Below are positions 1-64,000 of a stretch of DNA of 64,000 bases, one piece after another; positions within the stretch are counted from its first letter, which is position 1; every line of letters starts with the position of its first letter. The DNA is taken from IMG/VR virus record IMGVR_UViG_3300025693_000001, one strand, 5' to 3'. A program made the translations under genes and the position numbers. Source of the DNA: a virus. Its lineage: Duplodnaviria; Heunggongvirae; Uroviricota; Caudoviricetes. The notes under the pieces were generated by a model. That model did not search any database. It was given only the letters and a program-made list of their open reading frames with translations, and had not been told where the DNA came from.

Positions 1-42
1 TATAACTATACCTAACAAATTTGGTATAGTCAACAAGTGTAT

Positions 43-345
43 TTATTCACTTCGACTACCGTTACACTTGGGAAACGCTGTACACCCATAAAACATGCCG
101 TACACTCCTTGTCGTTCTACTGTAACCCCACCACATTTTGGGCATTTACCTTCACCGCATGGTCCTCGTTCTGCTGGAGTCCATGGAGTCGATCCGGGAT
201 TACCAATAGTAGCTCCGTATTCATCGATAAGTCCTTCTTCATATTGTGTTGCTTGATCGGCATCTTTGAATCGTTCATAGTGATCCATTTCATCCATACT
301 AGCATCAATCGAAAAATCTGCCATTTCACCCACATTTATCTCCAA
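43..345 (-). CDS. Small Cys-rich protein with a C-terminal topoisomerase-type C4 zinc ribbon
   Basis: C-terminal CPKCGGVTVERQGVYGMFYGCTAFPKCNG matches the zf-C4 topoisomerase-type pattern (CPxCG...GCxxxPxC). Confidence 0.4.
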   Translation of the reverse strand: MEINVGEMADFSIDASMDEMDHYERFKDADQATQYEEGLIDEYGATIGNPGSTPWTPAERGPCGEGKCPKCGGVTVERQGVYGMFYGCTAFPKCNGSRSE

Positions 346-725
346 TCGTTTGGGTTATAGATCTCGGAGTCGCGGGAAAAATCTTCCCACAGTTCTTTTT
401 TGTTTTGTTTTGTTATTACATATACCATAACTCTGCATATGATATACGCAAGAATGATGCCAATAATCCATCCAAAAACAGACATAAACTGAGCTGTACT
501 ATCCATCAGGACGTCCGTTTAGCAACTTCTCGTTTGATCGATTCCTCTTCCTCATCCATATCGGGTTCCCCCTCTGGATTCATAGATTCACCATACCACT
601 CCCAGTTATCAACACCACCCACCTCTAATCGTCTTAGTTGTTCTTGGGCAATTCGCAGTTGGGTGTATTCACTTTTCAATATTGTTACAGTATCTTGGTT
701 AGACATTATTTATCCTGTGTTATTG

Positions 726-816
726 TGGCGAAAGAAGGAGGATTCGAACCCCAAGCCGGTTAAGGCTCCACATGACTTCCAATCATGGTCAATCACCGGA
801 GACTGAATCATCTTTC
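726..816 (-). tRNA. tRNA-Ser (anticodon GGA), class II with long variable arm, CCA encoded
   Basis: Hand fold of the reverse complement gives a 7-bp acceptor stem (one T-T mismatch), D-loop with GG, anticodon stem CATGA/TCATG with loop TTGGAAG, a 17-nt variable arm, T-loop GGTTCGAATCC, and discriminator G followed by CCA. Confidence 0.7.
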
Positions 817-1274
817 AAAAAATTGGTGTACAGGTCAAGGAATTGAACCTTAGTTACTTGTCGACCACCTACCACCAGCATTGGTGGTACCCGTACGTTG
901 TGTGTTAATATAACCCTTCGCTGTATAACACTTTACCGTTACCGGAATTGCGAATCATATCCAACGGTTGTCCGCTAGCGGTGGCTACGGCAAGAGCTTC
1001 AGTTCTATCCATAAACACACCAAACTGATCAACAAATCCCTGATAACCTTTTTCCGGTTTGCATTCGTGTCCACCAGCTTTAACAGCTTTGATTATATCG
1101 TTCATATTCTTATCGTGGTGTCTAGCGCTCATGATGATGAGATCACCATATTTATTTGCGGCACAGACAACTTTTCGTATCGGTTTCATAATATTTATTA
1201 TACATTAGAGTTCATACAACAATCAACGGTTTTGATTGTTGCGATAAATACAGTACTACATTACGGAGCATATT

Positions 1275-1694
1275 ATGAAATTACTAGATTTAATCGAAGC
1301 AGCAAAACCAATAACATATGATAGAACCAAATATTACAAAAAAGGGTTTTGGTTGTATTCAAAAGAGTGGGATGTTGCAAAAATATTTCTTGCTGATGGT
1401 TGGGGAGAAAAAGTAGCCAAAAAGTTCAATGCTAAGTTCCACAAAGATTTTACTGTTGGTGGTGAAACCCCTCTTGTTTCAGGACTGAGTCCCGATATGG
1501 AACAAAAAATAGCACAATACATCAGTACTAGTAAATTTCACACCGCAACTGCATCATATGGTAAAAAAGGAACATCATCTGTTAGAAAACCTGGCATTGC
1601 CACTCGTGCTCAAATCAAATATATAGCTAAAGATACCCTGGATAAATTGTTATATATCCCATCAGAAGGTGTAATATATATCGGTAAATCATAA
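1275..1694 (+). CDS. Hypothetical protein (139 aa), the only plus-strand gene inside the first tRNA array
   Basis: ATG preceded by GGAG 8 nt upstream; a clean ORF lying between two minus-strand tRNAs. Confidence 0.5.
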   Translation: MKLLDLIEAAKPITYDRTKYYKKGFWLYSKEWDVAKIFLADGWGEKVAKKFNAKFHKDFTVGGETPLVSGLSPDMEQKIAQYISTSKFHTATASYGKKGTSSVRKPGIATRAQIKYIAKDTLDKLLYIPSEGVIYIGKS

Positions 1695-1697
1695 AAC

Positions 1698-1790
1698 TGG
1701 AGGAAGGAGGAGGATTCGAACCCCAAACCCGATCAAGGGTTCCACATGATTTCAAGTCATGGTGCGTCACCGGAGAAGCAATCACCTTCC
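1698..1790 (-). tRNA. tRNA-Ser (anticodon TGA), class II, CCA encoded
   Basis: Paralogue of the 726-816 tRNA with the same T-arm (GGAGGATTCGAACCCC). Anticodon stem CATGA/TCATG with loop CTTGAAA gives TGA; long variable arm present. Confidence 0.7.
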
Positions 1791-2175
1791 AATTGTTATT
1801 TCTTATTATCCTCAGGTTTCTTCTTTTTTGCAACCTGATTCAATTGTTCTTTTTGTTTGGTGGAATCCACATTACGTTCCCACTCTGCCAATCTTACTGG
1901 ATCTATCATCCGATAACCACACAAGCATTTGGTCTGATGTCATCATCCGTCCAACCATTTGCGCGTTCTTCGGCGGTTAACGTCATTTTCCCAACTTCAA
2001 TACCATCGTCGGTTTCTTCGTACCCTTCAACATCGATCCAATCCAGGTTAACAAATCGATATCCATTACCTTCATCATCGATTGATGTGATGACCGGAAG
2101 GTCTTGTGGAAGTTCTTGTAATCGTTTAACTACATCTGCTACGGTTGTGTCTGTCATGGTTATCCTTATTTAATT

Positions 2176-2253
2176 TGGTACCCCACCTCGGAGTCGAACC
2201 GAGATACACGAACTTCTAAAGATCGTAGCTTTACCAATTTGCATTAGCGGGGC
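2176..2253 (-). tRNA. tRNA with anticodon TAG (Leu-type anticodon) but a short variable loop, A73, CCA encoded
   Basis: Acceptor GCCCCGC/GTGGGGT pairs fully (with G-U); T-arm CTCGG-TTCGACT-CCGAG; anticodon loop TTTAGAA with one mismatch in the stem. Confidence 0.6.
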
Positions 2254-2726
2254 ATTATGTTACGTTTTTTATTCCCATATGTGTTTGTTTGACTGTGACA
2301 ATTCGGACACAAAAAACGTAAATTGTGTTCACTGTTATTGTTCCAATTCCCATCTCTATGGTCAATATGTAGTGTAATTGGTTTTCCGTTGTATATGGAT
2401 CCAACATGACACCCTTCACACTCTACGAGTCTACCAACTTCTACCAACGCCCGCATTAGTTGGTTGCGGCGAGGTCGATTCATCGATTCTGTATACACCA
2501 ATATATCAGCCGCGGTTTTCTTCGTGGTCTTTGGTATTCCACGCGCCCAAGCTTGTCCAGTAAAATGGGTTCGATCTATACCCAACCTATCGATTTTGTT
2601 GCGTAAACAACATATAGATCCACCAACGATTTTGGTATATCCCAACAATCTCATCGTTTGAGATATACTAACTGATTTGGCTACGGCGGCAGCTAGTTCC
2701 CGATCCGTATATTTATATTTGCTCAT
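2244..2726 (-). CDS. HNH homing endonuclease (paralogue A)
   Basis: C-terminal ...ITLHIDHRDGNWNNNSEHNLRFLCPNCHSQTNTYGNKKR is an HNH/His-Me finger; about 90% nucleotide identity to 3925-4404 over roughly 150 nt. The more likely start is the internal ATG at 2726; the ORF track extends to 2744. Confidence 0.75.
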   Translation of the reverse strand: MSKYKYTDRELAAAVAKSVSISQTMRLLGYTKIVGGSICCLRNKIDRLGIDRTHFTGQAWARGIPKTTKKTAADILVYTESMNRPRRNQLMRALVEVGRLVECEGCHVGSIYNGKPITLHIDHRDGNWNNNSEHNLRFLCPNCHSQTNTYGNKKRNIMPR

Positions 2727-2786
2727 GTGGTATTTATGGTACATGTTATTAGTAACATGACCTCTACCAATTGGGTCACGGGAGCA

Positions 2787-2996
2787 TTATTTATTCTTTT
2801 GGTTCAGATAGTCAGATAGTGATACTAGATCTGTCCGTTCCAATTCTAATGGTTGTATTGTATCATTAATTGCTTGTAACATCAACACTGGATCTTCACA
2901 TACGTGACATAAGTACCGTCCATTGTGAAAAAAAGGATTACCTGCATGGCCACCACCAGCACCACATTCAGGACAAACATATCTAGCCATCGTCAC
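2787..2996 (-). CDS. Small zinc-ribbon protein
   Basis: CPECG...CHVCEDP CxxC...CxxC pair. Confidence 0.4.
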   Translation of the reverse strand: MTMARYVCPECGAGGGHAGNPFFHNGRYLCHVCEDPVLMLQAINDTIQPLELERTDLVSLSDYLNQKNK

Positions 2997-3652
2997 TTAA
3001 TACCCATATATTTAACAGCAAGTTCAATATCTTCTTTATCCACACCATGCTGCTCAATTATGGTGGCCAGATCATCCATGAATGGAGCTAGTGAGTTGAT
3101 TTTATCATCCCAAGCATCATACCGAGATTGCATTTGTGATTCCATATATTCCATATTAGTACGCTATCCATCTGTGTGGTTTTGGTCTAAATCTACCAAA
3201 TGACACACCATGCATCTTGGCAAATCGACTACGTTTAGCTACTCTAGCTGTTGAGAAAATGCTTTGTCTGTTGTATTTAACTCGCAAGCGAGCTTGTACC
3301 CCACCCATCATCCCTAATATGTGTAGTAAGTCGGAATCCACTTCTCTACGAATCTCTTCAGCGAGTGTGGATGCCAACTCATCTTCCAGATTGAGTCCAT
3401 ATTGAACACTTAACATATCGCGATCTTCCACAGTGTACGTTGCTTTTAGCACCCGTAACATTGGTGGATAACCAAATAGCGCTCGAATTGCGTTTATTAA
3501 ACTTTTTAGGGTATTGTTCATTTGGTTTTTTGTAGTTCGCATATGATGTGGTTGCATGTTGTGGTGATGCTAAGCAATATACCTTCCATTTCCACTAACA
3601 GTTTTGATACATCGTTGTTGTTGAATTTCATCCTACCACTCTCATTGTTGTT

Positions 3653-3729
3653 TGGTACCTGACCTCAGAGTCGAACTGAGAATCACCAAATTTTGAATCT
3701 GGTTGCTTTACCAATTAGCATAGTCAGGC
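3653..3729 (-). tRNA. tRNA with anticodon CAA (Leu-type anticodon), class-I shape, A73, CCA encoded
   Basis: Fully paired acceptor (GCCTGAC/GTCAGGT), D-stem TGCT/AGCA with loop AATTGGTAA, anticodon stem CCAGA/TTTGG with loop TTCAAAA, T-loop TTCGACT; paralogue of the 2176-2253 tRNA. Confidence 0.6.
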
Positions 3730-3924
3730 ATTATTATCGCATTAATATTGATAGACATTTTGGTGGGGCTTTGTTGTATCCACCAAAACGATCATACATA
3801 TGTATGATCCTCCACCTACTCATTTTCAATCCTGGCCCATAATATCGCCGTCTACCACGATGGTGCCGGACTTCAATACGGAACAGTTTTATGTTTTTTG
3901 CTTTGTGTTTGTATCTAATCATAA

Positions 3925-4404
3925 TTAGGACTTGGTTCGTTTTTTATTACCATAGTTATCAGTTTGGCTGTGACAATTCGGACACAAAAAGCGTAAATTA
4001 TCAGCAGTGTTATTACGCCAATTACCATCTTTATGATCGATTTGTAATAGTAGTGGTTTGTTGTTGTATGTGTCAAATACTAAACACTCCTCACACTGAA
4101 CCGATCTGCCGACATCTACTAAAGCGCGAAATAGTTGGTATCGCTGTGTTCGTCTGGTTGAGTTGTGGGTATGTATCAGTATATCCGCAGTACATTTCTT
4201 TTTATTGCTAGATGTTCCCTTTGCCCACGATTTGCCCGTGAAGTGTGATCGATCGATACCAAGCCTATCCAGTCGGTTACGAAAACAACAAACAGACCCT
4301 CCTTCTATTTTCTCGTATCCTAGCGCTCGCATCGCACCAGATAAACTATACGATGCTGTCACCGCTTCTGTTATTTCTTCTGTCGTGAATTTGTATTTAG
4401 TCAT
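3925..4404 (-). CDS. HNH homing endonuclease (paralogue B)
   Basis: ...LLQIDHKDGNWRNNTADNLRFLCPNCHSQTDNYGNKKR; collinear with the 2244-2744 protein along its whole length. Confidence 0.75.
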   Translation of the reverse strand: MTKYKFTTEEITEAVTASYSLSGAMRALGYEKIEGGSVCCFRNRLDRLGIDRSHFTGKSWAKGTSSNKKKCTADILIHTHNSTRRTQRYQLFRALVDVGRSVQCEECLVFDTYNNKPLLLQIDHKDGNWRNNTADNLRFLCPNCHSQTDNYGNKKRTKS

Positions 4405-4472
4405 GGTGTATTTATGTCATACCCAATTGTTGAGTATTTACACCTTTACTAGTTTGCCTACAGCGACATTTG

Positions 4473-4544
4473 TGTTCTCGAGGGGAGTCGAACCCCCATT
4501 CACAGATTGAAAGTCTGTTGACCTAACCATTAGTCGACGAGAAC
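4473..4544 (-). tRNA. tRNA-Glu (anticodon TTC), no encoded CCA
   Basis: Acceptor CGAGAAC/GTTCTCG; anticodon stem ACAGA/TCTGT with loop CTTTCAA; T-arm GGGGG-TTCGACT-CCCCT. Confidence 0.65.
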
Positions 4545-4549
4545 ATGTT

Positions 4550-4627
4550 TGGTACTCCCAGTCGGATTCGAACCGACACATAAACTGATTTTAAGTCAGC
4601 CACCTCTACCAATTGGGTTATGGGAGC
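4550..4627 (-). tRNA. tRNA with anticodon TAA (Leu-type anticodon), class-I shape, A73, CCA encoded
   Basis: Acceptor GCTCCCA/TGGGAGT; anticodon stem GCTGA/TCAGT with loop CTTAAAA; T-arm GTCGG-TTCGAAT-CCGAC. Confidence 0.6.
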
Positions 4628-4969
4628 AATGTTTATTTTATACAGTCAACCATTTTTATATTACCACAACGTTTACATTGCAAATTGTATCTGGTACCAA
4701 TTGAGCCAGTATTGTGGTCTGTCAATACCGTTTCTGATATAACTTCCCAAACATGACAATGACCATACCATAAAAATTCAAACAAAGCTATCACATATTT
4801 CGATATCCCGTATACGTGCAATACCCACAATGTATATCCAACATTGGTGGATTTGATGTTTTCATTAATAATGGTGAACTATCAAATAGTTCAGCTCCAC
4901 ATTTAGGACACTCAAACCCATTCAATTTTGGTTGATTGCTTTGGTGTTGTATTCTACCATCGGGAGTGT

Positions 4970-5554
4970 TTAATTTTTTAAGTGTCGTATACTGCTTGCG
5001 TTTTTCCATTTGGTTATATATTCATCAATTGTTGGTTGAACCAACTCACGAAACCTACTGTGGACATAAGCATGATGGGTTGGGCACATTGGTATCAAAT
5101 TACTCGGATCGTTGTTGCTGTGATTACCATCGTTGTGATGTACAGCCACTATGTTGGTTTCCCCACACACCACACAACTTTTGTCGTGATAAGCAAAACA
5201 CAACGTTTGATAACGATTCCCCTGAAAGTTACCATTATTCAATCCAGTGCGGAAGTGTTTATTAGAACAACTACGACTACAAGTACCTTTTGACGTTTTG
5301 TAGTTCTTTACTGGTTTTGAGCATACCACACACCGCATTAAATTTGTTGGATTTAAAAAACACAACCGTTCATGATTCGTTATATTTCCGATTGTAGTGG
5401 CATGGAAACAGTATCGGCAACGATACTTCGTTTGATTCACATCACCCCAACTACCACTCATGTGGCTCACAAACGATCGTAAGTTTTTATAAACGCGAGC
5501 GTTGTGGGGGCTTGTGTATGTGCCATCCTTGTTTTTGTGAATATCATATTTCAT
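4970..5554 (-). CDS. HNH endonuclease
   Basis: ...VAVHHNDGNHSNNDPSNLIPMCPTHHAYVHSRF HNH motif plus several N-terminal CxxC pairs. Confidence 0.7.
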   Translation of the reverse strand: MKYDIHKNKDGTYTSPHNARVYKNLRSFVSHMSGSWGDVNQTKYRCRYCFHATTIGNITNHERLCFLNPTNLMRCVVCSKPVKNYKTSKGTCSRSCSNKHFRTGLNNGNFQGNRYQTLCFAYHDKSCVVCGETNIVAVHHNDGNHSNNDPSNLIPMCPTHHAYVHSRFRELVQPTIDEYITKWKNASSIRHLKN

Positions 5555-5558
5555 TTAG

Positions 5559-5631
5559 TCTCTCTGGCGGGATTTGAACCCACAATAAAACGTCCCAAAC
5601 GTTTCATGTTACCAGATTACATTACAGAGAG
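5559..5631 (-). tRNA. tRNA-Pro (anticodon TGG), no encoded CCA
   Basis: Acceptor CTCTCTG/CAGAGAG; D-stem ATGT/ACAT; anticodon stem AAACG/CGTTT with loop TTTGGGA; T-loop TTCAAAT. Confidence 0.65.
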
Positions 5632-5718
5632 AAAGATGATTGCTAATCAGAAAGAGGCGCGCATTATTGATTAGCATATCAAATTCGACATCACCACGTT
5701 AATGGTGTGCCTTGCCTT

Positions 5719-5787
5719 TTGTGCTAGGAGGAATCGAACCTCCGTCCCTCGCCCAATGCGAGTCCCTTACCATTAGAATATAGCAGA
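5719..5787 (-). tRNA. tRNA-like element (possibly degenerate; Gln-TTG or Pro-TGG anticodon if functional)
   Basis: Perfect T-arm GGAGG-TTCGATT-CCTCC and an acceptor pairing with one mismatch, but only 69 nt and no clean anticodon or D-arm in the hand fold. Confidence 0.35.
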
Positions 5788-5844
5788 CTTTGTTTGATTA
5801 TACACTACAGTTTTGATGTAGTCTACAATCGAATTTAAAAAATT

Positions 5845-5930
5845 TGGTGGATCCGGTAGGAATCGAACCTACAATCTCATAAGAGCACTGGGTTACAGCC
5901 AGCTAAGCACACCACCTGCTCAACGAATCC
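5845..5930 (-). tRNA. tRNA-Tyr (anticodon GTA), class II, CCA encoded
   Basis: Acceptor GGATTCG/CGGATCC; anticodon stem GCTGG/CCAGT with loop CTGTAAC; 14-nt variable arm; T-arm GTAGG-TTCGATT-CCTAC. Confidence 0.7.
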
Positions 5931-5945
5931 ATGGTGTTATTTTTG

Positions 5946-6018
5946 CGGAACAGACGGGAGTTGAACCCGCACTTTCTTCCTTGACAGGGAAGTGCACTAC
6001 CAGTTATGCTACTGCTCC
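5946..6018 (-). tRNA. tRNA-Asp (anticodon GTC), no encoded CCA
   Basis: Acceptor GGAGCAG/CTGTTCC; D-stem GCAT/GTGC; anticodon stem CTTCC/GGAAG with loop CTGTCAA; T-loop TTCAACT. Confidence 0.7.
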
Positions 6019-6026
6019 GGTATTTC

Positions 6027-6215
6027 TTATGCCCAGGCTAATCCGCGTTGAGTTAAATACTTCTCAACTTTGCTATATTCACGAGGACGAAACTTTTCTT
6101 TTTTTACAATTTCAGTATTACTCAACGCTGCAATGTTACGTACTGGATGTTTGTTACCATTTTTATCCAACTTCTTTTTCTTGCCGCTTTGATCTCTTGC
6201 TCCGTACTTTACCAT
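6027..6215 (-). CDS. Small lysine-rich basic protein (62 aa)
   Basis: ATG start and clean ORF immediately downstream of the sigma70-like promoter, leading into the tRNA array. Confidence 0.35.
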   Translation of the reverse strand: MVKYGARDQSGKKKKLDKNGNKHPVRNIAALSNTEIVKKEKFRPREYSKVEKYLTQRGLAWA

Positions 6216-6244
6216 TTGTGTTCCTTAGTTAGTGTTAAGTAGAT

Positions 6245-6274
6245 ATTATATACTGTTGTTTTGTTGTTTGTCAA
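6245..6274 (-). promoter_or_regulatory. Consensus sigma70 (early-type) promoter reading toward the tRNA array
   Basis: On the minus strand: TTGACA, an 18-nt spacer, then TATAAT (forward tgtcaa at 6269-6274, attata at 6245-6250). Confidence 0.5.
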
Positions 6275-6514
6275 CCGTTAATTTTAATTCCGACGGGTTA
6301 GCAGAATATACTGTTTGTTAGTGAAGGTAAGTATAACTTGGAACATTGTCAAAGTCTACCTTCAAATTCTTTTCAGGGGATGTCCTATTGAACATTGCTC
6401 CCGTGTCTGGTAAATGTGATTACTACCTCACATTCAAGTTACATTATAAGCTTCGGGGGAATTTCAACCACATGCGGATCGCTTATAATCCTTTTAAGTC
6501 CTTTGGTATTCAGA

Positions 6515-6553
6515 CTATTTAAACCAAAAAAAGGCCGGTGAATCACTTCTACC
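6515..6553. terminator. Bidirectional rho-independent terminator
   Basis: AAAAAAA-GGCCGGT-(11-nt loop)-ACCGGCC-TTTTGT; a T-run follows the hairpin on both strands. Confidence 0.6.
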
Positions 6554-7544
6554 GGCCTTTTGTATTAAGTTGTTTTAACTTCGATCTACGTTAAACTGAT
6601 TCCGTAGATAACTTACAAAAGGCGGTGGAAGGATAATCTCGTTCCAGCGACCACAAATCTTCTTCACAGAAAGATAGCGTCCCGAATAAAGGGCCCTGTA
6701 TGCTATACTGTGATGATAATAATGTGTTCATTGTCTTTTGTTCGCTTTAAATTGTTATGTGTTAATTGTACTACTATTTACTAGTAAGTCAACTAAACAT
6801 TAAAAAAAGTTGTAACCTGATGGTTCTATTGGATTTTCTTCTTCCATTTTTTAGCCATTGCCTGAATGTTTTAGTGACACTTTGGCTAAAGCTTTGTTTA
6901 TCCGGTCGTTGTATGCCCGTAATTTGTTCAGGTTACCGAGAATTCGAGAGAAGTGTTTTTTTCTGTCATCTCCAGGTTTCAATTTTGATACGAGGCTTAG
7001 TCCTTTTTTGGCTGCTCCGTATCGTTTCTCTGCATCATCCATGATACGTTGAAGGTTTGATAGTAAGCTATCGGGTACGTCTGGTATGCTAACATCCTCG
7101 CACATCATTACGATTTGCTCTGATGATGTTATGATATCATTAAACACCTGTTGTAATTCTTGTTCAATTAATGATGAGTGTAGTTGTTGTAGCATGTGTA
7201 GTCCTTATTGGTGCGCTTGATTGCGTAGCGTATCATTTGTTGTTGCCAGTTTTGATGTTCGCGTTCTGTGTGTAATGACAGAATGCGTGTCCCTTGGTTT
7301 GTTAAACGTTACACCTTTCTGATCTGTAGGATCCCACTTACCATAACATTTATCCCCCTCGGGACTCAATGCCACGATTTGTTCATCATCCGTTTGGTGT
7401 GCTTCTGCGTTTGGATAACCGAATTTAACATCATTTACCCAATTTTCGTATGAATCAAACCACAACGTTTTCTTGGGTCTTGGTTTGGGTGGTTTAGGAG
7501 GCTTCTTTTTTACAGCAGCCTCCATAAGATCACAAACTTTCATG

Positions 7545-8075
7545 TTATATTACTTTGTTGCCGTGACCAACTTGCATCAAGTCAGCAGCAAACTTATCCA
7601 TTTTAGTTGGGCTATCAGCCATGCCTTCCGCTTTAGCAAGGTGCTGTTCTGTTGTACCTTTGAATCTAAACGACTTAATTAAACTAATAAGTGCAGTCTT
7701 TTTAGCGTCACCTGTAGCTGCCCACACTTTTTGTGCTGCTGCATCTAGTTGCTTGAAGTCACCACCTTTTTTTGCTTCCACCAATATGTATTTCGTTGGT
7801 GTGTGATGTTCTATTTCCGCTTCTGTAATACCAGCTAATTCCATTATCCGGTTTTGCGTCAAATGGTGGTCATCCCCAATATCTGGGTTAACACTTTCCG
7901 ATATTGCTGTAGGTGCGTTTACGGCGCTTTGTTCTTCGGTTGCTTCGATTAAATGGCGATCACCTGATTCCGTGATCCCAGCTAACTCTTTTAATCTATC
8001 TTGTTCCATTATTTTACTTCCTGCATATAGCTTTTTAGTGAACGAGTAGTTCCACCATTGGTTAAAAACTTCCAC
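7545..8075 (-). CDS. Hypothetical protein with internal tandem repeat (RLKELAGITES... / RIMELAGITEAE...)
   Basis: ORF with a repeated ELAGITE motif; overlaps the start of the next gene. Confidence 0.35.
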   Translation of the reverse strand: MEVFNQWWNYSFTKKLYAGSKIMEQDRLKELAGITESGDRHLIEATEEQSAVNAPTAISESVNPDIGDDHHLTQNRIMELAGITEAEIEHHTPTKYILVEAKKGGDFKQLDAAAQKVWAATGDAKKTALISLIKSFRFKGTTEQHLAKAEGMADSPTKMDKFAADLMQVGHGNKVI

Positions 8076-9553
8076 ACATCGTTGGGGATTTTGTGTAGCA
8101 TAGGTCCCATTAGTGTTTGTGCAAATATTTGTGCTTCTTTGAAATCGTGTATAGTTCCAGCTTTTAATTTATCATGTAAGTCTTCGAACGCGTTCGCCAA
8201 GTCGTTATAAAAATTGGCAGCATCACGATTAGATGAGTCCAACCGTTTGGCTTCTTTTCGAGCTTGATCGATTTCAGTTTTCAACTGGCTAGTGATCTCT
8301 GCTGGGATTTTCATCTTGTTCGATTGATCGTCTTGCTTTGTATCCAACTGGCTTGGGCTTTCGTCGTTATTTGTTCCACGTTTATCCCATACCTGTTCAT
8401 CGTTGGCACTACCATCTGTAACATTTACCGGCTTATCTTTGTCTTCTTCGTAGTTAGTATATTTGTTGTCAACGTAATAATGCATAGACTCTTTCACGTG
8501 TCCTTTGAAATCGAACGAACCGAATTTATGCGTTTGACCAGCTACACGTAGTTTTTTGGCTAATTCATCATCTTTATCCAACTCAACGTCATAGAAATCA
8601 TCCGATGCGTGGCGTGATGGTTGATCTTTAAAAAAGCTACCATTCGGTTTGGCTTCACTTTTGATGGTACCGTTACCCATCGATGTGCGAACACGATCAC
8701 CGACTTCATATTTACCATTCGATGCACCCTCAGTAACAGCCTCTTCTTTGTTTTCTTTTTTTGGTGTATCTGTGGATGAAGTTGATTGTGCTTTTGAATT
8801 TTTATAATTGGATGACGTCAACACATAATCTTCGATTGGTGACAACGACCCACCAGCACGTGCTTTTTGGTCAGCTTTTTTCAATAGTGCATCTTTTTCT
8901 TTTTGTTCCATGGCATCTAGTTTTTTGGCCATACGAGAGTCATTTGATGTCGTAGCTTCGGAGTTGGATTTAATTGAAATGATTAACCCCTTACCCCCTT
9001 TCATTTGTGCTAGTCTAGCTTTTGCTTTATCTTCTGCCTCTTGACGAGTATCAGCGATAATATCAAAACCATCCGTATCACGATGCTTCACTTTTACTGT
9101 CCAACGAGACTCGCTCAGTTGTTCATTTTCATCCAGACTCATTTCGGAATGGAATGCAGATGACTCTTCTTCCTCAGCCTTTGCTTTTGCGGCTTGTTTC
9201 TCAGCTTTTAGGTGAGTCTGTTGGTCTTTGTCAAACGCATCCAGCAAGTGTATCAGTCCAGTACTACCATTATCACCTTCTAACACATCTTCCAATTCAG
9301 CGATCATGTGTGGAATATCTCCACCAAAATCAGTAGCTGGAATTTTGTCTAATGCTTTGATTGCATTTTGTAGATGTTTGATCGCACTTTTTAATCCAGC
9401 AACTTTACCGGTTAGTGACTTCTGGTCTTTTGCTGTTAAGTCTGATCGACGCAGTGGTGTTTTTCTAGCCTCTGTTACGGCAAGTCGTTCTAAAGAAGGA
9501 TCCATTCTGATACCAGAAAGTAATCTCATTTTGTTAAGTTCATGCATGTGCAT
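8009..9553 (-). CDS. Large (514 aa) low-complexity K/E/D-rich protein
   Basis: Long ORF with a charged low-complexity central region; no recognisable catalytic motif. Confidence 0.45.
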   Translation of the reverse strand: MHMHELNKMRLLSGIRMDPSLERLAVTEARKTPLRRSDLTAKDQKSLTGKVAGLKSAIKHLQNAIKALDKIPATDFGGDIPHMIAELEDVLEGDNGSTGLIHLLDAFDKDQQTHLKAEKQAAKAKAEEEESSAFHSEMSLDENEQLSESRWTVKVKHRDTDGFDIIADTRQEAEDKAKARLAQMKGGKGLIISIKSNSEATTSNDSRMAKKLDAMEQKEKDALLKKADQKARAGGSLSPIEDYVLTSSNYKNSKAQSTSSTDTPKKENKEEAVTEGASNGKYEVGDRVRTSMGNGTIKSEAKPNGSFFKDQPSRHASDDFYDVELDKDDELAKKLRVAGQTHKFGSFDFKGHVKESMHYYVDNKYTNYEEDKDKPVNVTDGSANDEQVWDKRGTNNDESPSQLDTKQDDQSNKMKIPAEITSQLKTEIDQARKEAKRLDSSNRDAANFYNDLANAFEDLHDKLKAGTIHDFKEAQIFAQTLMGPMLHKIPNDVWKFLTNGGTTRSLKSYMQEVK

Positions 9554-9673
9554 TATCTCCGCTTGAATATTTTTATGTATTTATGTCGCTCTTTCGTTAA
9601 GACTGTCTTTCTGGTACTGGGGAACGCAAAAAACCCCGATCCTCGAAGGGACCAGGGTGTTTGCCATGGGTTG

Positions 9674-10252
9674 TTATCTTAGTTTGATTGCTGTATCGAT
9701 TTTAGTCTCAAACGCTTTCTTGGCGTGTCCGGAACTAATAATCACATAGTCAGCTAAGTTGATTTTTGGATATCCTGCAACTCGCATCCACATACCCTTC
9801 CACAAATACCCAAGGTTGGTGGTGTATGCACGTTTGGCATCGATGAAGCCCGTTTGTGCGTTTTGGAATTTGTTGCGACCAGCTTCAATGATTGTTTGGA
9901 TTTTTGCATACATGGATGGATCCAATTCAATGTTGTGTTCTTTGAACCACTGGAACGTTGCTTTGCTACCACCTTCGCCCTGTCTAGCTGCCATAACCGA
10001 TGTCATTACATCTTTCATGTCATCTTTGTACATGGATGGTACAGATCCAGCTTCCATCACTTTTAGTGAATACTGGGCTAAGATATTTTCCATGTTGTCA
10101 TATTTTGCGACAAGTGAGTTTTCAGCTTCATTACCGTAGTTGTGTGCTGATACATAGGAAGTAATACCTACAAAAGCGACAACAGCCAAGACTGCTACCA
10201 AGATAAGCACTGCCTTGCCGTTATTATTTCTGATTGATGATGTATTGTTCAT
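9674..10252 (-). CDS. N-terminally anchored membrane protein, possibly LemA-like
   Basis: One N-terminal TM (AVLILVAVLAVVAFVGI), about 190 aa; AGGT Shine-Dalgarno before the ATG. Confidence 0.35.
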   Translation of the reverse strand: MNNTSSIRNNNGKAVLILVAVLAVVAFVGITSYVSAHNYGNEAENSLVAKYDNMENILAQYSLKVMEAGSVPSMYKDDMKDVMTSVMAARQGEGGSKATFQWFKEHNIELDPSMYAKIQTIIEAGRNKFQNAQTGFIDAKRAYTTNLGYLWKGMWMRVAGYPKINLADYVIISSGHAKKAFETKIDTAIKLR

Positions 10253-10571
10253 GTGTTACCTATTAAGTTTAAATTAAAAAAAAGTATTGCGACAGGAGTT
10301 ATGTTACCCTTAATCGTTTGGAAGGACAACAAGTTTTGCTACGTGTGGAATAACCTCAGTGCTGTTGGCTACGGAGTACACACATTCGTTGGTAGCCAAC
10401 GAATACATAATGTCTTGGTGTTTGATTACCAGCTTCATATAAAACGATTGTTCAACCAATGCAGCTTCGTATGAGTTGGATACGAATCTAAATACGTCCC
10501 CGTGTGATAGTTCACCAAATGTTGTTGGTACTTCAGTTACCAATAGGTTAGGATCTGTTATAATTTCCATA

Positions 10572-11207
10572 TTATAAAGCCACCAATCCAACTAAACAGA
10601 TCAACACCAACGTCAACCAGTAAAAAAATGTGGTAGCGTCACCAATTCGCTTTCCGTCACTATACGAGACTTCTTTGCGTTTCCCACCAGAAGATGATTT
10701 ATCGTAATACACCACCTGTTCGAATAAAAACAAACGTCTATAACAATAAATCCAAGCTGGTACCATAAACGTGAGCCAACTAAAACCAAAAATGACCCCT
10801 AACAAATCCTGCCCAAGATAGTTCCAAGCAATGATGAACATGGTAAACATACCAACCCTACTTTCGGAAAAATCATTAACAGCCATCCCTGTTTTTTTAG
10901 CAACATCGACAATACCATCACCAACAGCATCTATTAATGCTGTCCATTCGCGAACTTCATTAACTTTTGGAACGATTGTTTCCGGTACTGCTTTGTTTGC
11001 TGCTGCTAAGTTTGCTGCTTGTAGAACTATCTCCGCTCGTTGTGCATCTGATAACCCCTCAGCGATTGTTATATTTGATCCACCATATGCCGTAGTGGTC
11101 ATGGTGAATAGTAGTATTGCGAAAATGTATTTCATTGTGTTTCCCATTATATTAAAAAAGATGTTAGTATCGTCTACGTGATCTAAAAAGATCAACATCA
11201 TTAACAT
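10572..11207 (-). CDS. Integral membrane protein
   Basis: Several hydrophobic helices. Confidence 0.4.
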   Translation of the reverse strand: MLMMLIFLDHVDDTNIFFNIMGNTMKYIFAILLFTMTTTAYGGSNITIAEGLSDAQRAEIVLQAANLAAANKAVPETIVPKVNEVREWTALIDAVGDGIVDVAKKTGMAVNDFSESRVGMFTMFIIAWNYLGQDLLGVIFGFSWLTFMVPAWIYCYRRLFLFEQVVYYDKSSSGGKRKEVSYSDGKRIGDATTFFYWLTLVLICLVGLVAL

Positions 11208-12261
11208 GAAAGTACCATACTAATGCTGCTCCACCACCATATCCGAGTAATAAAGCCAAAATCAGAATCCAAGTTGGTGGTACTATTTCTGATTCCAGAT
11301 GTTCATAATCCTTCATCATCGGACGATCATATAGTTCGGATACCGTTTTTCCGATGAACGGTGCAAGTTGTTCAAAATTCAAAATCTTCATGTTGGATAT
11401 ACCATCCCGCATCGTAACATGAAACAGCTCATTGCCTGTATTCAAAGCCCATGTCATGATGTCTACCCAAGTTATGGTCATTCCGTCCAACCCGATGAAG
11501 ATAACAATATCATTCTTCTTACCACCTAACCACGTTTGCTCTACCGCATATCGATATGAAGGATCATCGATTTCCGTTAAAACAACTATGATATTAGCTT
11601 CCTTTGCGGCTCCTAATGTTTTAAGAATGTGGTCTATGCGTTTGTCTAGGACGGCTACCATTCCAGCTGTCAGTTCCGAATCAACATTAAGCACGTGATC
11701 CACCTGATAGTAATTGTATACGTGTGGATAGTTTGGTATTTTGCCCGGAAAGTCATCAGCACTTGCTCGTTCAGCAAAGATGCTTTGTGGAACAGCTTGC
11801 ACATAGTTTGTGTATGAGTGATTGGCTGCTGCTGGTTGTCCTACCGCACAATTCGTATATGCTTTTGGATTCGGATACAAATACACAGACCTTGATGTGC
11901 TATCCTCACTGTCAAACTTAATAGTACCTACTGACGATTTCGCATACCAATCCACTGTGTAATGTGTTTCGTAACAAGTGGAACATGATGTGTTTCCTTT
12001 GCTGTCAGTAGTACACATACAATCATACGACTCTTCATATGTGTCATGATCTCTATGTTTTGATGTAATGTAACCATTCAACGTTTCGGTGTCGGATGTC
12101 ATGCTATACTTACCGATATTCCACACGGAAACCATCACCACTGTAACTAACACACAATGAATTAGCATCTCCTGCTTTGTTATGGTGGTATTAAAAATTT
12201 GCTTGGATACTAAAGGGATCAGTAATGCGCCACCCAATAGTAATATTAATGTGATATCCAC
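11164..12261 (-). CDS. Membrane-anchored Cys-rich protein (365 aa)
   Basis: N- and C-terminal TM segments; a CMCTTDSKGNTSCSTCYETH cysteine cluster. Confidence 0.4.
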   Translation of the reverse strand: MDITLILLLGGALLIPLVSKQIFNTTITKQEMLIHCVLVTVVMVSVWNIGKYSMTSDTETLNGYITSKHRDHDTYEESYDCMCTTDSKGNTSCSTCYETHYTVDWYAKSSVGTIKFDSEDSTSRSVYLYPNPKAYTNCAVGQPAAANHSYTNYVQAVPQSIFAERASADDFPGKIPNYPHVYNYYQVDHVLNVDSELTAGMVAVLDKRIDHILKTLGAAKEANIIVVLTEIDDPSYRYAVEQTWLGGKKNDIVIFIGLDGMTITWVDIMTWALNTGNELFHVTMRDGISNMKILNFEQLAPFIGKTVSELYDRPMMKDYEHLESEIVPPTWILILALLLGYGGGAALVWYFHVNDVDLFRSRRRY

Positions 12262-12667
12262 AGTTGTTACCTATTGATTTGTTGAAAGAACGTAAAGTAT
12301 ACCCTAAAGTGGGATGGAGTGTCAAGCGTGACCGAGGAACTGCTTAACCTGAACACTAGATAGCACACTGTGTCTAACGAACGATGGGTGTGCACGCATG
12401 TATTCGTTTTGATGGTTCAGCAAGTCATCTGCTAGATTACTCGCAACTTCAAGCGATGATCGATCAATAACACCGTCGCTGATGTGGGCCCGAATGAATC
12501 GGTTGGTACTCAACCCATTGCAGCACAATAGGTCGAATATGATAGTACCATTAAAACCAACCGCCTTCAAATCTTGTCCAATTGTGTTAAACTCATGGAC
12601 GGGATTAATTCCAGGTGTGGCGGTACATATAACGGTTAGTGCATTGACCTGCACTAACCGCAAATCG

Positions 12668-13138
12668 TTACTTGAGTGGATGCTCTTCATTGTCTTTTAG
12701 GTTGTTGTGATTTAAGTGGACTTGTTTCCAGAATTCCCGACGGTACTTAGTCATGGCCACCAATGCAATAAGCCACCAAATACCTGTGAACCAAAACCCC
12801 GATCCCAATCCTATGATACCTACTATACCTGAGGTATACAACAGCAAAGTGGCTAACCATTGCGTGGATGGTGTTATTGTGGTTTCGTTGGCGGAGTCAT
12901 GACTAGCTTGCACCACAGCAGCACCATCATCGACGAACGATGAGATTGTGAAAATGCATGCAAGTAACATGAGTAGCAATCCCCATATCCACATGACATT
13001 ACCAAAAATGGTAGCAATCCCAACGAGCCAGTTTGGCAATGGGTGAATGGAACCACCCATGTTTAATGCTGATGGATCGTACATGAATGTGAATATTGCT
13101 ACTACTTGTAGAGCTATTGATGTTATAATATGTTTCAT
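12668..13138 (-). CDS. Integral membrane protein (about 4 TM)
   Basis: Hydrophobic helices across the whole ORF. Confidence 0.4.
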   Translation of the reverse strand: MKHIITSIALQVVAIFTFMYDPSALNMGGSIHPLPNWLVGIATIFGNVMWIWGLLLMLLACIFTISSFVDDGAAVVQASHDSANETTITPSTQWLATLLLYTSGIVGIIGLGSGFWFTGIWWLIALVAMTKYRREFWKQVHLNHNNLKDNEEHPLK

Positions 13139-13718
13139 TTGGTTTTGTGTATTGTGTAAGTTAGTGGTGCAGGCTCAAATTTGCTGTGTTCGTTGTGGTA
13201 TTTGAGCATGGCATATAAAACGGATAATTGTGAATAATCAACCATGATTGTGTTACTATCACCAACAGTGATGTTAATACCACTACCATCATCATGGAAT
13301 GTACCTGCGGTGGTACCTTTGATGTGGTCATGCCACCCCGATAGGTATCCGTAAGTAACTTCAAATCGTTGGTTCCAAAGAACTTCCAACCCACCTTGCT
13401 CGTTTGCTGTTACCTCACAATCATAATCGGAGTAATCCCCGTGTTGTTTGTCGGTAATAGTAATGGAACGCTTCCGCTTTTTACATGCTACGGTGGCTGG
13501 TTTGCATCTGAAACAATCGACAATCGATTCATCTTCATCGAAGATGTATGCAATTTTTCGTGAATTAGGATTAATGCACACTCCAACCACCGTGTTTTGT
13601 GTATTAGATGACTTAAACGGTTTACCTGATCGTTTAACGACTGCGGTTCCTATTGCTGCAGATGCACTAGCCATAGCAGCCAAGTATTCTGATTTGTTTG
13701 TTATTTCTGGTTCTCTCA

Positions 13719-14831
13719 TCATTTTGTTTCCGTTTTTTCGTTTGAAATACCGTAGTTCTTCCAATTTTTCTTCATGGAAGCCTTGTAATCTACGGGACGT
13801 TGCATGTACAGGTTCATCACCAAGCCGAACTCTTGTTTGGTTAACTCTTGACCAGCTGTAATTGCGAAATCTTTGCGATCGTATCGTTCATTTGTTGCAA
13901 AAAAAGTTTCAACGGTGGAAACCATGTGGTTGTATCGTGTATCAACAAATTCTTGCATTTCATCGATAAGCACGATCGCTTGAGGGTCATCATAGAACAT
14001 TGAGCGCATATCGTCAACAGCATCATCAACACAAGCATCGAATAATCTACGTGGGCAGTTAATCGAATCTTTCGTGCGGTGCAACGACAAGTATTTTTCT
14101 GTTTTCAATTTGAACCACAAACCATCTGTAGTAATACAAACGAAGCCTTCAATGCTATCTGTCATGCGTGGTACAGATTCAACGAACGATACCACATCAT
14201 CTGTTTTTACGTTGGGGTATGAGTAGTCGATGAACGTTGACATAGAGGCAGGGCGATACAATCCTGTGGCAGTATCGCGGATATTCAATACAATCAATGC
14301 TGACTGCTCGTATCCTAACACGATTCGATTGTCGGGTCCCACCCATTCCAAGTTTACAGTGTGACCGTTTAGGGTGAAGTGCAACAAGTCCATTTTGAAG
14401 TCGATGTTCTCGTATTTGTTCAACCACTCCATAGCATCAATCGCTTGGACAGAAGCTAACGATCCTTTGGATTTTAGCCGCATTTCACTGCCATGCATGT
14501 ACGTTGAGATTAACGAACCATCCGACTTAACCATAATTCGATCAACAGTTGTTAGGTCAACATCCATAGTAAATGGATTTTCGTGCAAATTGTAGAATTT
14601 GTGCATAGGAAGTGCAGCTAATCTAATGGCATCCCCACATTCATCCAATTCAAACATAATACCTCGACATTCTTGCGCTGACGGTAAACAAAACAACGAA
14701 TATGATGCTAATCGATAGTTGAAAATTCGGTATTTAATGCGTTCGTGTGTGTGATCAGCGAAAAAGAAGGCATCGGTGGTTGATGTTAGGGCTATCAATT
14801 GATCGTATAAAGTTTGTTGGTATTGGTTCAT
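13719..14831 (-). CDS. rnlA: RNA ligase 1 (T4 RnlA-like, Rnl1 family)
   Basis: 371 aa from the ATG at 14831 (T4 RnlA is 374 aa). Nucleotidyltransferase motif I as MVKSDGSLISTYM (KxDGSL, compare T4 KEDGSL). The ORF-track start at 14867 is TTG. Confidence 0.75.
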   Translation of the reverse strand: MNQYQQTLYDQLIALTSTTDAFFFADHTHERIKYRIFNYRLASYSLFCLPSAQECRGIMFELDECGDAIRLAALPMHKFYNLHENPFTMDVDLTTVDRIMVKSDGSLISTYMHGSEMRLKSKGSLASVQAIDAMEWLNKYENIDFKMDLLHFTLNGHTVNLEWVGPDNRIVLGYEQSALIVLNIRDTATGLYRPASMSTFIDYSYPNVKTDDVVSFVESVPRMTDSIEGFVCITTDGLWFKLKTEKYLSLHRTKDSINCPRRLFDACVDDAVDDMRSMFYDDPQAIVLIDEMQEFVDTRYNHMVSTVETFFATNERYDRKDFAITAGQELTKQEFGLVMNLYMQRPVDYKASMKKNWKNYGISNEKTETK

Positions 14832-14876
14832 TAGTAAATATCCACATATGATTAAAAACAATAACAATACAACAAT

Positions 14877-15461
14877 ATGAAAATTATATCAAGAGTTGAA
14901 GCAAAACAGTTAACGCTTACTAGGTATTTTAGTGGACTGGTGTGCAGAAATGGACACACATCAGAACGATTGACGTCGTCGGGTGAATGCACATCGTGCA
15001 AACAAGAACGGGAGCGCCGGCGGTATTCGGCAGATCCAACATACCAAAAAGAACATTATCAAAAAAATCGGGAATCATATTTGATGAAACAAAAACAACG
15101 ACAACGTCAGAACCGACTATCATATCACAAATACCAACAAATGTGGCGGGATCGGAATCCGGACCACGCAATACAATATAGGATCGATCACCAAGAATTG
15201 TTTAGACTATATGCTGCTAACAGACGGGCAGCAAAATTGAATGCCACTCCAACTTGGTATGAAGCTGAATTGATAGCAGCTATATACAAAAGGGCTGCTG
15301 CATTATCACACGGCGGAATGACCAACTATCAAGTGGATCATATTATACCACTACAACACGAATTGGTTTGTGGGCTACATTGCTATGCCAATCTACGTAT
15401 CATCACCGAAGCGGAAAACAAAACTAAGAGTAACACACATCACGTGATGGCAGATGTGTAA
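14877..15461 (+). CDS. HNH endonuclease (CRNGH zinc-finger subfamily)
   Basis: N-terminal CRNGH...CTSC; C-terminal QVDHIIPLQHELVCGLHCYANLRIITEAENKTK. Divergent from rnlA across a 45-nt gap. Confidence 0.7.
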   Translation: MKIISRVEAKQLTLTRYFSGLVCRNGHTSERLTSSGECTSCKQERERRRYSADPTYQKEHYQKNRESYLMKQKQRQRQNRLSYHKYQQMWRDRNPDHAIQYRIDHQELFRLYAANRRAAKLNATPTWYEAELIAAIYKRAAALSHGGMTNYQVDHIIPLQHELVCGLHCYANLRIITEAENKTKSNTHHVMADV

Positions 15462-15480
15462 ACCAGAACTATACTACGGA

Positions 15481-15942
15481 TTACATGTTTAGTAAACCCT
15501 TTAGTTTATCTAAGTTTTTGTTGTATGCTAGAACCGGAGCGGTTTTCTGTCCTAATTGGTATGCAGCAACCAAACGGTGACGACCGTCTGTAAATTGGAT
15601 TAGTTTGTGGTGTGAGTCAAAACTGATAACAGCAAGATCCATGTACCCACCATCTTCCCAAAACTTTTTTGCGTTGACAATTCTGAAATTTTTTGCGTTA
15701 GATCCGCCATCAGCAACATCAGGATTCAATTGTTGCATATCGATTGTTTTAGAAAATAGTTTTTTAATATCAACATTAATCATGGTGAAGTCACCACTAT
15801 TAATGTTGTGTTGGTGCACACTCAACCCTTTGTCGACGTGTTTACCAGTTGCCCACTTGATGTTGTTTGCGTTTTCGAATAAGTCAACTAATTTCATGAT
15901 AATTGAGATATTTTGATTTGGTAGTTTTTGCGTATTCCCCAC
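15481..15942 (-). CDS. ParB-like nuclease / sulfiredoxin-fold domain protein
   Basis: FTDGRHRLVAAYQLG matches the ParB N-terminal-domain DGxHRxxA motif. Confidence 0.45.
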   Translation of the reverse strand: MGNTQKLPNQNISIIMKLVDLFENANNIKWATGKHVDKGLSVHQHNINSGDFTMINVDIKKLFSKTIDMQQLNPDVADGGSNAKNFRIVNAKKFWEDGGYMDLAVISFDSHHKLIQFTDGRHRLVAAYQLGQKTAPVLAYNKNLDKLKGLLNM

Positions 15943-17923
15943 TTAGAAAACACCAACGTTACAGTATTTGGGTTTTCTTTGTCGCGGGATTTTTTACGTT
16001 TTACGTCATGCGAATCTTTCGTGCGAGCAACAATTTTGTCGATGATGTCATCCATGCTAGTAGCTTCGACGTCATGACTTTTACTGTGATCCCCACCCAA
16101 TTCAACAACACGAAATGTGAATTTGCGCTCCAATGCTTCGTGAAACATAGCTGATGACATCCGCCAATCGGCTTCCATACCACGAAATTTAGCTAACTGC
16201 TCAACAGCAAACTGCAAATTTGTTTCGTATTGTTTCCATGCATTCTTTAGATCAGGGGTCGGGCGTTGCACACCCGACACATCATACGCTTTATGCACTA
16301 AATCTAGTGCATTTGCCCAATCTTGATCCAAATCTTTAGCACCGTTTTTGATATTTTTTTGCACTTCTGCAAAAGCATCTTCTGGTATTGCATCAAGAGG
16401 ATCACCGGCTTCTGATAGCACGTGTAAATCTTGAAGGAACGTCATATTATCGTCTTCTCGAGCTTGAACCCAAAATACCAACCGAACCTGGGCTTACGCG
16501 TGAAATCGATCTATCAGATGGTTTATCACCCAAACGTATTAAATATTTAGCATTGGCGATCTTTGCAACAAATGCTTTTTCTTTTGGTGTTTGTTTGAAA
16601 GGTGACTTTGGTGTAGCTTTACCACCATCATCCCACAAAGCATCTGCAGAATATACAGGTAAATCTTTAGCTTCCGATGCTGGTACACTACCATGGATAT
16701 CACTCCACGATCGTGCTGTTGATGAAGTTATTTTTCGTTGTTCATCACCAAGCATGGATCCAGAAGTGACCAATTTGAAGCTACGGCTACGGCTTCCTTC
16801 AAAACCAACATCTACCAGATATGTATTCCGTCCTACTTTAACAACGACACGGCGTTGATTGGGATGTTTTACAATCTTATCCATAGGTTTGGGTGAAGCT
16901 TTCCCCCACAATTCTTGAGCAGTAACAACTGGTACATCGGCTATCGTACTCTTTGCTACTTTGCTACCCTGACTGGAGGATATTTGGCTCCATGAACTAG
17001 GATTACGAACCCAATTGTGAGTGTCGCTCTCTGTTAAAAATTCTTTGAATGTTAAATCCATCACGCCGTTCCTTTAATAAATTTGTGATATCGTCCAATC
17101 GCGCCTTTTAATGTGGTCGCTGTATTGTACGCTCTGTGTGTATTTGTTATATATGTTGTCTTACCGGATTTGTCTGTCGATTTCCACACTGCTGGAGATG
17201 GGCTACCATTTGGTCCATGGTGCCAAACGGCTTTTTCTTTCATTACAGTAGCCCGTTCTTCGGGTGACAACTCAACCTTATGTTTAGTCAACACTTTAAA
17301 TGCAGATGCTTCGGCTAAGTATTCGGTAAACCGCATTACATTTCCATTGTGGTAAATTTGATGGTAACTGTTCCATCCTTATTTTTGACAGATTCTTTAT
17401 CACCAACACCGATCTTGTGCTGTCTGAATACGTTATCTACCGCAGCAGGGATTTTACCATCTTTGGTTGTGATTGCCAACACAGAATTCGTGCCGCCAGT
17501 TTTAGTTGCTACTGTAGCGTTAAACTTACCAGATGTGGCACTGTTTATCATGTCCGCAATGCGTTTGGTGGATGCTCTTGTTTTGGCATCTTCAACCAAA
17601 AATTGCTTGAATGTCTTTTCCATAGTATTTGAACCCTTGTGGTTGTTTTTATTTATCTATTATTTATTGAAAAGGCTACAAACCTTGGTGGTTTTGGCTT
17701 TTTTAACGCTTGGATAGGGTTTGCAAAATATTATTTAGATCTTTTCGTGATCGGTTACCATTTTCAGTGGTTCGTTTTAGTTGAGTTTTGGTGCGTATTA
17801 GCTCTTGATGTAGCTTTGCCACTGCAGTCCGCAAATTATCGTTTTGCTTGGTTTGTTCCTGTAGCAATCGTCTCATCTCGATTAGTTCTTTTTGGGTTTG
17901 TATATCCATGTTAATATTTATGG

Positions 17924-18238
17924 TTACCTTTTGCGCTTCCTACTAGAGGTGTCGTTGTTTTTACTATAGAAGTCTAACGGCTTCTTTTTCATCCACGAAA
18001 CAAACTTTTTCATTTCAGGGTGTTCGATAATCCTATCTGTTGTGTGATAGAAACTAAACAGTTCATGCTCCGAAAATGTAGCATGGATCTTTTGGTGGCA
18101 CATTTTGTGTATGTCTACACGATTTTCACCCAAGTGTACATCAGATGTACGGTTGCGGAATGTACGGGGGAGCAGGTGATGGGATTGCATTTGACCACCT
18201 GCTTCTCGTCCACAGATAGGACATTTAGGTTGATTCAT
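17924..18238 (-). CDS. HNH endonuclease (small)
   Basis: CPICG...SHHLLPR...NRVDIHKMCHQKIH His-Me finger; start taken at MNQPKCPICG. Confidence 0.6.
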   Translation of the reverse strand: MNQPKCPICGREAGGQMQSHHLLPRTFRNRTSDVHLGENRVDIHKMCHQKIHATFSEHELFSFYHTTDRIIEHPEMKKFVSWMKKKPLDFYSKNNDTSSRKRKR

Positions 18239-18704
18239 TGAAAAAATCCAACACACCGTATATGTCTTTCACCGTATGGATACCATGACGCTCACACAAC
18301 GCATTCACGTGCTTAGATCTCCAGAACTCATCTGGACACACAACAACAGTTTTGTCTGGTTTTGCCATGACTAACATCCCCAGCTCCATCATCGAAACAG
18401 GAGATTGTGTGTTGGCATCGAAATACACAACCACATAATCCGCAAACAACATAGCGTCCCAATCCCAATCAACCAACATCTTAAACGCTTCGGTGGTTTC
18501 CGGTTCAATCCAATTTGACGACCTTGGATTGAGTAGAGCAACGCTACTATTCTGCATTGAATCTGCTATCATTTGTTGCCAATCGATTGCTTCGTCTGAT
18601 GATATCGATCCTGCCAAAAATACCGAAAATGCACATCCGTGATTTTCGTACTCGTCTGGTGTTCTAATGTGTTTCATGTAATTCCCATTGGTTGTATTTG
18701 TCAA
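18225..18704 (-). CDS. Nucleoside 2-deoxyribosyltransferase-like protein
   Basis: VFLAGSIS ... MMELGMLVMAKPDKTVVV fits the NDT/LOG Rossmann family pattern, including the catalytic Glu in an ELG context. Confidence 0.5.
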   Translation of the reverse strand: MTNTTNGNYMKHIRTPDEYENHGCAFSVFLAGSISSDEAIDWQQMIADSMQNSSVALLNPRSSNWIEPETTEAFKMLVDWDWDAMLFADYVVVYFDANTQSPVSMMELGMLVMAKPDKTVVVCPDEFWRSKHVNALCERHGIHTVKDIYGVLDFFNEST

Positions 18705-19273
18705 AATTTCGTCGCTCTTGCATTGTTAATTGCTCAGCGTTGGACACCCACCCATTGTGACGTGGATTGCAACACATCGAGCACGAACAATCTTTCATAT
18801 TGTCACGAATTCGGGATGCTTGTTCATGTATCTGATCGGTGGTATAATCATCACTATACCACCGATCTCGCACCAACAGAAGTGCAGCTTTATATTTTTT
18901 TTGCGTTTGGTGGCGACGAAAAGCTCGTTTTTTGTTCATAGTTCACACTCAATACCCACATCACCATCCAACGGAATTGTTGGTAGATGTGTGAGCTATA
19001 TCGTGTGTAACGTTTTTGTTGTGTTGCTTATCATTGGTTATTTGTTGTGCAGGCTGTTTTTAATACGTTGGTGCATGTTATTCAATGCTTCCTTACGTTT
19101 TTCACACCCACACGGTTTTTTTGTGACCTTAGATACTGCTGCTGCAATTTTGTCAGCATGTACCTTTTTTAATTGCTCTTCGACGATATCGCCTAATAGT
19201 TTTTCTTCTGCCATTTTAGTATCCTTGTAATTGATGATGGTTGGCGATAAACCAACCATCGTGGTGATCTTAT

Positions 19274-20746
19274 TTATTGTTGCATTGGTTTACAGACTTT
19301 GTTTTTTGTCTCAAGATATAAAAGCTTGATTCGACGCTGTCTGCTTGGGAATGGTACTATTCGGCTCTCACCTTTCAACACAGCCCCATCACAATCATTA
19401 CATAGCAATTCTTTAACATCATTGATGTTGTTGTGTTTTTCATCGATCGTGAAGAACTTGTAAAATAATGTTAACATAGCGTACATAAAAACAAACAACA
19501 GAGCCAATGACCCAACCAATAACACTGCCCATTGTATCATACTCCACATTACATATGCAACATATCCAAACATCATAACAAGACCCACAATACCGATGGT
19601 GTTAACAATGCGCCACCCTAAGTTCTGACGCTTACACAACAATCGGTCGATATACTTAATGTATTTATCCAGTCTATCCCACATCGTGGTGTGAGCAGCC
19701 CACAATATCAACGATGCCAGCACATCAACGACTACACCAATCTTCACCAATGCTATTACCGTCAAACTAGTCAACACAACACTATCAACACTATCCAAAT
19801 CCGAGCCCATATAAATGATACTATATATGAAGGCTACGACCGATGGTATTAGTGGCACAAATGAAAAGAAATATTGGTTCAGTGTGCTGTATCCATCGGT
19901 GTGTTTGTGTGTGATTTTCGGCAGGTAGTCGTTGGCGAGCCAATTACCACCGTATTCATCGCTGAAAATATCCGCAGCATCGAATTCGAACACCTGCAGA
20001 ACCAAGTTCCAGTTGACGTTTTTTCTATAACCACACCCTGCCACAAAAAATGATAGCATCAATCTAAGGGTCATAGCCACCAACGCATACACAATCATAG
20101 CTTCCCACTTTATGGTACACGCAATTATCAATCGCTGTCTGTAGTTGCATTCATCCACCGCTTTGTTTGAGTGCCACATATTGACGAATCTCTTCATGCG
20201 AGGTCCAGGCTCTTTACCAAACACGCCTGCTGGGATTACCACAGGTAATGATGTATATTTTGCGATCTCACGACCAGCGGTGTATCCCTCACCTGCATAA
20301 TCCAACATATCTGTTGCGAAATCACCGTGCAACTTACGCATGAATTTTTTATTGATTTCTTTGCGACCACCAACAGCGTTTATAATCCAAGCGTGTAGAA
20401 TTACGTCTCCCGCTTTGGTGCAGCGTACGAATGTTTTTAGTTGTGTTAATGGTATTAACTGACGTTGCATTTCCTGTCTGCTACCTTTTTGTGCTGATAT
20501 CAGTAGGATGTGTGGATCGACAACATTTGATTCGTTTAGGGCGTCTATCAGCTCTTCTGTAATACACCAACGAACTTGGATGTCACCGTTAAGGATTTCT
20601 TGATTATTATCCCCCACCTGCAATTCAAAGTCAGGTGGGGGGTTTTTGTGGTGTTCAGCCAGAATGGCAGCAGTGTCTTTCTTTTGCTGTGCGACTTGCT
20701 TGTGTTGTTGTGACTTTTGTTTTTGTAACTTAGATTTTTTAGACAT
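19274..20746 (-). CDS. Two-domain protein: N-terminal cytoplasmic domain plus C-terminal polytopic membrane domain (490 aa)
   Basis: About 230 aa with a soluble character, then at least 6 TM helices; Cys pairs (CNDCDG) near the C-terminus. Confidence 0.45.
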   Translation of the reverse strand: MSKKSKLQKQKSQQHKQVAQQKKDTAAILAEHHKNPPPDFELQVGDNNQEILNGDIQVRWCITEELIDALNESNVVDPHILLISAQKGSRQEMQRQLIPLTQLKTFVRCTKAGDVILHAWIINAVGGRKEINKKFMRKLHGDFATDMLDYAGEGYTAGREIAKYTSLPVVIPAGVFGKEPGPRMKRFVNMWHSNKAVDECNYRQRLIIACTIKWEAMIVYALVAMTLRLMLSFFVAGCGYRKNVNWNLVLQVFEFDAADIFSDEYGGNWLANDYLPKITHKHTDGYSTLNQYFFSFVPLIPSVVAFIYSIIYMGSDLDSVDSVVLTSLTVIALVKIGVVVDVLASLILWAAHTTMWDRLDKYIKYIDRLLCKRQNLGWRIVNTIGIVGLVMMFGYVAYVMWSMIQWAVLLVGSLALLFVFMYAMLTLFYKFFTIDEKHNNINDVKELLCNDCDGAVLKGESRIVPFPSRQRRIKLLYLETKNKVCKPMQQ

Positions 20747-20803
20747 TACTGTTCCTAAACGATTAAATGTGAACCTTTAGTATACAGACAATACCCAATT
20801 ATT

Positions 20804-21340
20804 TCAACGCCACTGTGTCTTACGATGCTTTTTCCAACTATGGTTTTGTGAACGACAATAGTCATCCCACGAATTTGGTAGACTATTCACGTTGCGTTTA
20901 CCTCTCGGTTTAACAACGATACCATAATCGTCATACGCATCCCAGTTTTCTACTGCCTGTCTGCGCTCATTCGTGGTGCGTAGTGCTCTAAACCAACGAT
21001 AGCTGGAGTACTTAGATCCCGATAATCTACGAGGTCCTTTCCAACGGTACTTGCTTTTGAATCGTTTATTCCACTCGTCTATCAGATCTTGCAAGTGGAC
21101 TATTTCTCCATAATCATCACGTATTATGACTTCACTGTGGCGATATATTTGTATGCCATAGTGCTCATCCGCAAATTCTTGATGGTAAGAAAATGTAGTG
21201 AATTGGCTTCCAACTTCACCAATAGCTCGTATTGATGTGATATATCGGCAAGCTTCTTGTATATTTTCAAATGTCCACAATTTGCCATCAGTGTGATGGA
21301 AGATATGGATACGGTTTTGGTACGGTTTTGTTTCTTTCAT
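20804..21340 (-). CDS. Hypothetical protein, basic C-terminus
   Basis: AAGGA Shine-Dalgarno 9 nt before the ATG; clean ORF. Confidence 0.4.
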   Translation of the reverse strand: MKETKPYQNRIHIFHHTDGKLWTFENIQEACRYITSIRAIGEVGSQFTTFSYHQEFADEHYGIQIYRHSEVIIRDDYGEIVHLQDLIDEWNKRFKSKYRWKGPRRLSGSKYSSYRWFRALRTTNERRQAVENWDAYDDYGIVVKPRGKRNVNSLPNSWDDYCRSQNHSWKKHRKTQWR

Positions 21341-21437
21341 TTTGGGTTCCTTTAGTTAAAATATAACTAATGAAACCCACTTTTAAAATGTTTTATCATA
21401 ATATTGAAAAATCGTATGTTATTGGGTTTGTCTTAAT

Positions 21438-21467
21438 GTGGTGGTTGTTTTAACGTGTAACCACCAC
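21438..21467. other. Perfect 9-bp hairpin (GTGGTGGTT ... AACCACCAC)
   Basis: Inverted repeat seen directly in the sequence; no T-run on the minus strand. Confidence 0.4.
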
Positions 21468-22001
21468 TTTGCTATACTTATCGATTCGGAACAGTTAACA
21501 CGCGTTACCAACTAAATGGGTTTAACCCCGATACAGCTTCACCGATACCATCCAGTGCTTCGTCTACAACATCCGTTACGTCTGTTGCGATTTCAGTATC
21601 CAGTAGCATGCTAGTAGCACCAGCAACTAAGCCAGCTCCAACCAGACCACCAGCAATCGATATGATGTCAGAAACGATACTATCGTCCCCACATACTTCC
21701 ATCAGTGCGTCTTCTGTATACGTGCCTGCAGCATAGCCTGCAGCCAATTCCAAAATTGTTTTAGTTGTGCTCATTTTATCTCCGAAAGTGTACAAATAAT
21801 ACCAACAACATACACCCAAATCGGGGCACCGGTTATTACAGCTACCGACACACCAAAGATAATGAGTGTTACTGGGTGAAACATGCAAAAGAAACCAATA
21901 ACATAGGCAAGGATGCCCATATCCATTCCAATTACAAGAAATAAACAAAATAATATTAAATACATGTGACTATTATACCTGGTGTGTGAATTATTGCAAC
22001 C

Positions 22002-22436
22002 TCAGTCGCTTAGAAATAGAAAAGCTTTGTGATATTTTTCCAAACGGGTGAAGTCTTTTGCTCTAATACCTTTCATGCGAAGAATATCCGAGTTGTGTCG
22101 TAAGTCAGCTTTTTTGATGTCGCGTGCGCGAAAATCTAGGTGTGGCGATGCGTAAACTCGCTTGATGTAATCATCGTACGTCTCATCTTTCAGGTGTGTG
22201 ACAGCTTCAACAACCATCACAGTTTCCGGTTCAAATCCTTCGTTGATCAATCGTTCATAATACCACTCAGGACAATCTTCAATCAAGTCATGCATAACAG
22301 CTGCTATACGTCCTTGTGTGTCATTTTCTGGAATTTGATACATAACTGCCAAGCAGTGTAATATGTATGGTTGCCCACCTTTATCGAATTTACCTTCGAA
22401 TGCCTGTGCGACGATGGCTATAGCTTTATCAAGCAT
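22002..22436 (-). CDS. HD-domain small alarmone hydrolase (RelA/SpoT hydrolase-domain-like)
   Basis: GGQPYILHCLAV ... AAVMHDLIEDCP reproduces the SpoT hydrolase H...HD...ED signature (compare GePYitHpLaVA...AALLHDvvEDT). Confidence 0.7.
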   Translation of the reverse strand: MLDKAIAIVAQAFEGKFDKGGQPYILHCLAVMYQIPENDTQGRIAAVMHDLIEDCPEWYYERLINEGFEPETVMVVEAVTHLKDETYDDYIKRVYASPHLDFRARDIKKADLRHNSDILRMKGIRAKDFTRLEKYHKAFLFLSD

Positions 22437-23001
22437 GAAACACCTTTTGTTGTAGTGATATAATAGTATAACACATCAACAAAAGGTGGTCAAGTGTTAT
22501 TTTTTCTTCTTTGTGGATGTTTTTTTCTTAACTGCTGATACAACTTTAGCAGCTACGGATTGTGATGGGGTTGGTTCTTTAACGTCTTCAACTTCTTCGA
22601 CTGTATCCACAGGAGCTTCAACAACTGGGATTGTAGCTTCTTTAATTTCTGTGTTGGCGATTTTAGCTAAGCGTGCTGCACGCTTTCTCATTAATGTGTT
22701 CATTTAGGTAGATCTCCTTTATAATTGTTGGTATTTATCCGAAAATGCTCTCTAGCCACGTTTTTTCTTCTTCATACTGACTGGTTATATCTTCAGGATT
22801 CTTTCGAGCGCGGTCCATTGCTACTTGCAATTCGCGTTCAGTAAACAACGCTGGAGCGACAGTGTCGTCTTTTGTGTTGATGTAGCATGGGAAATATGTA
22901 GCATTTGCTAATCGGTGTTGTTCGAGGTTTTCTACTTCCTCGTTCATATCCATGATGGATGCGATTGGTTCTCTTTGGTCAGTCATGTAATTCTCCGTTG
23001 G

Positions 23002-23784
23002 TTATTGTACTCGATCGATATGCTCTTTTGCATATGAATATAAGCGTGATATTAGTTTCTGGTAATACTTGTTGTCCGTTGGATGAAAAATGGACTTAGG
23101 TGGAGGGGTGCTTCCAAATATAGATGACATGATTGTTGATTTGCCTGATTTGAAAATCATCTGCAGCTCATACTTAGACAGTTGTTTAAAAATTAATTCC
23201 GAAAGCTGCTCATTTGTAATCTTTTTTCCATCAACCTTATCCAACTCTGCAGTTAACCCTTTCATTGCTTGAGATAATCTAGCGTTAATTTCCGTACGAC
23301 GACGGTGATATTGTTTGGTGTGGTCCTGATCACCTTGTGAATCTGGCTCATTTGTTTCTTTGTGTTTGGATGTCATTCCTTTGTGATCGCCCTTCGTTTG
23401 TGAGTATTCCAGAACGTGTTTCAACTCATGCACCAGTGTGCTAGCTAATTTTGTTTTTGATCTTAATGCGTGGGTATTGACTGCAACCATCCCTTGTTGT
23501 GCTTCACCAGCGTTGTTAGATGCTTTGGAATTAAACACCTCCACTTTAACTTTACCCAATCTGTTATATAATGAACCTGTTAGTTTTGAACCTGCTAATT
23601 TAGCAACAGTACCAATCACACCCGTATGTGGGATTTCGTGATCGCCCAACTTCATCGAAGGTAGAGTTCCATTTTTTATACCATCCATGATGTTGGTGGC
23701 TATCGCATCGGCCAAGGCACTGATGATGCGCTCATTTGCATGACTTTCATATAATATATCACTAACTTTCATTAAAATCTCCAT
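23002..23784 (-). CDS. Putative zinc metallopeptidase (HExxH)
   Basis: TLVHELKHVLEY HExxH motif. Confidence 0.35.
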   Translation of the reverse strand: MEILMKVSDILYESHANERIISALADAIATNIMDGIKNGTLPSMKLGDHEIPHTGVIGTVAKLAGSKLTGSLYNRLGKVKVEVFNSKASNNAGEAQQGMVAVNTHALRSKTKLASTLVHELKHVLEYSQTKGDHKGMTSKHKETNEPDSQGDQDHTKQYHRRRTEINARLSQAMKGLTAELDKVDGKKITNEQLSELIFKQLSKYELQMIFKSGKSTIMSSIFGSTPPPKSIFHPTDNKYYQKLISRLYSYAKEHIDRVQ

Positions 23785-24068
23785 GTGTTAATTGGGTATT
23801 TATGAGGTAATACCCACCCATAAATACAAAATACAATAATATAGGATGGTAACATGATACGAATTACACTCTCTGCTGAATTTTTGGTAGATGTACTAAC
23901 AAAATCGGGGCAAGCAATGATAATATCGGAAGGTGGATTGGATGGATACAAAAACAAATTAGTGAGCATTGACCACGATACTGTGAAAGATCACATAACA
24001 TTGATGTTTTCCGATGGGTGCGAAGAAATAACAGATAGGACCATAACCATAACAGTGCCTAATTAAAT

Positions 24069-24143
24069 TGGTAGTCCCGTACGGAATCGAACCGTATACG
24101 GCCTCTGTGTAAAAGAGGTTCCTCGCCATTCGGACTCGGGACT
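24069..24143 (-). tRNA. tRNA-Val (anticodon TAC), CCA encoded
   Basis: Perfect acceptor AGTCCCG/CGGGACT; anticodon stem CCTCT/AGAGG with loop TTTACAC; T-arm TACGG-TTCGATT-CCGTA. Confidence 0.65.
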
Positions 24144-24689
24144 ATTTTGTGTTGCGTTGTACGGATTGAAATAAATGACAATTCCAGTTACATTCTAACC
24201 GCTCATATGCAGCGATAGCTTCCTGTTCATCGAAGTATATTTGATTACCAACATCTGCGTCTTCGAATATTATAATCCACCGCTGATCGTTATCATCTCT
24301 TGGATGGTAATAAGTATCATCAGTGGTTACATCGTTGCATCGTTGTAACATACCGCTGATTTTCATATTTGCGATGTGAATACGACGAATTATCTTATCT
24401 TGGTTGTTCTGTGAATCTGCAACTGGTCGGTTCAACGCAGCGTACCAAGCAGATCTCCACTTACACAACTGATCATATTCAGCGATGTTTCTGTTGCTTA
24501 TCACATCCAATGCCAGAAGAATACAATAGCCATTGATGCAAAGGTGGCTCCAATATAACGCAAGAAATCTTTTATTGGGTCATCATCGTATCGTTTATTT
24601 AAAAACCACGTTAATACCCAAACTACAATTAATGTTACAATAGCGACAAAAGCTGTCATTTTTTTACCTTCAAAATAGTTAAAATTAAT

Positions 24690-24765
24690 TGGTGGACCGC
24701 CTGGGATTTGAACCCAGTACCCTTCGATTAAAAGTCGAATGCTCTGCCGATTGAGCTAGCGATCC
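24690..24765 (-). tRNA. tRNA-Lys (anticodon TTT), CCA encoded
   Basis: D-stem GCTC/GAGC; anticodon stem TTCGA/TCGAA with loop CTTTTAA; T-arm CTGGG-TTCAAAT-CCCAG. Confidence 0.7.
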
Positions 24766-24776
24766 ATTGTTCCCTC

Positions 24777-24975
24777 GTGTCGTAACACGGATGGTTCCCG
24801 ATAGTGCCACTTTGTGGCTTGTGTCGGGAGGGGAGGTGTGACTACCATTCTTATCTTTCCTCCACCTCCGTGCACAGATGTGGATTCGTCACCATTCTTA
24901 TGTTGTTCCCCCATATGCCGTAGCATGTATGGTTCCCGATAGTGTCAGGTGTTGGGTACGGGATGGGAATAACAC
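24777..24975. repeat. Imperfect direct repeats in the tRNA spacer (shared core ATGGTTCCCGATAGTG at 24791-24806 and 24929-24944; ACCATTCTTAT at 24845 and 24891)
   Basis: About 75% identity between two units of about 60 nt; contains a small hairpin GCCAC-TTT-GTGGC; no ORF supports them as coding. Confidence 0.55.
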
Positions 24976-24990
24976 AAAATTGTTATTTTG

Positions 24991-25065
24991 CTCAACAGGG
25001 AGGAGTCGAACCCCCAATGTCCGGTAGGTGTCAAGCTGCGCATAGTTGCTGACACGTTCTGCTGA
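24991..25065 (-). tRNA. tRNA-like element, fold unresolved (possible pseudogene)
   Basis: Canonical T-arm GGGGG-TTCGACT-CCTCC and an acceptor pairing TCAGCAG/CTGTTGA, but no clean D-arm or anticodon arm; a 7-bp hairpin with a 14-nt loop sits where the anticodon arm should be. Confidence 0.3.
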
Positions 25066-26249
25066 TCTATCTAAATTTGTTTTTTTCACAGTCGCTAAAA
25101 TTTATCCACTTTACGTATTTGTGTTTACATTTTGGACACACAACCATATCAGGTTTTTGTCTCCATCGAAATGAGCATTCACTGCAATGATATATCGCTT
25201 CCATTTATTACCACCAAAAGTACCTATAAATTAAACCGTCGGTGAAGATCTCCTTCACTGACTTGTTGATTTTTTATCGCTAATGCAGCTCTTGCATCCT
25301 CGGCCGCTAACAACAATTTTACTGATTCCAGATGTTCTGTTGTCAATTCGATATCACGCATATCTGATAACGCTTTTTTGTACTTCTTGTTTGTAACCCC
25401 AAAATCTCTGGCCATGTTGCCCTTAAAACTCTCAAAAACTAATACTATGCAATGTATAATCGTCACCAGCTTTGATTCGCTCAGCTTGTGCCAATATGAC
25501 TGCTTGCTCTTTGGTTAACGCCCAAACTTCAACCTTTTGGGGGTCATATGATGAATCAGAAAACCACACTATAAATTGTATATGTTTCATTTAGTTATTT
25601 ATGAAAAGTCTAGGCCAAGAAAGTTAAATGTCTTGGCAATCATTTTTTTGATGTTAGCTTTAGTACCCTGTTCTACTTGGGTGACAATATCTGTAACATT
25701 TGCAACCATCACTTGTTCGCACCATTGGTGCATATCTGCATCTACCGATCGAAGAGACATGCTATATGTCCTCGTATCGAATTGTTGCTGATCGTCGGCG
25801 GTTTGAAAGACAACAACCCGTAAAACAGGATTGTGTTGTTCGGATCTATCAATCTCACTCTCTACTATAAACATTACCAATTATCCACGTCTGTTAAATC
25901 AAGTTTAGCACCACAAGCACACATAACCACAACTACAGTACCCAACCCCGTTGGAGTGAAGCTGTACGTTAGTCTACCACCTATTGCACCACAAGGATTA
26001 GAAGCTGTGCTCCCGTCATCGTAAAATTTGCATGTTTTGTTGTGATCTGCTAACCAATCATTAATCAGTAGCGTATCTGATGGTGACATATCAAATCCGG
26101 AGATTGTTCCTGGTTCTTTGTCACGATCTTTAGATACTGTGAACACCGTGGTGTTGCTATCATTCGGATCCAGCTCAAATACCGGCCACTTAAAAAAGTT
26201 GCCTATTCCAGGTTTTCTATCAGACATCATGCATCCTCGTTGTTTTTTG

Positions 26250-26317
26250 TGGAGGTACGGAGAGTTGAACTCCGCCCGGTTGGTTGCAAACCATCCAGTC
26301 TAACCGTATACACCCCC
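26250..26317 (-). tRNA. Short tRNA-like gene (68 nt; anticodon possibly TGC)
   Basis: T-arm CGGAG-TTCAACT-CTCCG and acceptor GGGGGTG/TACCTCC, but a truncated D-arm and a mismatch in the anticodon stem. It lies inside ORF 26227-26427, which is therefore probably spurious. Confidence 0.4.
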
Positions 26318-26655
26318 AGTTGTTGAAATTGTGCTACATATAAATCTTTAAATCTTTTTACATTGCGTTCTCTATCGGTTGGCTTCATCTCGTCAAGCCA
26401 CTCATCCAAGTCCAGCATTGCACACATTCAGAATATCCCATCCTTCGTTGTCACTTCGGTTTTGTCAGCTCGTAAATGAGAGACAAATTCCTCAAGCAGG
26501 TCAGCTAATTCTTCTTCCGAATTTGACATTCTTGCAGAAAATTCACAGCTACATTTGTTATCACCTTCACCGTATGTTATACAGTATCTGGTTTGATTCT
26601 CGATGCCCATGATCTTCGCTAATTCCCCTAATGTATCCATTGCTTTTTCCTTATT

Positions 26656-26730
26656 TGGCTCCCACTCGAGGAATCGAACCTCGCTAAATCTCCTTAACAG
26701 GGAGGTGCCACACCTTGCGGCCCAGTGGGA
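26656..26730 (-). tRNA. tRNA-Asn (anticodon GTT), CCA encoded
   Basis: Perfect acceptor TCCCACT/AGTGGGA; D-stem GCCG/TGGC; anticodon loop CTGTTAA; T-arm CGAGG-TTCGATT-CCTCG. Confidence 0.65.
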
Positions 26731-27200
26731 ATAATCTATTCTCGATGTAGTTCAGCTAAGATTGTTAATCGTTGTTCAGCTAAGTCACCGTGTTCTATTT
26801 TCGTTGTTGCTTCTTGTCCAGTACCTGGATATTTTATTTTAATCAAAATGGCAGCATCTTCACGCCACAATTTTATAATGGTTGGCTTCGGGTCCAACAC
26901 ATCCCATTGGTTAACAATAAACGCCTCATACGAGTTGTATGAGAAGTCCGGAACTGGTAACGTATTATCAAACATTTCTTCTATGGAGTCAACATCAAAC
27001 TTGATAATCAGCTTGCCATTCTTACGAATCTCAACATCGTTATCCGTCTGGATTATCTCAACACCATCCCTTTTCATCCCAACCAATCCATATATGGCGT
27101 TGGTAAGTTCTTTGAAATTGTTGATACCCAGGAATCCTAGGAATCCTATTACAGCTTGCGAAATTGTTAATGTACCTATCATTATTATCCTTTTTGTTTG

Positions 27201-27272
27201 TAGCAGATTTGGGATTCGAACCCAAAACTTCCCACTTATCAGGTGAGCACTCTACCAATTGAGTTAATCCGC
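27201..27272 (-). tRNA. tRNA-Ile (anticodon GAT), no encoded CCA
   Basis: D-stem ACTC/GAGT with loop AATTGGTA; anticodon stem CTCAC/GTGGG with loop CTGATAA; T-arm TTGGG-TTCGAAT-CCCAA. Confidence 0.65.
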
Positions 27273-27959
27273 TATTATTAAAATTAGGTGGAAGAAACTA
27301 ACTTCCACAGTTGTGATGACCACTCGATTTCTGATGTCCCTGATACATACCCAAAGTCGATTGGACTGCCAGCACTCGTGTGCGTTTTTGTAGCTTCATC
27401 TTTCTTTGCTTGCAATTTCTTTCTAGTTTTAGCTTGTATGTTGATGGTGCGTGAAGTCTCGCTCCACTCACCACCACTATACCCACCTCTAGTTATCACA
27501 CCATATGTCATATACATTATTGTCGCACCATTGTTAGTGCTGAGATTTGGGAAAAATCAGGGATTAAGTTACCATTATAAATCAATCTCCAGGTTCCATC
27601 ATCAAGTTCATCCAAATGTATCATGTTCTTTTGTGTTTTTACCGCAGTTGCTTTTGATAGCTCCAACACAATATCTGTTCCAGTTAGTTCAATCGACCGT
27701 TTGTCTTTCATTATATTACCTTTACGAACGTGCCATCTTTAACAGCTTTGCGGATGTATCTCATCAACAGTATTGCCTTCTCTTCGTGGTGAAGGGTAGC
27801 ATCCTGTACATCATCCAATGGAACCGGAAATGAATACTCAATGTTTTCACCTGGAACCAATACACTATAATACACTACTTGGTGTCTATAGTATAGCATG
27901 TTAGCTACATTATTTTTTACAATATCTTTAATACTAAAAGTCATGTTACTTCCTTATTG

Positions 27960-28036
27960 TGGAGCTCCAGTACGGAATCGAACCGTATTCCCAACTTTAC
28001 AAGAGTTGACATCATCCAGATAAATGCTTCAAGAGC
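27960..28036 (-). tRNA. tRNA-Thr (anticodon TGT), CCA encoded
   Basis: Anticodon stem CAACT/AGTTG (perfect) with loop CTTGTAA; T-arm TACGG-TTCGATT-CCGTA; one mismatch in the acceptor stem. Confidence 0.6.
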
Positions 28037-28448
28037 TTATTGTTATTAAATTGTTGTGTATCTTTCTGTGGCAATTAGCACACACGATAACACACTTTTG
28101 TATTTCTTCCAGTAACACCCCCCATCCACATTTCGTGGCAGCGCTGCTAATGTTGAATTTTTTTTGTGTCGGATCTAAGTGGTGGAAATCTAAGCAACAC
28201 AATTCATCTTCACCACAACACACACACCCTGATTGCATCTTCAACGACGTTATGTATGCCTGGCGTTGTTTTGCATACGAATATCGCATGTTGTGATATT
28301 TCTTTGGGTTTTTAGCCCTGGATCCTTTGGTGCTTACATCAGCACACGATTTACAACTAGATTGGTACCCATCCTTCATTCTAACAGCTTTGTAGAATTC
28401 AGTTAACGGTTTATCACTATCACACTTAGTACATTTTTTCATGCCCAT
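28029..28448 (-). CDS. HNH endonuclease
   Basis: CTKCDSDKPLTEF...CKSC...LDFHHLDPTQK...CANCHRKIHN. The ORF track extends to 28487; the likely start is one of the internal ATGs (MGMKKC). Embedded in the second tRNA array. Confidence 0.6.
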   Translation of the reverse strand: MGMKKCTKCDSDKPLTEFYKAVRMKDGYQSSCKSCADVSTKGSRAKNPKKYHNMRYSYAKQRQAYITSLKMQSGCVCCGEDELCCLDFHHLDPTQKKFNISSAATKCGWGVLLEEIQKCVIVCANCHRKIHNNLITISS

Positions 28449-28491
28449 ATTTACGAGTCGAACCATCACCCACAAATACAAATCCATTGTG

Positions 28492-28564
28492 AGCCTTAGA
28501 CTGGAGTCGAACCAGCAACATCTAAATTACGAAATTAGAGCTCTACCATTGGAGCTACTAAGGC
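28492..28564 (-). tRNA. tRNA (anticodon read as CGT; identity uncertain), no encoded CCA
   Basis: Perfect acceptor GCCTTAG/CTAAGGC, D-stem GCTC/GAGC, T-arm GCTGG-TTCGACT-CCAGT; anticodon stem CTAAT/TTTAG with a 31-39 mismatch. Confidence 0.55.
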
Positions 28565-29000
28565 TTATTATCACACCACATATACCAACCGTCATTATCA
28601 AAATGTAGGTTAGGATGTAGTGAGCTTAAAGGTTCCTTTTTCATAACGATTATGGAACCACATTCCGCAACACCATGTTCGATTACTCGTCTGTGTTGCT
28701 TGTTTATTTTTGAAATTATCCGTATTTTCTTTTTCATATATCCGTATATAGTGAAAACCGTTTCCGACTTTGATTAACGAGTGTTTGGCACGGTAAAACA
28801 CCTTTCAGACTTCACTCGAGTACTTGCGATGCCACAGGCGTACTAACCTGCCTTATAATCCTTACTATAAAAGGTTGCGTCTATCTTCCGCACAAGGTTG
28901 CGGTGGGAATGTTCGTAGTAGCTTAGGCTACGATCTAGGCTCCTTTAAGTTGACCGCGTGTTACACATCATCAACCCATCCTCGTGCATGTTGTTCTTAT

Positions 29001-29077
29001 TGGTGGAGCTGGGGGGATTCGAACCCCCGACCCTCTACTTGCAAGGCAGATGCTCGTTCCAGCTGAGCTACAACCCC
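29001..29077 (-). tRNA. tRNA-Ala (anticodon TGC), CCA encoded
   Basis: 5' GGGGTTGTAGCTCAGCTGG..., D-stem GCTC/GAGC; anticodon stem TCTGC/GTAGA with loop CTTGCAA; T-arm GGGGG-TTCGAAT-CCCCC. Confidence 0.7.
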
Positions 29078-29195
29078 AATATTACTTCCAACTTGCTTTG
29101 TCTCTCCGCACTTTATAGGTTATTATACCTAGGCACAGTGCGACAGAGCCAGCAAATAAAACTATTCCAAAAACGTATATCCAAGTTAAATCCAT

Positions 29196-29675
29196 CTATT
29201 CCTCATTTAGTGCTTTAATGTGTCCATCTTCGATGCTACCACCAAAGTTTAATTGTGGACATATTTTATCGTGAATGGCTTGATAGTATTGTACTATAAT
29301 CCAGTCGTCCATGTCAAGCTTATCATAAGCTTTGTTAACAGTTGCTCGTATTGCTTCACCACTTTCTGTATCAGCAAAAAACCAAAACACAACTATAAGT
29401 GCGCCTGTTATCCAGATTGCTGATCCAATAACCATCGCTAAGTTGGGGATGATATACTCACCGCCATGCATAATAGCCATCATCACTTGTAGTGGTGGTG
29501 TACCGATGCACATCGTAACCAAGGATCCAAGGAACACATATCCAGCAATTAAGACCACCCCAAACATCACACGTCGCATGAATGGGCATAAATTTGATGT
29601 CATGTGTATTTCCTCAAAGAAGACTCCATACAGTGCCAATCGATACCAGATACTACCTTTTTCTATATTAATCAT
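29196..29675 (-). CDS. Integral membrane protein
   Basis: Multiple TM helices (VLIAGYVFLGSLVTMCI..., IWITGALIVVFWFF). Confidence 0.4.
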   Translation of the reverse strand: MINIEKGSIWYRLALYGVFFEEIHMTSNLCPFMRRVMFGVVLIAGYVFLGSLVTMCIGTPPLQVMMAIMHGGEYIIPNLAMVIGSAIWITGALIVVFWFFADTESGEAIRATVNKAYDKLDMDDWIIVQYYQAIHDKICPQLNFGGSIEDGHIKALNEE

Positions 29676-30096
29676 TTTTGCTCTTTTATTGTTTCAAATC
29701 GTTCAAATTCCCACCCTTCATATTCGTAACCATCATACATCCGATCTTGCATAAAGTGGTGTATTTCGGTTCTGAATTGTTTGGTGGACCTATCCATTTT
29801 TAAAATAGCTTCGATTCTGTCATGTTGAGAACTATTGTCCGCGAATAAGTCAGTTTGGGCTTTGGCTGGTTTCTTTTCATACCAGTAACCTTGCTTGACT
29901 CGTTCGGTCGCAATTTGAGCCAACACCTTAAAGTAATCTTCGTTACCCCGCAGCAAAAAATATGCTGGGTAATCTTTTTCTTTGAGTACCATCAGTGTTG
30001 GATCTGTTATCCGAAGTGCCATAATCTGTTTCCTATCAAAAAAACATATTATACTATACTTCGTTTTTTATTTCAATCCACATTTTTAAAGAGCAT

Positions 30097-30138
30097 AAAA
30101 AAACCCCAGGTCATTTCTGAGCTGAGGTTTTTTATTTT
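30097..30138. terminator. Rho-independent terminator (hairpin with flanking A- and T-runs)
   Basis: AAAAAAA-CCCCAGGTCATTTCTGAGCTGAGG-TTTTTTATTTT; about 9-bp stem with one mismatch; lies downstream of the minus-strand gene that ends at 30312. Confidence 0.5.
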
Positions 30139-30311
30139 AAAACTAGTTATTACTACAATTAAAATCCAAACTCAGCCCACTCGTGCTTTGTGGCAATATT
30201 AATTGCCACTGCATTCGCGGTATTCGTTGTGGTGTTCTTAATTGTTTTCATAATAGTCTCAAAAAGTGTTAAAGATGTAAGTATATATGCTGGTCCCCTA
30301 AAGGGCAACAA

Positions 30312-30854
30312 TTATTTGTATTTTTTTACACCATAAAACTCTTTACGAGTGTTGATCCAGCGTAATACGCTACCTTTGGTGATGCCGATTTTATCAGCAA
30401 TTTCTTGAGCATCGAAAGGTTCTTGACCATCGTTAGTCTGTTCTTTAGCAATTCGCTCCATTTCTTTGCCAGCTCCAGCATACCCACCTTGCTTTTCAAC
30501 CCAAGCTTTTGCAGCACCACTACCAGCACTCAGAGCTTTCCCTTTACGAGCATCGGACGCTTCTTTGTCATCGTGTCGTGATGCTAATTTTTGATTGAAG
30601 TCTTTTGTTGTGCTTTTGTCACCACTATCCTGTGCATTTTCTTTTGCAATTTTTATTTGCTCGTTAATTGCAGCGATCTTATCAACGAATCCACGGAACT
30701 TATTTTGTAGGTGATGTGGAACTTCTGATTTGCTTTTGATGCTGTTATCCCGTCTGAAAGCGGAATACTTTGATCGTGCATCACCCAATTCTTGTTCTAA
30801 TTGTGCTACTGTTTTTGCTGCTTCTGTTAATGGTTTTATTTCGGATAGTCTCAT
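30312..30854 (-). CDS. Protein with C-terminal helix-turn-helix (putative DNA-binding regulator)
   Basis: C-terminal FDAQEIADKIGITKGSVLRWI is HTH-like; charged coiled-coil N-terminal part. Confidence 0.4.
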   Translation of the reverse strand: MRLSEIKPLTEAAKTVAQLEQELGDARSKYSAFRRDNSIKSKSEVPHHLQNKFRGFVDKIAAINEQIKIAKENAQDSGDKSTTKDFNQKLASRHDDKEASDARKGKALSAGSGAAKAWVEKQGGYAGAGKEMERIAKEQTNDGQEPFDAQEIADKIGITKGSVLRWINTRKEFYGVKKYK

Positions 30855-31111
30855 GTTAATCTAATCTCATATTCGGTTGTTGCTGCTGCTAGCGATGGGA
30901 ATACATCAGCTTCCACAAATGTTGTTACCCCTGCCTGTCCAGTGATACGTACATCGTACGATAGTGTTGATTCAATCGCATTTGTAGTAGAACCCACTTG
31001 TATGATAGATCCAGCCTCTACGGATAACACTTCGTATGTGTTACATATCGATGGTTTGATAACCCACACTAGTTGCTTTGGATCGTATAGATAATTGATT
31101 GTGCCTGCCAT
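30851..31111 (-). CDS. Small late-expressed protein (86 aa from ATG 31111)
   Basis: Preceded on the minus strand by the exact late box TATAAATA, then about 17 nt, AGGAG, 9 nt, and ATG. Confidence 0.45.
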   Translation of the reverse strand: MAGTINYLYDPKQLVWVIKPSICNTYEVLSVEAGSIIQVGSTTNAIESTLSYDVRITGQAGVTTFVEADVFPSLAAATTEYEIRLT

Positions 31112-31139
31112 GTGCAAGTTCTCCTTGTGTATTTGCTTG

Positions 31140-31147
31140 TATTTATA
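31140..31147 (-). promoter_or_regulatory. T4-type late promoter box TATAAATA
   Basis: Forward tatttata; positioned 29 nt upstream of the ATG at 31111 with a consensus Shine-Dalgarno between them. Confidence 0.55.
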
Positions 31148-31155
31148 GGTAACAC

Positions 31156-31178
31156 AAAAAAACCGACATAAGCCGGCT
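31156..31178 (-). terminator. Rho-independent terminator after the SPFH gene
   Basis: On the minus strand: CCGGC-TTAT-GTCGG followed by TTTTTTT, immediately 3' of the stop at 31208. Confidence 0.5.
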
Positions 31179-31207
31179 TCTTTGTGTTACTGGTGGTTAC
31201 ACCATTG

Positions 31208-32707
31208 TTACTTTACTGACATATCCAAGTCAAGCGCTTTTAAGTTCTTTAACATTTGACTGGTTACGACTGTGTCCATATCACTGCTACTACCAAGTTG
31301 TCCTTTGGCGTTACCACTATACACTACTGTTGTTGGTACTTTACGTTTGGCGAATGCTTCTGCGTTGTCCTTATTCATTTGGACGATTGCATCTGTTTTC
31401 AGCTTCAACCCGTTATCTGCTAAGATTTTAAGCTTACGACTCTTTGCTTCCGCTTGAGCAGTAACAACTGTCGCTTTAGCGTCCACCTGTGCCTTTTCAA
31501 GTAAGATGTCAGCAGTTTTCTTGTCGATTTCCGCTTGTTCTTTTAATTGGTTGGCAACTGTGATTGTTAGCTGTTTAGCTGTTTCCGCTTTAGTTGTTTG
31601 TTCGATTTGATCAGCTCTCCAAACAGCTTGTCTTTCAGCTACTTCGCGATCACCTTTGGCGATTGCTAACAACTTCTGTTCTTCTTCTTGGATTCGACTC
31701 TCACGAGCGATGGCACGGTCAGCAGAAGCTTTTTGTTTTTTCTGCATTCGAGTGATAAACTCACTATTAGGATCCATGTTGGGAATACGAGCTTCGATAA
31801 CAGACACACCATAATTGGTAAACGCTTGTTTCTTACGAACTGGTGTCACACCATCAGCTTCCATAACCTTAACAACTTTGAAAATGACTTTTTTGTTATC
31901 TTCGTAATCGTCTTGCTTGTCACCTTTAGATGCGTTTGCGGAACTTTTGGTTGATTGTGTTTTATCAGCAACAACGAACTCTTCACGACGAACCAAGTAT
32001 ATACCGTTATTCATTTGGTTTTCGAACTCGGTAGCGAATTCTGTACGAGCACCAGCAAAGTATTCTTCGGCACTCATTAATGATGCGGTAGCTTGCAACG
32101 TCTCTTTAAATGCAGGAATTAGTGCAGTACGTAAGAAGTTAGCTGGGTTTCGATATTCGTGTGCTAAATGCAAAAATGTTTCTTTATCGGTTGGTAGTCT
32201 AAAACGTACAGAAGCGGAAGCATCAGCATCTACGTTGTCCAAGAATACGATATTTTGTGGTAGTAAGTTGGCACTAATAGCATTTTCGTTTTGTGAAATT
32301 TGATCTGCATTGCCAGCACCAGTGTTGTTAGCTGCTTGAACAGATACAGCTTTTTTCCAAGGTTCAATCTGACCACCACCATAATACGACCACCCAATAC
32401 CATCAACCACACGTTCCTGGTTGAACATTGTTCTTACGTGATACATATGTGTCGGTTGAGCATAAAACAACATGAAGTTGAATACGAAAACTGATAATGA
32501 AAGTGAACCCAAACCAAATAACGCTGAACCAGACCAGGCTGGTAGCGGAAACACTTCTGATTCCAACAAGGCTTCGATTTTTTCGTCATCGTACCCCCGC
32601 TCTTTGCCAGTAGCTCGCATTTTCGCTAAGTTGTTGTTGTGGATGCGTTTCCAGACGGAAACACCAATGATAGCCGCAAAACAAACTATCGTTAAAAATA
32701 ATGACAT
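31208..32707 (-). CDS. SPFH/band-7 (flotillin/HflKC-like) membrane protein
   Basis: Two N-terminal TM helices, then an SPFH-like core (FLRTALIPAFKETLQATASLMSAEEYF) and a long Ala/Glu/Lys coiled coil. Confidence 0.5.
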   Translation of the reverse strand: MSLFLTIVCFAAIIGVSVWKRIHNNNLAKMRATGKERGYDDEKIEALLESEVFPLPAWSGSALFGLGSLSLSVFVFNFMLFYAQPTHMYHVRTMFNQERVVDGIGWSYYGGGQIEPWKKAVSVQAANNTGAGNADQISQNENAISANLLPQNIVFLDNVDADASASVRFRLPTDKETFLHLAHEYRNPANFLRTALIPAFKETLQATASLMSAEEYFAGARTEFATEFENQMNNGIYLVRREEFVVADKTQSTKSSANASKGDKQDDYEDNKKVIFKVVKVMEADGVTPVRKKQAFTNYGVSVIEARIPNMDPNSEFITRMQKKQKASADRAIARESRIQEEEQKLLAIAKGDREVAERQAVWRADQIEQTTKAETAKQLTITVANQLKEQAEIDKKTADILLEKAQVDAKATVVTAQAEAKSRKLKILADNGLKLKTDAIVQMNKDNAEAFAKRKVPTTVVYSGNAKGQLGSSSDMDTVVTSQMLKNLKALDLDMSVK

Positions 32708-32955
32708 ATGTAAATCTCCAAAGTTAAAATTAAAATTACATCTTACATAAGATGTTAACCATATTATACTATGGAACTTAGATATATCAACCTATTCTTT
32801 TTCTGGTTGTTGAAATAGCTGCTCTACTTGATATAGATAGGCTTCATCAGAATCGGTAGCCCGTTTGAATACTGCTTCTTGTTCGGCAGTAAGTGGAGCT
32901 TCTTGTCGAAGCCCCAACTCTGATAATGCTTTTGTTACTTTTGCGTTTGATGTAG

Positions 32956-34050
32956 TCATAATAGGTCAGCAATAACTGCGATGCGAAGATTATCGATTGC
33001 TACACCAATTTGCTTACCTTCCAACGTATGATTGGCCGGTAGCGAACGAAACGATATAAATCTGATGAGGTTGTGTCCTTGTATAACGCGATCGTATATC
33101 AACGCCCCTGATGGATTCACTACACTAATGGCGGTTGAAATATCGTAGAGCAATTCAGAAGTTTTTATTGTTTTTAAAAATCCCAATACAGCCTCTGGTG
33201 TTACATCGTTGCTCACCAATTGCATAGCATGTTGAAATGCTAGCACATCTCTGATTACTGATGATGGTGCTCGTAGCTTTGTTAATGCGTCAGAAGCATC
33301 CAGCATCGGTCCAAATAATATCATCATTCGGATGGCGGTGCTGCAATTTCTGAGTGTTGCCGATCTAAACGATTTTCCATTTGCTACCAGAGTTTTTGTT
33401 AGCCCTGGTATGATAACATTCAATGCTCCACATCGATGGAGTATCCAAAAAAACTCCATTGCATTTGGTAGCTCGATTGCTTTAGCTGTTTCAGCCCACA
33501 CACGTTCGGGTACCAAATGATCCACTTCACCGTTTGTGGTCATTGTTGTCATCAATTGCATTGTTTGTCTGGTTACATTGAACCCATACTTAGCGTTGAA
33601 TCTAGCTATTCGCAACAATCGTACTGGATCATCCGCGAAATGCTCGGATGTGTGTTTTAGTGTTTTGTTAACAAGATCTTGCAACCCACCACATGGATCG
33701 ATCACTTTGGTAACATCATGTGTTGTTTTGAACTGATCCCAATCAGATAGCAATACTGCCATTGAGTTAATAGTTAGGTCACGGCGTAGTAGATCTTCGG
33801 CTAAGGTAACGGTGGGATTGAAGTTCGTTTCGAACCCATTGTAACCGTTACCGTTTTTCCGCTCGGTTCTAGCTAATGCGTATTCATCGCCATTGGGGCA
33901 TAAGAATACGGGAAAGTCCGCTCCAACTTGCTTGTAGCCTAACGACTCCATCTCTTCGGGCGTTGAACCGACAACAACATAATCGATATCGTTTACTGGT
34001 TGGTTTAGTAAGGTGTCTCTAACGGCACCACCAACTACATATATTAACAT
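32956..34050 (-). CDS. cca: tRNA nucleotidyltransferase (CCA-adding enzyme, class II)
   Basis: N-terminal MLIYVVGGAVRDTLLNQPVNDIDYVVVG (GGxVRD...DxD head-domain signature); 364 aa. Confidence 0.85.
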   Translation of the reverse strand: MLIYVVGGAVRDTLLNQPVNDIDYVVVGSTPEEMESLGYKQVGADFPVFLCPNGDEYALARTERKNGNGYNGFETNFNPTVTLAEDLLRRDLTINSMAVLLSDWDQFKTTHDVTKVIDPCGGLQDLVNKTLKHTSEHFADDPVRLLRIARFNAKYGFNVTRQTMQLMTTMTTNGEVDHLVPERVWAETAKAIELPNAMEFFWILHRCGALNVIIPGLTKTLVANGKSFRSATLRNCSTAIRMMILFGPMLDASDALTKLRAPSSVIRDVLAFQHAMQLVSNDVTPEAVLGFLKTIKTSELLYDISTAISVVNPSGALIYDRVIQGHNLIRFISFRSLPANHTLEGKQIGVAIDNLRIAVIADLL

Positions 34051-34089
34051 TATTTAATTCTCGTGTGTGGTTGTAATTTTGTGATGATA

Positions 34090-34581
34090 CTACCTTTTAC
34101 GGTGGATATCAACATCAGGCACACACCAATCATTGTTCCGTTTTGATTTACCATCGTATGGAACAGCGTATCCCCTCTCCAACATCCGTTGACCAACATT
34201 TACACCACCAATATACACATCACCAACAATTCTACCAGCGTAAGCACCATATTCAAGGTTTTTTACTGTCATTGTTCCGCCATGTCTGGAGTGTAGTAAT
34301 CGCAGATACGCTGTAGCCGCTCTTGCTCGCTTAGCTTCCAGTCTGCACTTTGCTCGTCCTAGCTTTCCGGTGACCACATAACTGGCAGCTGGATTTTCTG
34401 GAGTATCGATTCCGCGTATACGGACACTAACTTTATTCAGTGGTGCTGGTAACGATAAATTTGTTACAATGGTGTCTCCATCATACACCCGAATAATGGG
34501 TAGAATCAGCTCTCCACTATCAGCTTGCGCTGTGTGGGTAATCCCGAAAAGTATAGCGATTAATATTAAATGTTTCATCAT
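34090..34581 (-). CDS. Secreted thermonuclease (SNase-like)
   Basis: Signal-peptide-like N-terminus; YDGDTI ... VRIRGIDTPE matches the staphylococcal nuclease motifs. Confidence 0.7.
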   Translation of the reverse strand: MMKHLILIAILFGITHTAQADSGELILPIIRVYDGDTIVTNLSLPAPLNKVSVRIRGIDTPENPAASYVVTGKLGRAKCRLEAKRARAATAYLRLLHSRHGGTMTVKNLEYGAYAGRIVGDVYIGGVNVGQRMLERGYAVPYDGKSKRNNDWCVPDVDIHRKR

Positions 34582-35723
34582 GCGATTTTAAATATGGTCT
34601 TGTTAAGTGGTGTTTTTCCGACAGCGGTATATTTTCTACCATGGGGTAGTGTTCCTTCTTTGCGATCGCCACCCAATTCGCGAACTCGAAACCCGTCGTT
34701 GTTTCTAGCAATAACTTGAAATTGTTTACCACTAGGGGAGTGAAGAACATCACCTTTATTTGGTTCACCGTCTTGTGATTGTGTCCCAGTTTGTTTGGCG
34801 TGATCTGCATCCATTTTGCGTTGGAAGTTAGCTGAATCTTGGGTAATTGATTGTTTGTCAGCTTTTTGTTTGTTGAGATCGTGGCGAAGTTGTAAGTCGC
34901 TGTGATCATATTCGATTAAAAATTGCTTGAAAGATAGTGATTCATTGTCCATTGGTATTGTCCTTGATTTATCGCTCAATTGGAGCGTTGGTCTCGATTT
35001 ATTAACCCAAATATAACGAAAAAACTTCACGTGGTAACATTATCTGCTTCCACGTGAAGTTTTTGTTGTTCGTGTTAATGCTCGGCAATAACAATGAAGG
35101 CATCGTAAGTTTATATACTTGGTGTAGTATTTATCACAATGCTCGAAGTTCGTCCCGTAAAACTTCTGCTGCTTCTCTAGCTATATTGATGTCGGGTTCG
35201 ATTTCTTCTCGCTCCTCCAACGCTAGTAATAGTTCGTCGGTTAGTTCCAAAACATGGATTAGGAATTCGTTTCGTCCTTGCATACGTTTAATTCTCCGTT
35301 GAGTATGAGGTAATTTTGTAAATCATGATGTATGTATGGTTGGGGATTGTTAGAAGTTGGATTTGGGTTATCCGTAACCCACCCTTCCCAGTCTTGTTTT
35401 GAGTATCCAGCTGCACCAACACCACCACTGGCATTGGCACAACCAAGACATCCACACGCACCCGATTCGCACCATCTGTACCGCCAATCCATTGGCATTG
35501 CACTCATAATTGATGATAGCTCCATTACTATCCTAGTAAAATTTCTTGACCAGATGATGTTACAGGAACGATTACCATTTGGTCCCCTTCCTTGCACATT
35601 TTCGATCCGTGGTCGGATGCGATGGATTCAGATAAAAACTGTCCACCCATTAGTTGTCCGTTAATTTTTGCTGCGTAGTACTGAGTTGCCCCAGACATTT
35701 GATCTATGTCGTTGTTCATGATT

Positions 35724-36167
35724 TTAGTCCCATAAATGTATATTTGTTGTTACTGTATCGAATACACCATCGAGCATTTGAATAATAGGAAACACTTCTG
35801 TATCCCAATCCAAACCACCACGATCTGATCCGATTTTCGGCAATTGTACGTCAATACCATATTGTTCAGCAAACTCATAAACACTCATAAGTGCTGTTCT
35901 GATTGCACTGGGTGACGCATATTTCTTTTGATCTGTACCACACTCATCTTGAGTATAACAATTGGCAACATATAATAGATCACCAACTTCAATGGTATCC
36001 ACCATTCCTAAAGTTGATTTACTGTCCATATATACTTCGTATATGATGGGCCATTTGTTTTTAATTGCTAATGCAACACCTGATCCCATTTTTTTCTGAC
36101 AGTTTACACCGTGCGCTACGATTCCAGTTGTTGCAGTTGTGATATCTTTATGTATCTCGTTAATCAT
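35724..36167 (-). CDS. Macro-domain protein (ADP-ribose binding/processing)
   Basis: HKDITTATTGIVAHGVNCQKKMGSGVALAI resembles the macro-domain D-I-T...VNAAN...GGGV..AI pattern; 147 aa. Confidence 0.5.
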   Translation of the reverse strand: MINEIHKDITTATTGIVAHGVNCQKKMGSGVALAIKNKWPIIYEVYMDSKSTLGMVDTIEVGDLLYVANCYTQDECGTDQKKYASPSAIRTALMSVYEFAEQYGIDVQLPKIGSDRGGLDWDTEVFPIIQMLDGVFDTVTTNIHLWD

Positions 36168-36958
36168 TGTTGGTTACCTTGTAATTTAAAATTTATACCA
36201 TATAAACATTTACATTCGGCCGGTGGACAGCAGTCTGTATCTTCGCACATGCCACACATCGGACATTTGCCGATTACTTTGTGGTTGTTTAGTAGTGCTT
36301 GTTCTTTCGTAAAACACGTTTGTTTGCGAGCTCCACTCAACACTGGGTGTGAAAATAAACCCAATCCTGCAAACTCCCATCCATGGCTCAGTAATAACTC
36401 ATCATCTTGATCTTTTACAACACGGTTGGTGCTTGATATCCGAGAGTCTAAGAACGATACCTCATCTTGTGTGTGATTTTTCATTGTGGCTCCATCAAGC
36501 TTGGTATTGATTTTTCTGTCTTTGTTGGTGAGTGAACCATACCTTGGAATGCGATAATACGCTCCCCTACAGAGAACACTGACAACGCACCGTTGCATTG
36601 CCAACCTTGCTGAATCATCGCTTCACACACATCAGCCACATACGAAGGCGTACCTTCAATTATTTTATAATGTTCACTCATAGGTACAGTTGAGGCTCTC
36701 TGCCTTTTAAATCGTTTAGTGTGATCAATGGTAAGCTCATAAAAATATGATACAATGGATTTGATGTGGTGATACTTCCAGCATCATGTTCAAATCCACA
36801 TTCTTTGATTTGGTTCGTTTGTAAATCAACAACCAACAACGATTGTTCAACCATTCTAGCGATACGTGATTCGTTTGATATTGACGTTAAATCGTCGTGT
36901 GATAGTGCTACGCGATACATTCTGTTCTCAAATATAAAGGCATACATTAACAGTTCAT

Positions 36959-37405
36959 TCACCCCATTTTCTCCTGTATTATCTGTTTGATGATAGGTCC
37001 AGCGATTTGTCCATCCACTTGATCCGGAAAGGCTTTGTTTAACGCACCCATCGTTCTACCCATCAACTTCATGGAGATTTCCGATGATGATAAACTAGAT
37101 AACAATCCCGACGCGAATTCAGTAATCACTTCTTCTGATATTGTAGCTGGAATATATTGCTCGTACAACGCAACTTCATTTATTTCAGCATCAGTCAGCG
37201 GACGATATGTTTGATTGTCTCGAACGCCCTTAATGAATTTCTTGACAACCTTCATAACTTCATCGTCAGTTGACTCACGATTACCATCATTCTTACCTAA
37301 GATGGCAGCTTCGCCGTACAGTGTTGTTAATGTTGTTGCGGCAGCTTTATTTCGGTCCTTACGGAATTGCAATCGATCTGCAGCTATTTGTGATAATAAT
37401 GACAT
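36959..37405 (-). CDS. yqeY: GatB/YqeY-domain protein
   Basis: C-terminal MGRTMGALNKAFPDQVDGQIAGPIIKQIIQEKMG against YqeY MGKVMGAL...GRADGKLVNQIVKEKL; the N-terminal half is also collinear. Confidence 0.75.
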   Translation of the reverse strand: MSLLSQIAADRLQFRKDRNKAAATTLTTLYGEAAILGKNDGNRESTDDEVMKVVKKFIKGVRDNQTYRPLTDAEINEVALYEQYIPATISEEVITEFASGLLSSLSSSEISMKLMGRTMGALNKAFPDQVDGQIAGPIIKQIIQEKMG

Positions 37406-37415
37406 ATTGTTGTTC

Positions 37416-37868
37416 CTATTTGTGTGATTTTAGATTGCGCAATGTTATTGTCGCATCAGTATCAAGTGTGTTTTCGTCATGGACGCTTTTTTTTGGCTTT
37501 TGCTCTGGTTGTATCTCTCGCTTGGGAAACATTTCTCTCCACCGTTTTTTGATTCGTGAGTTCGCTATGGCTACGTCATCATGCCATTCAAAATCAAAAA
37601 ATATCACCAAAGATGTGACTAATCCAATTACCAATCCTATCATGGCAATTATGATTTCGGGTTGTGTAAACCCTGATATCACTGTAAGCCTGTCGATATC
37701 CTTCGGGTTGTGTGGCACACTAACAACCAAACTGATAAATTGCCATCCAAAACTAATCCAGTACCCTATCACCGGAAAATGTCTACATTCGTTGTGATTT
37801 GACAATGCTACTATTGTGAACGTAATAGTAGTGAGAAAGATCATACATATAAAAAAAGTTAATATCAT
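37416..37868 (-). CDS. Membrane protein (150 aa, 3-4 TM)
   Basis: Hydrophobic helices; stop overlaps the NAMPT start region. Confidence 0.4.
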   Translation of the reverse strand: MILTFFICMIFLTTITFTIVALSNHNECRHFPVIGYWISFGWQFISLVVSVPHNPKDIDRLTVISGFTQPEIIIAMIGLVIGLVTSLVIFFDFEWHDDVAIANSRIKKRWREMFPKREIQPEQKPKKSVHDENTLDTDATITLRNLKSHK

Positions 37869-39289
37869 AATGTGTTAGTTGTGTTGAATCTAGTAGTACG
37901 AACTTCTTCCAATGTTGTAGTTCGCAATATTTTACCATTTAGGTACACAGGAGTGAGCATTTGTTCATCCATTGTTTTTGCCCCAATACAATCTGTTGTA
38001 AATTTACCTGCATCCGAACGGTATAACATTAATTGTCCACGTTTCGAGCGTTTACCGGTATCGGTAATCGGATCTTTGAATACATCGACCCACTCACCAT
38101 TGATAAATGCAGCACTTGCTTTATATGCCCATCTGCCAGTATCTCGATCCAGTTGTTGTAATAACGCACCACCCTGTCCAAATAATACATTTTCCGCACT
38201 GAACTTGTATCCAACCATCTTCGATAATATAGCATCAATGCTTTTGGTTGTAATGCCATCACCTTGCAACACTCGAACATGTTTTAGTACTTTATAGCCT
38301 TTGGTATTACGGATGTAACCGAATGCGGATTCAAGCAACAACATAATTTTTGTTACCACGGTTGCTGGATCACCACTATCAGGTCTGATAACTAGCCACC
38401 CATCACACTCAATAACCAATTCTTTCAGCTCATCACCCCAGATATGTTCAACTGCATTGAAAATATCGTACGAGTCGGATACCACAGAGAATGCGAAGAA
38501 CTTGTCTCCATATTGCTTCAACATATTGCGATATGCTTCTGTCTCCCGTCCCTTGCCCCATGTAGTAATTGAACTGTGTTCGGATGCTGGTACAGATTTT
38601 CCTGACATCTCATGCGAATATTGTCTATTTGCGTGAACTATACCTGGTACATTATCAGATCCTTTGAAATTTACCAAGTGTGCAGCTCCACCAATCATGG
38701 CACTTTCCAGTGAACTAACACCACGCGATCCGAAGTCATGCAACATAAAATCGATAGCATCTTCCTGTTCTTGTCCGGTTAAGTCGGATGTTGATTTCAT
38801 GTAACTCGTAATTACTTTTCTGGTGGTCCAGCTGTTGGTTGCTACTGTAGTTGGATACCACACACCACGTAATATCGATGGTTCGACGTGTGATGGTAAC
38901 CAAAAGCATTTCGGATCAGTATTAACGATAGTAACCAGTGCATTGCTTACCGGTACAACAGTACCTTCCGCCACCGACTTGATTTTTAACGGTAAGTAAC
39001 CGTTGTGCTCTTTTAATATGTGTTGCCATCCTTCTTTGTTGAATGGTTCACCATGAGCAGGCCAGAACAATTCCGCTTCGTCAATCATTTCTTGTGTGAT
39101 TGGTTTGCTCATGTATTCTTGTAAGAACATCTGCAATCCGAAGAATACCGTTTCATCGTATACCCCACCACGCGATTCAATATAGCAGTGAACATACTCA
39201 ATACCAGGGGGATACTGCAACCAATGGCTCGCTTTATATGAATCTGTGTTTAGTAAAATGTTAAAAACTGCGTGTTGTAAAAAGTTCAT
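37865..39289 (-). CDS. nadV: Nicotinamide phosphoribosyltransferase (NAMPT)
   Basis: Collinear with NAMPT across its whole length: FNILLNTDSYKASHWLQYPP, GWQHILKEHNGYLPLKIKSVAEGTVVP, LHDFGSRGVSS, AAHLVNFKGSDNVPG, IRPDSGDP, VLQGDGI, KRSKRGQL. Confidence 0.95.
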   Translation of the reverse strand: MNFLQHAVFNILLNTDSYKASHWLQYPPGIEYVHCYIESRGGVYDETVFFGLQMFLQEYMSKPITQEMIDEAELFWPAHGEPFNKEGWQHILKEHNGYLPLKIKSVAEGTVVPVSNALVTIVNTDPKCFWLPSHVEPSILRGVWYPTTVATNSWTTRKVITSYMKSTSDLTGQEQEDAIDFMLHDFGSRGVSSLESAMIGGAAHLVNFKGSDNVPGIVHANRQYSHEMSGKSVPASEHSSITTWGKGRETEAYRNMLKQYGDKFFAFSVVSDSYDIFNAVEHIWGDELKELVIECDGWLVIRPDSGDPATVVTKIMLLLESAFGYIRNTKGYKVLKHVRVLQGDGITTKSIDAILSKMVGYKFSAENVLFGQGGALLQQLDRDTGRWAYKASAAFINGEWVDVFKDPITDTGKRSKRGQLMLYRSDAGKFTTDCIGAKTMDEQMLTPVYLNGKILRTTTLEEVRTTRFNTTNTL

Positions 39290-39313
39290 TATAGAAATCC
39301 TCTATGTTTGCGT

Positions 39314-39336
39314 GGGATATCGTCTATCGATATCCC
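39314..39336. other. Perfect 9-bp hairpin GGGATATCG-TCTAT-CGATATCCC between HNH and nadV
   Basis: Inverted repeat seen directly; no adjacent T-run. Confidence 0.5.
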
Positions 39337-39394
39337 TTGTGCGTTAAAAATAAAAAGCATCACCTGTAACTGCAATGCTCGACAACTGGTTTTG

Positions 39395-40009
39395 TTAGTC
39401 ACCAATGAAAGCATTGACGATGTTGGTTGAGTTTAGTGCCGTTGTTACTATATCCAATATATCTTCCGCAGTATTACCCTCTTGTTTCAATTGCCAAATA
39501 GCAACTTGTATGTGTTCGGTTGGTGTTCCGTTGTTTTTTATCCGATTGGCTCGATTCGATATAATGTTAATATTATCCATTGTATATCCGTTTTCGGGTA
39601 TGAGTCTATCAGTGGACGGAGAATTATCCGTCATTACTCCTTCGATTTTATCATATACTATCGGTATATGAAGTACCGGACATAGATGCACTGTTCCATA
39701 TATTGTTCTAAATTCTTCTTTTGTCAACAAAAACAAAACATTCTTTTTTTTTGCCCGTTGTTTAATTTCATTGTATATTTCACGGGATCTATTAAACACC
39801 CTATTGTGGGTAACACGAATATCACGAGCAACCTTACAACAAATTGGACAGCTATTGTCTTTTGTGTAAAATAATACTTTTCCGTGTTTTTTACAGATGT
39901 GGCGATAATATGTGGCATTGCGTTGTTTTGCTTCCACTAACGTTTCAGCTACATCGTCTGTCGTTTGATATAATATATCCCACCGTTGTTTAAAGTTTAT
40001 CATTTCCAT
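39395..40009 (-). CDS. HNH homing endonuclease inserted between nadM and nadV
   Basis: CKKHG...CPIC zinc finger, then ...IPENGYTMDNINIISNRANRIKNNG (HNH_3-type motif). Confidence 0.6.
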   Translation of the reverse strand: MEMINFKQRWDILYQTTDDVAETLVEAKQRNATYYRHICKKHGKVLFYTKDNSCPICCKVARDIRVTHNRVFNRSREIYNEIKQRAKKKNVLFLLTKEEFRTIYGTVHLCPVLHIPIVYDKIEGVMTDNSPSTDRLIPENGYTMDNINIISNRANRIKNNGTPTEHIQVAIWQLKQEGNTAEDILDIVTTALNSTNIVNAFIGD

Positions 40010-40018
40010 GTGTGGTCT

Positions 40019-40046
40019 CCTGGAAGAGATAATGCTCTCTTCCAGG
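40019..40046. other. Perfect 11-bp hairpin CCTGGAAGAGA-TAATGC-TCTCTTCCAGG between nadM and HNH
   Basis: Inverted repeat seen directly; lies 8 nt after the nadM stop. Confidence 0.5.
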
Positions 40047-40053
40047 TTATTTA

Positions 40054-41091
40054 TTACAACCGTCCCAACATATCAAAAATAATATCGTAGTGATCTTCAA
40101 ACAATTGATCGCGCATTTCTTTAATTGTGGTAATCGGAATCCATTGTGCTTTTTCAGCATCATCGCTTCCTTTCACTTTTGGAAGTCCACCTGGTGGTAA
40201 TTCGATACCGTAAGCATGTGTTATAGTTCTACCCCGTAAACTTCGGGCAGGGTGATCGTACACCTCTTGTATTTTGATATTCCCCCGTAATATAGGATCG
40301 GGCACCTTAATTTTAGTCTCTTCTCTTAATTCCCGTAACATAGCATCAATGAGAGTCTCGTTTGGATTTACAAACCCCCCGACAATAGCCCACAATCCTT
40401 TTCCTGGAGCCGATCGCCGTTTTACCAATAACACGTGTCCTGATTGCACCACTACAGCATCAACTGTCACGAAGATTGGTTCATATGGAGCTACAGCCCA
40501 AGCGGATTTATATTTCTGTATAAATTCATATTCATATTTCAGTTGTTCGAAGATAGGTTTTAGCTTCCATGCCAACAAGTATTCGTGAATAGCTTTTGGT
40601 AATGTTGGCATAACTTGTTTGCTGAAAAAGTCTGTTGAGTGTTCAAACAAAGCGACACGGATGTCAGTTGCGTGCAAGTCGTTGATATTAGGAACCTCAA
40701 CATGCTTCCATTGAGGAAACATTTTTAAGTAGAATGATGTGTCATCTTTAGTGTGACCGATCATTCCGATGTGGCTTCCTTCGGTGCTTAACGTTTCGAC
40801 CATTTTTTGGACTTGTGTAACCCAACGTTGATTGTTGTAAGCATCATCCGCAATGGGTGCAAATTGTACTCTGAGTTTTTCGCTATGAGATAGCGAGTTG
40901 CTGATCATTTCCGCACGTTCTTGCCATGACCAAGGATTTTTGATTGTCTTTGGTTGAAATGACGATCCGATTAGTATTATAACATTTTTGGATTGTTGTA
41001 ACGCAATTTTGATTGTTTCGATGTGTGCCAAGTGAGATGGCTGAAATCTACCAATGTACACGAGGTAGTCGTATTGTTCTTCTGTATTCAT
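40054..41091 (-). CDS. nadM: Bifunctional NMN adenylyltransferase / Nudix hydrolase (NadM-like)
   Basis: N-terminal YLVYIGRFQPSHLAHIE ((H/T)xGH-type nucleotidyltransferase motif); C-terminal Nudix box GGFVNPNETLIDAMLRELREETKI. Confidence 0.9.
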   Translation of the reverse strand: MNTEEQYDYLVYIGRFQPSHLAHIETIKIALQQSKNVIILIGSSFQPKTIKNPWSWQERAEMISNSLSHSEKLRVQFAPIADDAYNNQRWVTQVQKMVETLSTEGSHIGMIGHTKDDTSFYLKMFPQWKHVEVPNINDLHATDIRVALFEHSTDFFSKQVMPTLPKAIHEYLLAWKLKPIFEQLKYEYEFIQKYKSAWAVAPYEPIFVTVDAVVVQSGHVLLVKRRSAPGKGLWAIVGGFVNPNETLIDAMLRELREETKIKVPDPILRGNIKIQEVYDHPARSLRGRTITHAYGIELPPGGLPKVKGSDDAEKAQWIPITTIKEMRDQLFEDHYDIIFDMLGRL

Positions 41092-41144
41092 AGGAAATCC
41101 TCCTAGGTTATTGTTATGCGATGAGTCTATCTCATCGCTGTTAT

Positions 41145-41699
41145 TTATGGACAGTACAGGCCATAGCCAAATTGTACGTTAAGACCCTCATTCCAAAACC
41201 CATTAATAGGTGGTGGCGGATCAAATGCTGCAAATGCTGGATCAGCAATTGCAATGTCTTGAGCCATTATATACTCAAGATCGGGTAATGACAACTGCAC
41301 AAACCACAACCACAGGTCGATAAAGTGTCTAAATCTATCGTCTTCGTTGAAGTAGTACACATCATTACCATCATACATATAATGTCCTTTGATGAAATTA
41401 TCAACAAGAGGACAATCCAAATCAACTAATATATCATACGTTTCTTGATATGTGAATGGTTTGTCATACTCTGTTGCAATTCGATACAATTTATCCACTC
41501 GCCAGTCCCGTGCGACTTCGGTATAATCCTCGTTGTGATTGAAGGATATTCCAGTCATCTTGCATGATGCTTTGTATGCTTTTTGTATATCATCCACCGT
41601 TTTGTTGGTTCTGATACCAAAGTTGGTTGTTTGACTGTGACCATCACTGGACCAATCTCCAAGCACCAATAGCATATCGTGTTGATCTACCTTACTCAT
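41145..41699 (-). CDS. Hypothetical protein (184 aa)
   Basis: Clean ORF overlapping the next gene by 8 nt. Confidence 0.4.
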   Translation of the reverse strand: MSKVDQHDMLLVLGDWSSDGHSQTTNFGIRTNKTVDDIQKAYKASCKMTGISFNHNEDYTEVARDWRVDKLYRIATEYDKPFTYQETYDILVDLDCPLVDNFIKGHYMYDGNDVYYFNEDDRFRHFIDLWLWFVQLSLPDLEYIMAQDIAIADPAFAAFDPPPPINGFWNEGLNVQFGYGLYCP

Positions 41700-42456
41700 A
41701 CTGACCTACCGGATAACATTGTTTAGAATCTTTACAGGCATATAGCATCCCCGATGAATGTGTTACTAATTTAATTGGTTTAAAAATTATTGGTGCTTCG
41801 TCTTTTAGTGATGGGTCGCTTGTTGCTATTTGTCCATCATCACCTTTAAACAGATATATTGGTGTTTTGCTTCGTATGCGATTGCTTAGGTATTCGGTTT
41901 TAAACCGTCTACCTTTGGTGTTCACTTGTTTTAGTGTTTGGACTGCATCTTCTGATTTTGTTGAAGTTGAACTAGTGACACTGATGTTATCACCGACAAA
42001 CGAAAAGAACATAAATGCTACGAATATCCCAACAAACAAACTTTCGGTAAATATCCAAACCACCACGAAGATGACACAAGTAACCAACACAAAACCTGTG
42101 TTTACTGAAGAGCTATCATCACTATCGGTGGTTTGTTCCACCACTTCCGATATGTCAGCCTTAACGTCTGGTCGTAATTTGCTCATGTCTGCTTTCACAT
42201 CAGCTTTGATGGCATTCAATTCCCGCTTCGTGTCATCTTGGATGGTTTTTATATCTTGTGTTATAGCGATTGGTGTTTCCGGTATGACAGCATCCATGTG
42301 AATATTCGCAGCAGCCCACCCAACGAACACACCAGTTCCGATAACGTACAGTATCAATGGCATATCCAACTCCAGTAAGAAATCAAAAAACATAGTGCCA
42401 ACAATTAATGCAAAGTACAGCAGAATCATAGTTCCCATCATTTCACCCGATAACAA
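41692..42456 (-). CDS. Membrane protein with charged central segment (254 aa)
   Basis: Two N-terminal and two central TM helices; repeated KADxxK segment. Confidence 0.45.
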   Translation of the reverse strand: MLSGEMMGTMILLYFALIVGTMFFDFLLELDMPLILYVIGTGVFVGWAAANIHMDAVIPETPIAITQDIKTIQDDTKRELNAIKADVKADMSKLRPDVKADISEVVEQTTDSDDSSSVNTGFVLVTCVIFVVVWIFTESLFVGIFVAFMFFSFVGDNISVTSSTSTKSEDAVQTLKQVNTKGRRFKTEYLSNRIRSKTPIYLFKGDDGQIATSDPSLKDEAPIIFKPIKLVTHSSGMLYACKDSKQCYPVGQYE

Positions 42457-42713
42457 GTATCAACATCAATGGCATCACACGCATATAGTGTTCCATCTGA
42501 GTGTTGTTTTAGTGTAACTTCTTTGTGACTGCGTTTTTTATTTGGTAGGTACTCACGGACAATATTCTCTTTTGATTTGAATACGGGAGGATTACTAGTT
42601 GTACCTTTACGCTCTTCCATTTCCTTCACCGCAGGGATAACGATTGATGCTAATATACCGATGATTGTTACCACAATCATCATCTCAATTAATGTGAAGC
42701 CTTTTTGTTTCAT
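42438..42713 (-). CDS. Type IV pilin / pseudopilin-like protein (prepilin N-terminal methylation motif)
   Basis: MKQKGFTLIEMMIVVTIIGILASIVIPA is the classic prepilin signature: a short basic leader, G followed by FTLIE, then a hydrophobic helix. The ORF track starts earlier (42791); the ATG at 42713 is favoured. Confidence 0.65.
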   Translation of the reverse strand: MKQKGFTLIEMMIVVTIIGILASIVIPAVKEMEERKGTTSNPPVFKSKENIVREYLPNKKRSHKEVTLKQHSDGTLYACDAIDVDTCYRVK

Positions 42714-42792
42714 AATATTCTCTTTATTGTTAATAAAATTGGGATTCGTCCCATTAGAAAACTGAATTATACTCGATACGTGCACGTGCATG

Positions 42793-43047
42793 CTACGAAA
42801 ATACCATCCAGGCGAAGTATGCGTTCGTTATCACGTAAGACAAACCCACCGACATAACCAGAAATACGATAACAAATAGCACAGGCAATACACCTTGTAT
42901 GCTCAATGATGCTATTCGTTCGTATCTACCACCATACTTGCCTATGAACCCATTTCGGTAATCATTAAATAGGGTAGCCCACCAGACAACTAGGAATCCA
43001 TTAACGATTCCTAGAACCAATACCATAAGGAACAATAATGTATTCAT
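42793..43047 (-). CDS. Small two-TM membrane protein (84 aa)
   Basis: Two hydrophobic helices. Confidence 0.4.
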   Translation of the reverse strand: MNTLLFLMVLVLGIVNGFLVVWWATLFNDYRNGFIGKYGGRYERIASLSIQGVLPVLFVIVFLVMSVGLSYVITNAYFAWMVFS

Positions 43048-45023
43048 TATAACAACTGCATGAAGTCTTCAACTGTAATGATCTTTTTGCTTAGATCTCT
43101 GGCTTTCTTTAGTTTACCACTCGCACCGTTCACATCAACGGTCACAACGAGATCGGTGGTTTTGCTAACACCACTCTGTACTGTACCACCTTTCGACTCC
43201 ACAGCAGCTTGAAGTGGTTTATCACGAAAGCCGGTGAAGCATATTTTCATCCCAGCTAATTTAGCATCGGTTGGTGTTGCACTTTCAAGTGTTACCAGAT
43301 GCTTAACGATGGGGAAAAAGTCATTGAATGCGTTTATAGCGGCCATGGCGCCCGTAGCGGTGATGGTATCAAAGCCATCCAACGATTTGATCGATGATAT
43401 TGATTGGTTGGTGGTAAAGTTACCACCAACTGCTAGCTCAACCTTACGCATCTTTCGTATACCAATTCCACGTTGATTTGAGTGTGCACCTACTAGCTTG
43501 TGTAGTGTAATACCATTTAACTTTTCGTGAATGCTTTTGAATACTTTTTTCCCATTCTCACCCAGCACACCAACCAATTCAGCTTCGGTCATTGTTAGTA
43601 TCGATTCGGGTGTGTCAATTTTGCTATCAACTAATTTCGTTACATTGCCCATACCAAGAAACGCAATATCTAGTTTATCAAAGAAATCATATAACTGCTT
43701 GATTAATATGATGGAATGGTTGCTAATGTCGACTACCTTTGCATCCACACCGTCCCCTTTGTCTGTGGTAGACCAGGTCCAAACGCCGAACTGATCCATT
43801 TGATCATTGAACCACAAGTTGTATTCGTCATCAGACATTTCGTCGGTCTGTCCCAAAATCTTTGTTACATTAGGAACCACATCCCCCATACGAGAGATTG
43901 CCACTTTTGTGCCTGGTCTGATTTTGTTTTCTAGTAAGTATTTGGCGTTTAGGGCTGTAGCATGAACGATAGTAACACCGACCAGATTAACAGGTTTAAC
44001 GTGAAATCGTGGTTTTATGAATCCGTGTTTGGATAATCTCAGTTCAATCCAAGTAACTTCCGTTTCTGCGTAATTATCAGCATCTGTCGTTTTGTACTTA
44101 AATGAATATGATGGATTGAGGGCAGCAGCATTTGGACTGAGTCTCACACGCTCTAATTCGTCATCAACATCAACAACAATACCATCGATTTCATATTCAG
44201 CTTTCTCTTTTCGTTCTGTTAGGTATGCAATTAAGTCTGGATCATTCAGATCCCTACCCATCCGCGTTGCCAGAACGGGAACTTTAAAGCCGTACTCCAT
44301 TAGAGTATACAGCATTGCTGTTTTACTAAGAGTAACACCAACGATTTGGTATGATACGAATTTGAGAAATGAATACACGATATCCGGATTTGTTTTTGAA
44401 TTCATCAACCCTGCAACCATATTGCGAGCGTTTTTGTATTCTAAGCCCTGACGAGTAAACACTTTAGTTTTCAGGACATCAAACCCTTCTTTTGTTAGAA
44501 TGATTTCACCACGAATAGCCAACGATGTTGGGTGTGGTATTGATTTTGGTACAATTTTTGATAGGTGACGAGAAATATCCGCACCTTCCGTACCATCCCC
44601 ACGACTATAACCAATTTGAAACGGTTCATCGTTACCAGGATAGATTGCCATCGCACTAACACCGTCAAGTTTGTCGGTTATAACAAATCGTGATGTTGTT
44701 AATCGGTTATCAGAAACCCAAGCTTCTACATCATTCTCGAATATTTGGTTTAGACTGCCCATTTTATGTGGCAGTTTTACTTTACCACCACGGACAGCAC
44801 TTCCAACCCCAGTAAAATATACGTGGTGAGGAACGGAGAGTTGCAATTTGCGGCGTAGGATGTCGTATTGTGTGTCTGTTAGTGTTAAATCACCATCAGT
44901 ACTGTTGGCATATTCATCGTCGGCAGTCATTAGAATATCAATTAATTCCTGGGTTGAATGCTCTTCGATCAGTGTATCAATTAATTCGGTTGTGGATTTT
45001 GCTGCATCTGTGATAAAACTCAT
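43047..45023 (-). CDS. ligA: NAD+-dependent DNA ligase (LigA type)
   Basis: KxDG adenylation motif as ITDKLDGVSAMA at about residue 118 (E. coli K115); 658 aa; C-terminal BRCT-like KICFTGF...VSKTTDLVVT...SGKLKKA. Confidence 0.85.
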   Translation of the reverse strand: MSFITDAAKSTTELIDTLIEEHSTQELIDILMTADDEYANSTDGDLTLTDTQYDILRRKLQLSVPHHVYFTGVGSAVRGGKVKLPHKMGSLNQIFENDVEAWVSDNRLTTSRFVITDKLDGVSAMAIYPGNDEPFQIGYSRGDGTEGADISRHLSKIVPKSIPHPTSLAIRGEIILTKEGFDVLKTKVFTRQGLEYKNARNMVAGLMNSKTNPDIVYSFLKFVSYQIVGVTLSKTAMLYTLMEYGFKVPVLATRMGRDLNDPDLIAYLTERKEKAEYEIDGIVVDVDDELERVRLSPNAAALNPSYSFKYKTTDADNYAETEVTWIELRLSKHGFIKPRFHVKPVNLVGVTIVHATALNAKYLLENKIRPGTKVAISRMGDVVPNVTKILGQTDEMSDDEYNLWFNDQMDQFGVWTWSTTDKGDGVDAKVVDISNHSIILIKQLYDFFDKLDIAFLGMGNVTKLVDSKIDTPESILTMTEAELVGVLGENGKKVFKSIHEKLNGITLHKLVGAHSNQRGIGIRKMRKVELAVGGNFTTNQSISSIKSLDGFDTITATGAMAAINAFNDFFPIVKHLVTLESATPTDAKLAGMKICFTGFRDKPLQAAVESKGGTVQSGVSKTTDLVVTVDVNGASGKLKKARDLSKKIITVEDFMQLL

Positions 45024-45089
45024 TGGTAACCCTTATTTGTGTAATTGAGTATATTATAGGTTAAAGTGTTGTTGTTGTCAACCAACCAT

Positions 45090-45097
45090 TATAAATA
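45090..45097 (+). promoter_or_regulatory. T4-type late promoter box TATAAATA (plus strand)
   Basis: Exact octamer 29 nt upstream of the ATG at 45126, with AGGA between them. Confidence 0.5.
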
Positions 45098-45125
45098 CAC
45101 CATTATTAACTAATAGGAAATTATA

Positions 45126-45551
45126 ATGACTCAACCAACAATAGCCGATTATCAAGTTGACTTAACAGAGAGCTTGAAAGGTAAGATAGATTTAAACGAC
45201 ATCAAAGATGTAAGTGCCCCCGGACCTGCAGATGGTGAAGCATTGGTGTGGAATAACACAAACGCGAAATGGGAGTCTAGCATTTCTGCACCAGGTACAC
45301 ATTACATAGAGGTGACTGGAGCAGGTGTTGGTACAGTATTACCAGGCGGTTGGTCTGTTGTACGTGATAGTGCAGGAGTATACACGATAACACACAACTT
45401 GGGCAATTCGACGTTGGGATATGCAATCATGCAAGCTGATGCTGTAGCTATTGCTCAGTCTAGTAGTATAACAGCTACGACTACTAATACGTTTACTATA
45501 ACATTTAGTAGTGCAACTGATACTGATTTTGCTGGTCGTGTGATTACTTAA
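45126..45551 (+). CDS. Late-promoter-driven small beta-rich protein (141 aa), possibly virion-associated
   Basis: Late box plus Shine-Dalgarno; Thr/Ser/Gly-rich composition. Confidence 0.45.
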   Translation: MTQPTIADYQVDLTESLKGKIDLNDIKDVSAPGPADGEALVWNNTNAKWESSISAPGTHYIEVTGAGVGTVLPGGWSVVRDSAGVYTITHNLGNSTLGYAIMQADAVAIAQSSSITATTTNTFTITFSSATDTDFAGRVIT

Positions 45552-46309
45552 CTCACAGCATTTTCGTAATTGGTCATGCTGTGGTCTGATATTGATGGAG
45601 TACCATCACCATTACCAAGTTGCGATAACTCCACTGGGTGGTGGTAATAGAAAGGAAATGCAAACGGTACCATTGGTACGATGTCATCCTCGTAACGGTA
45701 TATTGTTATGGGAAATCGTACTGATGTATCTTCATTGTGTCGTTGTTTATTGTACACGAAGGTACGAGGACAAGCAAATCCAACATATTCAACAACCTCA
45801 TATCCATCATGTTTTAATAACATTCCTACGATAAGTGCTAGTGCCGCTCCAAGTGAATGTCCAGTTAGCACTACAGGCTTGTCTTTGTATATGTGAGACT
45901 TCAAGTCTTCAGTGATCCGTACAGCGCCTTTGAGAAAACCAGAATGTGCCCAACCTAACACTGGATGGTACCAAGGAATAAAGCGCATGTCGCGTATAAC
46001 ATCCATAAATCCCAAACCGGAGATTAATTGGCCTCCTTCTGTTCCTCGTATTGCTATAACTTGCTGGTCTTTCTTTAGTTCCACTAACACTTCACACTCG
46101 TTTGTCGAGAAAGTGTATGCGTCGTAGCTACGTGCAGCTGCTCGTGCTAATTCTTTGTGTGTAATTTGTTCCATTGCTATACTCCTGATAAAAACGTATT
46201 TAGGATTCACCACCATAAATACCAGGACAAGCACGATAACAATGATGTTATCATTTACACGGAATGAGGAAGGAAATTCATGGCTGATAATCACGATAGA
46301 CGCAATCAA
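45548..46309 (-). CDS. Class 3 lipase (alpha/beta hydrolase)
   Basis: VVLTGHSLGAALALIVG nucleophile elbow GHSLG. Confidence 0.8.
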   Translation of the reverse strand: MIASIVIISHEFPSSFRVNDNIIVIVLVLVFMVVNPKYVFIRSIAMEQITHKELARAAARSYDAYTFSTNECEVLVELKKDQQVIAIRGTEGGQLISGLGFMDVIRDMRFIPWYHPVLGWAHSGFLKGAVRITEDLKSHIYKDKPVVLTGHSLGAALALIVGMLLKHDGYEVVEYVGFACPRTFVYNKQRHNEDTSVRFPITIYRYEDDIVPMVPFAFPFYYHHPVELSQLGNGDGTPSISDHSMTNYENAVS

Positions 46310-46579
46310 AAAACTGTATGGGATATCTTGCCTGCGTTAGCTATGATAGGTAGCGTTATTACCGCATGGGTGAATCTAAACGGAGAGCTAACTCAAGTAC
46401 AAATACAGCAAGAATATAGTGAGAAATTCAACTCGGTAAAGATCGAAGAGTTGCAAAAAGATCTAACAACAATAAAACAATCGATCGCACATATAAAAAC
46501 TACCGATGCTGAGCTACAAGAGCAGTTATCGGATATGGAGCGTACCGTTACACACATATACTCAACCAACAAGAGATAA
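46280..46579 (+). CDS. Membrane-anchored coiled-coil protein (99 aa)
   Basis: GAGGAAGGAAA Shine-Dalgarno before the ATG; one TM, then a heptad-like region. Confidence 0.4.
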   Translation: MADNHDRRNQKTVWDILPALAMIGSVITAWVNLNGELTQVQIQQEYSEKFNSVKIEELQKDLTTIKQSIAHIKTTDAELQEQLSDMERTVTHIYSTNKR

Positions 46580-46584
46580 ACAAC

Positions 46585-47013
46585 GTGACTCGTATACTAA
46601 TAATGCTACTACTGGTAGCATCGCTTCGACACGCGCATGCCGAAACGGTAATACACACTGCTCCGCCTGCTGAAAAACTAACAGCAACGCAGACGTTTAA
46701 ATTGACAAACATATTTACCCGAAAAACAACAAAATGGGTATCAACAGGTGCAAAGATAACGGTGTTTATCCGTCCAATAAACTCAATCGAGCACAAACTT
46801 TTTGTTTTGCAGTGGTTAAACCTATCAAACTACCGATACAAAAAGTTATTACAACAAAATACGTTCTCTGGTATTTCATCAAGCGTAAAAACTATCATTT
46901 CCGATGAGCAAATGATGATTATAATTAAATCCACACCAAATTCAATTGGGTATGTGGGCGACTACATGGTATGGAATGATGATTCGGAAATTACTATTAT
47001 TACTGCTGATTAG
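46585..47013 (+). CDS. Secreted PstS-like (periplasmic phosphate-binding-protein fold, short form) protein
   Basis: Signal peptide MTRILIMLLLVASLRHAHA/E. KITVFIRPINSIEHKLFVLQWL and PNSIGYVGDYMV resemble PstS ...VVRRADGSGTSFVFTSYL and ...PGAIGYVEYAYA. GTG start. Confidence 0.4.
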   Translation: MTRILIMLLLVASLRHAHAETVIHTAPPAEKLTATQTFKLTNIFTRKTTKWVSTGAKITVFIRPINSIEHKLFVLQWLNLSNYRYKKLLQQNTFSGISSSVKTIISDEQMMIIIKSTPNSIGYVGDYMVWNDDSEITIITAD

Positions 47014-48052
47014 TTTTGTTCCGTTTGCTACACATGCACACGATCACGACACTAGAAGTTACATAGACAAACACTTTGATGTATCCGGATATGTTGGATA
47101 TCAATTTGTATACGGATCACCCGAACCGGAACCGGTTGAAAGCAGTCCGGAAGTTGGACTGTTGATCAATTACGACATATCATCTGAGTGGATGGCTTTT
47201 ACCCAATTCAGATTGGATACTGAGCACATGGAGCAATCAGTTGCATATGCATTTGTAGAGTACGACAGCGTGATAGCTGATGTCGTTCCAATAGAGCTAA
47301 CAGCTGGTAAGTTACGACATCACTACGGATTATACAACAAAGACCGTTTAAACCCACGAACACGACCAGGAAATGTTGCTCCACAAGCAATGTACTGGGA
47401 TCAATTGCGATATGCGTTGACAAGCGGTTGGGGTGTAGCAGTTGGAACATCATATGAAAATTGGTCGTTTAAATACACAATCACCACACCAATCGTGGTT
47501 GATAAGAAAGAAGAGTCTGTTATTTGGTTTTCTGGACGTCCGATAGAAGTAGAAACAAAATTTGGTGGTCATCAATTGATTAACATTGATTACATCAGAG
47601 ACGACTGGAGGGTTGTTACGGCGATAACGCTACAAGATTGGGGGCATGGAGCAGCAGGTAAAAATTATATTGTATCACTGGGTGGTGAAAAACGTTTTGG
47701 TGATGTAACATTATCACTAGAAGGGATGGCGGTGATGAAGTACTTGAATACATCATACGGTATTTCTGCTACTGCTCAGTATGATGTGTCGGATTTGATA
47801 TCTGTCCACGCAAATTATAACAGATACGAAGCCATCTTTAAGGATGATGCTATAGCTGCAATGCGTACACCACACACAATCATGTCAAACGATGCTAGTG
47901 TTGGAATTACGATACACCGCGACCAATGGGAAGTTAAAACAGAATATCACGTGGCTAAGGGAAGTATCTGGATTGATTACAAAACAGCATCCAACCCAGA
48001 ATTTGCCGATTTGTGGCATTACGGAGCAGTGTCAGTAGTATACCACTTTTAG
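46976..48052 (+). CDS. Outer-membrane beta-barrel protein (porin-like; possibly phosphate-selective porin O/P family)
   Basis: Signal peptide MMIRKLLLLLLISFVPFATHA; alternating hydrophobic beta-strand pattern; C-terminal ...VSVVYHF with terminal Phe, the outer-membrane-protein assembly signature. The ORF track starts at TTG 46946. Confidence 0.5.
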   Translation: MMIRKLLLLLLISFVPFATHAHDHDTRSYIDKHFDVSGYVGYQFVYGSPEPEPVESSPEVGLLINYDISSEWMAFTQFRLDTEHMEQSVAYAFVEYDSVIADVVPIELTAGKLRHHYGLYNKDRLNPRTRPGNVAPQAMYWDQLRYALTSGWGVAVGTSYENWSFKYTITTPIVVDKKEESVIWFSGRPIEVETKFGGHQLINIDYIRDDWRVVTAITLQDWGHGAAGKNYIVSLGGEKRFGDVTLSLEGMAVMKYLNTSYGISATAQYDVSDLISVHANYNRYEAIFKDDAIAAMRTPHTIMSNDASVGITIHRDQWEVKTEYHVAKGSIWIDYKTASNPEFADLWHYGAVSVVYHF

Positions 48053-48401
48053 GACTGTATAACAGCTCCCCGTCCAGCTCCAGTCATTCCGTAGTGGGTG
48101 TCTATGTTAGAAAAATGGGGATCGGTATCCCCCTTTATGTTTCTTTTTCTTTTTCGCTTTCTTGTGTGAATATTAATTTTCGTGGTTTTGTATTCTTTTG
48201 ATGATACCAATTCTTCAACTTTCATATGTCACCTATTCAAAAATGCACCAGGTGTACTACCTTGATGCGGACTTTGATTCCATCCAGCACTCAACTCGGG
48301 ATCTGCTGGGTTTTTAGCTTTACGTTTTATCATGGCTCTCATTCGTTTGAGAACTTCTGCTTTAGTTGGTTCAGGAACTACCTCGTGCACTTTCATCCTG
48401 G

Positions 48402-48409
48402 TATTTATA
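48402..48409 (-). promoter_or_regulatory. T4-type late promoter box TATAAATA
   Basis: Forward tatttata overlapping the stop of the 48405-49202 gene; followed on the minus strand by AGGA and a GTG/ATG start of an unlisted ORF of about 52 aa. Confidence 0.4.
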
Positions 48410-49202
48410 ACTCGACAGTCAACAGGTCGTTAAATTCTCCATTAACATCATGTTTCATGTATCCGAATGGGTTTGCTAGTATTCTAGTATTACCAATCAT
48501 GTAGTCACTAGTTGAGTGCATGTGTCCGTGAACCCACACATCTGGTTCAGCGGCGAGTATTTCATCCACCAATACTGAAGCATATGCACCAGCTGTGTCA
48601 GCATTTCGCCACTCAGGCGCCGACGATTCATGTGATGGAGCGTGATGAGTAACAACCATAACGCTGTTGCCCATTTCTTTTTGTTTTGGAATTTCTTTGA
48701 ATATAAAGTCTTTTGCATGAGTAAAGTCAACAAATGCATCTTCTGGACCAAATTTCCTACGCCACGGCTCACTTTTCGGGCCTGTTCGTATCAGTTTGAA
48801 ATCATTCATACCAGTTTTTGCATACCACATTGACATCGGATTTCCACCATCGAAATCAGTCCACAACGTGGCACACACGAATGCAACACCATCAACGATA
48901 ACAGTATCTTTATCTACCACACTAACATTGCTCAATGATTTTAATTTGTCTTGCAATATGCTCAACGTTAATGGAAATTTACCACGGTAGTGCTCATGGT
49001 TTCCCATTATATATATTATGTGTTTAAATCTGTTGCTCATTTTGGTAAAAAATCCAACATACACATCCGGTTGGTGCGCTATCCCAATATCACCCGCCAA
49101 CACCAACGTGGTGTTCTGTTCATCTTCACCAACCGCCACATCCAATTCTCCAAATTCAAGATGGAGGTCACTCATTATTCGTATTTTCACCAATGTTACC
49201 AA
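48405..49202 (-). CDS. Calcineurin-like metallophosphoesterase
   Basis: MSDLHLEFGE (DxH), VLAGDIG (GDxxD), GNHEHY (GNHE). Confidence 0.8.
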   Translation of the reverse strand: MVTLVKIRIMSDLHLEFGELDVAVGEDEQNTTLVLAGDIGIAHQPDVYVGFFTKMSNRFKHIIYIMGNHEHYRGKFPLTLSILQDKLKSLSNVSVVDKDTVIVDGVAFVCATLWTDFDGGNPMSMWYAKTGMNDFKLIRTGPKSEPWRRKFGPEDAFVDFTHAKDFIFKEIPKQKEMGNSVMVVTHHAPSHESSAPEWRNADTAGAYASVLVDEILAAEPDVWVHGHMHSTSDYMIGNTRILANPFGYMKHDVNGEFNDLLTVEL

Positions 49203-49213
49203 TGTTAAAATTG

Positions 49214-49570
49214 TTACCCAGTCGCATAAAACGCATCTGGGTGTTTGTTTTTCTTTTTCATATTTTCCGTATGTGGAATTATTCGTAAGTTTGATATGGT
49301 ATGCAATCCACTCACGAGTTTTCCGTTAATGGGATAGTAATGATCCACGGAGTGTATCATTAAAGTGGCTGTTGATATCGTTTTGGCTAACGCATACGTA
49401 TCACGGATCCACACCCGCTCGAGTGGTGTCATCCAATTAGGTGTTGCTCTTTTTTGTTGTTGATATCGTTTCGACATGCAAGCAACACACCGATTGCATT
49501 TTATGTATCGTATCCCGCTGTGTCCGTTTCGACAGGGTTTACCTTGGTATTGCGTGACTGATTGTGTCAT
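49214..49570 (-). CDS. HNH endonuclease (CRNGH subfamily, paralogue of 14877-15461)
   Basis: CRNGHSG...CNRCVAC and VDHYYPINGKLVSGLHTISNLRIIPHTEN. Confidence 0.6.
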   Translation of the reverse strand: MTQSVTQYQGKPCRNGHSGIRYIKCNRCVACMSKRYQQQKRATPNWMTPLERVWIRDTYALAKTISTATLMIHSVDHYYPINGKLVSGLHTISNLRIIPHTENMKKKNKHPDAFYATG

Positions 49571-50370
49571 TTTAATCTAGCTCGTTGTACATGCATGTAG
49601 TCACGATTCGTGGCACGTCCAAGAGATGTCCATTGTTCATCTTCCCAGATTTTCCACCACTCGTCGTACATTGGATTTGCAAAATTGGCACGTTGACTTC
49701 CCCACTTTAACTGATTTCTGGCACTATCCCAATCGATAGCAATACCCCAAGAGTGCATGGAGTAGTTGTTACCACCACGCATCTTACGAACATTCAAACA
49801 TCCAGCCCAAAGATCCATACCCAAATCGATGTATTGTTCGGATCCGTAATGATCCAGAACTCGATCTAACACACGAACGATACTATCAGCAACCTTTTCG
49901 TGACAAGTAAATCTGTTGATTTTTGTGTCAGTATCCCAAGCCAGACGTACAGCATGTGGCAAATCAACTTTTACTTGATTTGTACCCACTTCTCCGTAAT
50001 ATTTTACTAGGTCTTTGTAATTTTGTAAAGGAATATCCGATATAATACCAGGTGCTGGAACATTAACATCACCATCACGCCAAATTTGTTCTGGTTTATC
50101 ATGTTTGATTAAATACTTTAGTTGATCCAATGCGTATAATGTTTGTGGTCCCATGTATCCATCTATTGGTCCTCCATTGAATCCTTCAATAAAAGCATAC
50201 AACTGGATGAAACACACGATTTTGCGTTGATCCTTCCAAGGTAATGGGATTTGTGGAACGTGATCCAATGCTGCCATTGTTTTTGCACCAGCATCACCAT
50301 CAACGATCAAGTTCTGAGCGCAATGCTTATTCATACCAGTTTGTACTGTTTGTATTGTTTCTATATTCAT
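49567..50370 (-). CDS. Endolysin: peptidoglycan-binding domain plus peptidase M15 (L-alanyl-D-glutamate / D-Ala-D-Ala peptidase family)
   Basis: N-terminal DGDAGAKTMAALD (PG_binding_1-like); C-terminal SMHSWGIAIDWD (SxHxxGxAxD) of M15 peptidases. Confidence 0.8.
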   Translation of the reverse strand: MNIETIQTVQTGMNKHCAQNLIVDGDAGAKTMAALDHVPQIPLPWKDQRKIVCFIQLYAFIEGFNGGPIDGYMGPQTLYALDQLKYLIKHDKPEQIWRDGDVNVPAPGIISDIPLQNYKDLVKYYGEVGTNQVKVDLPHAVRLAWDTDTKINRFTCHEKVADSIVRVLDRVLDHYGSEQYIDLGMDLWAGCLNVRKMRGGNNYSMHSWGIAIDWDSARNQLKWGSQRANFANPMYDEWWKIWEDEQWTSLGRATNRDYMHVQRARLK

Positions 50371-51436
50371 GTATTCACCTCGATGTAATATCGTTGTTTA
50401 ATTATATTGTCTTATACACCAAGAATCAAACGCTTACTAACGGTCATTCTGCGAAAGAGAGGCAATTATATCCATGGTAGTTTTGTAACTTGCGATGTCA
50501 TTGTACATATTTGGTGGGATCTTGAGTATCTGCTCATCAAATGTAATCATATCTTCCAACAAATCAGATGTTGGGAGTAACTCTTTGTTACGTGCTGCCA
50601 GGAAGGCGGGATCATCATGGAGAAGTTTTACCAGCACATAAATTAGGTCAACATTAAGTGAATTATCCTTATTTTGTTGATAGTAAATCATCAACTCGAT
50701 TGGATATTTTTTAATTAACAAATTGGCCAAGAATTCGTGACTAATAATGATGGTATCTTTGTCTTTGGTTTTTGAGTCATCACACATACCACCACTCAAC
50801 AGCGGTGACAAGGAAAAGTGATCGCCTGTCTCGATTATCACCGTATCTTTGATCAGTTCCAACATATCCGTTACAAAATCATCTGGAATGTCAATTTGTG
50901 CAGAAATATTATCGGGCAATGTGGTTGGTATATAAGTCATGTGCTTTATCCAGTTAGTTATCAATGCGTAAATGATACCCTATTGCGATCCAATTATCAA
51001 CTATTAATACGTTGATACATCTCGATAAAGTCTGTCGGACTGGTTTGTCCAGCAATCATACTGTCTAATTGTGTTGTCACATATGCTTTTAAGCTACCAT
51101 TGAATTCCGGTAAATCATACAGTCGTACTACGTCATATCGCAACCGAGCGATGTCATTGAGGGTTTTTATCTGTTTCTTCATTTTGTTTCCGTGACCTGT
51201 ATACAGGGTGTAATACACATTCAGTGTGAGAGCATATTGTGTGTGTGCGTTTTGATAGACCAAAGATTATACCAACAACACACCCAAGCCACAATTGAAC
51301 AGCCATACCGTACAAAATACTAATATACGACAATGCGTCAGGTAAATCGTTCCACAGTATTAACCCCCAGATAACAAGACAAGCAAATGTGGCTAGTTTG
51401 ATGCTAGCCAATTTTATTAAAGCCGCTGACGGACGT

Positions 51437-51700
51437 TTAATCGTCATGATCGTATGCGCATGAGTGGGCTTCGTCAACCAAGCAAGCTGCACAACACGAT
51501 CGATGGTACCTCCAGTTGTAATACAACAAGAATGTCCATGATGATAAACAAAAACCCCACAACCCCTTAGCTACGTTGTGTGCGGCAGTATAATCTGGTG
51601 TTACTGGTACATGTATCATGTAGTTTGTTAACAATACATCACCCCAACACAACAGAAGTAATGCTGTAAAAATGAATATGAATATTTTCTTAGCTTCCAT
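51437..51700 (-). CDS. Small membrane protein (possible holin-class protein)
   Basis: Two TM helices in 87 aa; within about 1 kb of the endolysin; function not established. Confidence 0.3.
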   Translation of the reverse strand: MEAKKIFIFIFTALLLLCWGDVLLTNYMIHVPVTPDYTAAHNVAKGLWGFCLSSWTFLLYYNWRYHRSCCAACLVDEAHSCAYDHDD

Positions 51701-53443
51701 GACAAAGCTCTCCTGGTTTACCTTACTATTGAGAGGTATTTATGCTACCTGCACCATCCAGTTTGGAGTTTTGATAGGGGTCGATTGTATACCCACGATA
51801 TGCGTATGGTGTAGCAACTCCAAACAAATAAATGATAACCAGTATTAATATTCTTTGATACGTCATGATGATCTCCTCTTTAAATAATATTTATGTTAGA
51901 AGCGTATGTCATCATCTTCTTCATCTGTAACCACTTCAAATGTTGGAAGATTTTTCCAATCCAATTGCGGACATTTAGCCTTCAATGATTCAACATCCGT
52001 GAATGGATTAAAGTTATGCATTGTATCATCATCAGCTTCAAACACATATACGCTACCCATTATTGTGTTTGTTGGTGATGGTTTTGTTCCAGCTATAACA
52101 ACACTATCATCGGTAAGTATGTTATATCCCCACGCTCCATTGTTGATGTACCATTCATTCTCGCCAACTCTGTGAGCTATCGTACCACCATTAGTCATCG
52201 CGTATAAATTACTCATTGGGAACCGCCTGTCCTTCGATTACCGTAATAAGATCAATTACTGATGCGTATATATTACTACCATTCTCACACACATCATGAT
52301 ACTCGGATATTAATATTGGTAAGATGCCATACTCTTCGAAGAATTGTTGATACTCTTCCAATTCCAGTTCATGTGCTTCCGATATCATATCAGTGGTCAA
52401 CGACGAATCCATGAATGAGAATATCTGACGTACCAAAGATGGTGGTTGGTTTGATGAATCGCACATGTGATATAAAATGGCTACCAATTCTCGTTTGGAT
52501 ATTACTCCCTGTTGGCATAATACCGAAAAATGAATAAATGGTAGGTATCCAAATATGTTATGCTTAGCAAACATATCGGTTACATCCTCTTTCGTTAGGT
52601 TGTAGTCGCCCAGTATGGGAGTTATTTTCATTAGCTGTAAACCCAGCTGATTCAAATACAATTCGTAGGCTAGTTTACATTTTCCGTAATCTACCCCAAA
52701 AATCATTTCTTTTAATATTGTCTTTAAGTCTGTCATTTGTTTCCCTTGTTAACACAGGCAACGACCATACATGCTGGCCATCCTAGTAAATTCACCACCC
52801 AATATATCTCCATACCCAAGTAATTAAACATCATCTCTACCGATCGGATCACCAAACAAACAAGCAATCAACAATACAGCAAACACTACATACGGAACCA
52901 TGCACATAATTACATCCTATCAATAAGAGTTATAAATTCGAACAACTTTAATATTGCTGGGAAGTTTAGATACATCTATTTCGTATCCTTCTTTCATATC
53001 AGCACTATACGGTGTTACCGCGTCTTGTATGCTAATCTCCATACCCGGTTCATCACCTGGGTCATCACCTTCAAAGAAGTCTTGTACCTCATCAGGAATT
53101 GTTACGTTTGCTTTCTCACACGACCTCCAAATGGTTGCCATATTGACCCAAGTTTCATCTGCCTGGCAATACCCAACAACACGTGTATTCGTACCCATAT
53201 CCATACTCCTAAAAACGTATTAAAAAAGAAAATTATAACACAAACATACAGGGAAGTAAACTAAATAATAATGTATATTTGGTGGAGATAAAAAATGAGA
53301 GCTTGTGTATTTGTATTGATCGTGCTGATGGTTGTGTTAATATCAGCAACCCCTACGTCTGACGATGATGTTGCTACGGAACCAGTATCAACAGAATTAT
53401 CGTATGAACAACAACTATTGATACTGGATGCTATATTAGAAGA

Positions 53444-53854
53444 TTAATTATCTGCGCGATCGTGCTGTAACGATGTTAGTTGTTTGCTCAATCTGGTTAC
53501 AAACCGAGCACCATACACCAATACAGCACAACACATTGCAAATAACGTAACCCACCAAAAGTGAATAACTGGGGGGATCAACATCACGCCTATGAATGAC
53601 CAAAATAGTGCAACGTCAGCACACAGTGTTACCGATGGATCTTTGATGTATCGAAATATTGGGTCGGATGGTGATTGTTTATACCCTATTGCACCCATCA
53701 TTGATACTATCATCATGTTGGGTGTTTTGGACTTATCATCTTGCACCCATTTATATACCAGTTGACAACCATATACGAGTAACAACACCCCGATCCAACA
53801 AACTAAAGCCATTTCCATTTGGAATGCCATATTACCTACCAATGTATTACTCAT
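53444..53854 (-). CDS. Integral membrane protein
   Basis: 4 TM helices. Confidence 0.4.
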   Translation of the reverse strand: MSNTLVGNMAFQMEMALVCWIGVLLLVYGCQLVYKWVQDDKSKTPNMMIVSMMGAIGYKQSPSDPIFRYIKDPSVTLCADVALFWSFIGVMLIPPVIHFWWVTLFAMCCAVLVYGARFVTRLSKQLTSLQHDRADN

Positions 53855-54327
53855 TTGTTTCTCCTGTCATGTGCATTGTTATCGTTGACGTGAATGCTTA
53901 CCACTTTTGACAATCGTCGCAAGCCTCGCAACCCAAACATAAAGGCAATCGCCATAGCAACAAAGCCCAATACCACCCAATATTCCGCTATCGTAGCAAC
54001 AACCATTGGTAGCATTGCTAATGCTATTGGAGTTACAAATATAGCCAAGGCTCCATCGCTAGCATGATATACACCATCAATGTCCTTCCCGAATAAACCC
54101 ACACTACGACCATGACAATCATTGTTGGTGTTAATGTGATATCCAAATATATGGATCATGGTCCATTGCATCACGAGATTTGTTTTGACTATATCACTAT
54201 CATCGACCCAAGCAACTACCCAGTGAATGATCTGAAATAAAAACATCAAAGCCAAAAAACCGACTGGAGCGAAAAAAGTTGTGTGGATAATTTCCACTAC
54301 GAATGTTTCATAAACTGATTGTTGCAT
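53851..54327 (-). CDS. Integral membrane protein
   Basis: 4-5 TM helices; translationally coupled to 53444-53854. Confidence 0.4.
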   Translation of the reverse strand: MQQSVYETFVVEIIHTTFFAPVGFLALMFLFQIIHWVVAWVDDSDIVKTNLVMQWTMIHIFGYHINTNNDCHGRSVGLFGKDIDGVYHASDGALAIFVTPIALAMLPMVVATIAEYWVVLGFVAMAIAFMFGLRGLRRLSKVVSIHVNDNNAHDRRNK

Positions 54328-54351
54328 TTTGTATCCTAATTAATTTTATTT

Positions 54352-54771
54352 TTAAAGGGTTGGACATTCAATCGTTCGAATGCCAAAAGAATGTGTTAAT
54401 TCGATATCACTATCCGACATTTCGACGCATTTCGATAATACCAGGGCGAGTGTGGATTGATTCAAATCAATTGTAACATCATAGTGATATGCTAACTGCT
54501 TCGACCATATAGATCGAACGTACGCATATGTTTGTATCATTATAGCGTGCGATTGTACATCTACATTAGCATCAACCAATGCAAGTTCTATTTTTTCGAT
54601 TGATTGTTGTAAGTGAATTCCCATATCGTTGTTTGATTTGGTATTTTGTGCCACAATATCATTACTAGGTACAAGCATAACAATCATAAACAAACCAAAC
54701 AACAACACAACACTAACGACGTGAATGAAGTTTCGCATTGATTGATTTTCGTTGGGTTTTGTGTTGGACAT
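54352..54771 (-). CDS. N-terminally anchored protein (139 aa)
   Basis: AGGAGG immediately upstream of the ATG; one TM. Confidence 0.45.
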   Translation of the reverse strand: MSNTKPNENQSMRNFIHVVSVVLLFGLFMIVMLVPSNDIVAQNTKSNNDMGIHLQQSIEKIELALVDANVDVQSHAIMIQTYAYVRSIWSKQLAYHYDVTIDLNQSTLALVLSKCVEMSDSDIELTHSFGIRTIECPTL

Positions 54772-55591
54772 CTATCCTCCTAAATTTAATAACATAAAAT
54801 CGTATATTACCCTAATGGGTGAGAAATGTCAAACTGTAATTTTGGCACTTTGCCATATTCGAAGTTCCGTATATACTACCTGTTGGATTTTTGTCAGCAT
54901 TTGGATTGCAGAACTATTGTTGGCTGACATAAAACAAAACAATAGATCTGGACAATTTGTAAGCGGGACTTAACCACGTACACCATCTTTGGGAGCAATA
55001 GCTTATTGTAGATGGAATCAGATATGTGGGTGCTCGGTCCTCCGATGCTAGCTGAATCAGCTCAGGAATAAACAGACATTAACCTATACCATCTTATGAC
55101 GATGCGACTCATCCACGATACGGAGGTCTGATAAACGCAAATTCAGCCATCATAATAATATATGATGACTTTTAACTATAAACATACAGTCAGGAGCCAC
55201 AGTTCCTCTGATGGGAAGGTTAAGGAGTAGGAGGGCTGCGTCTAACGAAAACTGAATGGATCGTAAGTCTTTTTCTTTGGAGTTGTTGGTTTGGTTGCTC
55301 CCATGGGTTTTACTAGCAAATCAATGGTCCGTTGAAGTTCTATTGGACCGCCTTTGATTTGATCGGGACTCACCGTAGTGATAGTCGTACCATTGTATAC
55401 TACTATGGTAATGTCCGATAGACGCTTGCGGTATAAATGAATACCAAGTTGGTGGTTTTCGATCGTGCGAGAGAGACTTGGATTTGTGTGGTCTAGTAAA
55501 ATTGTTTTGATCATGTGTATTCGTGATTAGTAAAAGTAAAGACCCCCATCATACCAAAAAAACTGATATGGGTCAACAATTCCAATAGACG

Positions 55592-55612
55592 AAAAAAAAG
55601 GCCGTGAGGCCT
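55592..55612 (-). terminator. Rho-independent terminator
   Basis: GGCC-GTGA-GGCC hairpin directly after the TAA stop of the 55613-56164 gene, followed on the minus strand by TTTTTTTT. Confidence 0.6.
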
Positions 55613-56164
55613 TTATGTATCGCAACCAAGTTTGGCTGCTTCGTGCTTATCGTGGACGTGTCCGTAGAATACCAGACACGTCCACGGTATTTTGTGAGCG
55701 TACTCTCGAATCAAGTCGTGGGATAGTTTGTTTTTACCCATTGGCAACCGTTCCCACCATATATTAAAATGCCACTTGCGTATGAAATCGTCCGACATCA
55801 CTTGGTATTGTGATATGAAACACCACGTAACGCGGTGGTAATTTTGAGCAATCACATCTTCTGTTAGTGTTTGGTACTGACTAACCAATTCCCAATTAAC
55901 GCTATCTTCGAATTCTATTATAAAATCAATAGATAGCGTTTGAAATTTGCTAACAGTGGTCCAATCAATAACATCTGCATGTTCTCGCATAAACGATTCG
56001 GATAGCATATTTGTGGAACATATCGCCGTCCAGTTATATGTCTTCTCTAGCTCATCTAGCGATGTGATCAAATCAACCACACAAATATCTCGTAGCTTCG
56101 GTTGTACAGTGGGTACAGTGGGATTCTGGGATAGGTGTATCGAAATCATCACCATCACCATCAT
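55613..56164 (-). CDS. Repeat-containing protein (three copies of an about 16-aa VS(K/Q)(F/Y)QxLSxDFI motif)
   Basis: VSKFQTLSIDFI / VSQYQTLTEDVI / ISQYQVMSDDFI seen in the translation. Confidence 0.4.
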   Translation of the reverse strand: MMVMVMISIHLSQNPTVPTVQPKLRDICVVDLITSLDELEKTYNWTAICSTNMLSESFMREHADVIDWTTVSKFQTLSIDFIIEFEDSVNWELVSQYQTLTEDVIAQNYHRVTWCFISQYQVMSDDFIRKWHFNIWWERLPMGKNKLSHDLIREYAHKIPWTCLVFYGHVHDKHEAAKLGCDT

Positions 56165-56426
56165 GCAGTATTACTGTTTTGCAGTAAAAGCACTCCGATA
56201 ATACTCCACGTTCAACTGGATCATCTCGGTAATCCCAAGCTGTGTCTACGATTTCAAGCCAATCCTCGTAATATGGATCGATAGGCTTGTTACTGCGTTG
56301 CATTGGGAAGTATTTACTTTGGACAAATATCAACAATGCGAATATTACTGTACATAGCATTACAAATTCAAACATGGTTATCTCTCGGTTGGTGTATAAT
56401 ATTGTGTTGGGGGTGATGCAACTACA

Positions 56427-56852
56427 TTAAGCCTTATCGACATTGAGTGCCCACCATGGTGTGTTGGTTAAATTGTCCAGAACTGTATGTAAAAACGCTA
56501 ATTCATCGATTGCCAACGATAGCGATTGCTTATCAGATACAACTCTGGTGCGATTGGGCTCACCCATTGTTTGTCTGTTGAGGTACCAGGCAGTATATGG
56601 TGTACCATCACATGATGCAGCCCCTACGTATTCGGCAATGGGGCAATATTGACACAACGACTGATGTTGTAACATGAATGCTTGGCAACAAGCACAATCG
56701 GTGTGACCCCCATCCGCTTTATTTTCGAATATGATGCCATTCCATTTGGCTATCGATGACTGTAGCGCTTGCCGTTGGGAACTGCGATGATGGATGATAA
56801 GTATCCACCACCCAACAGCAAAGCCCAACAACAACGATATCAGGATACCCAC
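56427..56852 (-). CDS. Membrane-anchored Cys-rich protein
   Basis: One TM, then a CACCQAF...CQYCP...SCDG cluster. Confidence 0.35.
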   Translation of the reverse strand: MGILISLLLGFAVGWWILIIHHRSSQRQALQSSIAKWNGIIFENKADGGHTDCACCQAFMLQHQSLCQYCPIAEYVGAASCDGTPYTAWYLNRQTMGEPNRTRVVSDKQSLSLAIDELAFLHTVLDNLTNTPWWALNVDKA

Positions 56853-57305
56853 TATTCCAGCTCTTTCATTATCGCTTCCAATTCCATTTCACGACGTTGT
56901 TCTGGTGAGATGATAGCTTCTAACCGTGTTTCCAATTCAAGCAACTTGCGTTTTTTTGATTTGATATGAATAGATGCTATCCGTTTTTTGAAATCATCAA
57001 CCCAATCATCCAATTCAAACCCACAAACCTGTGAGGATACATCAAGGCCCAAAATGATGGCTGCTTTTGTTTCATAGTCACGCGTCATTAACATTTGGGA
57101 GTATACGTCTAGTATGGTTGCTTCGCATGCTACTTGAATGTTAATTGGTTGTGCTACCCCATCACGCGTGAATGAGCAGTTCGTTTTCCATGATCGTTTA
57201 ATTTTTGTTTCATCCGCGTCTACGCTTTTTTTGCGCTTCATGAGCGTATCGAATAATGTTTTTATTTGTTTATCTAATTGTTCATTGGCCATTTTAATAT
57301 TATTC

Positions 57306-58496
57306 CTATGTTTTGTTGGGGATTGTGTTCCCATTTTCTAATACGATATGCAGATCACCATACCCCATTTCGATCAATCCAGCAAATATGTTTTCGCGTG
57401 TGGCTTTTGTAACATCAATGTCAGCATCTCGTAGCATTGTACGCAGTTGTTGTGTTACGTTCTGTTGGTATGTTTCCAACAACCGTCGCTTATCGGATAT
57501 CCGGTTGTAGTAATTATAATTTGTCCGAGCTGAATTAAATAACACTCGAATCAAATGTCCATCTTCGTCGGTTTTGATGTCGTCGAAGGATATCGAGATT
57601 GGTTGTCGTTCCAGGTTAGTTGTGTTCTGCCCATACGCGTACAAGTACGCCTTGATAATTCGATCATCTTCAATCTTGTGCAGTTCAACGTATGATCGAT
57701 TGGAAACATCCTGGGTGGCAGCACTTCTCACTACAAACGATTTTATACGTTGGGAGTTTGATGTGTGGAAGTATTTATCGATTAAATCGGCGACGTTACT
57801 TACTTCACTCGTGCTTATTTCGTGACTCAGCGTTGTTGCAGGGGTTGGAAAGAATGTACCAGCACTATTAACAAATATGTGTTTTTTGCCTTTATCCTTT
57901 TGGTATCGCTGTTGATCGATGTCAGAGCTGTAACCATACTTATATTCTGATGTAAGCCATGGAAACCTACCAATGTATGTTAGTATTCCGCTGTGTTTCT
58001 TTTGACCGTATTGTCGACCAACAACAAGATCACGAGCGCTTACTTTGAGTGATTGTTTAGCTGTGTACTCGACTGATTCGGTATATTCAACGGAGTTTGT
58101 TGGTAGTAATACCAAGTCAGCACCACTCCAAGCAAACACACAATCTTCGACGATATCGCGTTTTGATACATCACTGTGCATCAACAAACCGATTAAGTTG
58201 TCAACTGATATTTCAAACTCAAAGTCGCGTGGATCGTACACACGGATAACACTACGACCGCTACCCCAATGCCCATCCCGCTTGACACCTTTGTTGAAAA
58301 TGTAGCCATTGCGTGGATCGTTGTCGATTTCCAGTGTGGTTATAGAATCGTCGCACCACCCTGTCCACGATTTTTCTTTTCTAATCTTACCTTTTTCGTC
58401 ATAATAGATGACGTATGCTAACATACCAGTAAACGTATCACTACGCTTTCTAAAACCTACGCGAATTTTTGAAGGTATAAATAAATTGGTTTTCAT
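57306..58496 (-). CDS. Hypothetical protein (396 aa), first gene of a 6-gene translationally coupled operon
   Basis: Start/stop overlaps chain 57306-58496, 58493-58885, 58882-59238, 59241-59663, 59664-60218 and 60218-60613. Confidence 0.45.
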   Translation of the reverse strand: MKTNLFIPSKIRVGFRKRSDTFTGMLAYVIYYDEKGKIRKEKSWTGWCDDSITTLEIDNDPRNGYIFNKGVKRDGHWGSGRSVIRVYDPRDFEFEISVDNLIGLLMHSDVSKRDIVEDCVFAWSGADLVLLPTNSVEYTESVEYTAKQSLKVSARDLVVGRQYGQKKHSGILTYIGRFPWLTSEYKYGYSSDIDQQRYQKDKGKKHIFVNSAGTFFPTPATTLSHEISTSEVSNVADLIDKYFHTSNSQRIKSFVVRSAATQDVSNRSYVELHKIEDDRIIKAYLYAYGQNTTNLERQPISISFDDIKTDEDGHLIRVLFNSARTNYNYYNRISDKRRLLETYQQNVTQQLRTMLRDADIDVTKATRENIFAGLIEMGYGDLHIVLENGNTIPNKT

Positions 58497-59663
58497 TTTG
58501 TTGCCTTATCAGTTATGGATAATCCGATGACATTTAAGTGACCATCACATTTCACACCATTTGCATCTTTATTGCAGATCAACGCTATCGATAGGTCAAT
58601 GCTAGACGTACCATGATTTAAAATGTGGGTCTTGAATATAGCACCATTTGGTGTGTCGTATAGATGCATATCACATACCAGTGCATCATCGGTGCACCTT
58701 ACGTTTTTAGCTGAACCGACTATACGGTATATGTCTATTTCAGTAGAATTGAGGTTTTGTTGGATGAACACTTCTCGAACTACATTTTGACACAACTCTT
58801 CTATATGCTCTGCATGACATCTAGTCAATTTTAAGTTAGATGTGTCATCATCATATTTGAAAATTATTACATTGTCAACAATCATGTGGATACTCTAGCC
58901 AGAGCGGAATCCAGGACTTCATCGAAGCTGCCACCGCCGTTATAAAATAATAGTTGGTATTCGATGGTTCCATCTTCTTTTTCTTGTGAGCGTGAAAATC
59001 CATATTCATCTAGCTGTTCGTTTTCGATTCGATATATTTTTCCATTGTGTATGTGAGCAAATTTGTTATCAAATGCACCCATGTTGTGTTTCATATAATC
59101 CAACCACGACGTGGTAAAATCATCGAAGTCTCTATCCGTCACACCAAGAGCCTCCAAATGAAATTTTGCAGTAGCTTCCAGGGTTTCTTTTTGTTCGATT
59201 GGAATTAGCCTACCGAAGTGACACTCATTGTCGCTCATTTTTATTCCTTAGTGATAATCAATATTCTAGCAACCTGATCAGGAGATAAACCAGTCAGGTC
59301 TAGTGTTAGTGTTGGTGGTCGTTTCTCGGAACGTGATTGCACTAAATCGGTAGTACTGTCTAGCTCATCCAGTTGTTGTTGATAATCTTGCAATATAGAT
59401 GATGCAATGTCTTGTACCTGTGTTGGAGTACTAACAAAACAATCAACCCCCCTAACTGTAACAATAACACCAGAACCATCATGCAGTAACATACAACGGT
59501 ATTGTATGTTGTGTGTTAGAATTAGTGTGGTGTTTGAATCAGTCGCTGGTCCACCTCGGTGTGTTACTTGTAGATCCGTTGGGTCGATTAGGTTGTCACG
59601 TATTGTGGAGCATATAGCATCTAACGTTAGTGAGTTCATTGTATTTGTATTTAATGTTTGCAT

Positions 59664-60218
59664 TTAAAATGGTAATGGGTTGTCATTGAATTGATCTCGA
59701 ACAGCCATCCATGCGAAGCCTAACACGTTCTCACCTTCCCACTCTTCTACGGTTAGCTTTTTAGCTCGAGCTGCATATGTACCAATACCGAGAACAGTAT
59801 CATACGTACTAGCACCAACGAGGATATCTTCACCAGTTGCCATCAAAGTGTCCATAACTTCACGGTGTTGGATAGCCTTGAGCACATTTATACGTACCAA
59901 GACGTTAAATAGGTGTTCGCTCCACTGTTCTTTATCAATCCCAACGACTTTAGCTTTCATGTCAATTGGTCTGGTGATCTTCATAATAGCATCTGCTGTG
60001 GCTACATCACCAAACATCAATGCTTTTGTAACAACCATTGCTTGTTCACCACAATTGAATGTTCGTGTACCATCAGTGATAGAGTGTGGACTCCACAAAT
60101 TTAAGCAACCTAGTGGTGTGGGTTGTTTATAGAAGTCAGTAACACCCCAAAAATAACTAAAGGTTGGTTCAAATCCATTCCGTATTGCTTGGATGAGTTC
60201 TTTTTTTGTGTTCATCAT
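59664..60218 (-). CDS. NADAR-family (YbiA-like, DUF1768) protein
   Basis: ...NCGEQAMVVTKALMF..., ...DTVLGIGTY...GENVLGFAWMAVRDQF against YbiA TSEHYFQAQKF...DAYWGDGGHG...NRLGYLLMELREQL. Confidence 0.75.
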   Translation of the reverse strand: MMNTKKELIQAIRNGFEPTFSYFWGVTDFYKQPTPLGCLNLWSPHSITDGTRTFNCGEQAMVVTKALMFGDVATADAIMKITRPIDMKAKVVGIDKEQWSEHLFNVLVRINVLKAIQHREVMDTLMATGEDILVGASTYDTVLGIGTYAARAKKLTVEEWEGENVLGFAWMAVRDQFNDNPLPF

Positions 60219-61198
60219 TATCCTCGTGATTCTTGTAATAGTTGACGTAGTTGTCTGATTGTTAAATCCTTCACCAAGTAAGAATCTGGTAGTGGTGATA
60301 ATTCAGGTGGCAACAACGAATGTGAAGTATCTTCCAGTTGGTCAATGAAACGTTGGACATCGTCTTCGGTCTTTATAACGAATGTGCCGGATGGTAAACT
60401 GATATCCACCGTGCCATCGGTGTAATCGAGTGATACCTGCAATTTGTATGTAGGAAATTCGATGATGCGAGTGTTCGTGCTTATGCCACAAACTGCCACA
60501 TTAGCGTCGTGTGGTAGTTTGTGGCATAGTAACGTCATCAATCCGCTAACGTGTTCTTCTGTTTTCATTTCTTGGTTCTCCAGAACATCACAGTTTCGAT
60601 AATTGTCAAACATAAGCTTGTGAACAAATCTACAATAAATTCAGCCATTTTCAGTATTTCCTATAAAAGTGTGTATATCTTTGCATGCCTGGTCCGCTTC
60701 TTGTTGTGTGTCGATAACCCACTCACTTCTAGCTAACATGACAAGTATTTTTTGGTCGACGTAGAAGCATCTAGCAAACATACCATGTCCACAATCAACC
60801 ATGTATATATCATACCCCGGTAACACATGGTAGTCAAGCCCCAATTGTTCAATGAACCGTTCAATTGGTACATCACTCATAACCGAACATATCTCCAAAT
60901 GCAGTAACTTCGGTTAATCGTATTGCTGATGTGTGTGAAATTACGACTTTTTCCCAATACGATGCACCTTCTTCGAATTTCCAGTCGTTTTCGGGACCGA
61001 GCTCAGATAGCAAATTAAAAACGTCAACAGGTATATATTTGTCACGAATTTTTCCAAGAATGTTAGCCATGTGTTTGAAGTATTCTTGTTCTGTACCATC
61101 TTGAAAGTAACTAGCGGCATACACTTCTTTTAACGATACGTCCGCAGTGTTACCTTTGCAGGCTTCGATGATGATTTGTTCTATGGTTTTGGTTGCAA

Positions 61199-61834
61199 TC
61201 ATTTTTGTGTTCCGGTTAATACATCAGCTATTGATGATACTGGTTTTACGTCAAGGTGTAGTGGGGATGTTGAAGCTCCACATACTTGTTTGATCTTAGT
61301 AAGATGCTCATCGGTGCACCGGCCTTTGTGTATGACACAGACTTTACCAATGATTAAATCCCCTATTGCCTCTCTGGTGATTGGGTGATCAACTAAATGT
61401 AGCATCTCATTAGTATCAAATGTTATCTCGTGGTAAAAGCAACTTAACGATGATGCTGTCTGCTCAACCAAGATGTGATTGATATCCGTATCCAAGTATA
61501 TTAGATCAAATGTAACATCACCCAGTGTGCATACGATTCTGCCGTGTTGGTGTTCCATCATATATTTGGTTGAATCTGGATTTTCGGGGTGGGGTGGGTC
61601 GTCTTGGTCGTATCGAATTTTGTTATCGACTGTATCGAATAATTGAGCTAGTAGTATATCGGTTACCCATTGCTCCATACGTCGTGGACCACAAATAAAC
61701 ACATCAATGTCATTGTAGTTATATTGGGGCATCACTAAATGTCGACCGTATGATCCACCAACATATACACCTGAGGTGTATGCTGCTCGGATCATTTCCA
61801 GACCTTTTTGTATATTGTCGTTTCGTTTGTTCAT
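61199..61834 (-). CDS. Nucleotidyltransferase-fold protein (Pol-beta / minimal NTase superfamily)
   Basis: VYVGGSYGRHLVMPQYNYNDIDVFI fits [GS]x(9-13)DhD. Confidence 0.5.
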   Translation of the reverse strand: MNKRNDNIQKGLEMIRAAYTSGVYVGGSYGRHLVMPQYNYNDIDVFICGPRRMEQWVTDILLAQLFDTVDNKIRYDQDDPPHPENPDSTKYMMEHQHGRIVCTLGDVTFDLIYLDTDINHILVEQTASSLSCFYHEITFDTNEMLHLVDHPITREAIGDLIIGKVCVIHKGRCTDEHLTKIKQVCGASTSPLHLDVKPVSSIADVLTGTQK

Positions 61835-63134
61835 TGGTTATTCCGTCTGATGTAAAAACAGATAGTATACCCTATATGAAACTAATCAGCAACGCATCGA
61901 ATGGTAATGTTGTTGAGGTCAGGACCACCACCTGTACAAGTGAATGATTCCGATTGTGGTAAGCGAGGGAGGTAGGATGTTATGTTTTCTAATTGTGGCA
62001 CTATCCAAATCACACCAACTACTACAATGGTTATCGTAGCAACTATTGATGATACCAATACCACTAGTCTTGCAATCTCTCTATCTAGTGGGAATATTGG
62101 TTTTGATTTCCCCATGTGTTGGTGTGGTTGGTATTGATTTAGGTTTATTTTGGTCATATCGGGTGGTAATCCATCACCAACGCGATGGCAATCACGAATG
62201 GAATGAATATCATCCAGCCAACGAATGTCCAGTGTGTAAACATTTCACCCAACAAATGTTGGAAAATTAAGGTAACAATCCACACAACGAGCGCCAATGC
62301 GATATAATACACGGATAACGCTAACATCATTTCAAACATAGTTACCCACCATACACACCTTGGTATGCGATATACAGCTCAAGAAACAACACAGAAGTTA
62401 AAATTATGTTGTATTCACTATTTAATTGTTTTAGTTTATTCATTTTATTTTCTCGGTAATATTGTAGCGGTCCCTGTTAGTGTTAGGATTAATCGATCAT
62501 CAATGTTATCCAATTCAATCAAGCATGGTACTGGTGGGCCTTGTCTCAACAGGTCAAAGGTCATCAGTTAAGCACCAAATGCGGTCTAAATCTTTATTTA
62601 TCTCACGCGACTCGAAGTCACGCATGTGGCCCTCGGATAAGAACGAGACAAACTGAGTAAAGCCAGTTTTTTGTTGTTTGTATAACGCACAGACTTCGCA
62701 CGATCTACCATCATACATAGCAATAACCCCACATACATCTTGATTAACATGTAGTGTTGCAGCTCCATATGAAATACTGGTTACAGTACCATCAAATTTG
62801 GTACCGGTTTGTTGTGTATACATATTTTATCCCAGACTTAACATTTCTCGTGTTAGGTGTTCGTATTGTTTCACCACCTTGAATGGGATGAATTTTGGTT
62901 TAGCTTGCTCAATCATTTTCTTTTGGATTTCGGTCATACCGTCTTCTCCATCGAGCGCAGATCTTGATCCAAAACTTCACACCAAACTTTTGACGGGTTG
63001 TCAATTTTTGCAAATTGGTGCCAATTCCCAGATTTGCCCATGTACGTTAGTCGTTCTGGTTGATTGACCCAATTGTATCCCGTACCGATTTCGAATTCTG
63101 TGTTATCTGATGCCATGCTATCCTCTTGTTTAAG

Positions 63135-63821
63135 TTAAGTTACAGGCACACTATCACACAATTCAATGAATTTGTCAAAGAATTCTGGGGCAAGTGCGTC
63201 ATAATCAGGTCTACCGAATAGGGGGAAGTCAATTACTTCATCCAAATGAGATGTCAATGCTTGAGTCGTTCGGTGTATAGCTTCCCAATATTCAATATGA
63301 TCGAAACAGTTATCGGTATCGCACCCAGTTACTCCTGTAACGTATGTGTTTACAAGGTTCCGATGTCTTGATGCTTTTTCACTACCATCCCACCTACCAT
63401 CGGCGTTGCTCATTAGGTACCTGTTGATATCAAATTCCATCAACAACCACAGTAAGTTCCGACTCTGTTTTGGTAATACGCGAAGTTTAATATCGCATCC
63501 GTGCCTATCACTAACTTCATTGAATTTGTCAGCGGTGGCTTGACTAAGGTCAATGTCCAGTTTGTACGCTAATAAGTCCAAATACATCTGAGCATCAGCC
63601 AATTCTTTGGCTATATCATTACGCGTTTCGTCTATGGTGCTGTCACCCCGATCAACTTTTTTTATAAAATTGGCAGCTTCCCCAATTTCACCAACTAATG
63701 CATTCATCCATTGAGCTGGAATCCAAGTGTGATCCACTTTAGAACATACTTGTAGATCTAACCGTGTTACATTTGCGTTGCGTAAATCTCCTAGAGACAA
63801 TGTTTGGTTATTTGATGTCAT
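63135..63821 (-). CDS. MazG-like all-alpha NTP pyrophosphohydrolase domain protein
   Basis: LVGEIGEAANFIKK ... ELADAQMYLDLLAYKLDIDLSQATADKFNEVSDR matches the MazG E.GEL...ELADV..Y...A..LGID...A...K..KN..R pattern. Confidence 0.5.
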   Translation of the reverse strand: MTSNNQTLSLGDLRNANVTRLDLQVCSKVDHTWIPAQWMNALVGEIGEAANFIKKVDRGDSTIDETRNDIAKELADAQMYLDLLAYKLDIDLSQATADKFNEVSDRHGCDIKLRVLPKQSRNLLWLLMEFDINRYLMSNADGRWDGSEKASRHRNLVNTYVTGVTGCDTDNCFDHIEYWEAIHRTTQALTSHLDEVIDFPLFGRPDYDALAPEFFDKFIELCDSVPVT

Positions 63822-64000
63822 GTTATCCTCGTAATATCGTAAATTTCTGATAAAACACCAAAGTGTTTATCCTTTAATGGTACTGTTAACGTCTTGGCTC
63901 CAAACTTAATCACCACTCGAACAACATGGTGTCGATCGTTTTCCAGTTTCCATAACTGCAATTCCAGTTCTTCGGTGTCGTGTTTAACGATAGCTATGTT

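Follow-up and report, generated by a model that had tools for sequence, protein, structure and literature searches.

A prepilin-type mini-pilin and its paralogous membrane partner in uncultured jumbo phages, candidate mimics of the host type IV pilin pool

Type IV pili (T4P) rank among the main receptors for phages and also act in virulence and in DNA uptake. Phage inhibitors of T4P, Tip and Zip among them, are unrelated small proteins that act on the motor or the platform, and to our knowledge none of them is pilin-like. The Pf protein of filamentous phage, presumably PfsE, an inner-membrane protein of ~30 aa that binds PilC, is very small and hydrophobic and in this respect resembles the mini-pilins described here. 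Disabling T4P is an established phage strategy: Aqs1 of phage DMS3 (PMC13436744), a protein of filamentous Pf phage (PMC8764522) and PlzR (PMC11461919) are reported to inhibit pilus assembly or function. The outcome proposed below, T4P switched off so that competitors are excluded, would be the same, but the mechanism would be another one if a phage imitated the pilin subunit itself and added a tethered paralogue.

In the CIP peptide/PleC system of Caulobacter and the PilA/PilS system of P. aeruginosa the transmembrane (TM) helix of mature pilin signals on its own and reduces functional pili and susceptibility to pilus phages. A 17-aa PilA TM peptide is a ligand of the kinase PleC and makes cells 77% less susceptible to the pilus-specific phage PhiCbK, and intramembrane PilA-PilS autoregulation in P. 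aeruginosa is cited in the same study (PMC7196804). In these systems the helix comes from pilins of the cell itself or from chemical synthesis, and none is known to be phage-encoded; a mini-pilin made of a leader and alpha1-N would by analogy deliver such a helix from inside the cell. Among viruses, the archaeal provirus SNJ2 encodes the pilins PilA1 and PilA2, which are assembled by host PilB/PilC (PMC12426801). The likeness to our phage lies in duplicated, host-captured pilin genes and in reliance on a host peptidase and assembly machinery. Unlike it, SNJ2 is a temperate archaeal virus whose full-length pilins form dominant surface pili that serve as a receptor for another virus (PMC12426801); the pilin treated here is truncated and belongs to a probably lytic bacterial jumbo phage. 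Finally, TfpY, TfpX and TfpZ (FimB-like) are inner-membrane proteins of ~235-245 aa encoded directly downstream of the major pilin, and they combine TM helices at the N-terminus with a C-terminal domain in the periplasm, which ends in a three-stranded antiparallel sheet; they interact with pilins but are not part of the pilus (PMC11841053).

The DNA analysed here (the window, 64 kb) comes from an uncultured jumbo phage with a contig of up to 324,905 bp, and no near-identical DNA was found in isolated phages. The window is an accessory region, apparently an early one, and the phage is probably lytic and need not be T4-like. The features of the locus are listed in Table 1. Judged from its sequence, the mini-pilin at its centre is a phage-borne and drastically shortened type IVa pilin.

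Table 1. Features of the mini-pilin locus, with positions in the window
Feature	Position	Strand	Remarks
Sigma-70 consensus promoter	45053-45081	-	TTGACA-17-TATAAT, 12/12 matches; 30 nt upstream of the ligase start
NAD-dependent DNA ligase	43047-45023	-	Pfam DNA_ligase_aden, OB and BRCT; context, not module
84-aa small membrane protein	42793-43047	-	two predicted TM helices, ~residues 2-24 and 49-75 (hydropathy)
Spacer, 79 nt	42714-42792	-	between 84-aa gene and mini-pilin; ribosome-binding site AAAGAGAA
-10-like TATAAT in spacer	42766-42771	-	
Weak 5-bp hairpin in spacer	42740-42753	-	
Mini-pilin, 91 aa	42438-42713	-	reads MKQKGFTLIEMMIVVTIIGILASIVIPAVKEM...; stop codon 42438-42440
Mini-pilin leader MKQKG	42699-42713	-	predicted PilD cleavage G5/F6
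Mini-pilin alpha1-N, residues 6-28	42630-42698	-	E+5, G+14 and P+22 present
Mini-pilin linker		-	between alpha1-N and C-domain; predicted disordered
Mini-pilin C-domain, residues 53-91	42441-42557	-	EY..N..RS...L..H..G...AC(x7)CY.V
Partner membrane protein, 249 aa	41692-42441	-	start ATG overlaps mini-pilin stop as ATGA
Partner TM hairpin 1, residues ~3-47		-	predicted from hydropathy
Partner acidic linker, residues 48-114		-	probably coiled
Partner TM hairpin 2, residues 115-153		-	predicted from hydropathy
Partner C-terminal domain, residues 182-245	41707-41898	-	homologous to mini-pilin C-domain
184-aa acidic soluble protein	41145-41699	-	phrog_20092; overlaps partner gene by 8 nt
Endolysin gene	49567-50370		

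A preliminary description of this DNA had proposed a prepilin-type protein in a phage and named the Pfam N_methyl family as the place to look for it. The proposal proves genuine. The mini-pilin carries a class III signal, MKQKG/FTLIE, with a basic leader, Gly(-1), Phe(+1) and Glu(+5), and it scores above the curated cut-offs of both PF07963 (N_methyl; 39.9 bits against 21.2, E 2.5e-10) and TIGR02532 (39.6 bits against 16.3). A search for back-translated KGFTLIE gives a single match in the window and none in 100 shuffles, and no second motif of this type is present in any of its six frames. An independent JGI gene call places the start at the same codon, and every homologue begins at an equivalent MK..KGFTLIE. 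The signal is followed by a hydrophobic helix of at least ~20 residues, with a Kyte-Doolittle peak of 2.73 over residues 3-32. The same description had allowed for the motif being absent in homologues and for a virion component unrelated to pilins. We found the stretch from G-1 and F+1 to E+5 (GFTLIE) invariant in 17 homologues of 34-66% overall identity, where it is the best-conserved part of the family, and nothing puts the mini-pilin among virion genes. Two cysteines near the C-terminus, C79 and C87, are likewise invariant in the family, and P+22 and G+14 of the window protein are variable. The invariance of GFTLIE over such divergence, together with the free drift of the TM hairpins in the partner protein, argues that selection acts on the determinants of PilD processing and assembly and not on a generic membrane anchor.

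The preliminary label of a pseudopilin-like protein fits less well. The GspG model TIGR01710 reaches 34.2 bits against a cut-off of 88.85 and covers the N-terminal 33 residues only, and the GspH, GspI and ComG models all stay below their cut-offs; the nearest cellular relatives are PilA-type T4a major pilins. Indeed the first 40 residues are homologous to these pilins (hhalign E 1.4e-19), with 68% identity to a cellular PilA-type pilin, and a PDB profile search finds PilA at E 1.7e-13. The mini-pilin has in common with PilA/PilE proteins a 5-residue leader ending in Gly as well as F+1, E+5, G+14 and P+22, and its two C-terminal cysteines recall the D-region disulfide loop. It differs from them in having 86 mature residues with no match to Pfam Pilin (PF00114) and no alpha-beta loop or four-stranded head, and in coming from a phage, alongside a paralogous membrane protein that is not itself a pilin. 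In a profile search members of the mini-pilin family score 87-132 bits, with PF00114 pilins directly below at no more than 75 bits.

After the helix only ~50 residues are left, which are modelled as three short strands and no four-stranded head. The AF2 model has a mean pLDDT of 71.9, with 87-93 at residues 11-30, and predicts a helix at 8-37 and strands at 66-70, 76-80 and 87-90; a prediction with 6 sequences was poor (pLDDT 62). Foldseek comparison of the model with the PDB gave no match with E below 0.8, and we regard the model confidence as moderate and the fold searches as uninformative. A weak in-register resemblance can be seen between VTLKQHSDGTLYAC of the mini-pilin and ITLNRTADGVWACK of PilA, but the C-domain alone is not significantly pilin-like. 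Searches for descent of the C-domain from the pilin D-region gave no significant result: hhalign gave a non-significant E of 0.34, a PDB profile search of the C-domain returned nothing relevant, and long BLASTP alignments of mini-pilin and PilA reflect collinear drift only.

In all 10 lineages examined a gene for a membrane protein with TM hairpins lies directly 3' of the mini-pilin gene, overlapping or abutting it. In the window this partner gene had been described as encoding 254 aa. We consider it most likely that it starts at the ATG at 42441 and encodes 249 aa; the extra LSGE of the TTG-start version is merely the conserved pilin C-terminus read in the overlapping frame. The C-terminal ~40 residues of the partner are homologous to those of the mini-pilin (BLASTP E 1e-4). 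The two families have 12 invariant columns in common (E, Y, N, R, S, L, H, G, A, C, C and Y), including the Cys pair, and an HMM of the C-domain retrieves both. The partner domain differs by a ~30-residue insertion that corresponds to a degenerate second hairpin. The partner alignment holds 31 invariant columns over 8 lineages. The common domain is present in 9 of the 10 partners, the exception being L024, whose partner ends before it; in L020, L021 and L025, and in the related protein P0015, it sits on plain TM hairpins, with the hairpin duplicated in some. The domain family is rare, with 22 matches in 1.84 billion representatives, and was seen only on phage-like metagenomic contigs. Its profile found nothing in 185,579 species genomes, and among JGI metagenome contigs it found two loci, both of one sister lineage. 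Large proteins matched by the HMM in several stretches (P0014, P0017, P0019 and P0020) were treated as chance hairpin resemblance; P0020, on inspection, consists of RCC1-like DGTVWACG repeats. Searches with the whole partner retrieved nothing from phages by tblastn, from IMG/VR with its profile, or from the Pfam, PHROG, NCBIfam and PADLOC families, and a word-indexed protein search returned the partner itself only.

Homology to the pilin C-domain suggests that the partner's C-domain is periplasmic; the domain is basic, and the charge distribution by itself lends no support to that location. With this topology the partner recalls TfpY, TfpX and TfpZ in the position of its gene directly 3' of a pilin gene (ATGA) and in its combination of TM segments with a soluble C-terminal domain. 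The Tfp proteins have three TM helices, as opposed to two hairpins (four TM helices) in the partner, and TfpY has no domain in common with its pilin and promotes assembly (PMC11841053). Sequence similarity to TfpY was not detected. Compared with the partner by hhalign, a 255-aa membrane protein encoded next to a pilin gene in a marine gammaproteobacterium gave E 0.49; this comparator belongs to no Pfam family, so that its own TfpY status is unconfirmed.

The preliminary description placed the mini-pilin in a four-gene membrane cluster. Its core of two genes, mini-pilin and partner, holds; the 84-aa gene is by its distribution an accessory member of the module, and the 184-aa gene has no relation to it. 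An overlap of the 84-aa gene with the pilin gene had been stated, but a 79-nt spacer separates the two, and the overlap, of 1 nt, is with the upstream ligase gene. The loop of the 84-aa protein is basic (4 K/R) and its conserved sequence WW..LF.DY..GFIG.YGG..E..S..Q is part of an alignment with 14 invariant columns; the gene is present in the window's clade and absent from the distant lineages L020, L021, L024 and L025, and the protein has no match in PHROG, Pfam, NCBIfam or PADLOC. In the spacer a GTAGCA-N19-TATAnT arrangement is kept in three lineages, and it was not found as a recurrent promoter motif within the window. Folding of the spacer is no better than that of shuffles, and therefore we claim no structured RNA or terminator there. 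The 184-aa protein was rejected as a member of the module: an AAA ATPase gene stands between it and the partner gene in the sister lineages L001 and L005, a different protein takes its place in L020, L021, L024 and L025, and its homologues occur in Vibrio phage D479 and in Brevibacillus, Lactococcus and Bacillus phages, the latter with Gram-positive hosts. The consensus promoter upstream probably drives early transcription by host RNA polymerase of the ligase, 84-aa, mini-pilin, partner and 184-aa genes. PADLOC models matched none of the four proteins of the cluster, and the multi-TM ORFs of the window include no candidate for an A24-like prepilin peptidase.

Prepilin-type mini-ORFs are not restricted to this clade. 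We found them, at 31-126 aa, in ~130 isolated phage genomes and in six PHROGs including phrog_3433 ('pilin'). Their carriers include T4-like Aeromonas and Vibrio phages, cyanophages and PAK_P3-like phages, and the earlier remark that this is not a standard T4-like function was thus overstated. Some consist of leader and alpha1-N alone, namely PX29p038 (31 aa), phiW-14 gp119 (44 aa) and PAK_P3 gp139 (59 aa), and these lie beside nucleotide-metabolism or uncharacterised non-virion genes, that of Aeromonas phage PX29 between nrdB and nrdD. Further examples are Acibel004 gp97 ('PilE-like'), a 'pilin' of cyanophage ACG-2014f and Vibrio phage 1.081.O gp058. The 1.081.O mini-pilin is encoded between the genes of peptidyl-tRNA hydrolase and thymidylate synthase; the protein (P0040) has a C-terminal G..L.C(x6)C.PVK loop and by its score belongs to the mini-pilin family. 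The phage mini-ORFs are like the window mini-pilin in their N-terminal class III signal, small size and location among nucleotide-metabolism, photosynthesis or uncharacterised genes and not among annotated virion genes. They are unlike it in that most have no EY..N..RS / HSDG..AC..CY C-domain and that a paralogous partner gene was present at none of the loci inspected. The existence of versions of 31-59 aa suggests that the N-terminal helix may itself be the active element. A literature search for a characterised phage prepilin-type protein found no function described.

Should the C-domain and not the helix be the effector, both proteins would display a periplasmic Cys-loop domain from the inner membrane, and the prepilin signal would be a type II membrane-targeting device only. 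Candidate targets would be peptidoglycan, a secretin or, on the side of an incoming phage, its tail tip or ejection proteins, with exclusion of the Imm/Sp type or envelope remodelling as the result. The 12 residues invariant across both families speak for this, as does the fact that the domain is the one element common to two differently anchored proteins and is carried on plain TM hairpins by P0015 and by the L020, L021 and L025 partners. The small two-TM protein that adjoins the pair in the window's clade fits as well: T4 Imm and Sp are alike in gene size and topology. However, a mere anchor would not hold GFTLIE invariant over such divergence, many phages keep the pilin helix without any C-domain, and no Imm/Sp or other relevant PHROG or PADLOC model matched the 84-aa and 249-aa proteins. 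We regard an effector C-domain as unlikely.

Somewhat less likely again is that the mini-pilin serves the host machinery as the subunit of a thin pilus or pseudopilus of benefit to the phage, for adhesion or aggregation of infected cells, as a receptor for a partner virus, or as a piston through the secretin that aids release. The residues needed for filament assembly, E+5, F+1, G+14 and P+22, are all in the window protein, and short filament-forming pilins have solved structures (Geobacter 'Geopilin domain 1' chains are among the PDB matches). There is also the precedent of SNJ2 PilA1/PilA2, which take over host PilB/PilC and then make up the dominant pili (PMC12426801). Against this, P+22 and G+14 are not kept across the family and the 31-59-aa versions in other phages have no head domain. 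A non-extractable paralogous partner suits tethering better than fibre formation, and in a phage that appears lytic and has a host-type promoter, surface filaments on a doomed cell would have no obvious pay-off.

The genomic setting bears on two further explanations. The jumbo phages of this uncultured clade, with contigs of up to 364 kb, carry the pair at a fixed place in an NAD-metabolism island. Upstream of it lies an NAD-dependent ligase or NadA with NAD kinase, the NAD kinase gene overlapping the mini-pilin start in L024 and L025, and downstream in every lineage follow a NadR-like NMNAT-Nudix gene and NAMPT. The window ligase has its best phage matches in the jumbo phages Phosso, XacN1 and Atu_ph07 (34-39% identity). 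The pair could be a functional part of the island, as a membrane device that senses or takes up NAD precursors or that counteracts an NAD-depleting defence at the membrane. Since all lineages come from a single phage clade and their islands are collinear, the linkage may simply be synteny kept by descent. The proteins also bear no resemblance to transporters or NAD-binding folds, and neither the mini-pilin of 1.081.O nor the mini-ORF of PX29 stands beside NAD genes, which leaves a role in NAD metabolism very improbable.

We give just as little credence to virion or lysis components (holin, spanin-like or structural) unrelated to host pili. The cluster does consist of small membrane proteins, with an endolysin gene 6.5 kb away. 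That gene is however not adjacent, searches gave neither a lipoprotein partner nor a match to holin or spanin families, and the neighbours of the gene string are ligase and NAD-salvage genes, not virion genes, with structural genes absent nearby. The host-type promoter upstream points to early, not late, expression, and the prepilin motif is conserved.

Our preferred reading, to which we assign a probability of roughly 0.4, is that pilin mimicry at the inner membrane shuts down the host T4P. The mini-pilin, probably made early from the host-type promoter, would enter the host inner membrane like any prepilin, its C-terminus facing the periplasm, and host PilD would cut it after Gly5 and N-methylate the new N-terminus. 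The partner, presumably co-translated with it, would present the same small Cys-containing C-domain while being held in the membrane by non-pilin TM hairpins. The pair would then act at the inner membrane on type IV filament biogenesis, the mini-pilin imitating the membrane pool of mature pilin. Possible routes are signalling through pilin-sensing kinases of the PilS/PleC type or loading onto the assembly platform, where the non-extractable partner may tether or jam the mini-pilin. Host T4P, and possibly also the T2SS or competence pseudopili, would be lost or paralysed, so that the infected cell would be shielded from pilus-dependent competitor phages and progeny would be spared futile adsorption. 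We infer that poisoning or plugging of the host T4P/T2SS, with superinfection exclusion as its benefit, is the best hypothesis for this locus.

Several points weigh against it. Some mini-pilin phages may not use pili as a receptor, and a shut-off at the level of transcription would be slow for a lytic cycle. If the N-terminal helix alone were the signal, the conserved C-domain and the partner would be left without a role, and the invariable position in the NAD island is explained only as inherited synteny. More speculatively, and with considerable doubt, the minimal PilD-processed pilin and its co-translated tethered paralogue could form a decoy or 'jamming' complex that locks the T4P/T2SS platform or falsely reports a full pilin pool to the kinases; phages would in that case have made the pilin subunit a weapon.

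If our hypothesis were correct, a phage inhibitor that mimics pilin would represent a new mechanistic class. The common C-domain on two different anchors offers a clean handle for finding the periplasmic target, and pilus-blocking scaffolds might be modelled on a minimal pilin peptide, much as in the work on the synthetic CIP peptide (PMC7196804). Should filaments be built from the mini-pilin instead, bacterial phages would have their first equivalent of the viral pili of archaeal SNJ2. If the pilin subunit has indeed become a weapon in the way outlined above, the ~130 isolated phage genomes with prepilin-type mini-ORFs, in PAK_P3-like phages, T4-like Aeromonas and Vibrio phages and cyanophages, would share a mimicry-based class of anti-pilus or superinfection-exclusion proteins that has so far gone unrecognised. 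An inhibitor that mimics pilin would also provide a function for widespread unannotated mini-ORFs, including those of therapeutic PAK_P3-like phages and of marine cyanophages, for which host encounter is pilus-dependent.

The mini-pilin, the 91-aa prepilin-type product of a minus-strand ORF, begins with MKQKG/FTLIEMMIVVTIIGILASIVIPA and scored 39.9 bits with Pfam N_methyl (cut-off 21.2), one of the searches that the preliminary description had proposed, and 39.6 bits with TIGR02532 (cut-off 16.3). A single copy of the back-translated KGFTLIE pattern is present in the window and none in any of 100 shuffles, and the prepilin motif is the only one in the window across all six frames. Taken together these results confirm the prepilin signal noticed earlier. 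G-1 is required for cleavage by the prepilin peptidase, and E+5 and alpha1-N serve in the extraction and assembly of pilins. In a 17-sequence alignment G-1, F+1, T+2, L+3, I+4 and E+5 are invariant, as are N58, G74, C79, C87 and V90, so that the part read by PilD and the assembly machinery is the most conserved; the absence of the motif from homologues, named beforehand as an argument against a prepilin, was not seen. Overall identity among the mini-pilins is 34-66%. The gene lies in a tight string of co-oriented minus-strand genes. Mechanical ORFs of 117 and 254 aa in the ORF list are over-extensions, since the pilin starts at MKQKG in homologues and in an independent gene call, and its neighbour, the partner, at the ATG overlapping the pilin stop; the membrane protein described before as 254 aa thus most likely has 249.

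Features of the window, of related loci (L-numbers) and of isolated phages
Feature	Position	Strand	Length	Context
NAD-dependent DNA ligase	43047-45023	-		1-nt overlap (TAATG) with 84-aa ORF
84-aa ORF	42793-43047	-	84 aa	79-nt spacer before 91-aa ORF
91-aa ORF (mini-pilin)	42438-42713	-	91 aa	ATGA overlap with 249-aa ORF
249-aa ORF (partner)	41692-42441	-	249 aa	8-nt overlap with 184-aa ORF
184-aa ORF	41145-41699	-	184 aa	intergenic gap before NadR-like gene
NadR-like NMN adenylyltransferase-Nudix gene	40054-41091	-		intergenic gap before HNH endonuclease
HNH endonuclease	39395-40009	-		intergenic gap before NAMPT
NAMPT	37865-39289	-		end of tabulated string
NAD island	36959-45023	-		
Sigma-70 consensus	45053-45081	-		30 nt upstream of ligase start
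GTAGCA-N19-TATA(A/G/C)T	42766-42796	-		end of small TM gene
Sole plus-strand gene of neighbourhood	45126-45551	+	141 aa	
tRNA gene clusters	2176-6018 and 24069-29077(-)			small ORFs interspersed
RnlA-like RNA ligase	13719-14867			
CCA-adding enzyme	32956-34050			
Largest membrane protein of window	19274-20746	-	490 aa	
Endolysin	49567-50370	-		phrog_17001, E 1e-79
118-aa ORF	49214-49570	-	118 aa	overlaps and follows endolysin
Short partner, L024	7276-7554		92 aa	
AAA ATPase, L001	1963-2976			directly after partner gene
AAA ATPase, L005	4138-5151			directly after partner gene
AAA ATPase, L024	12885-13859			elsewhere in island
Split ligase, L012	2513-4715		228 and 465 aa	ORFs ~119 nt apart
Split ligase, L013	2250-4452		228 and 465 aa	ORFs ~119 nt apart
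PX29p038			31 aa	between nrdB and nrdD
PAK_P3 gp139			59 aa	hypothetical genes around, downstream of helicase
phiW-14 gp119			44 aa	hypothetical genes around
Vibrio phage 1.081.O gp058			82 aa	adjoins thymidylate synthase; similar Cys loop at end; family-member score
Acibel004 gp97 'PilE-like'			107 aa	hypothetical genes around
Cyanophage ACG-2014f 'pilin'			126 aa	between psbD and talC
S-CAM7 C490910_035 (L026, KU686212.1)	~33594-33983			

The first homologues to be found were five full-length proteins, 58-65% identical. Among 1.84 billion representatives only 22 proteins matched a profile built from the C-terminal 47 residues, and a profile search of a 5.8-billion-protein collection gave 15 family members at 87-132 bits, with ordinary PF00114 proteins (type IVa major pilins) immediately below them at 75 bits or less. 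One family member from the C-terminal search (P0022, 165 aa) is called with about 75 more residues at the N-terminus, where additional hydrophobic segments precede KNKQKGFTLIE; either the gene call is over-extended or an upstream membrane gene has been fused to it. Over its N-terminal 40 residues the mini-pilin shares homology with T4a major pilins (hhalign E 1.4e-19) and is matched by P. aeruginosa PilA structures (E 1.7e-13), and the specific pilin and pseudopilin equivalog models all scored far below cut-off (GspG 34 versus 89, ComGC 42 versus 75). Judged by its sequence it is a pilin derivative outside every named pilin family, PilA (PF00114) and GspG included, since the defining features of these two were tested and found lacking. 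It is pilin-like in targeting and probably in processing. AlphaFold2 on the 17-sequence alignment modelled residues 8-37 as a helix, followed by a disordered linker and three short strands (66-70, 76-80 and 87-90), with moderate confidence (mean pLDDT 71.9, sheet 74-81), and a fold search with this model was uninformative.

The partner combines two hydrophobic hairpins and an acidic linker with a soluble domain at its C-terminus. In the window BLASTP aligns the final ~65 residues of the partner with the mini-pilin C-domain (E 1e-4), 12 columns are invariant across six mini-pilins and five partners (E-Y-x2-N-x2-R-S ... L-x2-H-x2-G-x3-A-C ... C-Y), and a C-domain HMM picks up both families. The partner's version has an insertion of ~30 residues, which in distant lineages can be recognized as a repeat of the DG..AC(x4-7)C[FY] hairpin. 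In the sequence collections searched the C-domain is restricted to phage. Ten lineages were compared (the window, P0002-P0006, P0016, P0021, P0025 and P0028), and in all ten a gene for a TM-hairpin protein overlaps or abuts the mini-pilin gene directly downstream, carrying the C-domain in nine; the exception, the 363-kb relative L024, has a TM hairpin and acidic linker and ends before the domain, by either natural truncation or frameshift. The 84-aa two-TM protein is conserved solely in the window's clade and is missing from distant lineages. The 184-aa protein (phrog_20092) was rejected as a member: Vibrio phage D479 and phages of the Gram-positive Brevibacillus, Lactococcus and Bacillus carry homologues, in L001 and L005 an AAA ATPase gene lies between it and the partner gene, and a different protein takes its place in distant lineages. 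The four-gene membrane cluster described before therefore comes down to a two-gene core with the 84-aa gene as a clade-specific accessory. The ATPases are classical AAA proteins (PF00004), and the window has none. Cellular pilA-tfpY pairs (PMC11841053) have a similar layout of a pilin and a downstream membrane partner, and no sequence homology was detected between our partner and a comparator presumed to be TfpY. The two-gene architecture and its C-domain are without earlier description in the literature searched.

A class III signal leaves the leader cytoplasmic and the C-terminus periplasmic, and from it we infer the same orientation for the mini-pilin. By homology and its conserved Cys pair the C-domain of the partner should likewise be periplasmic, which with four TM segments would put its N-terminus and acidic linker there too; its charge balance alone gives no support for this, and we hold the topology only weakly. 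The 84-aa protein, with a basic loop (4 K/R), is predicted to be N-out and C-out. A perfect sigma-70 consensus upstream of the ligase (TTGACA-17-TATAAT, 12/12) suggests early transcription by the host polymerase and a host of E. coli-like sigma-70 specificity. A weak hint to the host may also lie in the exact peptide GFTLIEMMIVVTIIGILA, whose sole occurrences are in pilins from Psychrobacter immobilis, an Acinetobacter species and a marine gammaproteobacterial MAG. The element GTAGCA-N19-TATA(A/G/C)T, unique in the window, may be an internal promoter for the pair: its spacing is fixed in three lineages (the window and the L007 and L012 spacers) while the 19 nt between the halves vary, and the TAG within GTAGCA is the stop codon of the small TM gene. 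The 141-aa plus-strand product matches head-decoration and fibre PHROGs weakly, and its L002 homologue has a phage tail Collar domain.

The NAD island of the window encodes the NAD-dependent ligase, the NadR-like NMNAT-Nudix protein, NAMPT and YqeY, and relatives (L020, L021, L024, L025) add NadA, NAD kinase, NADAR and a second cytidylyltransferase. The pair lies between NAD genes in every lineage, with the ligase, or NadA and NAD kinase, upstream and the NadR-like gene, NAMPT and YqeY downstream; in L024 and L025 there is overlap between the NAD kinase gene and the start of the mini-pilin. This lasting linkage may be functional or inherited. As the islands of a single phage clade are all collinear, it is most simply read as inherited synteny; that the pair has a role tied to the island is most improbable. 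The split ligase of the sister lineages L012 and L013 could reflect an intron, another insertion or a frameshift.

Metagenomic contigs of up to 324,905 bp carry the identical 91-aa protein and a 363,531-bp contig carries a distant relative, the window ligase shares only 34-39% identity with its counterparts in the jumbo phages Phosso, XacN1 and Atu_ph07, and the mini-pilin region shares no DNA with isolated phages. The source is an uncultured jumbo phage, of whose ~325-kb genome the window (64 kb, 40% GC) is an accessory, non-structural region. The pair's context is non-structural and probably early in infection, and a virion or lysis role has very little likelihood. The 14 tRNA genes, the RNA ligase and the CCA-adding enzyme suggest a toolkit for both repair and supply of tRNAs. 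No holin or spanin was identified near the endolysin, and the 118-aa ORF is without family match. The 490-aa protein is basic and rich in Q/K at its N-terminus, has about 5-6 TM segments towards its C-terminus, and gave no Pfam or PHROG match.

A prepilin-type protein had been called no standard T4-like function. By tblastn the 91-aa protein gave N-terminal matches in 134 records of a phage collection, one of them a Salmonella contig (Synechococcus 49, Pseudomonas 37, those listed being PAK_P3-like, Vibrio 29, Aeromonas 10, Acinetobacter 4, Delftia phiW-14 2), and it matched six PHROGs, one named 'pilin'. With the six isolated-phage loci inspected, these matches show that statement to go too far: phage and virus pilin-like genes are already known, recur in T4-like phages among others and are annotated as such. 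A paralogous partner gene was found at none of the six loci. In Synechococcus phage S-CAM7, reported in a 2025 preprint to have high affinity for host type IV pili (10.1101/2025.09.20.677514), the CDS is annotated from MVVVAIVG, inside the pilin helix, and starting in frame further upstream yields MTSFNKSLLRQIAQKKNKAQNG/FTLIELMVVV..., with the prepilin leader complete. The literature searched contained no functional study of a bacteriophage prepilin-type protein, and for virus-encoded pilins a functional precedent was found solely in the archaeal provirus SNJ2 (PMC12426801). Constructive assembly of the mini-pilin into filaments, as for SNJ2, seems to us quite unlikely.

Mature pilins are held as an inner-membrane pool before use. 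We propose, with a probability of about 40%, that the mini-pilin would imitate a pilin at the inner membrane so that host type IV filaments are lost or paralysed, the partner, which would resist extraction, serving as a tether or jam or else displaying the same periplasmic ligand a second time. This proposal draws on the PilD-type signal, the T4a-type alpha1, the pairing with a tethered paralogue, the phage-restricted C-domain, the non-structural and probably early context, and known pilin and T4P biology. The pilin pool is sensed by kinases through intramembrane contacts; a PilA helix peptide of 17 residues binds PleC TM1 in Caulobacter and lowers PhiCbK susceptibility by 77%, and PilA-PilS autoregulation is cited for P. 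aeruginosa (PMC7196804). Strong conservation could instead make the C-domain the effector, but we find this doubtful as other phages retain only the leader and alpha1-N, and for the same reason the helix would be the active element of pilin mimicry. Phages are known to gain from switching T4P off, and phage-encoded T4P inhibitors have been reported (PMC13436744, PMC8764522, PMC11461919). If our proposal were correct, subunit mimicry with a tethered paralogue would set the module apart as a mechanism new among the phage T4P inhibitors found reported.

Follow-up and report, generated by a model that had tools for sequence, protein, structure and literature searches.

A tightly packed cassette of three genes was found on the plus strand of a large uncultivated phage, at 46280-48052 of the window (the whole stretch of DNA that was analysed, 64 kb). 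Its gene anatomy, folds, ancestry and strict linkage characterize it as an envelope trio, consisting of an inner-membrane protein, a secreted half-binder and an outer-membrane barrel. The trio looks more like a sensing or lysis device than like a phosphate-uptake kit, which is how the sequence-only reading of this DNA had interpreted the second and third genes. The reading that we consider best, tentatively and well short of conviction, is a trans-envelope perception complex. The cassette and its nearest relevant neighbours are as follows.

46280..46579, plus strand: gene 1, 99 aa, ATG start, with GGAAGGAAA as ribosome-binding site ahead of the ATG
46585..47013, plus strand: gene 2 (half-PBP, here called the half-binder), 142 aa, GTG start, a secreted, single-lobe relative of PBPs
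46976..48052, plus strand: gene 3, a 358-aa outer-membrane protein, 16-stranded porin-type beta-barrel
47306..47398, plus strand: loop L3 segment of gene 3, residues 111-141 (GKLRHHYGLYNKDRLNPRTRPGNVAPQAMYWD), the end of strand 5 and most of L3
45548-46309, minus strand: class-3 lipase, neighbour of the cassette
49567-50370: M15 endolysin, 1.5 kb from the cassette

The sequence-only reading had placed two plus-strand ORFs at 46585-47013 (142 aa) and 46946-48052 (368 aa), next to a lipase and between genes on the minus strand, and we found both the ORFs and these neighbours as described. Genes 2 and 3 are real genes, far beyond chance, because identical proteins occur in public data for the two ORFs (E = 3e-243 and 4e-82) and homologues with identities down to 28% lie together on the same contigs. 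The 99-aa gene at 46280-46579 on the same strand had been overlooked as a member of the same conserved cassette.

The mechanical ORF of gene 3 runs from a TTG at 46946 to 48052 (368 aa). Its start lies more likely at ATG 46976 or 46979 (MMIRKLLLLLLISFVPFATHA/HD), which gives 358 or 357 aa and an overlap of ~35 nt with the end of gene 2; the version from the later ATG agrees with database protein P0001 of 357 aa. Signal peptides had been claimed for both products, and signal-like segments were indeed seen by eye and in a Kyte-Doolittle scan. In each of them a hydrophobic run follows a basic residue and precedes an A-x-A-type site, which is AHA/ET at the end of a signal peptide of ~residues 1-19 in gene 2 and THA/HD in gene 3.

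The predicted beta-barrel with a C-terminal Phe was also recovered. The gene 3 product ends in the beta-signal ...VSVVYHF, and AlphaFold2 modelled it as a 16-stranded barrel (pLDDT 79.3, pTM 0.77) with periplasmic turns of 2-4 residues and external loops of 8, 9, 35, 26, 7, 3, 14 and 16 residues. It thus has the 16 strands, short turns, long L3 and C-terminal aromatic residue of general 16-stranded porins. In porins with such a fold, the pore is constricted by L3. Among the 34 columns that are invariant in the phage barrels, 13 lie in the L3 stretch (residues 111-141), the most conserved segment of the family, and the 35-residue loop contains five K/R and two H versus two D/E. L3 probably folds into the pore; the local pLDDT of the model is only ~60.

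Foldseek matched the gene 3 model to OmpF, Omp32, OmpT and BpsOmp38 with E-values of 1e-12 to 1e-10, and ranked general porins level with OprP or higher. The number of strands is the same as in OprP/OprO, and identity to OprP/OprO and to general trimeric porins (OmpF, Omp32, OmpT, DcaP) is 8-14%. None of Porin_O_P, Porin_1 or Porin_4 matched gene 3. For Porin_O_P (PF07396) the window barrel gave no match at E <= 1, and two distant bacterial relatives of the barrel gave sub-threshold matches (19-20 bits versus a cut-off of 20.9). PHROGs, NCBIfam and Pfam contained no family for the barrel. A crude strand-parity count, made without model coordinates, assigned 5 K/R, 5 H and 13 D/E to the lumen, i.e. 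a net acidic wall, and an arginine ladder was not recognized by this count. The charge pattern, on the same crude count, is inverted in comparison with these known porins, in that L3 is basic and the wall opposite it net acidic. A Lom/Ail-type identity was rejected, given 16 strands and 358 aa versus 8 strands and ~170-200 residues, and no Ail_Lom Pfam match.

Gene 2 descends, as judged from profile alignments, from PstS-type binding proteins and has been reduced to lobe II. The window protein scored 19.4 bits (E = 9.5e-4) against Pfam PBP_like_2 (PF12849), below the gathering threshold of 27 bits, and 9 of the 11 family members gave a sub-threshold match to profile positions 100-185 of 267 (best E 9e-6). 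When a 48-sequence profile was compared with PDB, each of the eight best matches (E ~1e-5) was a binding protein for phosphate or a close relative among the ABC binding proteins. Hence, the PstS likeness noted earlier holds at the profile level, but the single sequence stays under the PBP_like_2 cut-off. A Lom/Ail-type barrel and a non-PBP fold had been named as outcomes contrary to the sequence-only reading; what we obtained was 16 strands and PstS-type profile matches.

The gene 2 profile aligns to residues ~80-218 of PstS chains of ~265 aa, i.e. to lobe II, and lobe I is absent from the mature product of ~120 aa. Judged from length and alignment, the 142-aa protein is not a two-lobed Venus flytrap of ~250-320 residues. 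Where PstS has the canonical phosphate motif R..GSGT, gene 2 has P.NSIEH. In the alignment with 4q8r, 'SREDGSGTRDAF' stands opposite 'LPdnsplHkeF' (NSIEH in the phage), so that Ser alone is retained, and the half-binder family has an invariant His where the following Arg stood. An AlphaFold2 model from an 8-sequence alignment reached a pLDDT of 37. Like PstS, including the full-length cyanophage PstS, gene 2 is secreted to the periplasm. Unlike PstS, which has 250-320 aa and is linked to pstCAB, it has a porin gene and a membrane-protein gene as its linked neighbours.

To find bacterial counterparts, we encoded the L3 motif of the bacterial barrels by hand as a degenerate DNA pattern, which was run over 185,579 species genomes and yielded at least 120 loci; a genome scan with a close half-binder alignment gave no match. 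In an hhalign comparison, the phage barrel family aligned over its full length with the bacterial neighbour gene (probability 98.7%, E = 4e-16). Among the matches listed, the gene immediately upstream of the barrel was the half-binder in 100 of the 107 bacterial loci with enough flank, and the gene immediately downstream a homologous sensor in 66 of 86. This sensor is a membrane protein with dCache_3, PAS, GGDEF and EAL domains. Furthermore, 39 of the 122 barrel loci listed, about a third, contained a TIGR03694 (LuxI/FeeM-like) acyltransferase, an assignment with 264 bits versus a cut-off of 112. The cluster is widespread in nitrifiers, methanotrophs, halomonads and other bacteria, with Vreelandella titanicae BH1, Nitrosomonas halophila Nm1 and Methylomicrobium lacus as example carriers. 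From its gene content it looks like a signal-to-c-di-GMP pathway, and literature searches on dCache_3 with GGDEF and on TIGR03694 returned nothing relevant to it.

The bacterial half-binder and barrel are homologous to genes 2 and 3 and have the same order and the same tight packing. The L3 motif R/K..G.YN..R..P..R....PQ..Y.D is conserved in the bacterial barrels, and the gene 2 motifs IFTRK..W, NSIEH and SIGY are common to the bacterial homologues, in the shared form IF..R..W / H..F / IGY. In contrast, the dCache_3-GGDEF-EAL sensor and the TIGR03694 acyltransferase were absent from all phage loci and from the window, and the phage cassette instead has the coiled-coil gene 1 upstream. The phage copies of both half-binder and barrel were monophyletic in neighbour-joining trees, forming a clade of their own apart from those of the bacterial cluster. 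These results support a bacterial origin of phage genes 2 and 3, from a signalling gene cluster, and the suspicion that the pair is host-derived is supported in so far as its source is bacterial.

The same results bear on phosphate (or other anion) acquisition, by which an OprP-like anion channel and periplasmic phosphate capture would feed phage DNA synthesis. Gene 2 belongs to the PstS family by descent, but as a one-lobed binder it has kept only the Ser of R..GSGT. Likewise, the pore loop L3 is strongly basic, but it sits in a barrel without a Porin_O_P match, to which general porins are nearly as close as OprP and whose wall is net acidic by the crude count. The window does encode other metabolic helpers, NadV and NatV. 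However, c-di-GMP sensors accompany the bacterial homologues, and an unsystematic look at the annotated flanks of the listed loci and at the surroundings of the phage cassettes showed neither pst nor pho genes. Moreover, uptake leaves gene 1, the invariably linked gene for an inner-membrane coiled-coil protein, without a role. We regard phosphate acquisition as very unlikely. Of the phosphate module proposed earlier, the bacterial origin and the PstS/PBP_like_2 descent remain, whereas the uptake function and the phosphate porin are not supported.

The order gene 1-gene 2-gene 3, tightly packed, was conserved in all 15 distinct phage-type loci examined, the window included. Between phage clades, just 2-4 cassette ORFs were common within ~6-8 kb, which resulted in at least seven neighbourhood types that were otherwise unrelated. 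Because 15 of 15 loci keep the order while so little else is common between clades, we treat the cassette as a unit. Phage barrels have diverged down to 28% identity, and therefore seem to have been retained for long under selection. Relatives were absent from 50,697 deposited phage genomes, both by megablast of the region and by tblastn of three divergent phage barrels, and a literature search for phage-encoded porins yielded nothing relevant.

Some phages, among them lambda with Lom and PA-2 with the porin Lc, have genes for outer-membrane proteins close to tail-fibre genes. In some of the loci examined (L001/L002 and L024), the cassette likewise follows tail-fibre-like genes (DUF4376, Laminin_G_3 and giant proteins). 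This arrangement agrees with remodelling of the envelope, in which a phage porin and its partners would replace or mask host surface proteins, so as to block superinfecting phages, to prevent progeny from sticking to debris, or to sustain nutrient flow after host porin synthesis stops. Predicted viral structures do include a few porin-like proteins, which also fits; in a BFVD fold search with the barrel, all porin-like matches from viruses were remote (TM <= 0.64, identity <= 13%). Exclusion genes are usually lineage-specific, however, whereas this cassette is intact across deeply diverged phages and has conserved motifs. Apart from L3 and L4, the barrel has only short external loops, which would offer little surface for receptor masking, and the half-binder and gene 1 are left unexplained. 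Exclusion or maintenance of this kind therefore strikes us as highly improbable.

Gene 1 encodes a bitopic inner-membrane protein. A few basic N-terminal residues (..HDRR..) precede its membrane helix at ~residues 13-31 (the hydrophobic maximum of a Kyte-Doolittle scan), which is followed by a periplasmic coiled coil of ~65 aa and a conserved C-terminal motif, D-M-E-R-T-V-T-H-I-Y. Wherever the upstream flank of a distinct phage locus was recovered, a homologue of gene 1 immediately preceded the half-binder gene. By homology gene 1 is phage-specific, because no match to it was found in the bacterial loci (n >= 120). In most phage lineages the product has one or two cytoplasmic WDGxxRR motifs, whereas in the window's own clade the cytoplasmic part is only ~12 residues long. 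A Tat signal was rejected, as the RR motif is too distant from the membrane helix in most homologues. The idea that gene 1 is what is left of the bacterial sensor was likewise rejected, since hhalign found no similarity between the two.

With its membrane helix at the N-terminus, its coiled coil in the periplasm and conserved residues at the C-terminus, gene 1 has the architecture of an i-spanin, as in the two-component spanins lambda Rz/Rz1 and T4 PseT.3/PseT.2. As in these systems, gene 1 directly precedes the genes for a putative outer-membrane partner. The main rival to a perception complex is accordingly a non-canonical spanin, with gene 1 as the inner-membrane subunit, the barrel as the outer-membrane end and the half-binder as connector. 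After the endolysin has removed the cell wall, the complex would disrupt or fuse the outer membrane and thereby complete lysis. PHROG 739, 'Rz-like spanin', was matched by 10 of the 15 gene 1 family members, and other members matched PHROGs 7686 and 214 of the same name. These matches are weak (best E 3e-5) and may reflect a mere composition of membrane helix plus coiled coil; matches of the family in PDB were generic coiled coils. The M15 endolysin 1.5 kb off would suit a lysis role, but in distant phages the precomputed Pfam annotation contained no recognized lysis gene near the cassette.

Unlike two-component spanins, the phage cassette has no lipoprotein o-spanin, and a porin-type barrel with a soluble adaptor would have to take its place. 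No plausible lipobox ORF was detected anywhere in the 64-kb window, nor within or adjoining the 15 phage cassettes, except for one doubtful 39-aa ORF near L008; an o-spanin hidden in or beside gene 1 was rejected, as no such ORF was detected. This absence speaks for the non-canonical spanin. A canonical spanin pair could nevertheless lie elsewhere, because only 64 kb of a genome of ~278-325 kb is visible, and the searchable literature contains no description of a beta-barrel spanin. Furthermore, the pore loop L3 is the most conserved segment and the half-binder motifs are kept, which is unexpected for mere anchors, and the ancestral bacterial pair occurs in signalling operons rather than lysis operons. 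On balance, we consider a spanin of this type possible but unlikely.

In the trans-envelope perception complex that we tentatively favour, a three-part device would span the envelope of the infected Gram-negative host from inner to outer membrane. The gene 3 product would be a 16-stranded porin-type channel in the outer membrane, with a basic L3 that lines or gates the pore, and the gene 2 product a periplasmic receptor or adaptor beneath this channel. The gene 1 product would be anchored in the inner membrane and extend its coiled coil across the periplasm, where gene 2 or gene 3 would probably dock on its C-terminal motif. We infer physical contacts among the three products, as well as a ligand and an output.

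The complex could have arisen by a single capture of genes 2 and 3 from a bacterial module that would combine a channel in the outer membrane, a binder in the periplasm and a c-di-GMP-setting sensor in the inner membrane. The phage would have retained the channel and the binder with their motifs, and put a small membrane protein of its own in the place of the c-di-GMP enzyme. Retention of the ancestral activity is suggested because the L3 and half-binder motifs are common to bacteria and phages, the phage copies are monophyletic, and the barrels have diverged down to 28% identity. Most likely, the device would perceive a small molecule from outside the cell or from the periplasm, or let it pass through a gate, and would relay this to the inner membrane late in infection, because the pair is encoded with a sensor in the bacterial module and its motifs are kept in the phage. 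Control of lysis timing as the output is a guess.

ChiP-CBP-ChiS in Vibrio and LuxP-LuxQ follow a three-layer logic, in which a channel is combined with a binding protein in the periplasm and with a membrane protein that has a periplasmic domain. The cassette resembles these systems by analogy in its layered logic, and has no sequence relationship to them. Unlike them, it has a single-lobe binder, and the phage membrane partner has no recognizable output domain.

Several observations argue against perception. The ~12-residue cytoplasmic part of gene 1 in the window's clade leaves little for signalling into the cell, and the i-spanin likeness of gene 1 fits a lysis role at least as simply. In addition, the phage and bacterial inner-membrane partners have no similarity detectable by hhalign, and the functional analogy to the bacterial module is one of gene context. 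A combination of both roles can be envisaged as well: large phages may have taken the receiving end (channel and receptor) of bacterial cell-to-cell signalling, which in bacteria is found beside a LuxI/FeeM-like signal synthase and a c-di-GMP sensor, and wired it to the spanin-like gene 1, so that lysis would be timed or triggered by a signal of the host population. This idea is speculative and quite unlikely.

The outer-membrane proteins known from phages are mostly small accessories of temperate phages, and the known PstS proteins of phages are full-length uptake helpers. The cassette differs from both, as a three-gene, envelope-spanning unit that is intact across deeply diverged large phages and has a barrel without relatives in PHROGs or the deposited phage genomes. 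Its function would add to the ways in which large phages affect the Gram-negative envelope, either a new means of sensing the outside or a new means of breaking the outer membrane. If the phages do listen to a host signal, such a trans-envelope, porin-based sensor or spanin hybrid would have no described precedent among viruses. On the bacterial side, the analysis exposes a widespread, unnamed cluster of acyltransferase, half-binder, porin and c-di-GMP sensor that is testable in cultivated strains.

Two candidate regulatory elements border the cassette.

46214..46221, plus strand: CATAAATA, ~59 nt upstream of gene 1, with one mismatch to the T4-type late promoter TATAAATA
48117..48132, both strands: hairpin GGGGATCGGTATCCCC, G+C-rich, between the end of gene 3 and convergent minus-strand genes

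The first is a weak candidate late promoter for gene 1, because exact copies of TATAAATA were not enriched in the window (5 found versus 5.4 expected), and T4-type late promoters in general were dropped from consideration on this count. The hairpin was picked up on both strands by the terminator scan, and as a consensus match it is a candidate two-way terminator that would end the cassette.

The plus-strand open reading frames of 142 and 368 aa reported in the sequence-only reading were both recovered, and together with a third gene they form a cassette:

46280-46579, plus strand: gene 1, 99 aa, with a good ribosome-binding site
46585-47013, plus strand: gene 2, 142 aa, the half-binder
46946-48052, plus strand: gene 3, the barrel, 368 aa as the mechanical open reading frame

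Gene 3 most likely starts at the ATG at 46976 or 46979 (MMIRKLLLLLLISFVPFATHA/HD), which gives an overlap of ~35 nt with the end of gene 2 and agrees with the 357-aa database protein P0001. As had been predicted, signal-peptide-like segments were found at the N-termini of both the gene 2 and gene 3 products; the latter ends in ..VVYHF.

HMMs built from all three gene families were run on the phage-type loci. All 15 distinct loci examined (the window, L001, L003, L005, L008, L009, L011, L014, L016-L021 and L024) contained genes 1, 2 and 3, with identical order and close packing. Between clades, only 2-4 ORFs, those of the cassette, were in common within ~6-8 kb of flank. Hence, the cassette occurs in at least seven different neighbourhoods. 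The first protein search returned 17 homologues of the barrel and 8 of the gene 2 protein; identical and related proteins came from metagenome-derived data only, and locus inspection showed that the two families share contigs. Among the cassette contigs are some of very large size (450 kb for L008), with phage-type genes for ribonucleotide reductase, a T4 gp15-like protein and giant proteins of structural size. The window itself derives from a large phage: proteins identical to those of its genes 2 and 3 lie on contigs of 277,870 and 324,905 bp. Its ligase was at most 39% identical to jumbo-phage ligases, and searches of PHROGs and of 50,697 deposited phage genomes found no relative of the barrel.

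The proposed PstS-like nature of the small protein held in part. Gene 2 of the window alone scored below the PBP_like_2 threshold; 9 of 11 family members matched this profile. Moreover, all best PDB matches of a profile of 48 phage and bacterial half-binders were PstS-type structures (E ~1e-5). However, the family aligns to lobe II alone of PstS-type binders, and their R..GSGT motif is degenerate in gene 2, which has P.NSIEH at that place.

Gene 3 matched no family in Pfam, NCBIfam or PHROG, and a check of the barrel against the Porin_O_P HMM gave no match. The AlphaFold2 model, made from a 16-sequence alignment, is a 16-stranded barrel (pLDDT 79.3, pTM 0.77); its Foldseek matches to general porins had E-values of 1e-12 to 1e-10. 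OprP ranked 13th by E-value, yet had the best query TM-score (0.66). The predicted topology corresponds to a classic porin, with periplasmic turns of 2-4 residues and a third loop of 35 residues. This loop is basic and forms the conservation hot spot, with 13 of the 34 invariant columns. A crude parity count gave a net acidic character for the wall residues that face the lumen. No close match was found among predicted viral structures.

Bacterial homologues place both proteins in another setting. On a bacterial contig, P0080, a distant half-binder homologue, precedes a 407-aa protein and, after that, a GGDEF-EAL membrane protein of 816 aa. The 407-aa protein is homologous to the phage barrel over its full length (hhalign probability 98.7%, E 4e-16). 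An exhaustive search with the HMM of the phage barrel family yielded 622 representative proteins, 36 of them at E < 1e-30; the weaker matches examined were proteins of ~400 aa, most of which belonged to no Pfam family. The bacterial L3 motif, used as a degenerate DNA pattern against species genomes, detected at least 120 loci. Carriers among the matches listed include Halomonas/Vreelandella, Nitrosomonas, Nitrosospira, Methylomicrobium, Thiobacillus, Accumulibacter, Neptuniibacter and Microbulbifer, as well as Nitrospira, Polyangiaceae, Desulfobacterales and Flavobacteriales bins. In 100 of the 107 listed loci with enough flank, the half-binder gene immediately preceded that of the barrel, on the same strand. 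A homologous sensor (dCache_3, PAS, GGDEF and EAL domains) lay directly downstream in 66 of 86 listed loci, and in several of the remaining ones it was adjacent on the opposite strand. Furthermore, 39 of 122 barrel loci among the matches listed contained a GNAT protein, encoded immediately before the half-binder or immediately after the sensor, that matches TIGR03694 ('PEP-CTERM/exosortase system-associated acyltransferase') at 165-264 bits (cut-off 112) and resembles FeeM and autoinducer synthases more weakly.

The four-gene cluster of LuxI/FeeM-like TIGR03694 acyltransferase, half-PBP, porin-like outer-membrane protein and dCache_3-PAS-GGDEF-EAL sensor is widespread; its carriers include nitrifiers, methanotrophs, halomonads, Thiobacillus and Accumulibacter (e.g. 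L064:1971-7429, L042:1-5447 and L051:3200-8001, among the bacterial loci L025-L144). It looks like a signal-to-c-di-GMP circuit and is apparently unstudied so far; we found no paper on it. Some bacterial loci have two porin-like gene copies, for example in tandem (L035:3862-6300) or one on each side of the half-PBP gene (L063:1110-4532).

Among the annotated flanking genes of the listed bacterial loci, no pst or pho genes were seen. The phosphate-uptake module envisaged in the sequence-only reading seems improbable: structural hints remain, but the binder is single-lobed with a degenerate motif, the Porin_O_P match is lacking, the charge pattern of the barrel and the bacterial gene context argue against it, and gene 1 is left unexplained.

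In neighbour-joining trees, the 15 phage barrels and the 16 phage half-binders each formed a single clade, the latter with a pair of gammaproteobacterial sequences as sister. The anatomy and ancestry of the cassette are well supported; its function we infer. In bacteria, the gene context suggests a circuit of channel, binder and sensor that feeds c-di-GMP. The phage has retained the channel and binder with their conserved motifs, an argument that the ancestral activity, as channel or in binding, is still of importance, and has put a small protein of its own in place of the inner-membrane partner. On the basis of this context and the retained motifs, we tentatively favour a complex that spans the envelope and serves perception or gating as a possible function. 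Exclusion or porin replacement seems improbable, as it does not explain why all three parts are so deeply conserved.

Gene 1 has a membrane helix at residues 13-31, the rest being coiled coil. Its 15-member family has a cytoplasmic N-terminus, a single membrane helix and a coiled coil of ~65 residues closing with a conserved Q-I-x-x-L-E-x-T-V-x-Q-x-Y. The N-terminus bears the motif WDGxxRR once or twice; in the window's clade only ..DRR.. is left of it. In most homologues (L008:6513-6971, L009:6507-6989, L011:94-555, L016-L020) the motif precedes the helix and is often doubled (e.g. WDGRERR...YDGDDRR); it matched no known motif. PDB matches were generic coiled coils, and 10 of 15 members weakly matched PHROG 739 'Rz-like spanin'. 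Bacterial loci contained no gene 1 homologue, and a relation to the bacterial sensor was rejected, the two having no similarity.

The main rival, a spanin-like lysis device, draws on the resemblance of gene 1 to an i-spanin and on the absence of a lipoprotein partner in the window and beside every cassette. We consider it rather unlikely, since it agrees poorly with the conservation of the pore loop and with an ancestry in signalling, and a canonical spanin could lie outside the window, which is part of a genome. That a bacterial signal receptor was captured and coupled to a spanin-like protein, so that the phage times lysis by a host population signal, is unlikely as well, and slightly more so. 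The folds of the cassette proteins are known, their combination is not; we rate it as a variant of a porin, a binding-protein remnant and an Rz-like anchor.

The window also encodes:

13719-14867, minus strand: T4 RnlA-type RNA ligase/tail-fibre attachment catalyst homologue
32956-34050, minus strand: CCA-adding tRNA nucleotidyltransferase
37865-39289, minus strand: NadV-like nicotinamide phosphoribosyltransferase (PHROG 448, E 1e-155)
40054-41091, minus strand: NatV-like NMN adenylyltransferase/NUDIX fusion
43047-45023, minus strand: NAD-dependent DNA ligase
45053-45081, minus strand: perfect sigma-70 consensus promoter (TTGACA, 17 nt, TATAAT; 12/12), just upstream of the DNA ligase gene
45090-45097, strand opposite the sigma-70 promoter: exact T4-late-type TATAAATA, before the 141-aa ORF
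45126-45551, plus strand: 141-aa ORF, weak PHROG matches (head decoration, unknown families)
45548-46309, minus strand: class-3 lipase
49214-49570, minus strand: 118-aa gene with weak PHROG matches to endonuclease VII, its start overlapped by the endolysin
49567-50370, minus strand: M15-family endolysin with peptidoglycan-binding domain

Near the endolysin (49214-50370), neither a holin gene nor one for a lipoprotein spanin was recognised. The 141-aa ORF and lipase lie just upstream of the cassette, a synteny conserved in the window's clade (also L005:6146-7202), and this secreted-type lipase may be functionally connected to the envelope genes beside it. The RNA ligase and the tRNA nucleotidyltransferase are RNA-repair-type functions. 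The NadV/NatV-type NAD salvage pair also occurs in the related phage locus L005, which further encodes a 190-aa release-factor-like protein with PCRF/RF-1 domains (L005:14005-14577). A PanD-like aspartate decarboxylase is present on two related phage contigs (L001:11560-11898 and L005:10532-10894).

Follow-up and report, generated by a model that had tools for sequence, protein, structure and literature searches.

The window analysed here, 64,000 nt in full, belongs to a jumbo phage with a genome of about 325 kb and contains a run of small genes around NADAR184, which encodes a 184-aa NADAR-family protein (Table 1). An initial annotation had described this gene and five neighbours as a six-gene translationally coupled operon, and all six ORFs are indeed present at the coordinates it gave, on the minus strand, which that annotation did not give. 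In the order g131, NADAR184, g140, g118, g130 and g396, their junctions are a 1-nt overlap, a 0-nt abutment, a 2-nt spacer and two 4-nt overlaps. The limits of the operon did not hold, however, as the run of junctions of ≤30 nt comprises 11 genes on the minus strand (61834 to 56427) and junctions of this kind recur throughout the window, with 32 of the 71 same-strand junctions overlapping and 42 of 71 at ≤30 nt.

Table 1. Features of the NADAR184 locus, in window coordinates (aa, amino acids; nt, nucleotides)
Feature	Coordinates	Strand	Description
g211, g109, g79	60641..61834	minus	Upstream part of the same tight chain; junctions -4, -26/-8 and 27 nt
g131	60218..60613	minus	131 aa, orphan; 1-nt overlap with the NADAR184 start
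NADAR184	59664..60218	minus	184 aa, NADAR family, predicted ADP-ribosyl glycohydrolase
g140	59241..59663	minus	140 aa; lineage-restricted backbone gene, also present without NADAR
g118	58882..59238	minus	118 aa, phrog_6035 (E 2.4e-14); backbone gene
g130	58493..58885	minus	130 aa; least supported of the six ORFs, varies across relatives
g396	57306..58496	minus	396 aa, phrog_2475; opens a conserved two-gene module
g146	56852..57292	minus	146 aa, helical, phrog_2574; conserved partner of g396
g141	56427..56852	minus	Downstream continuation of the tight chain; 1-nt overlap with g146; homologs in L003 and L004 only
Intrinsic-terminator-like hairpin and T-run	55597..55614	minus	AAAGGCC-TCAC-GGCCTTT then TTTTTTCG, right after the g183 stop codon

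A packed array and its neighbouring genes

The hairpin at 55614-55597 is the sole convincing minus-strand terminator and likely marks the 3' end of the transcription unit. Promoter-like sites were not enriched (27 found against 31 expected) and that scan was uninformative; Rfam and tRNA scans of the 54-64 kb region found nothing. A GAGG Shine-Dalgarno motif lies 5' of NADAR184, and such a motif is missing for g131.

Three related loci are referred to below: L007, a close relative whose NADAR is 64% identical to that of the window, and L003 and L004, which have no NADAR. Upstream in the chain, g211 is conserved in all three and has a Pol-beta nucleotidyltransferase-like GS...DxD motif, with a weak match to Pfam Pox_polyA_pol (E 0.092). 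The five partners had been described as free of recognisable motifs, which stands for Pfam but not for PHROG, where g396 and g118 match families 2475 and 6035. PADLOC and NCBIfam scans of all partners gave nothing significant, and they do not appear to be ordinary structural proteins, as no partner matched an annotated virion protein.

The gene g140 had no match in Pfam, PHROG or PADLOC, and its homologs occur only in L003, L004 and L007. Its start is ambiguous, with 83 aa given by the original gene caller, however, the 140-aa form is favoured because the homologs align from residue 12-21 onward. The product of g118 is 54% identical to its counterparts in L003/L004 and 50% identical to that in L007, and tblastn returned weak matches to T4-like phages of Aeromonas and Vibrio; assignments to AriB/DUF4435 or Globin were rejected with matches below the family thresholds. 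For g130 there was no Pfam or PHROG family match; it is absent from L007, and its sole counterpart in L003/L004 is the C-terminal half of a fused ORF of 249 aa, which it matches weakly (E 2e-4). A search of 5.8e9 proteins with g131 found only g131 itself, and an exhaustive phmmer search of 1.8e9 representative proteins gave one real homolog, P0122, which in L007 likewise directly precedes a NADAR gene, overlapping it by 4 nt. The two genes flanking NADAR184, g131 and g140, were also considered as paralogs and rejected (BLASTP E 0.2, hhalign probability 0.2%).

NADAR184 and the NADAR superfamily

The NADAR homology proposed initially was confirmed by profile searches. NADAR184 matches Pfam PF08719 at 104.5 bits (GA 35.1, E 9e-30), covering profile positions 2-162 of 163, and NCBIfam TIGR02464, the YbiA-type model for riboflavin biosynthesis intermediates N-glycosidase, at 88.2 bits against a cutoff of 73.7. 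It also matches PDB 8bau by sequence (E 6.6e-8) and falls below the cutoff of NCBIfam NF053876 DS32_2, a NADAR-family anti-phage defence protein (18.7 bits against 240). E58, K65 and D140 are invariant in an alignment with Escherichia coli YbiA and T4 gp30.3, which is known as AdfN (Johannesman et al., PMC11257639, Nat Commun 2025). The E58/K65 pair, 7 residues apart, corresponds to the catalytic E36/K43 of AdfN, where E36/K43 mutation abolishes function (PMC11257639). Judged by its sequence, the 184-aa protein is a genuine NADAR with an intact catalytic Glu/Lys pair.

In the D-x-x-W-G-x-G motif of NADAR184, D140 and G-I-G are kept and the Trp is replaced by Leu, giving LGIG in place of the conserved WGIG. 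The same change is present in the L007 ortholog, and the second NADAR of the phage keeps WGIG. This substitution counts against the role that we favour for NADAR184 below.

BLASTP places NADAR184 closer to YbiA (E 1e-6, 23% identity) than to AdfN, to which no similarity was detectable (E = 7); because of this lack of BLASTP-detectable similarity, we assign NADAR184 to a different NADAR family from AdfN, although both are small standalone phage NADARs. In comparison with YbiA, NADAR184 is extended by about 25 aa at its N-terminus and carries an 11-residue insertion near its C-terminus, and it is a phage gene outside the LexA-controlled dinG-ybiB context with no riboflavin-enzyme fusion. A further difference from T4 is that the window phage has two NADAR paralogs. 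The second, of 175 aa and 5 kb upstream of NADAR184, scores 176.8 bits against PF08719 and resembles YbiA (BLASTP E 7e-13, 29% identity), with no detectable relation to T4 gp30.3 by BLASTP (E = 56). A duplicated NADAR module was considered and rejected, as this paralog has no g131-, g140- or g118-like neighbours. NADAR184 is therefore best described as a new, divergent, non-T4-type addition to the already known class of standalone phage NADARs.

Co-occurrence and synteny of the neighbouring genes

The five neighbours and the NADAR had been proposed to form a new system, and co-occurrence was tested both ways, in 84 loci with the g396 family and in 80 NADAR-centred viral loci. The outcome was negative in both directions. 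A NADAR lies within 10 kb of the g396-family gene in 5 of the 84 loci, on varying sides, with offsets of -1.4, +1.5 and +3 kb in the unrelated g396-family loci, and none of the 80 NADAR-centred loci contains any of the ten neighbouring families. A search of IMG/VR for relatives starting from the single NADAR protein confirmed none and an alignment was used instead; a megablast of 6 kb against INPHARED gave no match, and the phage is therefore without a close relative that has been annotated. Synteny of g140–g118–g130-like–g396–g146 is preserved in the closest NADAR-less relative, with the NADAR and the orphan g131 missing. L003 and L004 retain g211, g140, g118, a g109-g130 fusion, g396, g146 and g141 without NADAR, g131 or g79. 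Since the neighbours are syntenic without NADAR and g131 in a relative, NADAR184 occupies a variable accessory slot.

These data largely refute the view that the NADAR is the centre of one undescribed multi-component system, made up of all six genes, for anti-defence or ADP-ribose processing. In favour of that view, the six genes point the same way with little or no space between them, the five partners are all of unassigned function, and gene order and content are partly the same in L007. However, the partners persist in order where the NADAR is absent, g130 is missing from L007, the few NADAR genes near g396 take inconsistent positions, the partner families never appear around other NADARs, and the chain is really one of 11 genes with junctions of a kind found throughout the window. 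T4 offers a direct comparison, with adfN belonging to a similar run of genes (30 to 30.6) that overlap by 1-8 nt, yet AdfN alone is necessary and sufficient (PMC11257639). We consider such a system highly improbable; the five neighbours are most likely unrelated passengers and not partners of NADAR184.

A smaller version of the idea concerns g131, the only neighbour described as co-varying with NADAR184, which could have been acquired jointly with it as a two-gene cassette in which g131 is a subunit that confers specificity, targeting or regulation, while the remaining four genes are unrelated. The window and L007 have both genes and L003/L004 have neither, and outside L007 no g131 homolog was found among the 1.8e9 representative proteins. 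Because g131 co-varies with the NADAR gene and overlaps it in each of its two lineages (1 nt in the window, 4 nt in L007), the cassette retains some plausibility. However, only one independent presence/absence event is involved, in closely related phages, and shared ancestry therefore explains the pattern equally well. The same distribution is shown by g79, no g131-like neighbour occurs in any of the 80 other NADAR loci or beside the upstream paralog, g131 has no Shine-Dalgarno motif, and characterised phage NADARs act alone (PMC11257639). On this balance the cassette is improbable. The same low standing is given to a combination of two readings, in which g131-NADAR184 is a lineage-specific counter-defence cassette whose orphan modulates or directs a YbiA-like NADAR and, as a separate matter, g396 and g146 form an ancient two-protein module, possibly acting on nucleic acids, that could represent a new host-takeover or counter-defence mechanism.

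Probable nucleobase de-ADP-ribosylation and the g396-g146 pair

Phage NADARs have been shown to strip ADP-ribose from guanine in DNA and thereby defeat DarTG1, in agreement with the activity cited in the initial annotation (PMC11257639; PMC11125620). In vitro, each of the four NADAR families acts on G-ADPr; every family tested, the YbiA type included, hydrolyses it on DNA and RNA, and YbiA-type enzymes hydrolyse C-ADPr as well (PMC11125620; PMC12945103). In vivo, DarTG1 is countered by each of the three phage NADARs tested, among them the divergent non-T4 NADAR(Bas32) and NADAR(Bas60), which may be the best functional analogy for NADAR184 (PMC11257639). According to Iyer et al. (PMC9503650), >48% of medium and jumbo phages carry a NADAR, which is typically a standalone gene of the early class. 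It should be noted that outside infection T4 AdfN and YbiA did not rescue cells from DarT1 (PMC11125620), and sequence is therefore no guide to specificity in vivo.

Against this background, NADAR184 probably reverses nucleic-acid ADP-ribosylation, as suggested by its family and catalytic residues, and the explanation that we think likely is that of a standalone enzyme acting alone against nucleobase ADP-ribosylation, with its neighbours not being partners. NADAR184 would be expressed early in infection, would suffice as a single gene and would cleave ADP-ribose from nucleobases, the leading candidate substrate being the guanine N2 adducts (G-ADPr in DNA) that DarT1-type host toxins make. By analogy with T4 AdfN and the Bas32 and Bas60 NADARs, this removal would restore replication. 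The gene itself occupies a hypervariable accessory slot between the conserved g211 and g140, in an array of at least 11 tightly packed co-directional genes.

A different substrate also has to be weighed. Because NADAR184 passes the YbiA-type model and has no BLASTP similarity to AdfN, it is conceivable that it targets small molecules such as riboflavin intermediates, ADP-ribose-derived immune signals or toxic metabolites, in cooperation at genome level with the NAD+ salvage genes (NAMPT, NadM-Nudix) and with Macro and Nudix proteins. The phage carries a wider NAD/ADP-ribose toolkit of NAMPT, NadM-Nudix, an NAD-dependent ligase, a Macro domain protein and the second NADAR, which also speaks for the explanation favoured above, and in 8-9 of the 80 NADAR loci there is a NAMPT or NadM-Nudix gene no more than 6 kb from the NADAR. 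However, in this phage NAMPT and NadM-Nudix are about 20 kb from NADAR184 and are therefore not its neighbours; activity on G-ADPr in every family tested and the uniform anti-DarTG1 activity of the three phage enzymes also speak against small molecules, and we regard this reading as rather unlikely, though the strongest of the alternatives.

Finally, NADAR184 may be compared with DarG1, the NADAR antitoxin of DarTG1, which belongs to the same superfamily with the same predicted chemistry. No DarT1 or other ADP-ribosyltransferase (ART) toxin gene is adjacent to NADAR184, however, which makes it an orphan antitoxin-like gene and not a toxin-antitoxin module. It could still be an antidote to an ART of the phage itself, for self-protection or temporal control, as T4-like phages express NADARs early along with ARTs (Iyer et al., PMC9503650) and in T4 about 3 kb separate gene 30.3 from alt. 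Pfam found no ART or DarT domain in genes next to NADAR184 or in window ORFs of ≥110 aa (64 kb of about 325 kb), and we hold the antidote reading to be very unlikely.

The only truly coupled unit of the stretch is the pair formed by g396 and g146, the latter outside the region initially annotated, and it is separate from NADAR184. Their families are present in 82 and 80 of 83 non-redundant loci, respectively, and the two genes are adjacent (overlapping or within 30 nt) in 74 of the 82 loci with both, whereas no other real family around g396 is common to more than about 10 loci. The pair is thus kept as adjacent co-directional genes despite the turnover of all other neighbours, and it is spread over Herelleviridae, jumbo phages and megaphages. 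Members of phrog_2475, a very large uncharacterised phage family, and phrog_2574 include Bacillus phage W.Ph. gp153, Listeria phage P100 gp62 and Synechococcus phage BUCT-ZZ01 UTS52113/UTS52112, which show the same adjacent-pair arrangement, and no member of either family has an assigned function or solved structure. Both predicted folds are confident, g396 being a basic protein rich in beta-barrels and g146 its helical partner; no known structure matched, and profile searches of the two families against PDB sequences found nothing.

The locus is a concrete example that, in phage early-gene arrays, overlaps in the style of translational coupling cannot be taken as evidence for a functional system. 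With its two divergent NADAR paralogs, the phage enlarges the known set of orphan antitoxin-like counter-defence genes from jumbo phages. The very widespread phrog_2475 and phrog_2574 pair may prove more useful than the original claim, and it could be studied in tractable phages of Bacillus, Listeria or Pseudomonas.

The gene chain and its genomic setting

The initial annotation proposed that a NADAR-family gene and five partners (57306-60613) form an undescribed six-gene anti-defence or ADP-ribose processing system, an observation that is real but mis-delimited, with the system itself not supported. All six ORFs, named here by amino acid length, are present exactly at these coordinates and all are on the minus strand, NADAR184 being the 184-aa NADAR-family protein. 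The junctions from g131 to g396 are, in order, a 1-nt overlap, an abutment, a 2-nt spacer and two 4-nt overlaps. Shine-Dalgarno-like motifs lie upstream of NADAR184 (GAGG), g118 (AGGA) and g396 (AAGG), and none was detected upstream of g131 or g140. The original metagenome gene caller assigned g140 only 83 aa; the 140-aa form is supported by homologs in related contigs, since their alignments begin at residue 12-21. The weakest ORF of the six is g130.

Features in and just beyond the window, with coordinates and strand
Feature	Coordinates	Strand	Remarks
g211	61199-61834	-	
g131	60613-60218	-	first of six in transcription order
NADAR184	60218-59664	-	second
g140	59663-59241	-	third
g118	59238-58882	-	fourth; phrog_6035
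g130	58885-58493	-	fifth
g396	58496-57306	-	last; phrog_2475
g146	56852-57292	-	phrog_2574; beyond the initially proposed interval
g396-g146 pair	56852-58496	-	
NAMPT	37865-39289	-	NAD/ADPr toolkit
NadM-Nudix, bifunctional	40054-41091	-	NAD/ADPr toolkit
NAD-dependent DNA ligase	43047-45023	-	NAD/ADPr toolkit
NADAR paralog, 175 aa	L002:4591-5118 (+), about 65.1-65.6 kb	-	just past window end
Gp23-like ORF, 133 aa	3156-3557	-	inside tRNA cluster
HNH endonuclease ORF	3925-4404	-	inside tRNA cluster
Nucleoside 2-deoxyribosyltransferase-like	18225-18677	-	accessory
HD_4 domain	22002-22436	-	accessory
ORF with pilin-type N-methylation motif	42438-42713	-	accessory
Class-3 lipase	45548-46294	-	accessory

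With a junction limit of 30 nt, the real chain comprises 11 genes rather than six, from g211 (61834) to g141 (56427), and is the longest among several such runs within the window, where 32 of 71 same-strand junctions overlap and 42/71 measure 30 nt or less. Promoter-like sites show no enrichment (27 against an expected 31). On the minus strand a single terminator is convincing (55614-55597), a hairpin, AAAGGCC-TCAC-GGCCTTT followed by a T-run, located directly 3' of the g183 stop codon. This hairpin probably marks the 3' end of a long transcription unit containing NADAR184. T4 gene 30.3, encoding the anti-DarT NADAR AdfN, also lies within a chain (30, 30.1, 30.2, 30.3, 30.4, 30.5, 30.6) with overlaps of 1-8 nt, and yet AdfN by itself is necessary and sufficient to defeat DarTG1 (PMC11257639). 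As AdfN acts alone despite this arrangement, tight junctions are no evidence of a system.

The source of the window is a jumbo phage: its proteins are also found on a 324,905-bp contig, and the closest isolates, judged by Rnl1, are 309-349 kb phages of Vibrio, Xanthomonas, and Stenotrophomonas. About three quarters of the ORFs are on the minus strand, as are all 14 tRNA genes, which form two clusters (2176-6018 and 24069-29077) of a kind typical of large virulent phages. Inside a tRNA cluster, an ORF adjoining an HNH endonuclease ORF matches the T4 Gp23 major-capsid profile at positions 148-195 only (28.7 bits vs. GA 24.4); this is possibly a fragment of a capsid gene or a homing-endonuclease-linked remnant, and Rfam found no intron. 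A batch Pfam scan of the window ORFs also detected an RnlB-type antitoxin (E 2.5e-18) and a thioesterase.

Conservation of the neighborhood

The six-gene system fails in both directions, as comparisons of close relatives, g396-centered loci and NADAR-centered loci were all negative. L007, the closest relative (NADAR 64% and g396 79% identical to the window), has the order g211, g79, an 88-aa ORF, g131, NADAR, g140, g118, g396, g146, and lacks g109, g130, and g141. Loci L003/L004, with g396 at 49% identity, carry g211, two unrelated small ORFs, g140, a 134-aa ORF, g118, a g109-g130 fusion, g396, g146, and g141, but no NADAR, g131, or g79; the partners therefore keep their synteny without NADAR. 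The fused g109 and g130 homologs form one 249-aa ORF, and the g396 ortholog of L007 (L007:3071-4254) is split into two ORFs (269 + 94 aa), a split that may reflect a frameshift, a pseudogene or faulty assembly. The slot that NADAR184 occupies, bounded by g211 and g140, is variable. Its upstream edge, g211, is conserved in L003, L004, and L007; g211 has a GS...DIDVF motif that recalls nucleotidyltransferases of the Pol-beta fold and weakly matches Pfam Pox_polyA_pol (E 0.092).

Iterative profile searches of all ORFs within 10 kb of g396-family genes (84 loci, 79 from IMG/VR, the rest from other sources) found a NADAR in only five, namely the source contig, L007, and three others with NADAR at -1.4, +1.5, and +3 kb. 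NADAR is present in >48% of medium and jumbo phages (PMC9503650) and the 20-kb search window covers ~6-13% of such genomes, which by rough estimate puts 5/84 at about chance level. Conversely, none of 80 NADAR-centered IMG/VR loci (±6 kb) carries g131, g140, g118, g130, g396, g146, g141, g211, g109, or g79. The recurring neighbors there (Dda-like helicase, Nudix, HD, GIY-YIG) are ordinary T4-like lineage synteny, and NAMPT or NadM-Nudix lies near NADAR in 8-9 of the 80, in line with Iyer et al. (PMC9503650).

No neighbor of NADAR184 matched an annotated virion protein, so there is no sign that the partners are ordinary structural proteins. Both g140 and g118 were found only within this phage lineage. 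The sub-threshold matches of g118 to DUF4435 (Pfam E 0.015) and PADLOC AriB (E 0.0026) cover the same ~60 residues and, though mutually consistent, are probably noise; in the PARIS defence system AriB acts as the effector, and an AriB-like fragment in a phage, if real, deserves a second look. Among 5.8 billion proteins g131 matched only itself, and an exhaustive search of 1.84 billion representative proteins gave one real homolog, in L007, directly upstream of NADAR and overlapping its start. This recurrence would fit a two-gene cassette of g131 and NADAR184, a reading we consider quite improbable, given that it derives from one presence/absence event among close relatives and that g79 has the identical pattern.

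The gene that truly partners g396 is g146. Its family occurs in 82/84 g396-family loci, in 74 of those 82 starting within 30 nt of the g396 stop or overlapping it, whereas the next real families are each common to no more than about 10/83 non-redundant loci. Across 83 diverse large-phage loci, about 80 keep the pair, with all of the remaining neighbors turning over. Both proteins are confidently folded by structure prediction; the helical g146 (pLDDT 91.7) gave no informative structural match and g396 matched no solved structure. Within its first ~210 residues g396 has numerous invariant Arg and Lys, which suggests, speculatively, that it binds nucleic acid. This widely conserved two-gene module, unrelated to NADAR184, deserves mention in its own right.

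Identity and probable role of NADAR184

The NADAR assignment was upheld by profile search (Pfam PF08719, E 9e-30, 104.5 bits vs. gathering score 35.1), and NADAR184 also matches the solved NADAR structure 8bau by sequence (E 6.6e-8) and NCBIfam TIGR02464, the YbiA-type N-glycosidase family (88.2 bits vs. 73.7). When NADAR184 is aligned with its paralog, the L007 ortholog, E. coli YbiA, and T4 gp30.3, its residues E58, K65, and D140 are invariant; the first two correspond to AdfN E36 and K43, at either of which alanine abolishes counter-defence (PMC11257639). The WGIG motif is LGIG in NADAR184 and the L007 ortholog and is kept in the paralog. With no similarity to AdfN detectable by BLASTP and weak similarity to YbiA (E 1e-6), NADAR184 falls in a non-T4 branch, as do the Bas32 and Bas60 NADARs, which were independently co-opted by phages and each also act alone against DarT1 (PMC11257639). 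Cytidine-ADPr is also hydrolysed by YbiA-type and general NADAR families (PMC11125620, PMC12945103). Pfam detected no ART or DarT domain in the genes near NADAR184 or in any window ORF of at least 110 aa, and NADAR184 is therefore an orphan antitoxin-like gene rather than part of a toxin-antitoxin module.

The main rival explanation, which we regard as unlikely, is that NADAR184 works on small molecules, riboflavin intermediates or ADPr-derived signals being candidates. The TIGR02464 match is consistent with this, as is the phage's rich NAD/ADPr toolkit, which includes a Macro domain protein (Pfam batch scan, E 8e-5) and the NADAR paralog. A single 204-aa ORF separates NAMPT from NadM-Nudix, with the DNA ligase nearby, an arrangement that resembles the NAD+ reconstitution pathway of NARP2 type in phages (Osterman et al. 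2024). In phage BUCT-ZZ01, NAMPT and NadM-Nudix are likewise paired, ~2.3 kb from its g396-g146 homologs. The paralog, about 5 kb upstream of NADAR184, scores 176.8 bits against Pfam NADAR, shares 35.6% identity with NADAR184 and retains the catalytic E/K pair; none of its neighbors is similar to those of NADAR184.

Judged by its sequence, NADAR184 adds a new and divergent protein to an existing class, that of the standalone phage NADARs. Most likely, it would be expressed early and act as a single-protein glycohydrolase, removing the ADP-ribose with which a DarT1-like toxin of the host would have modified phage nucleic acid.
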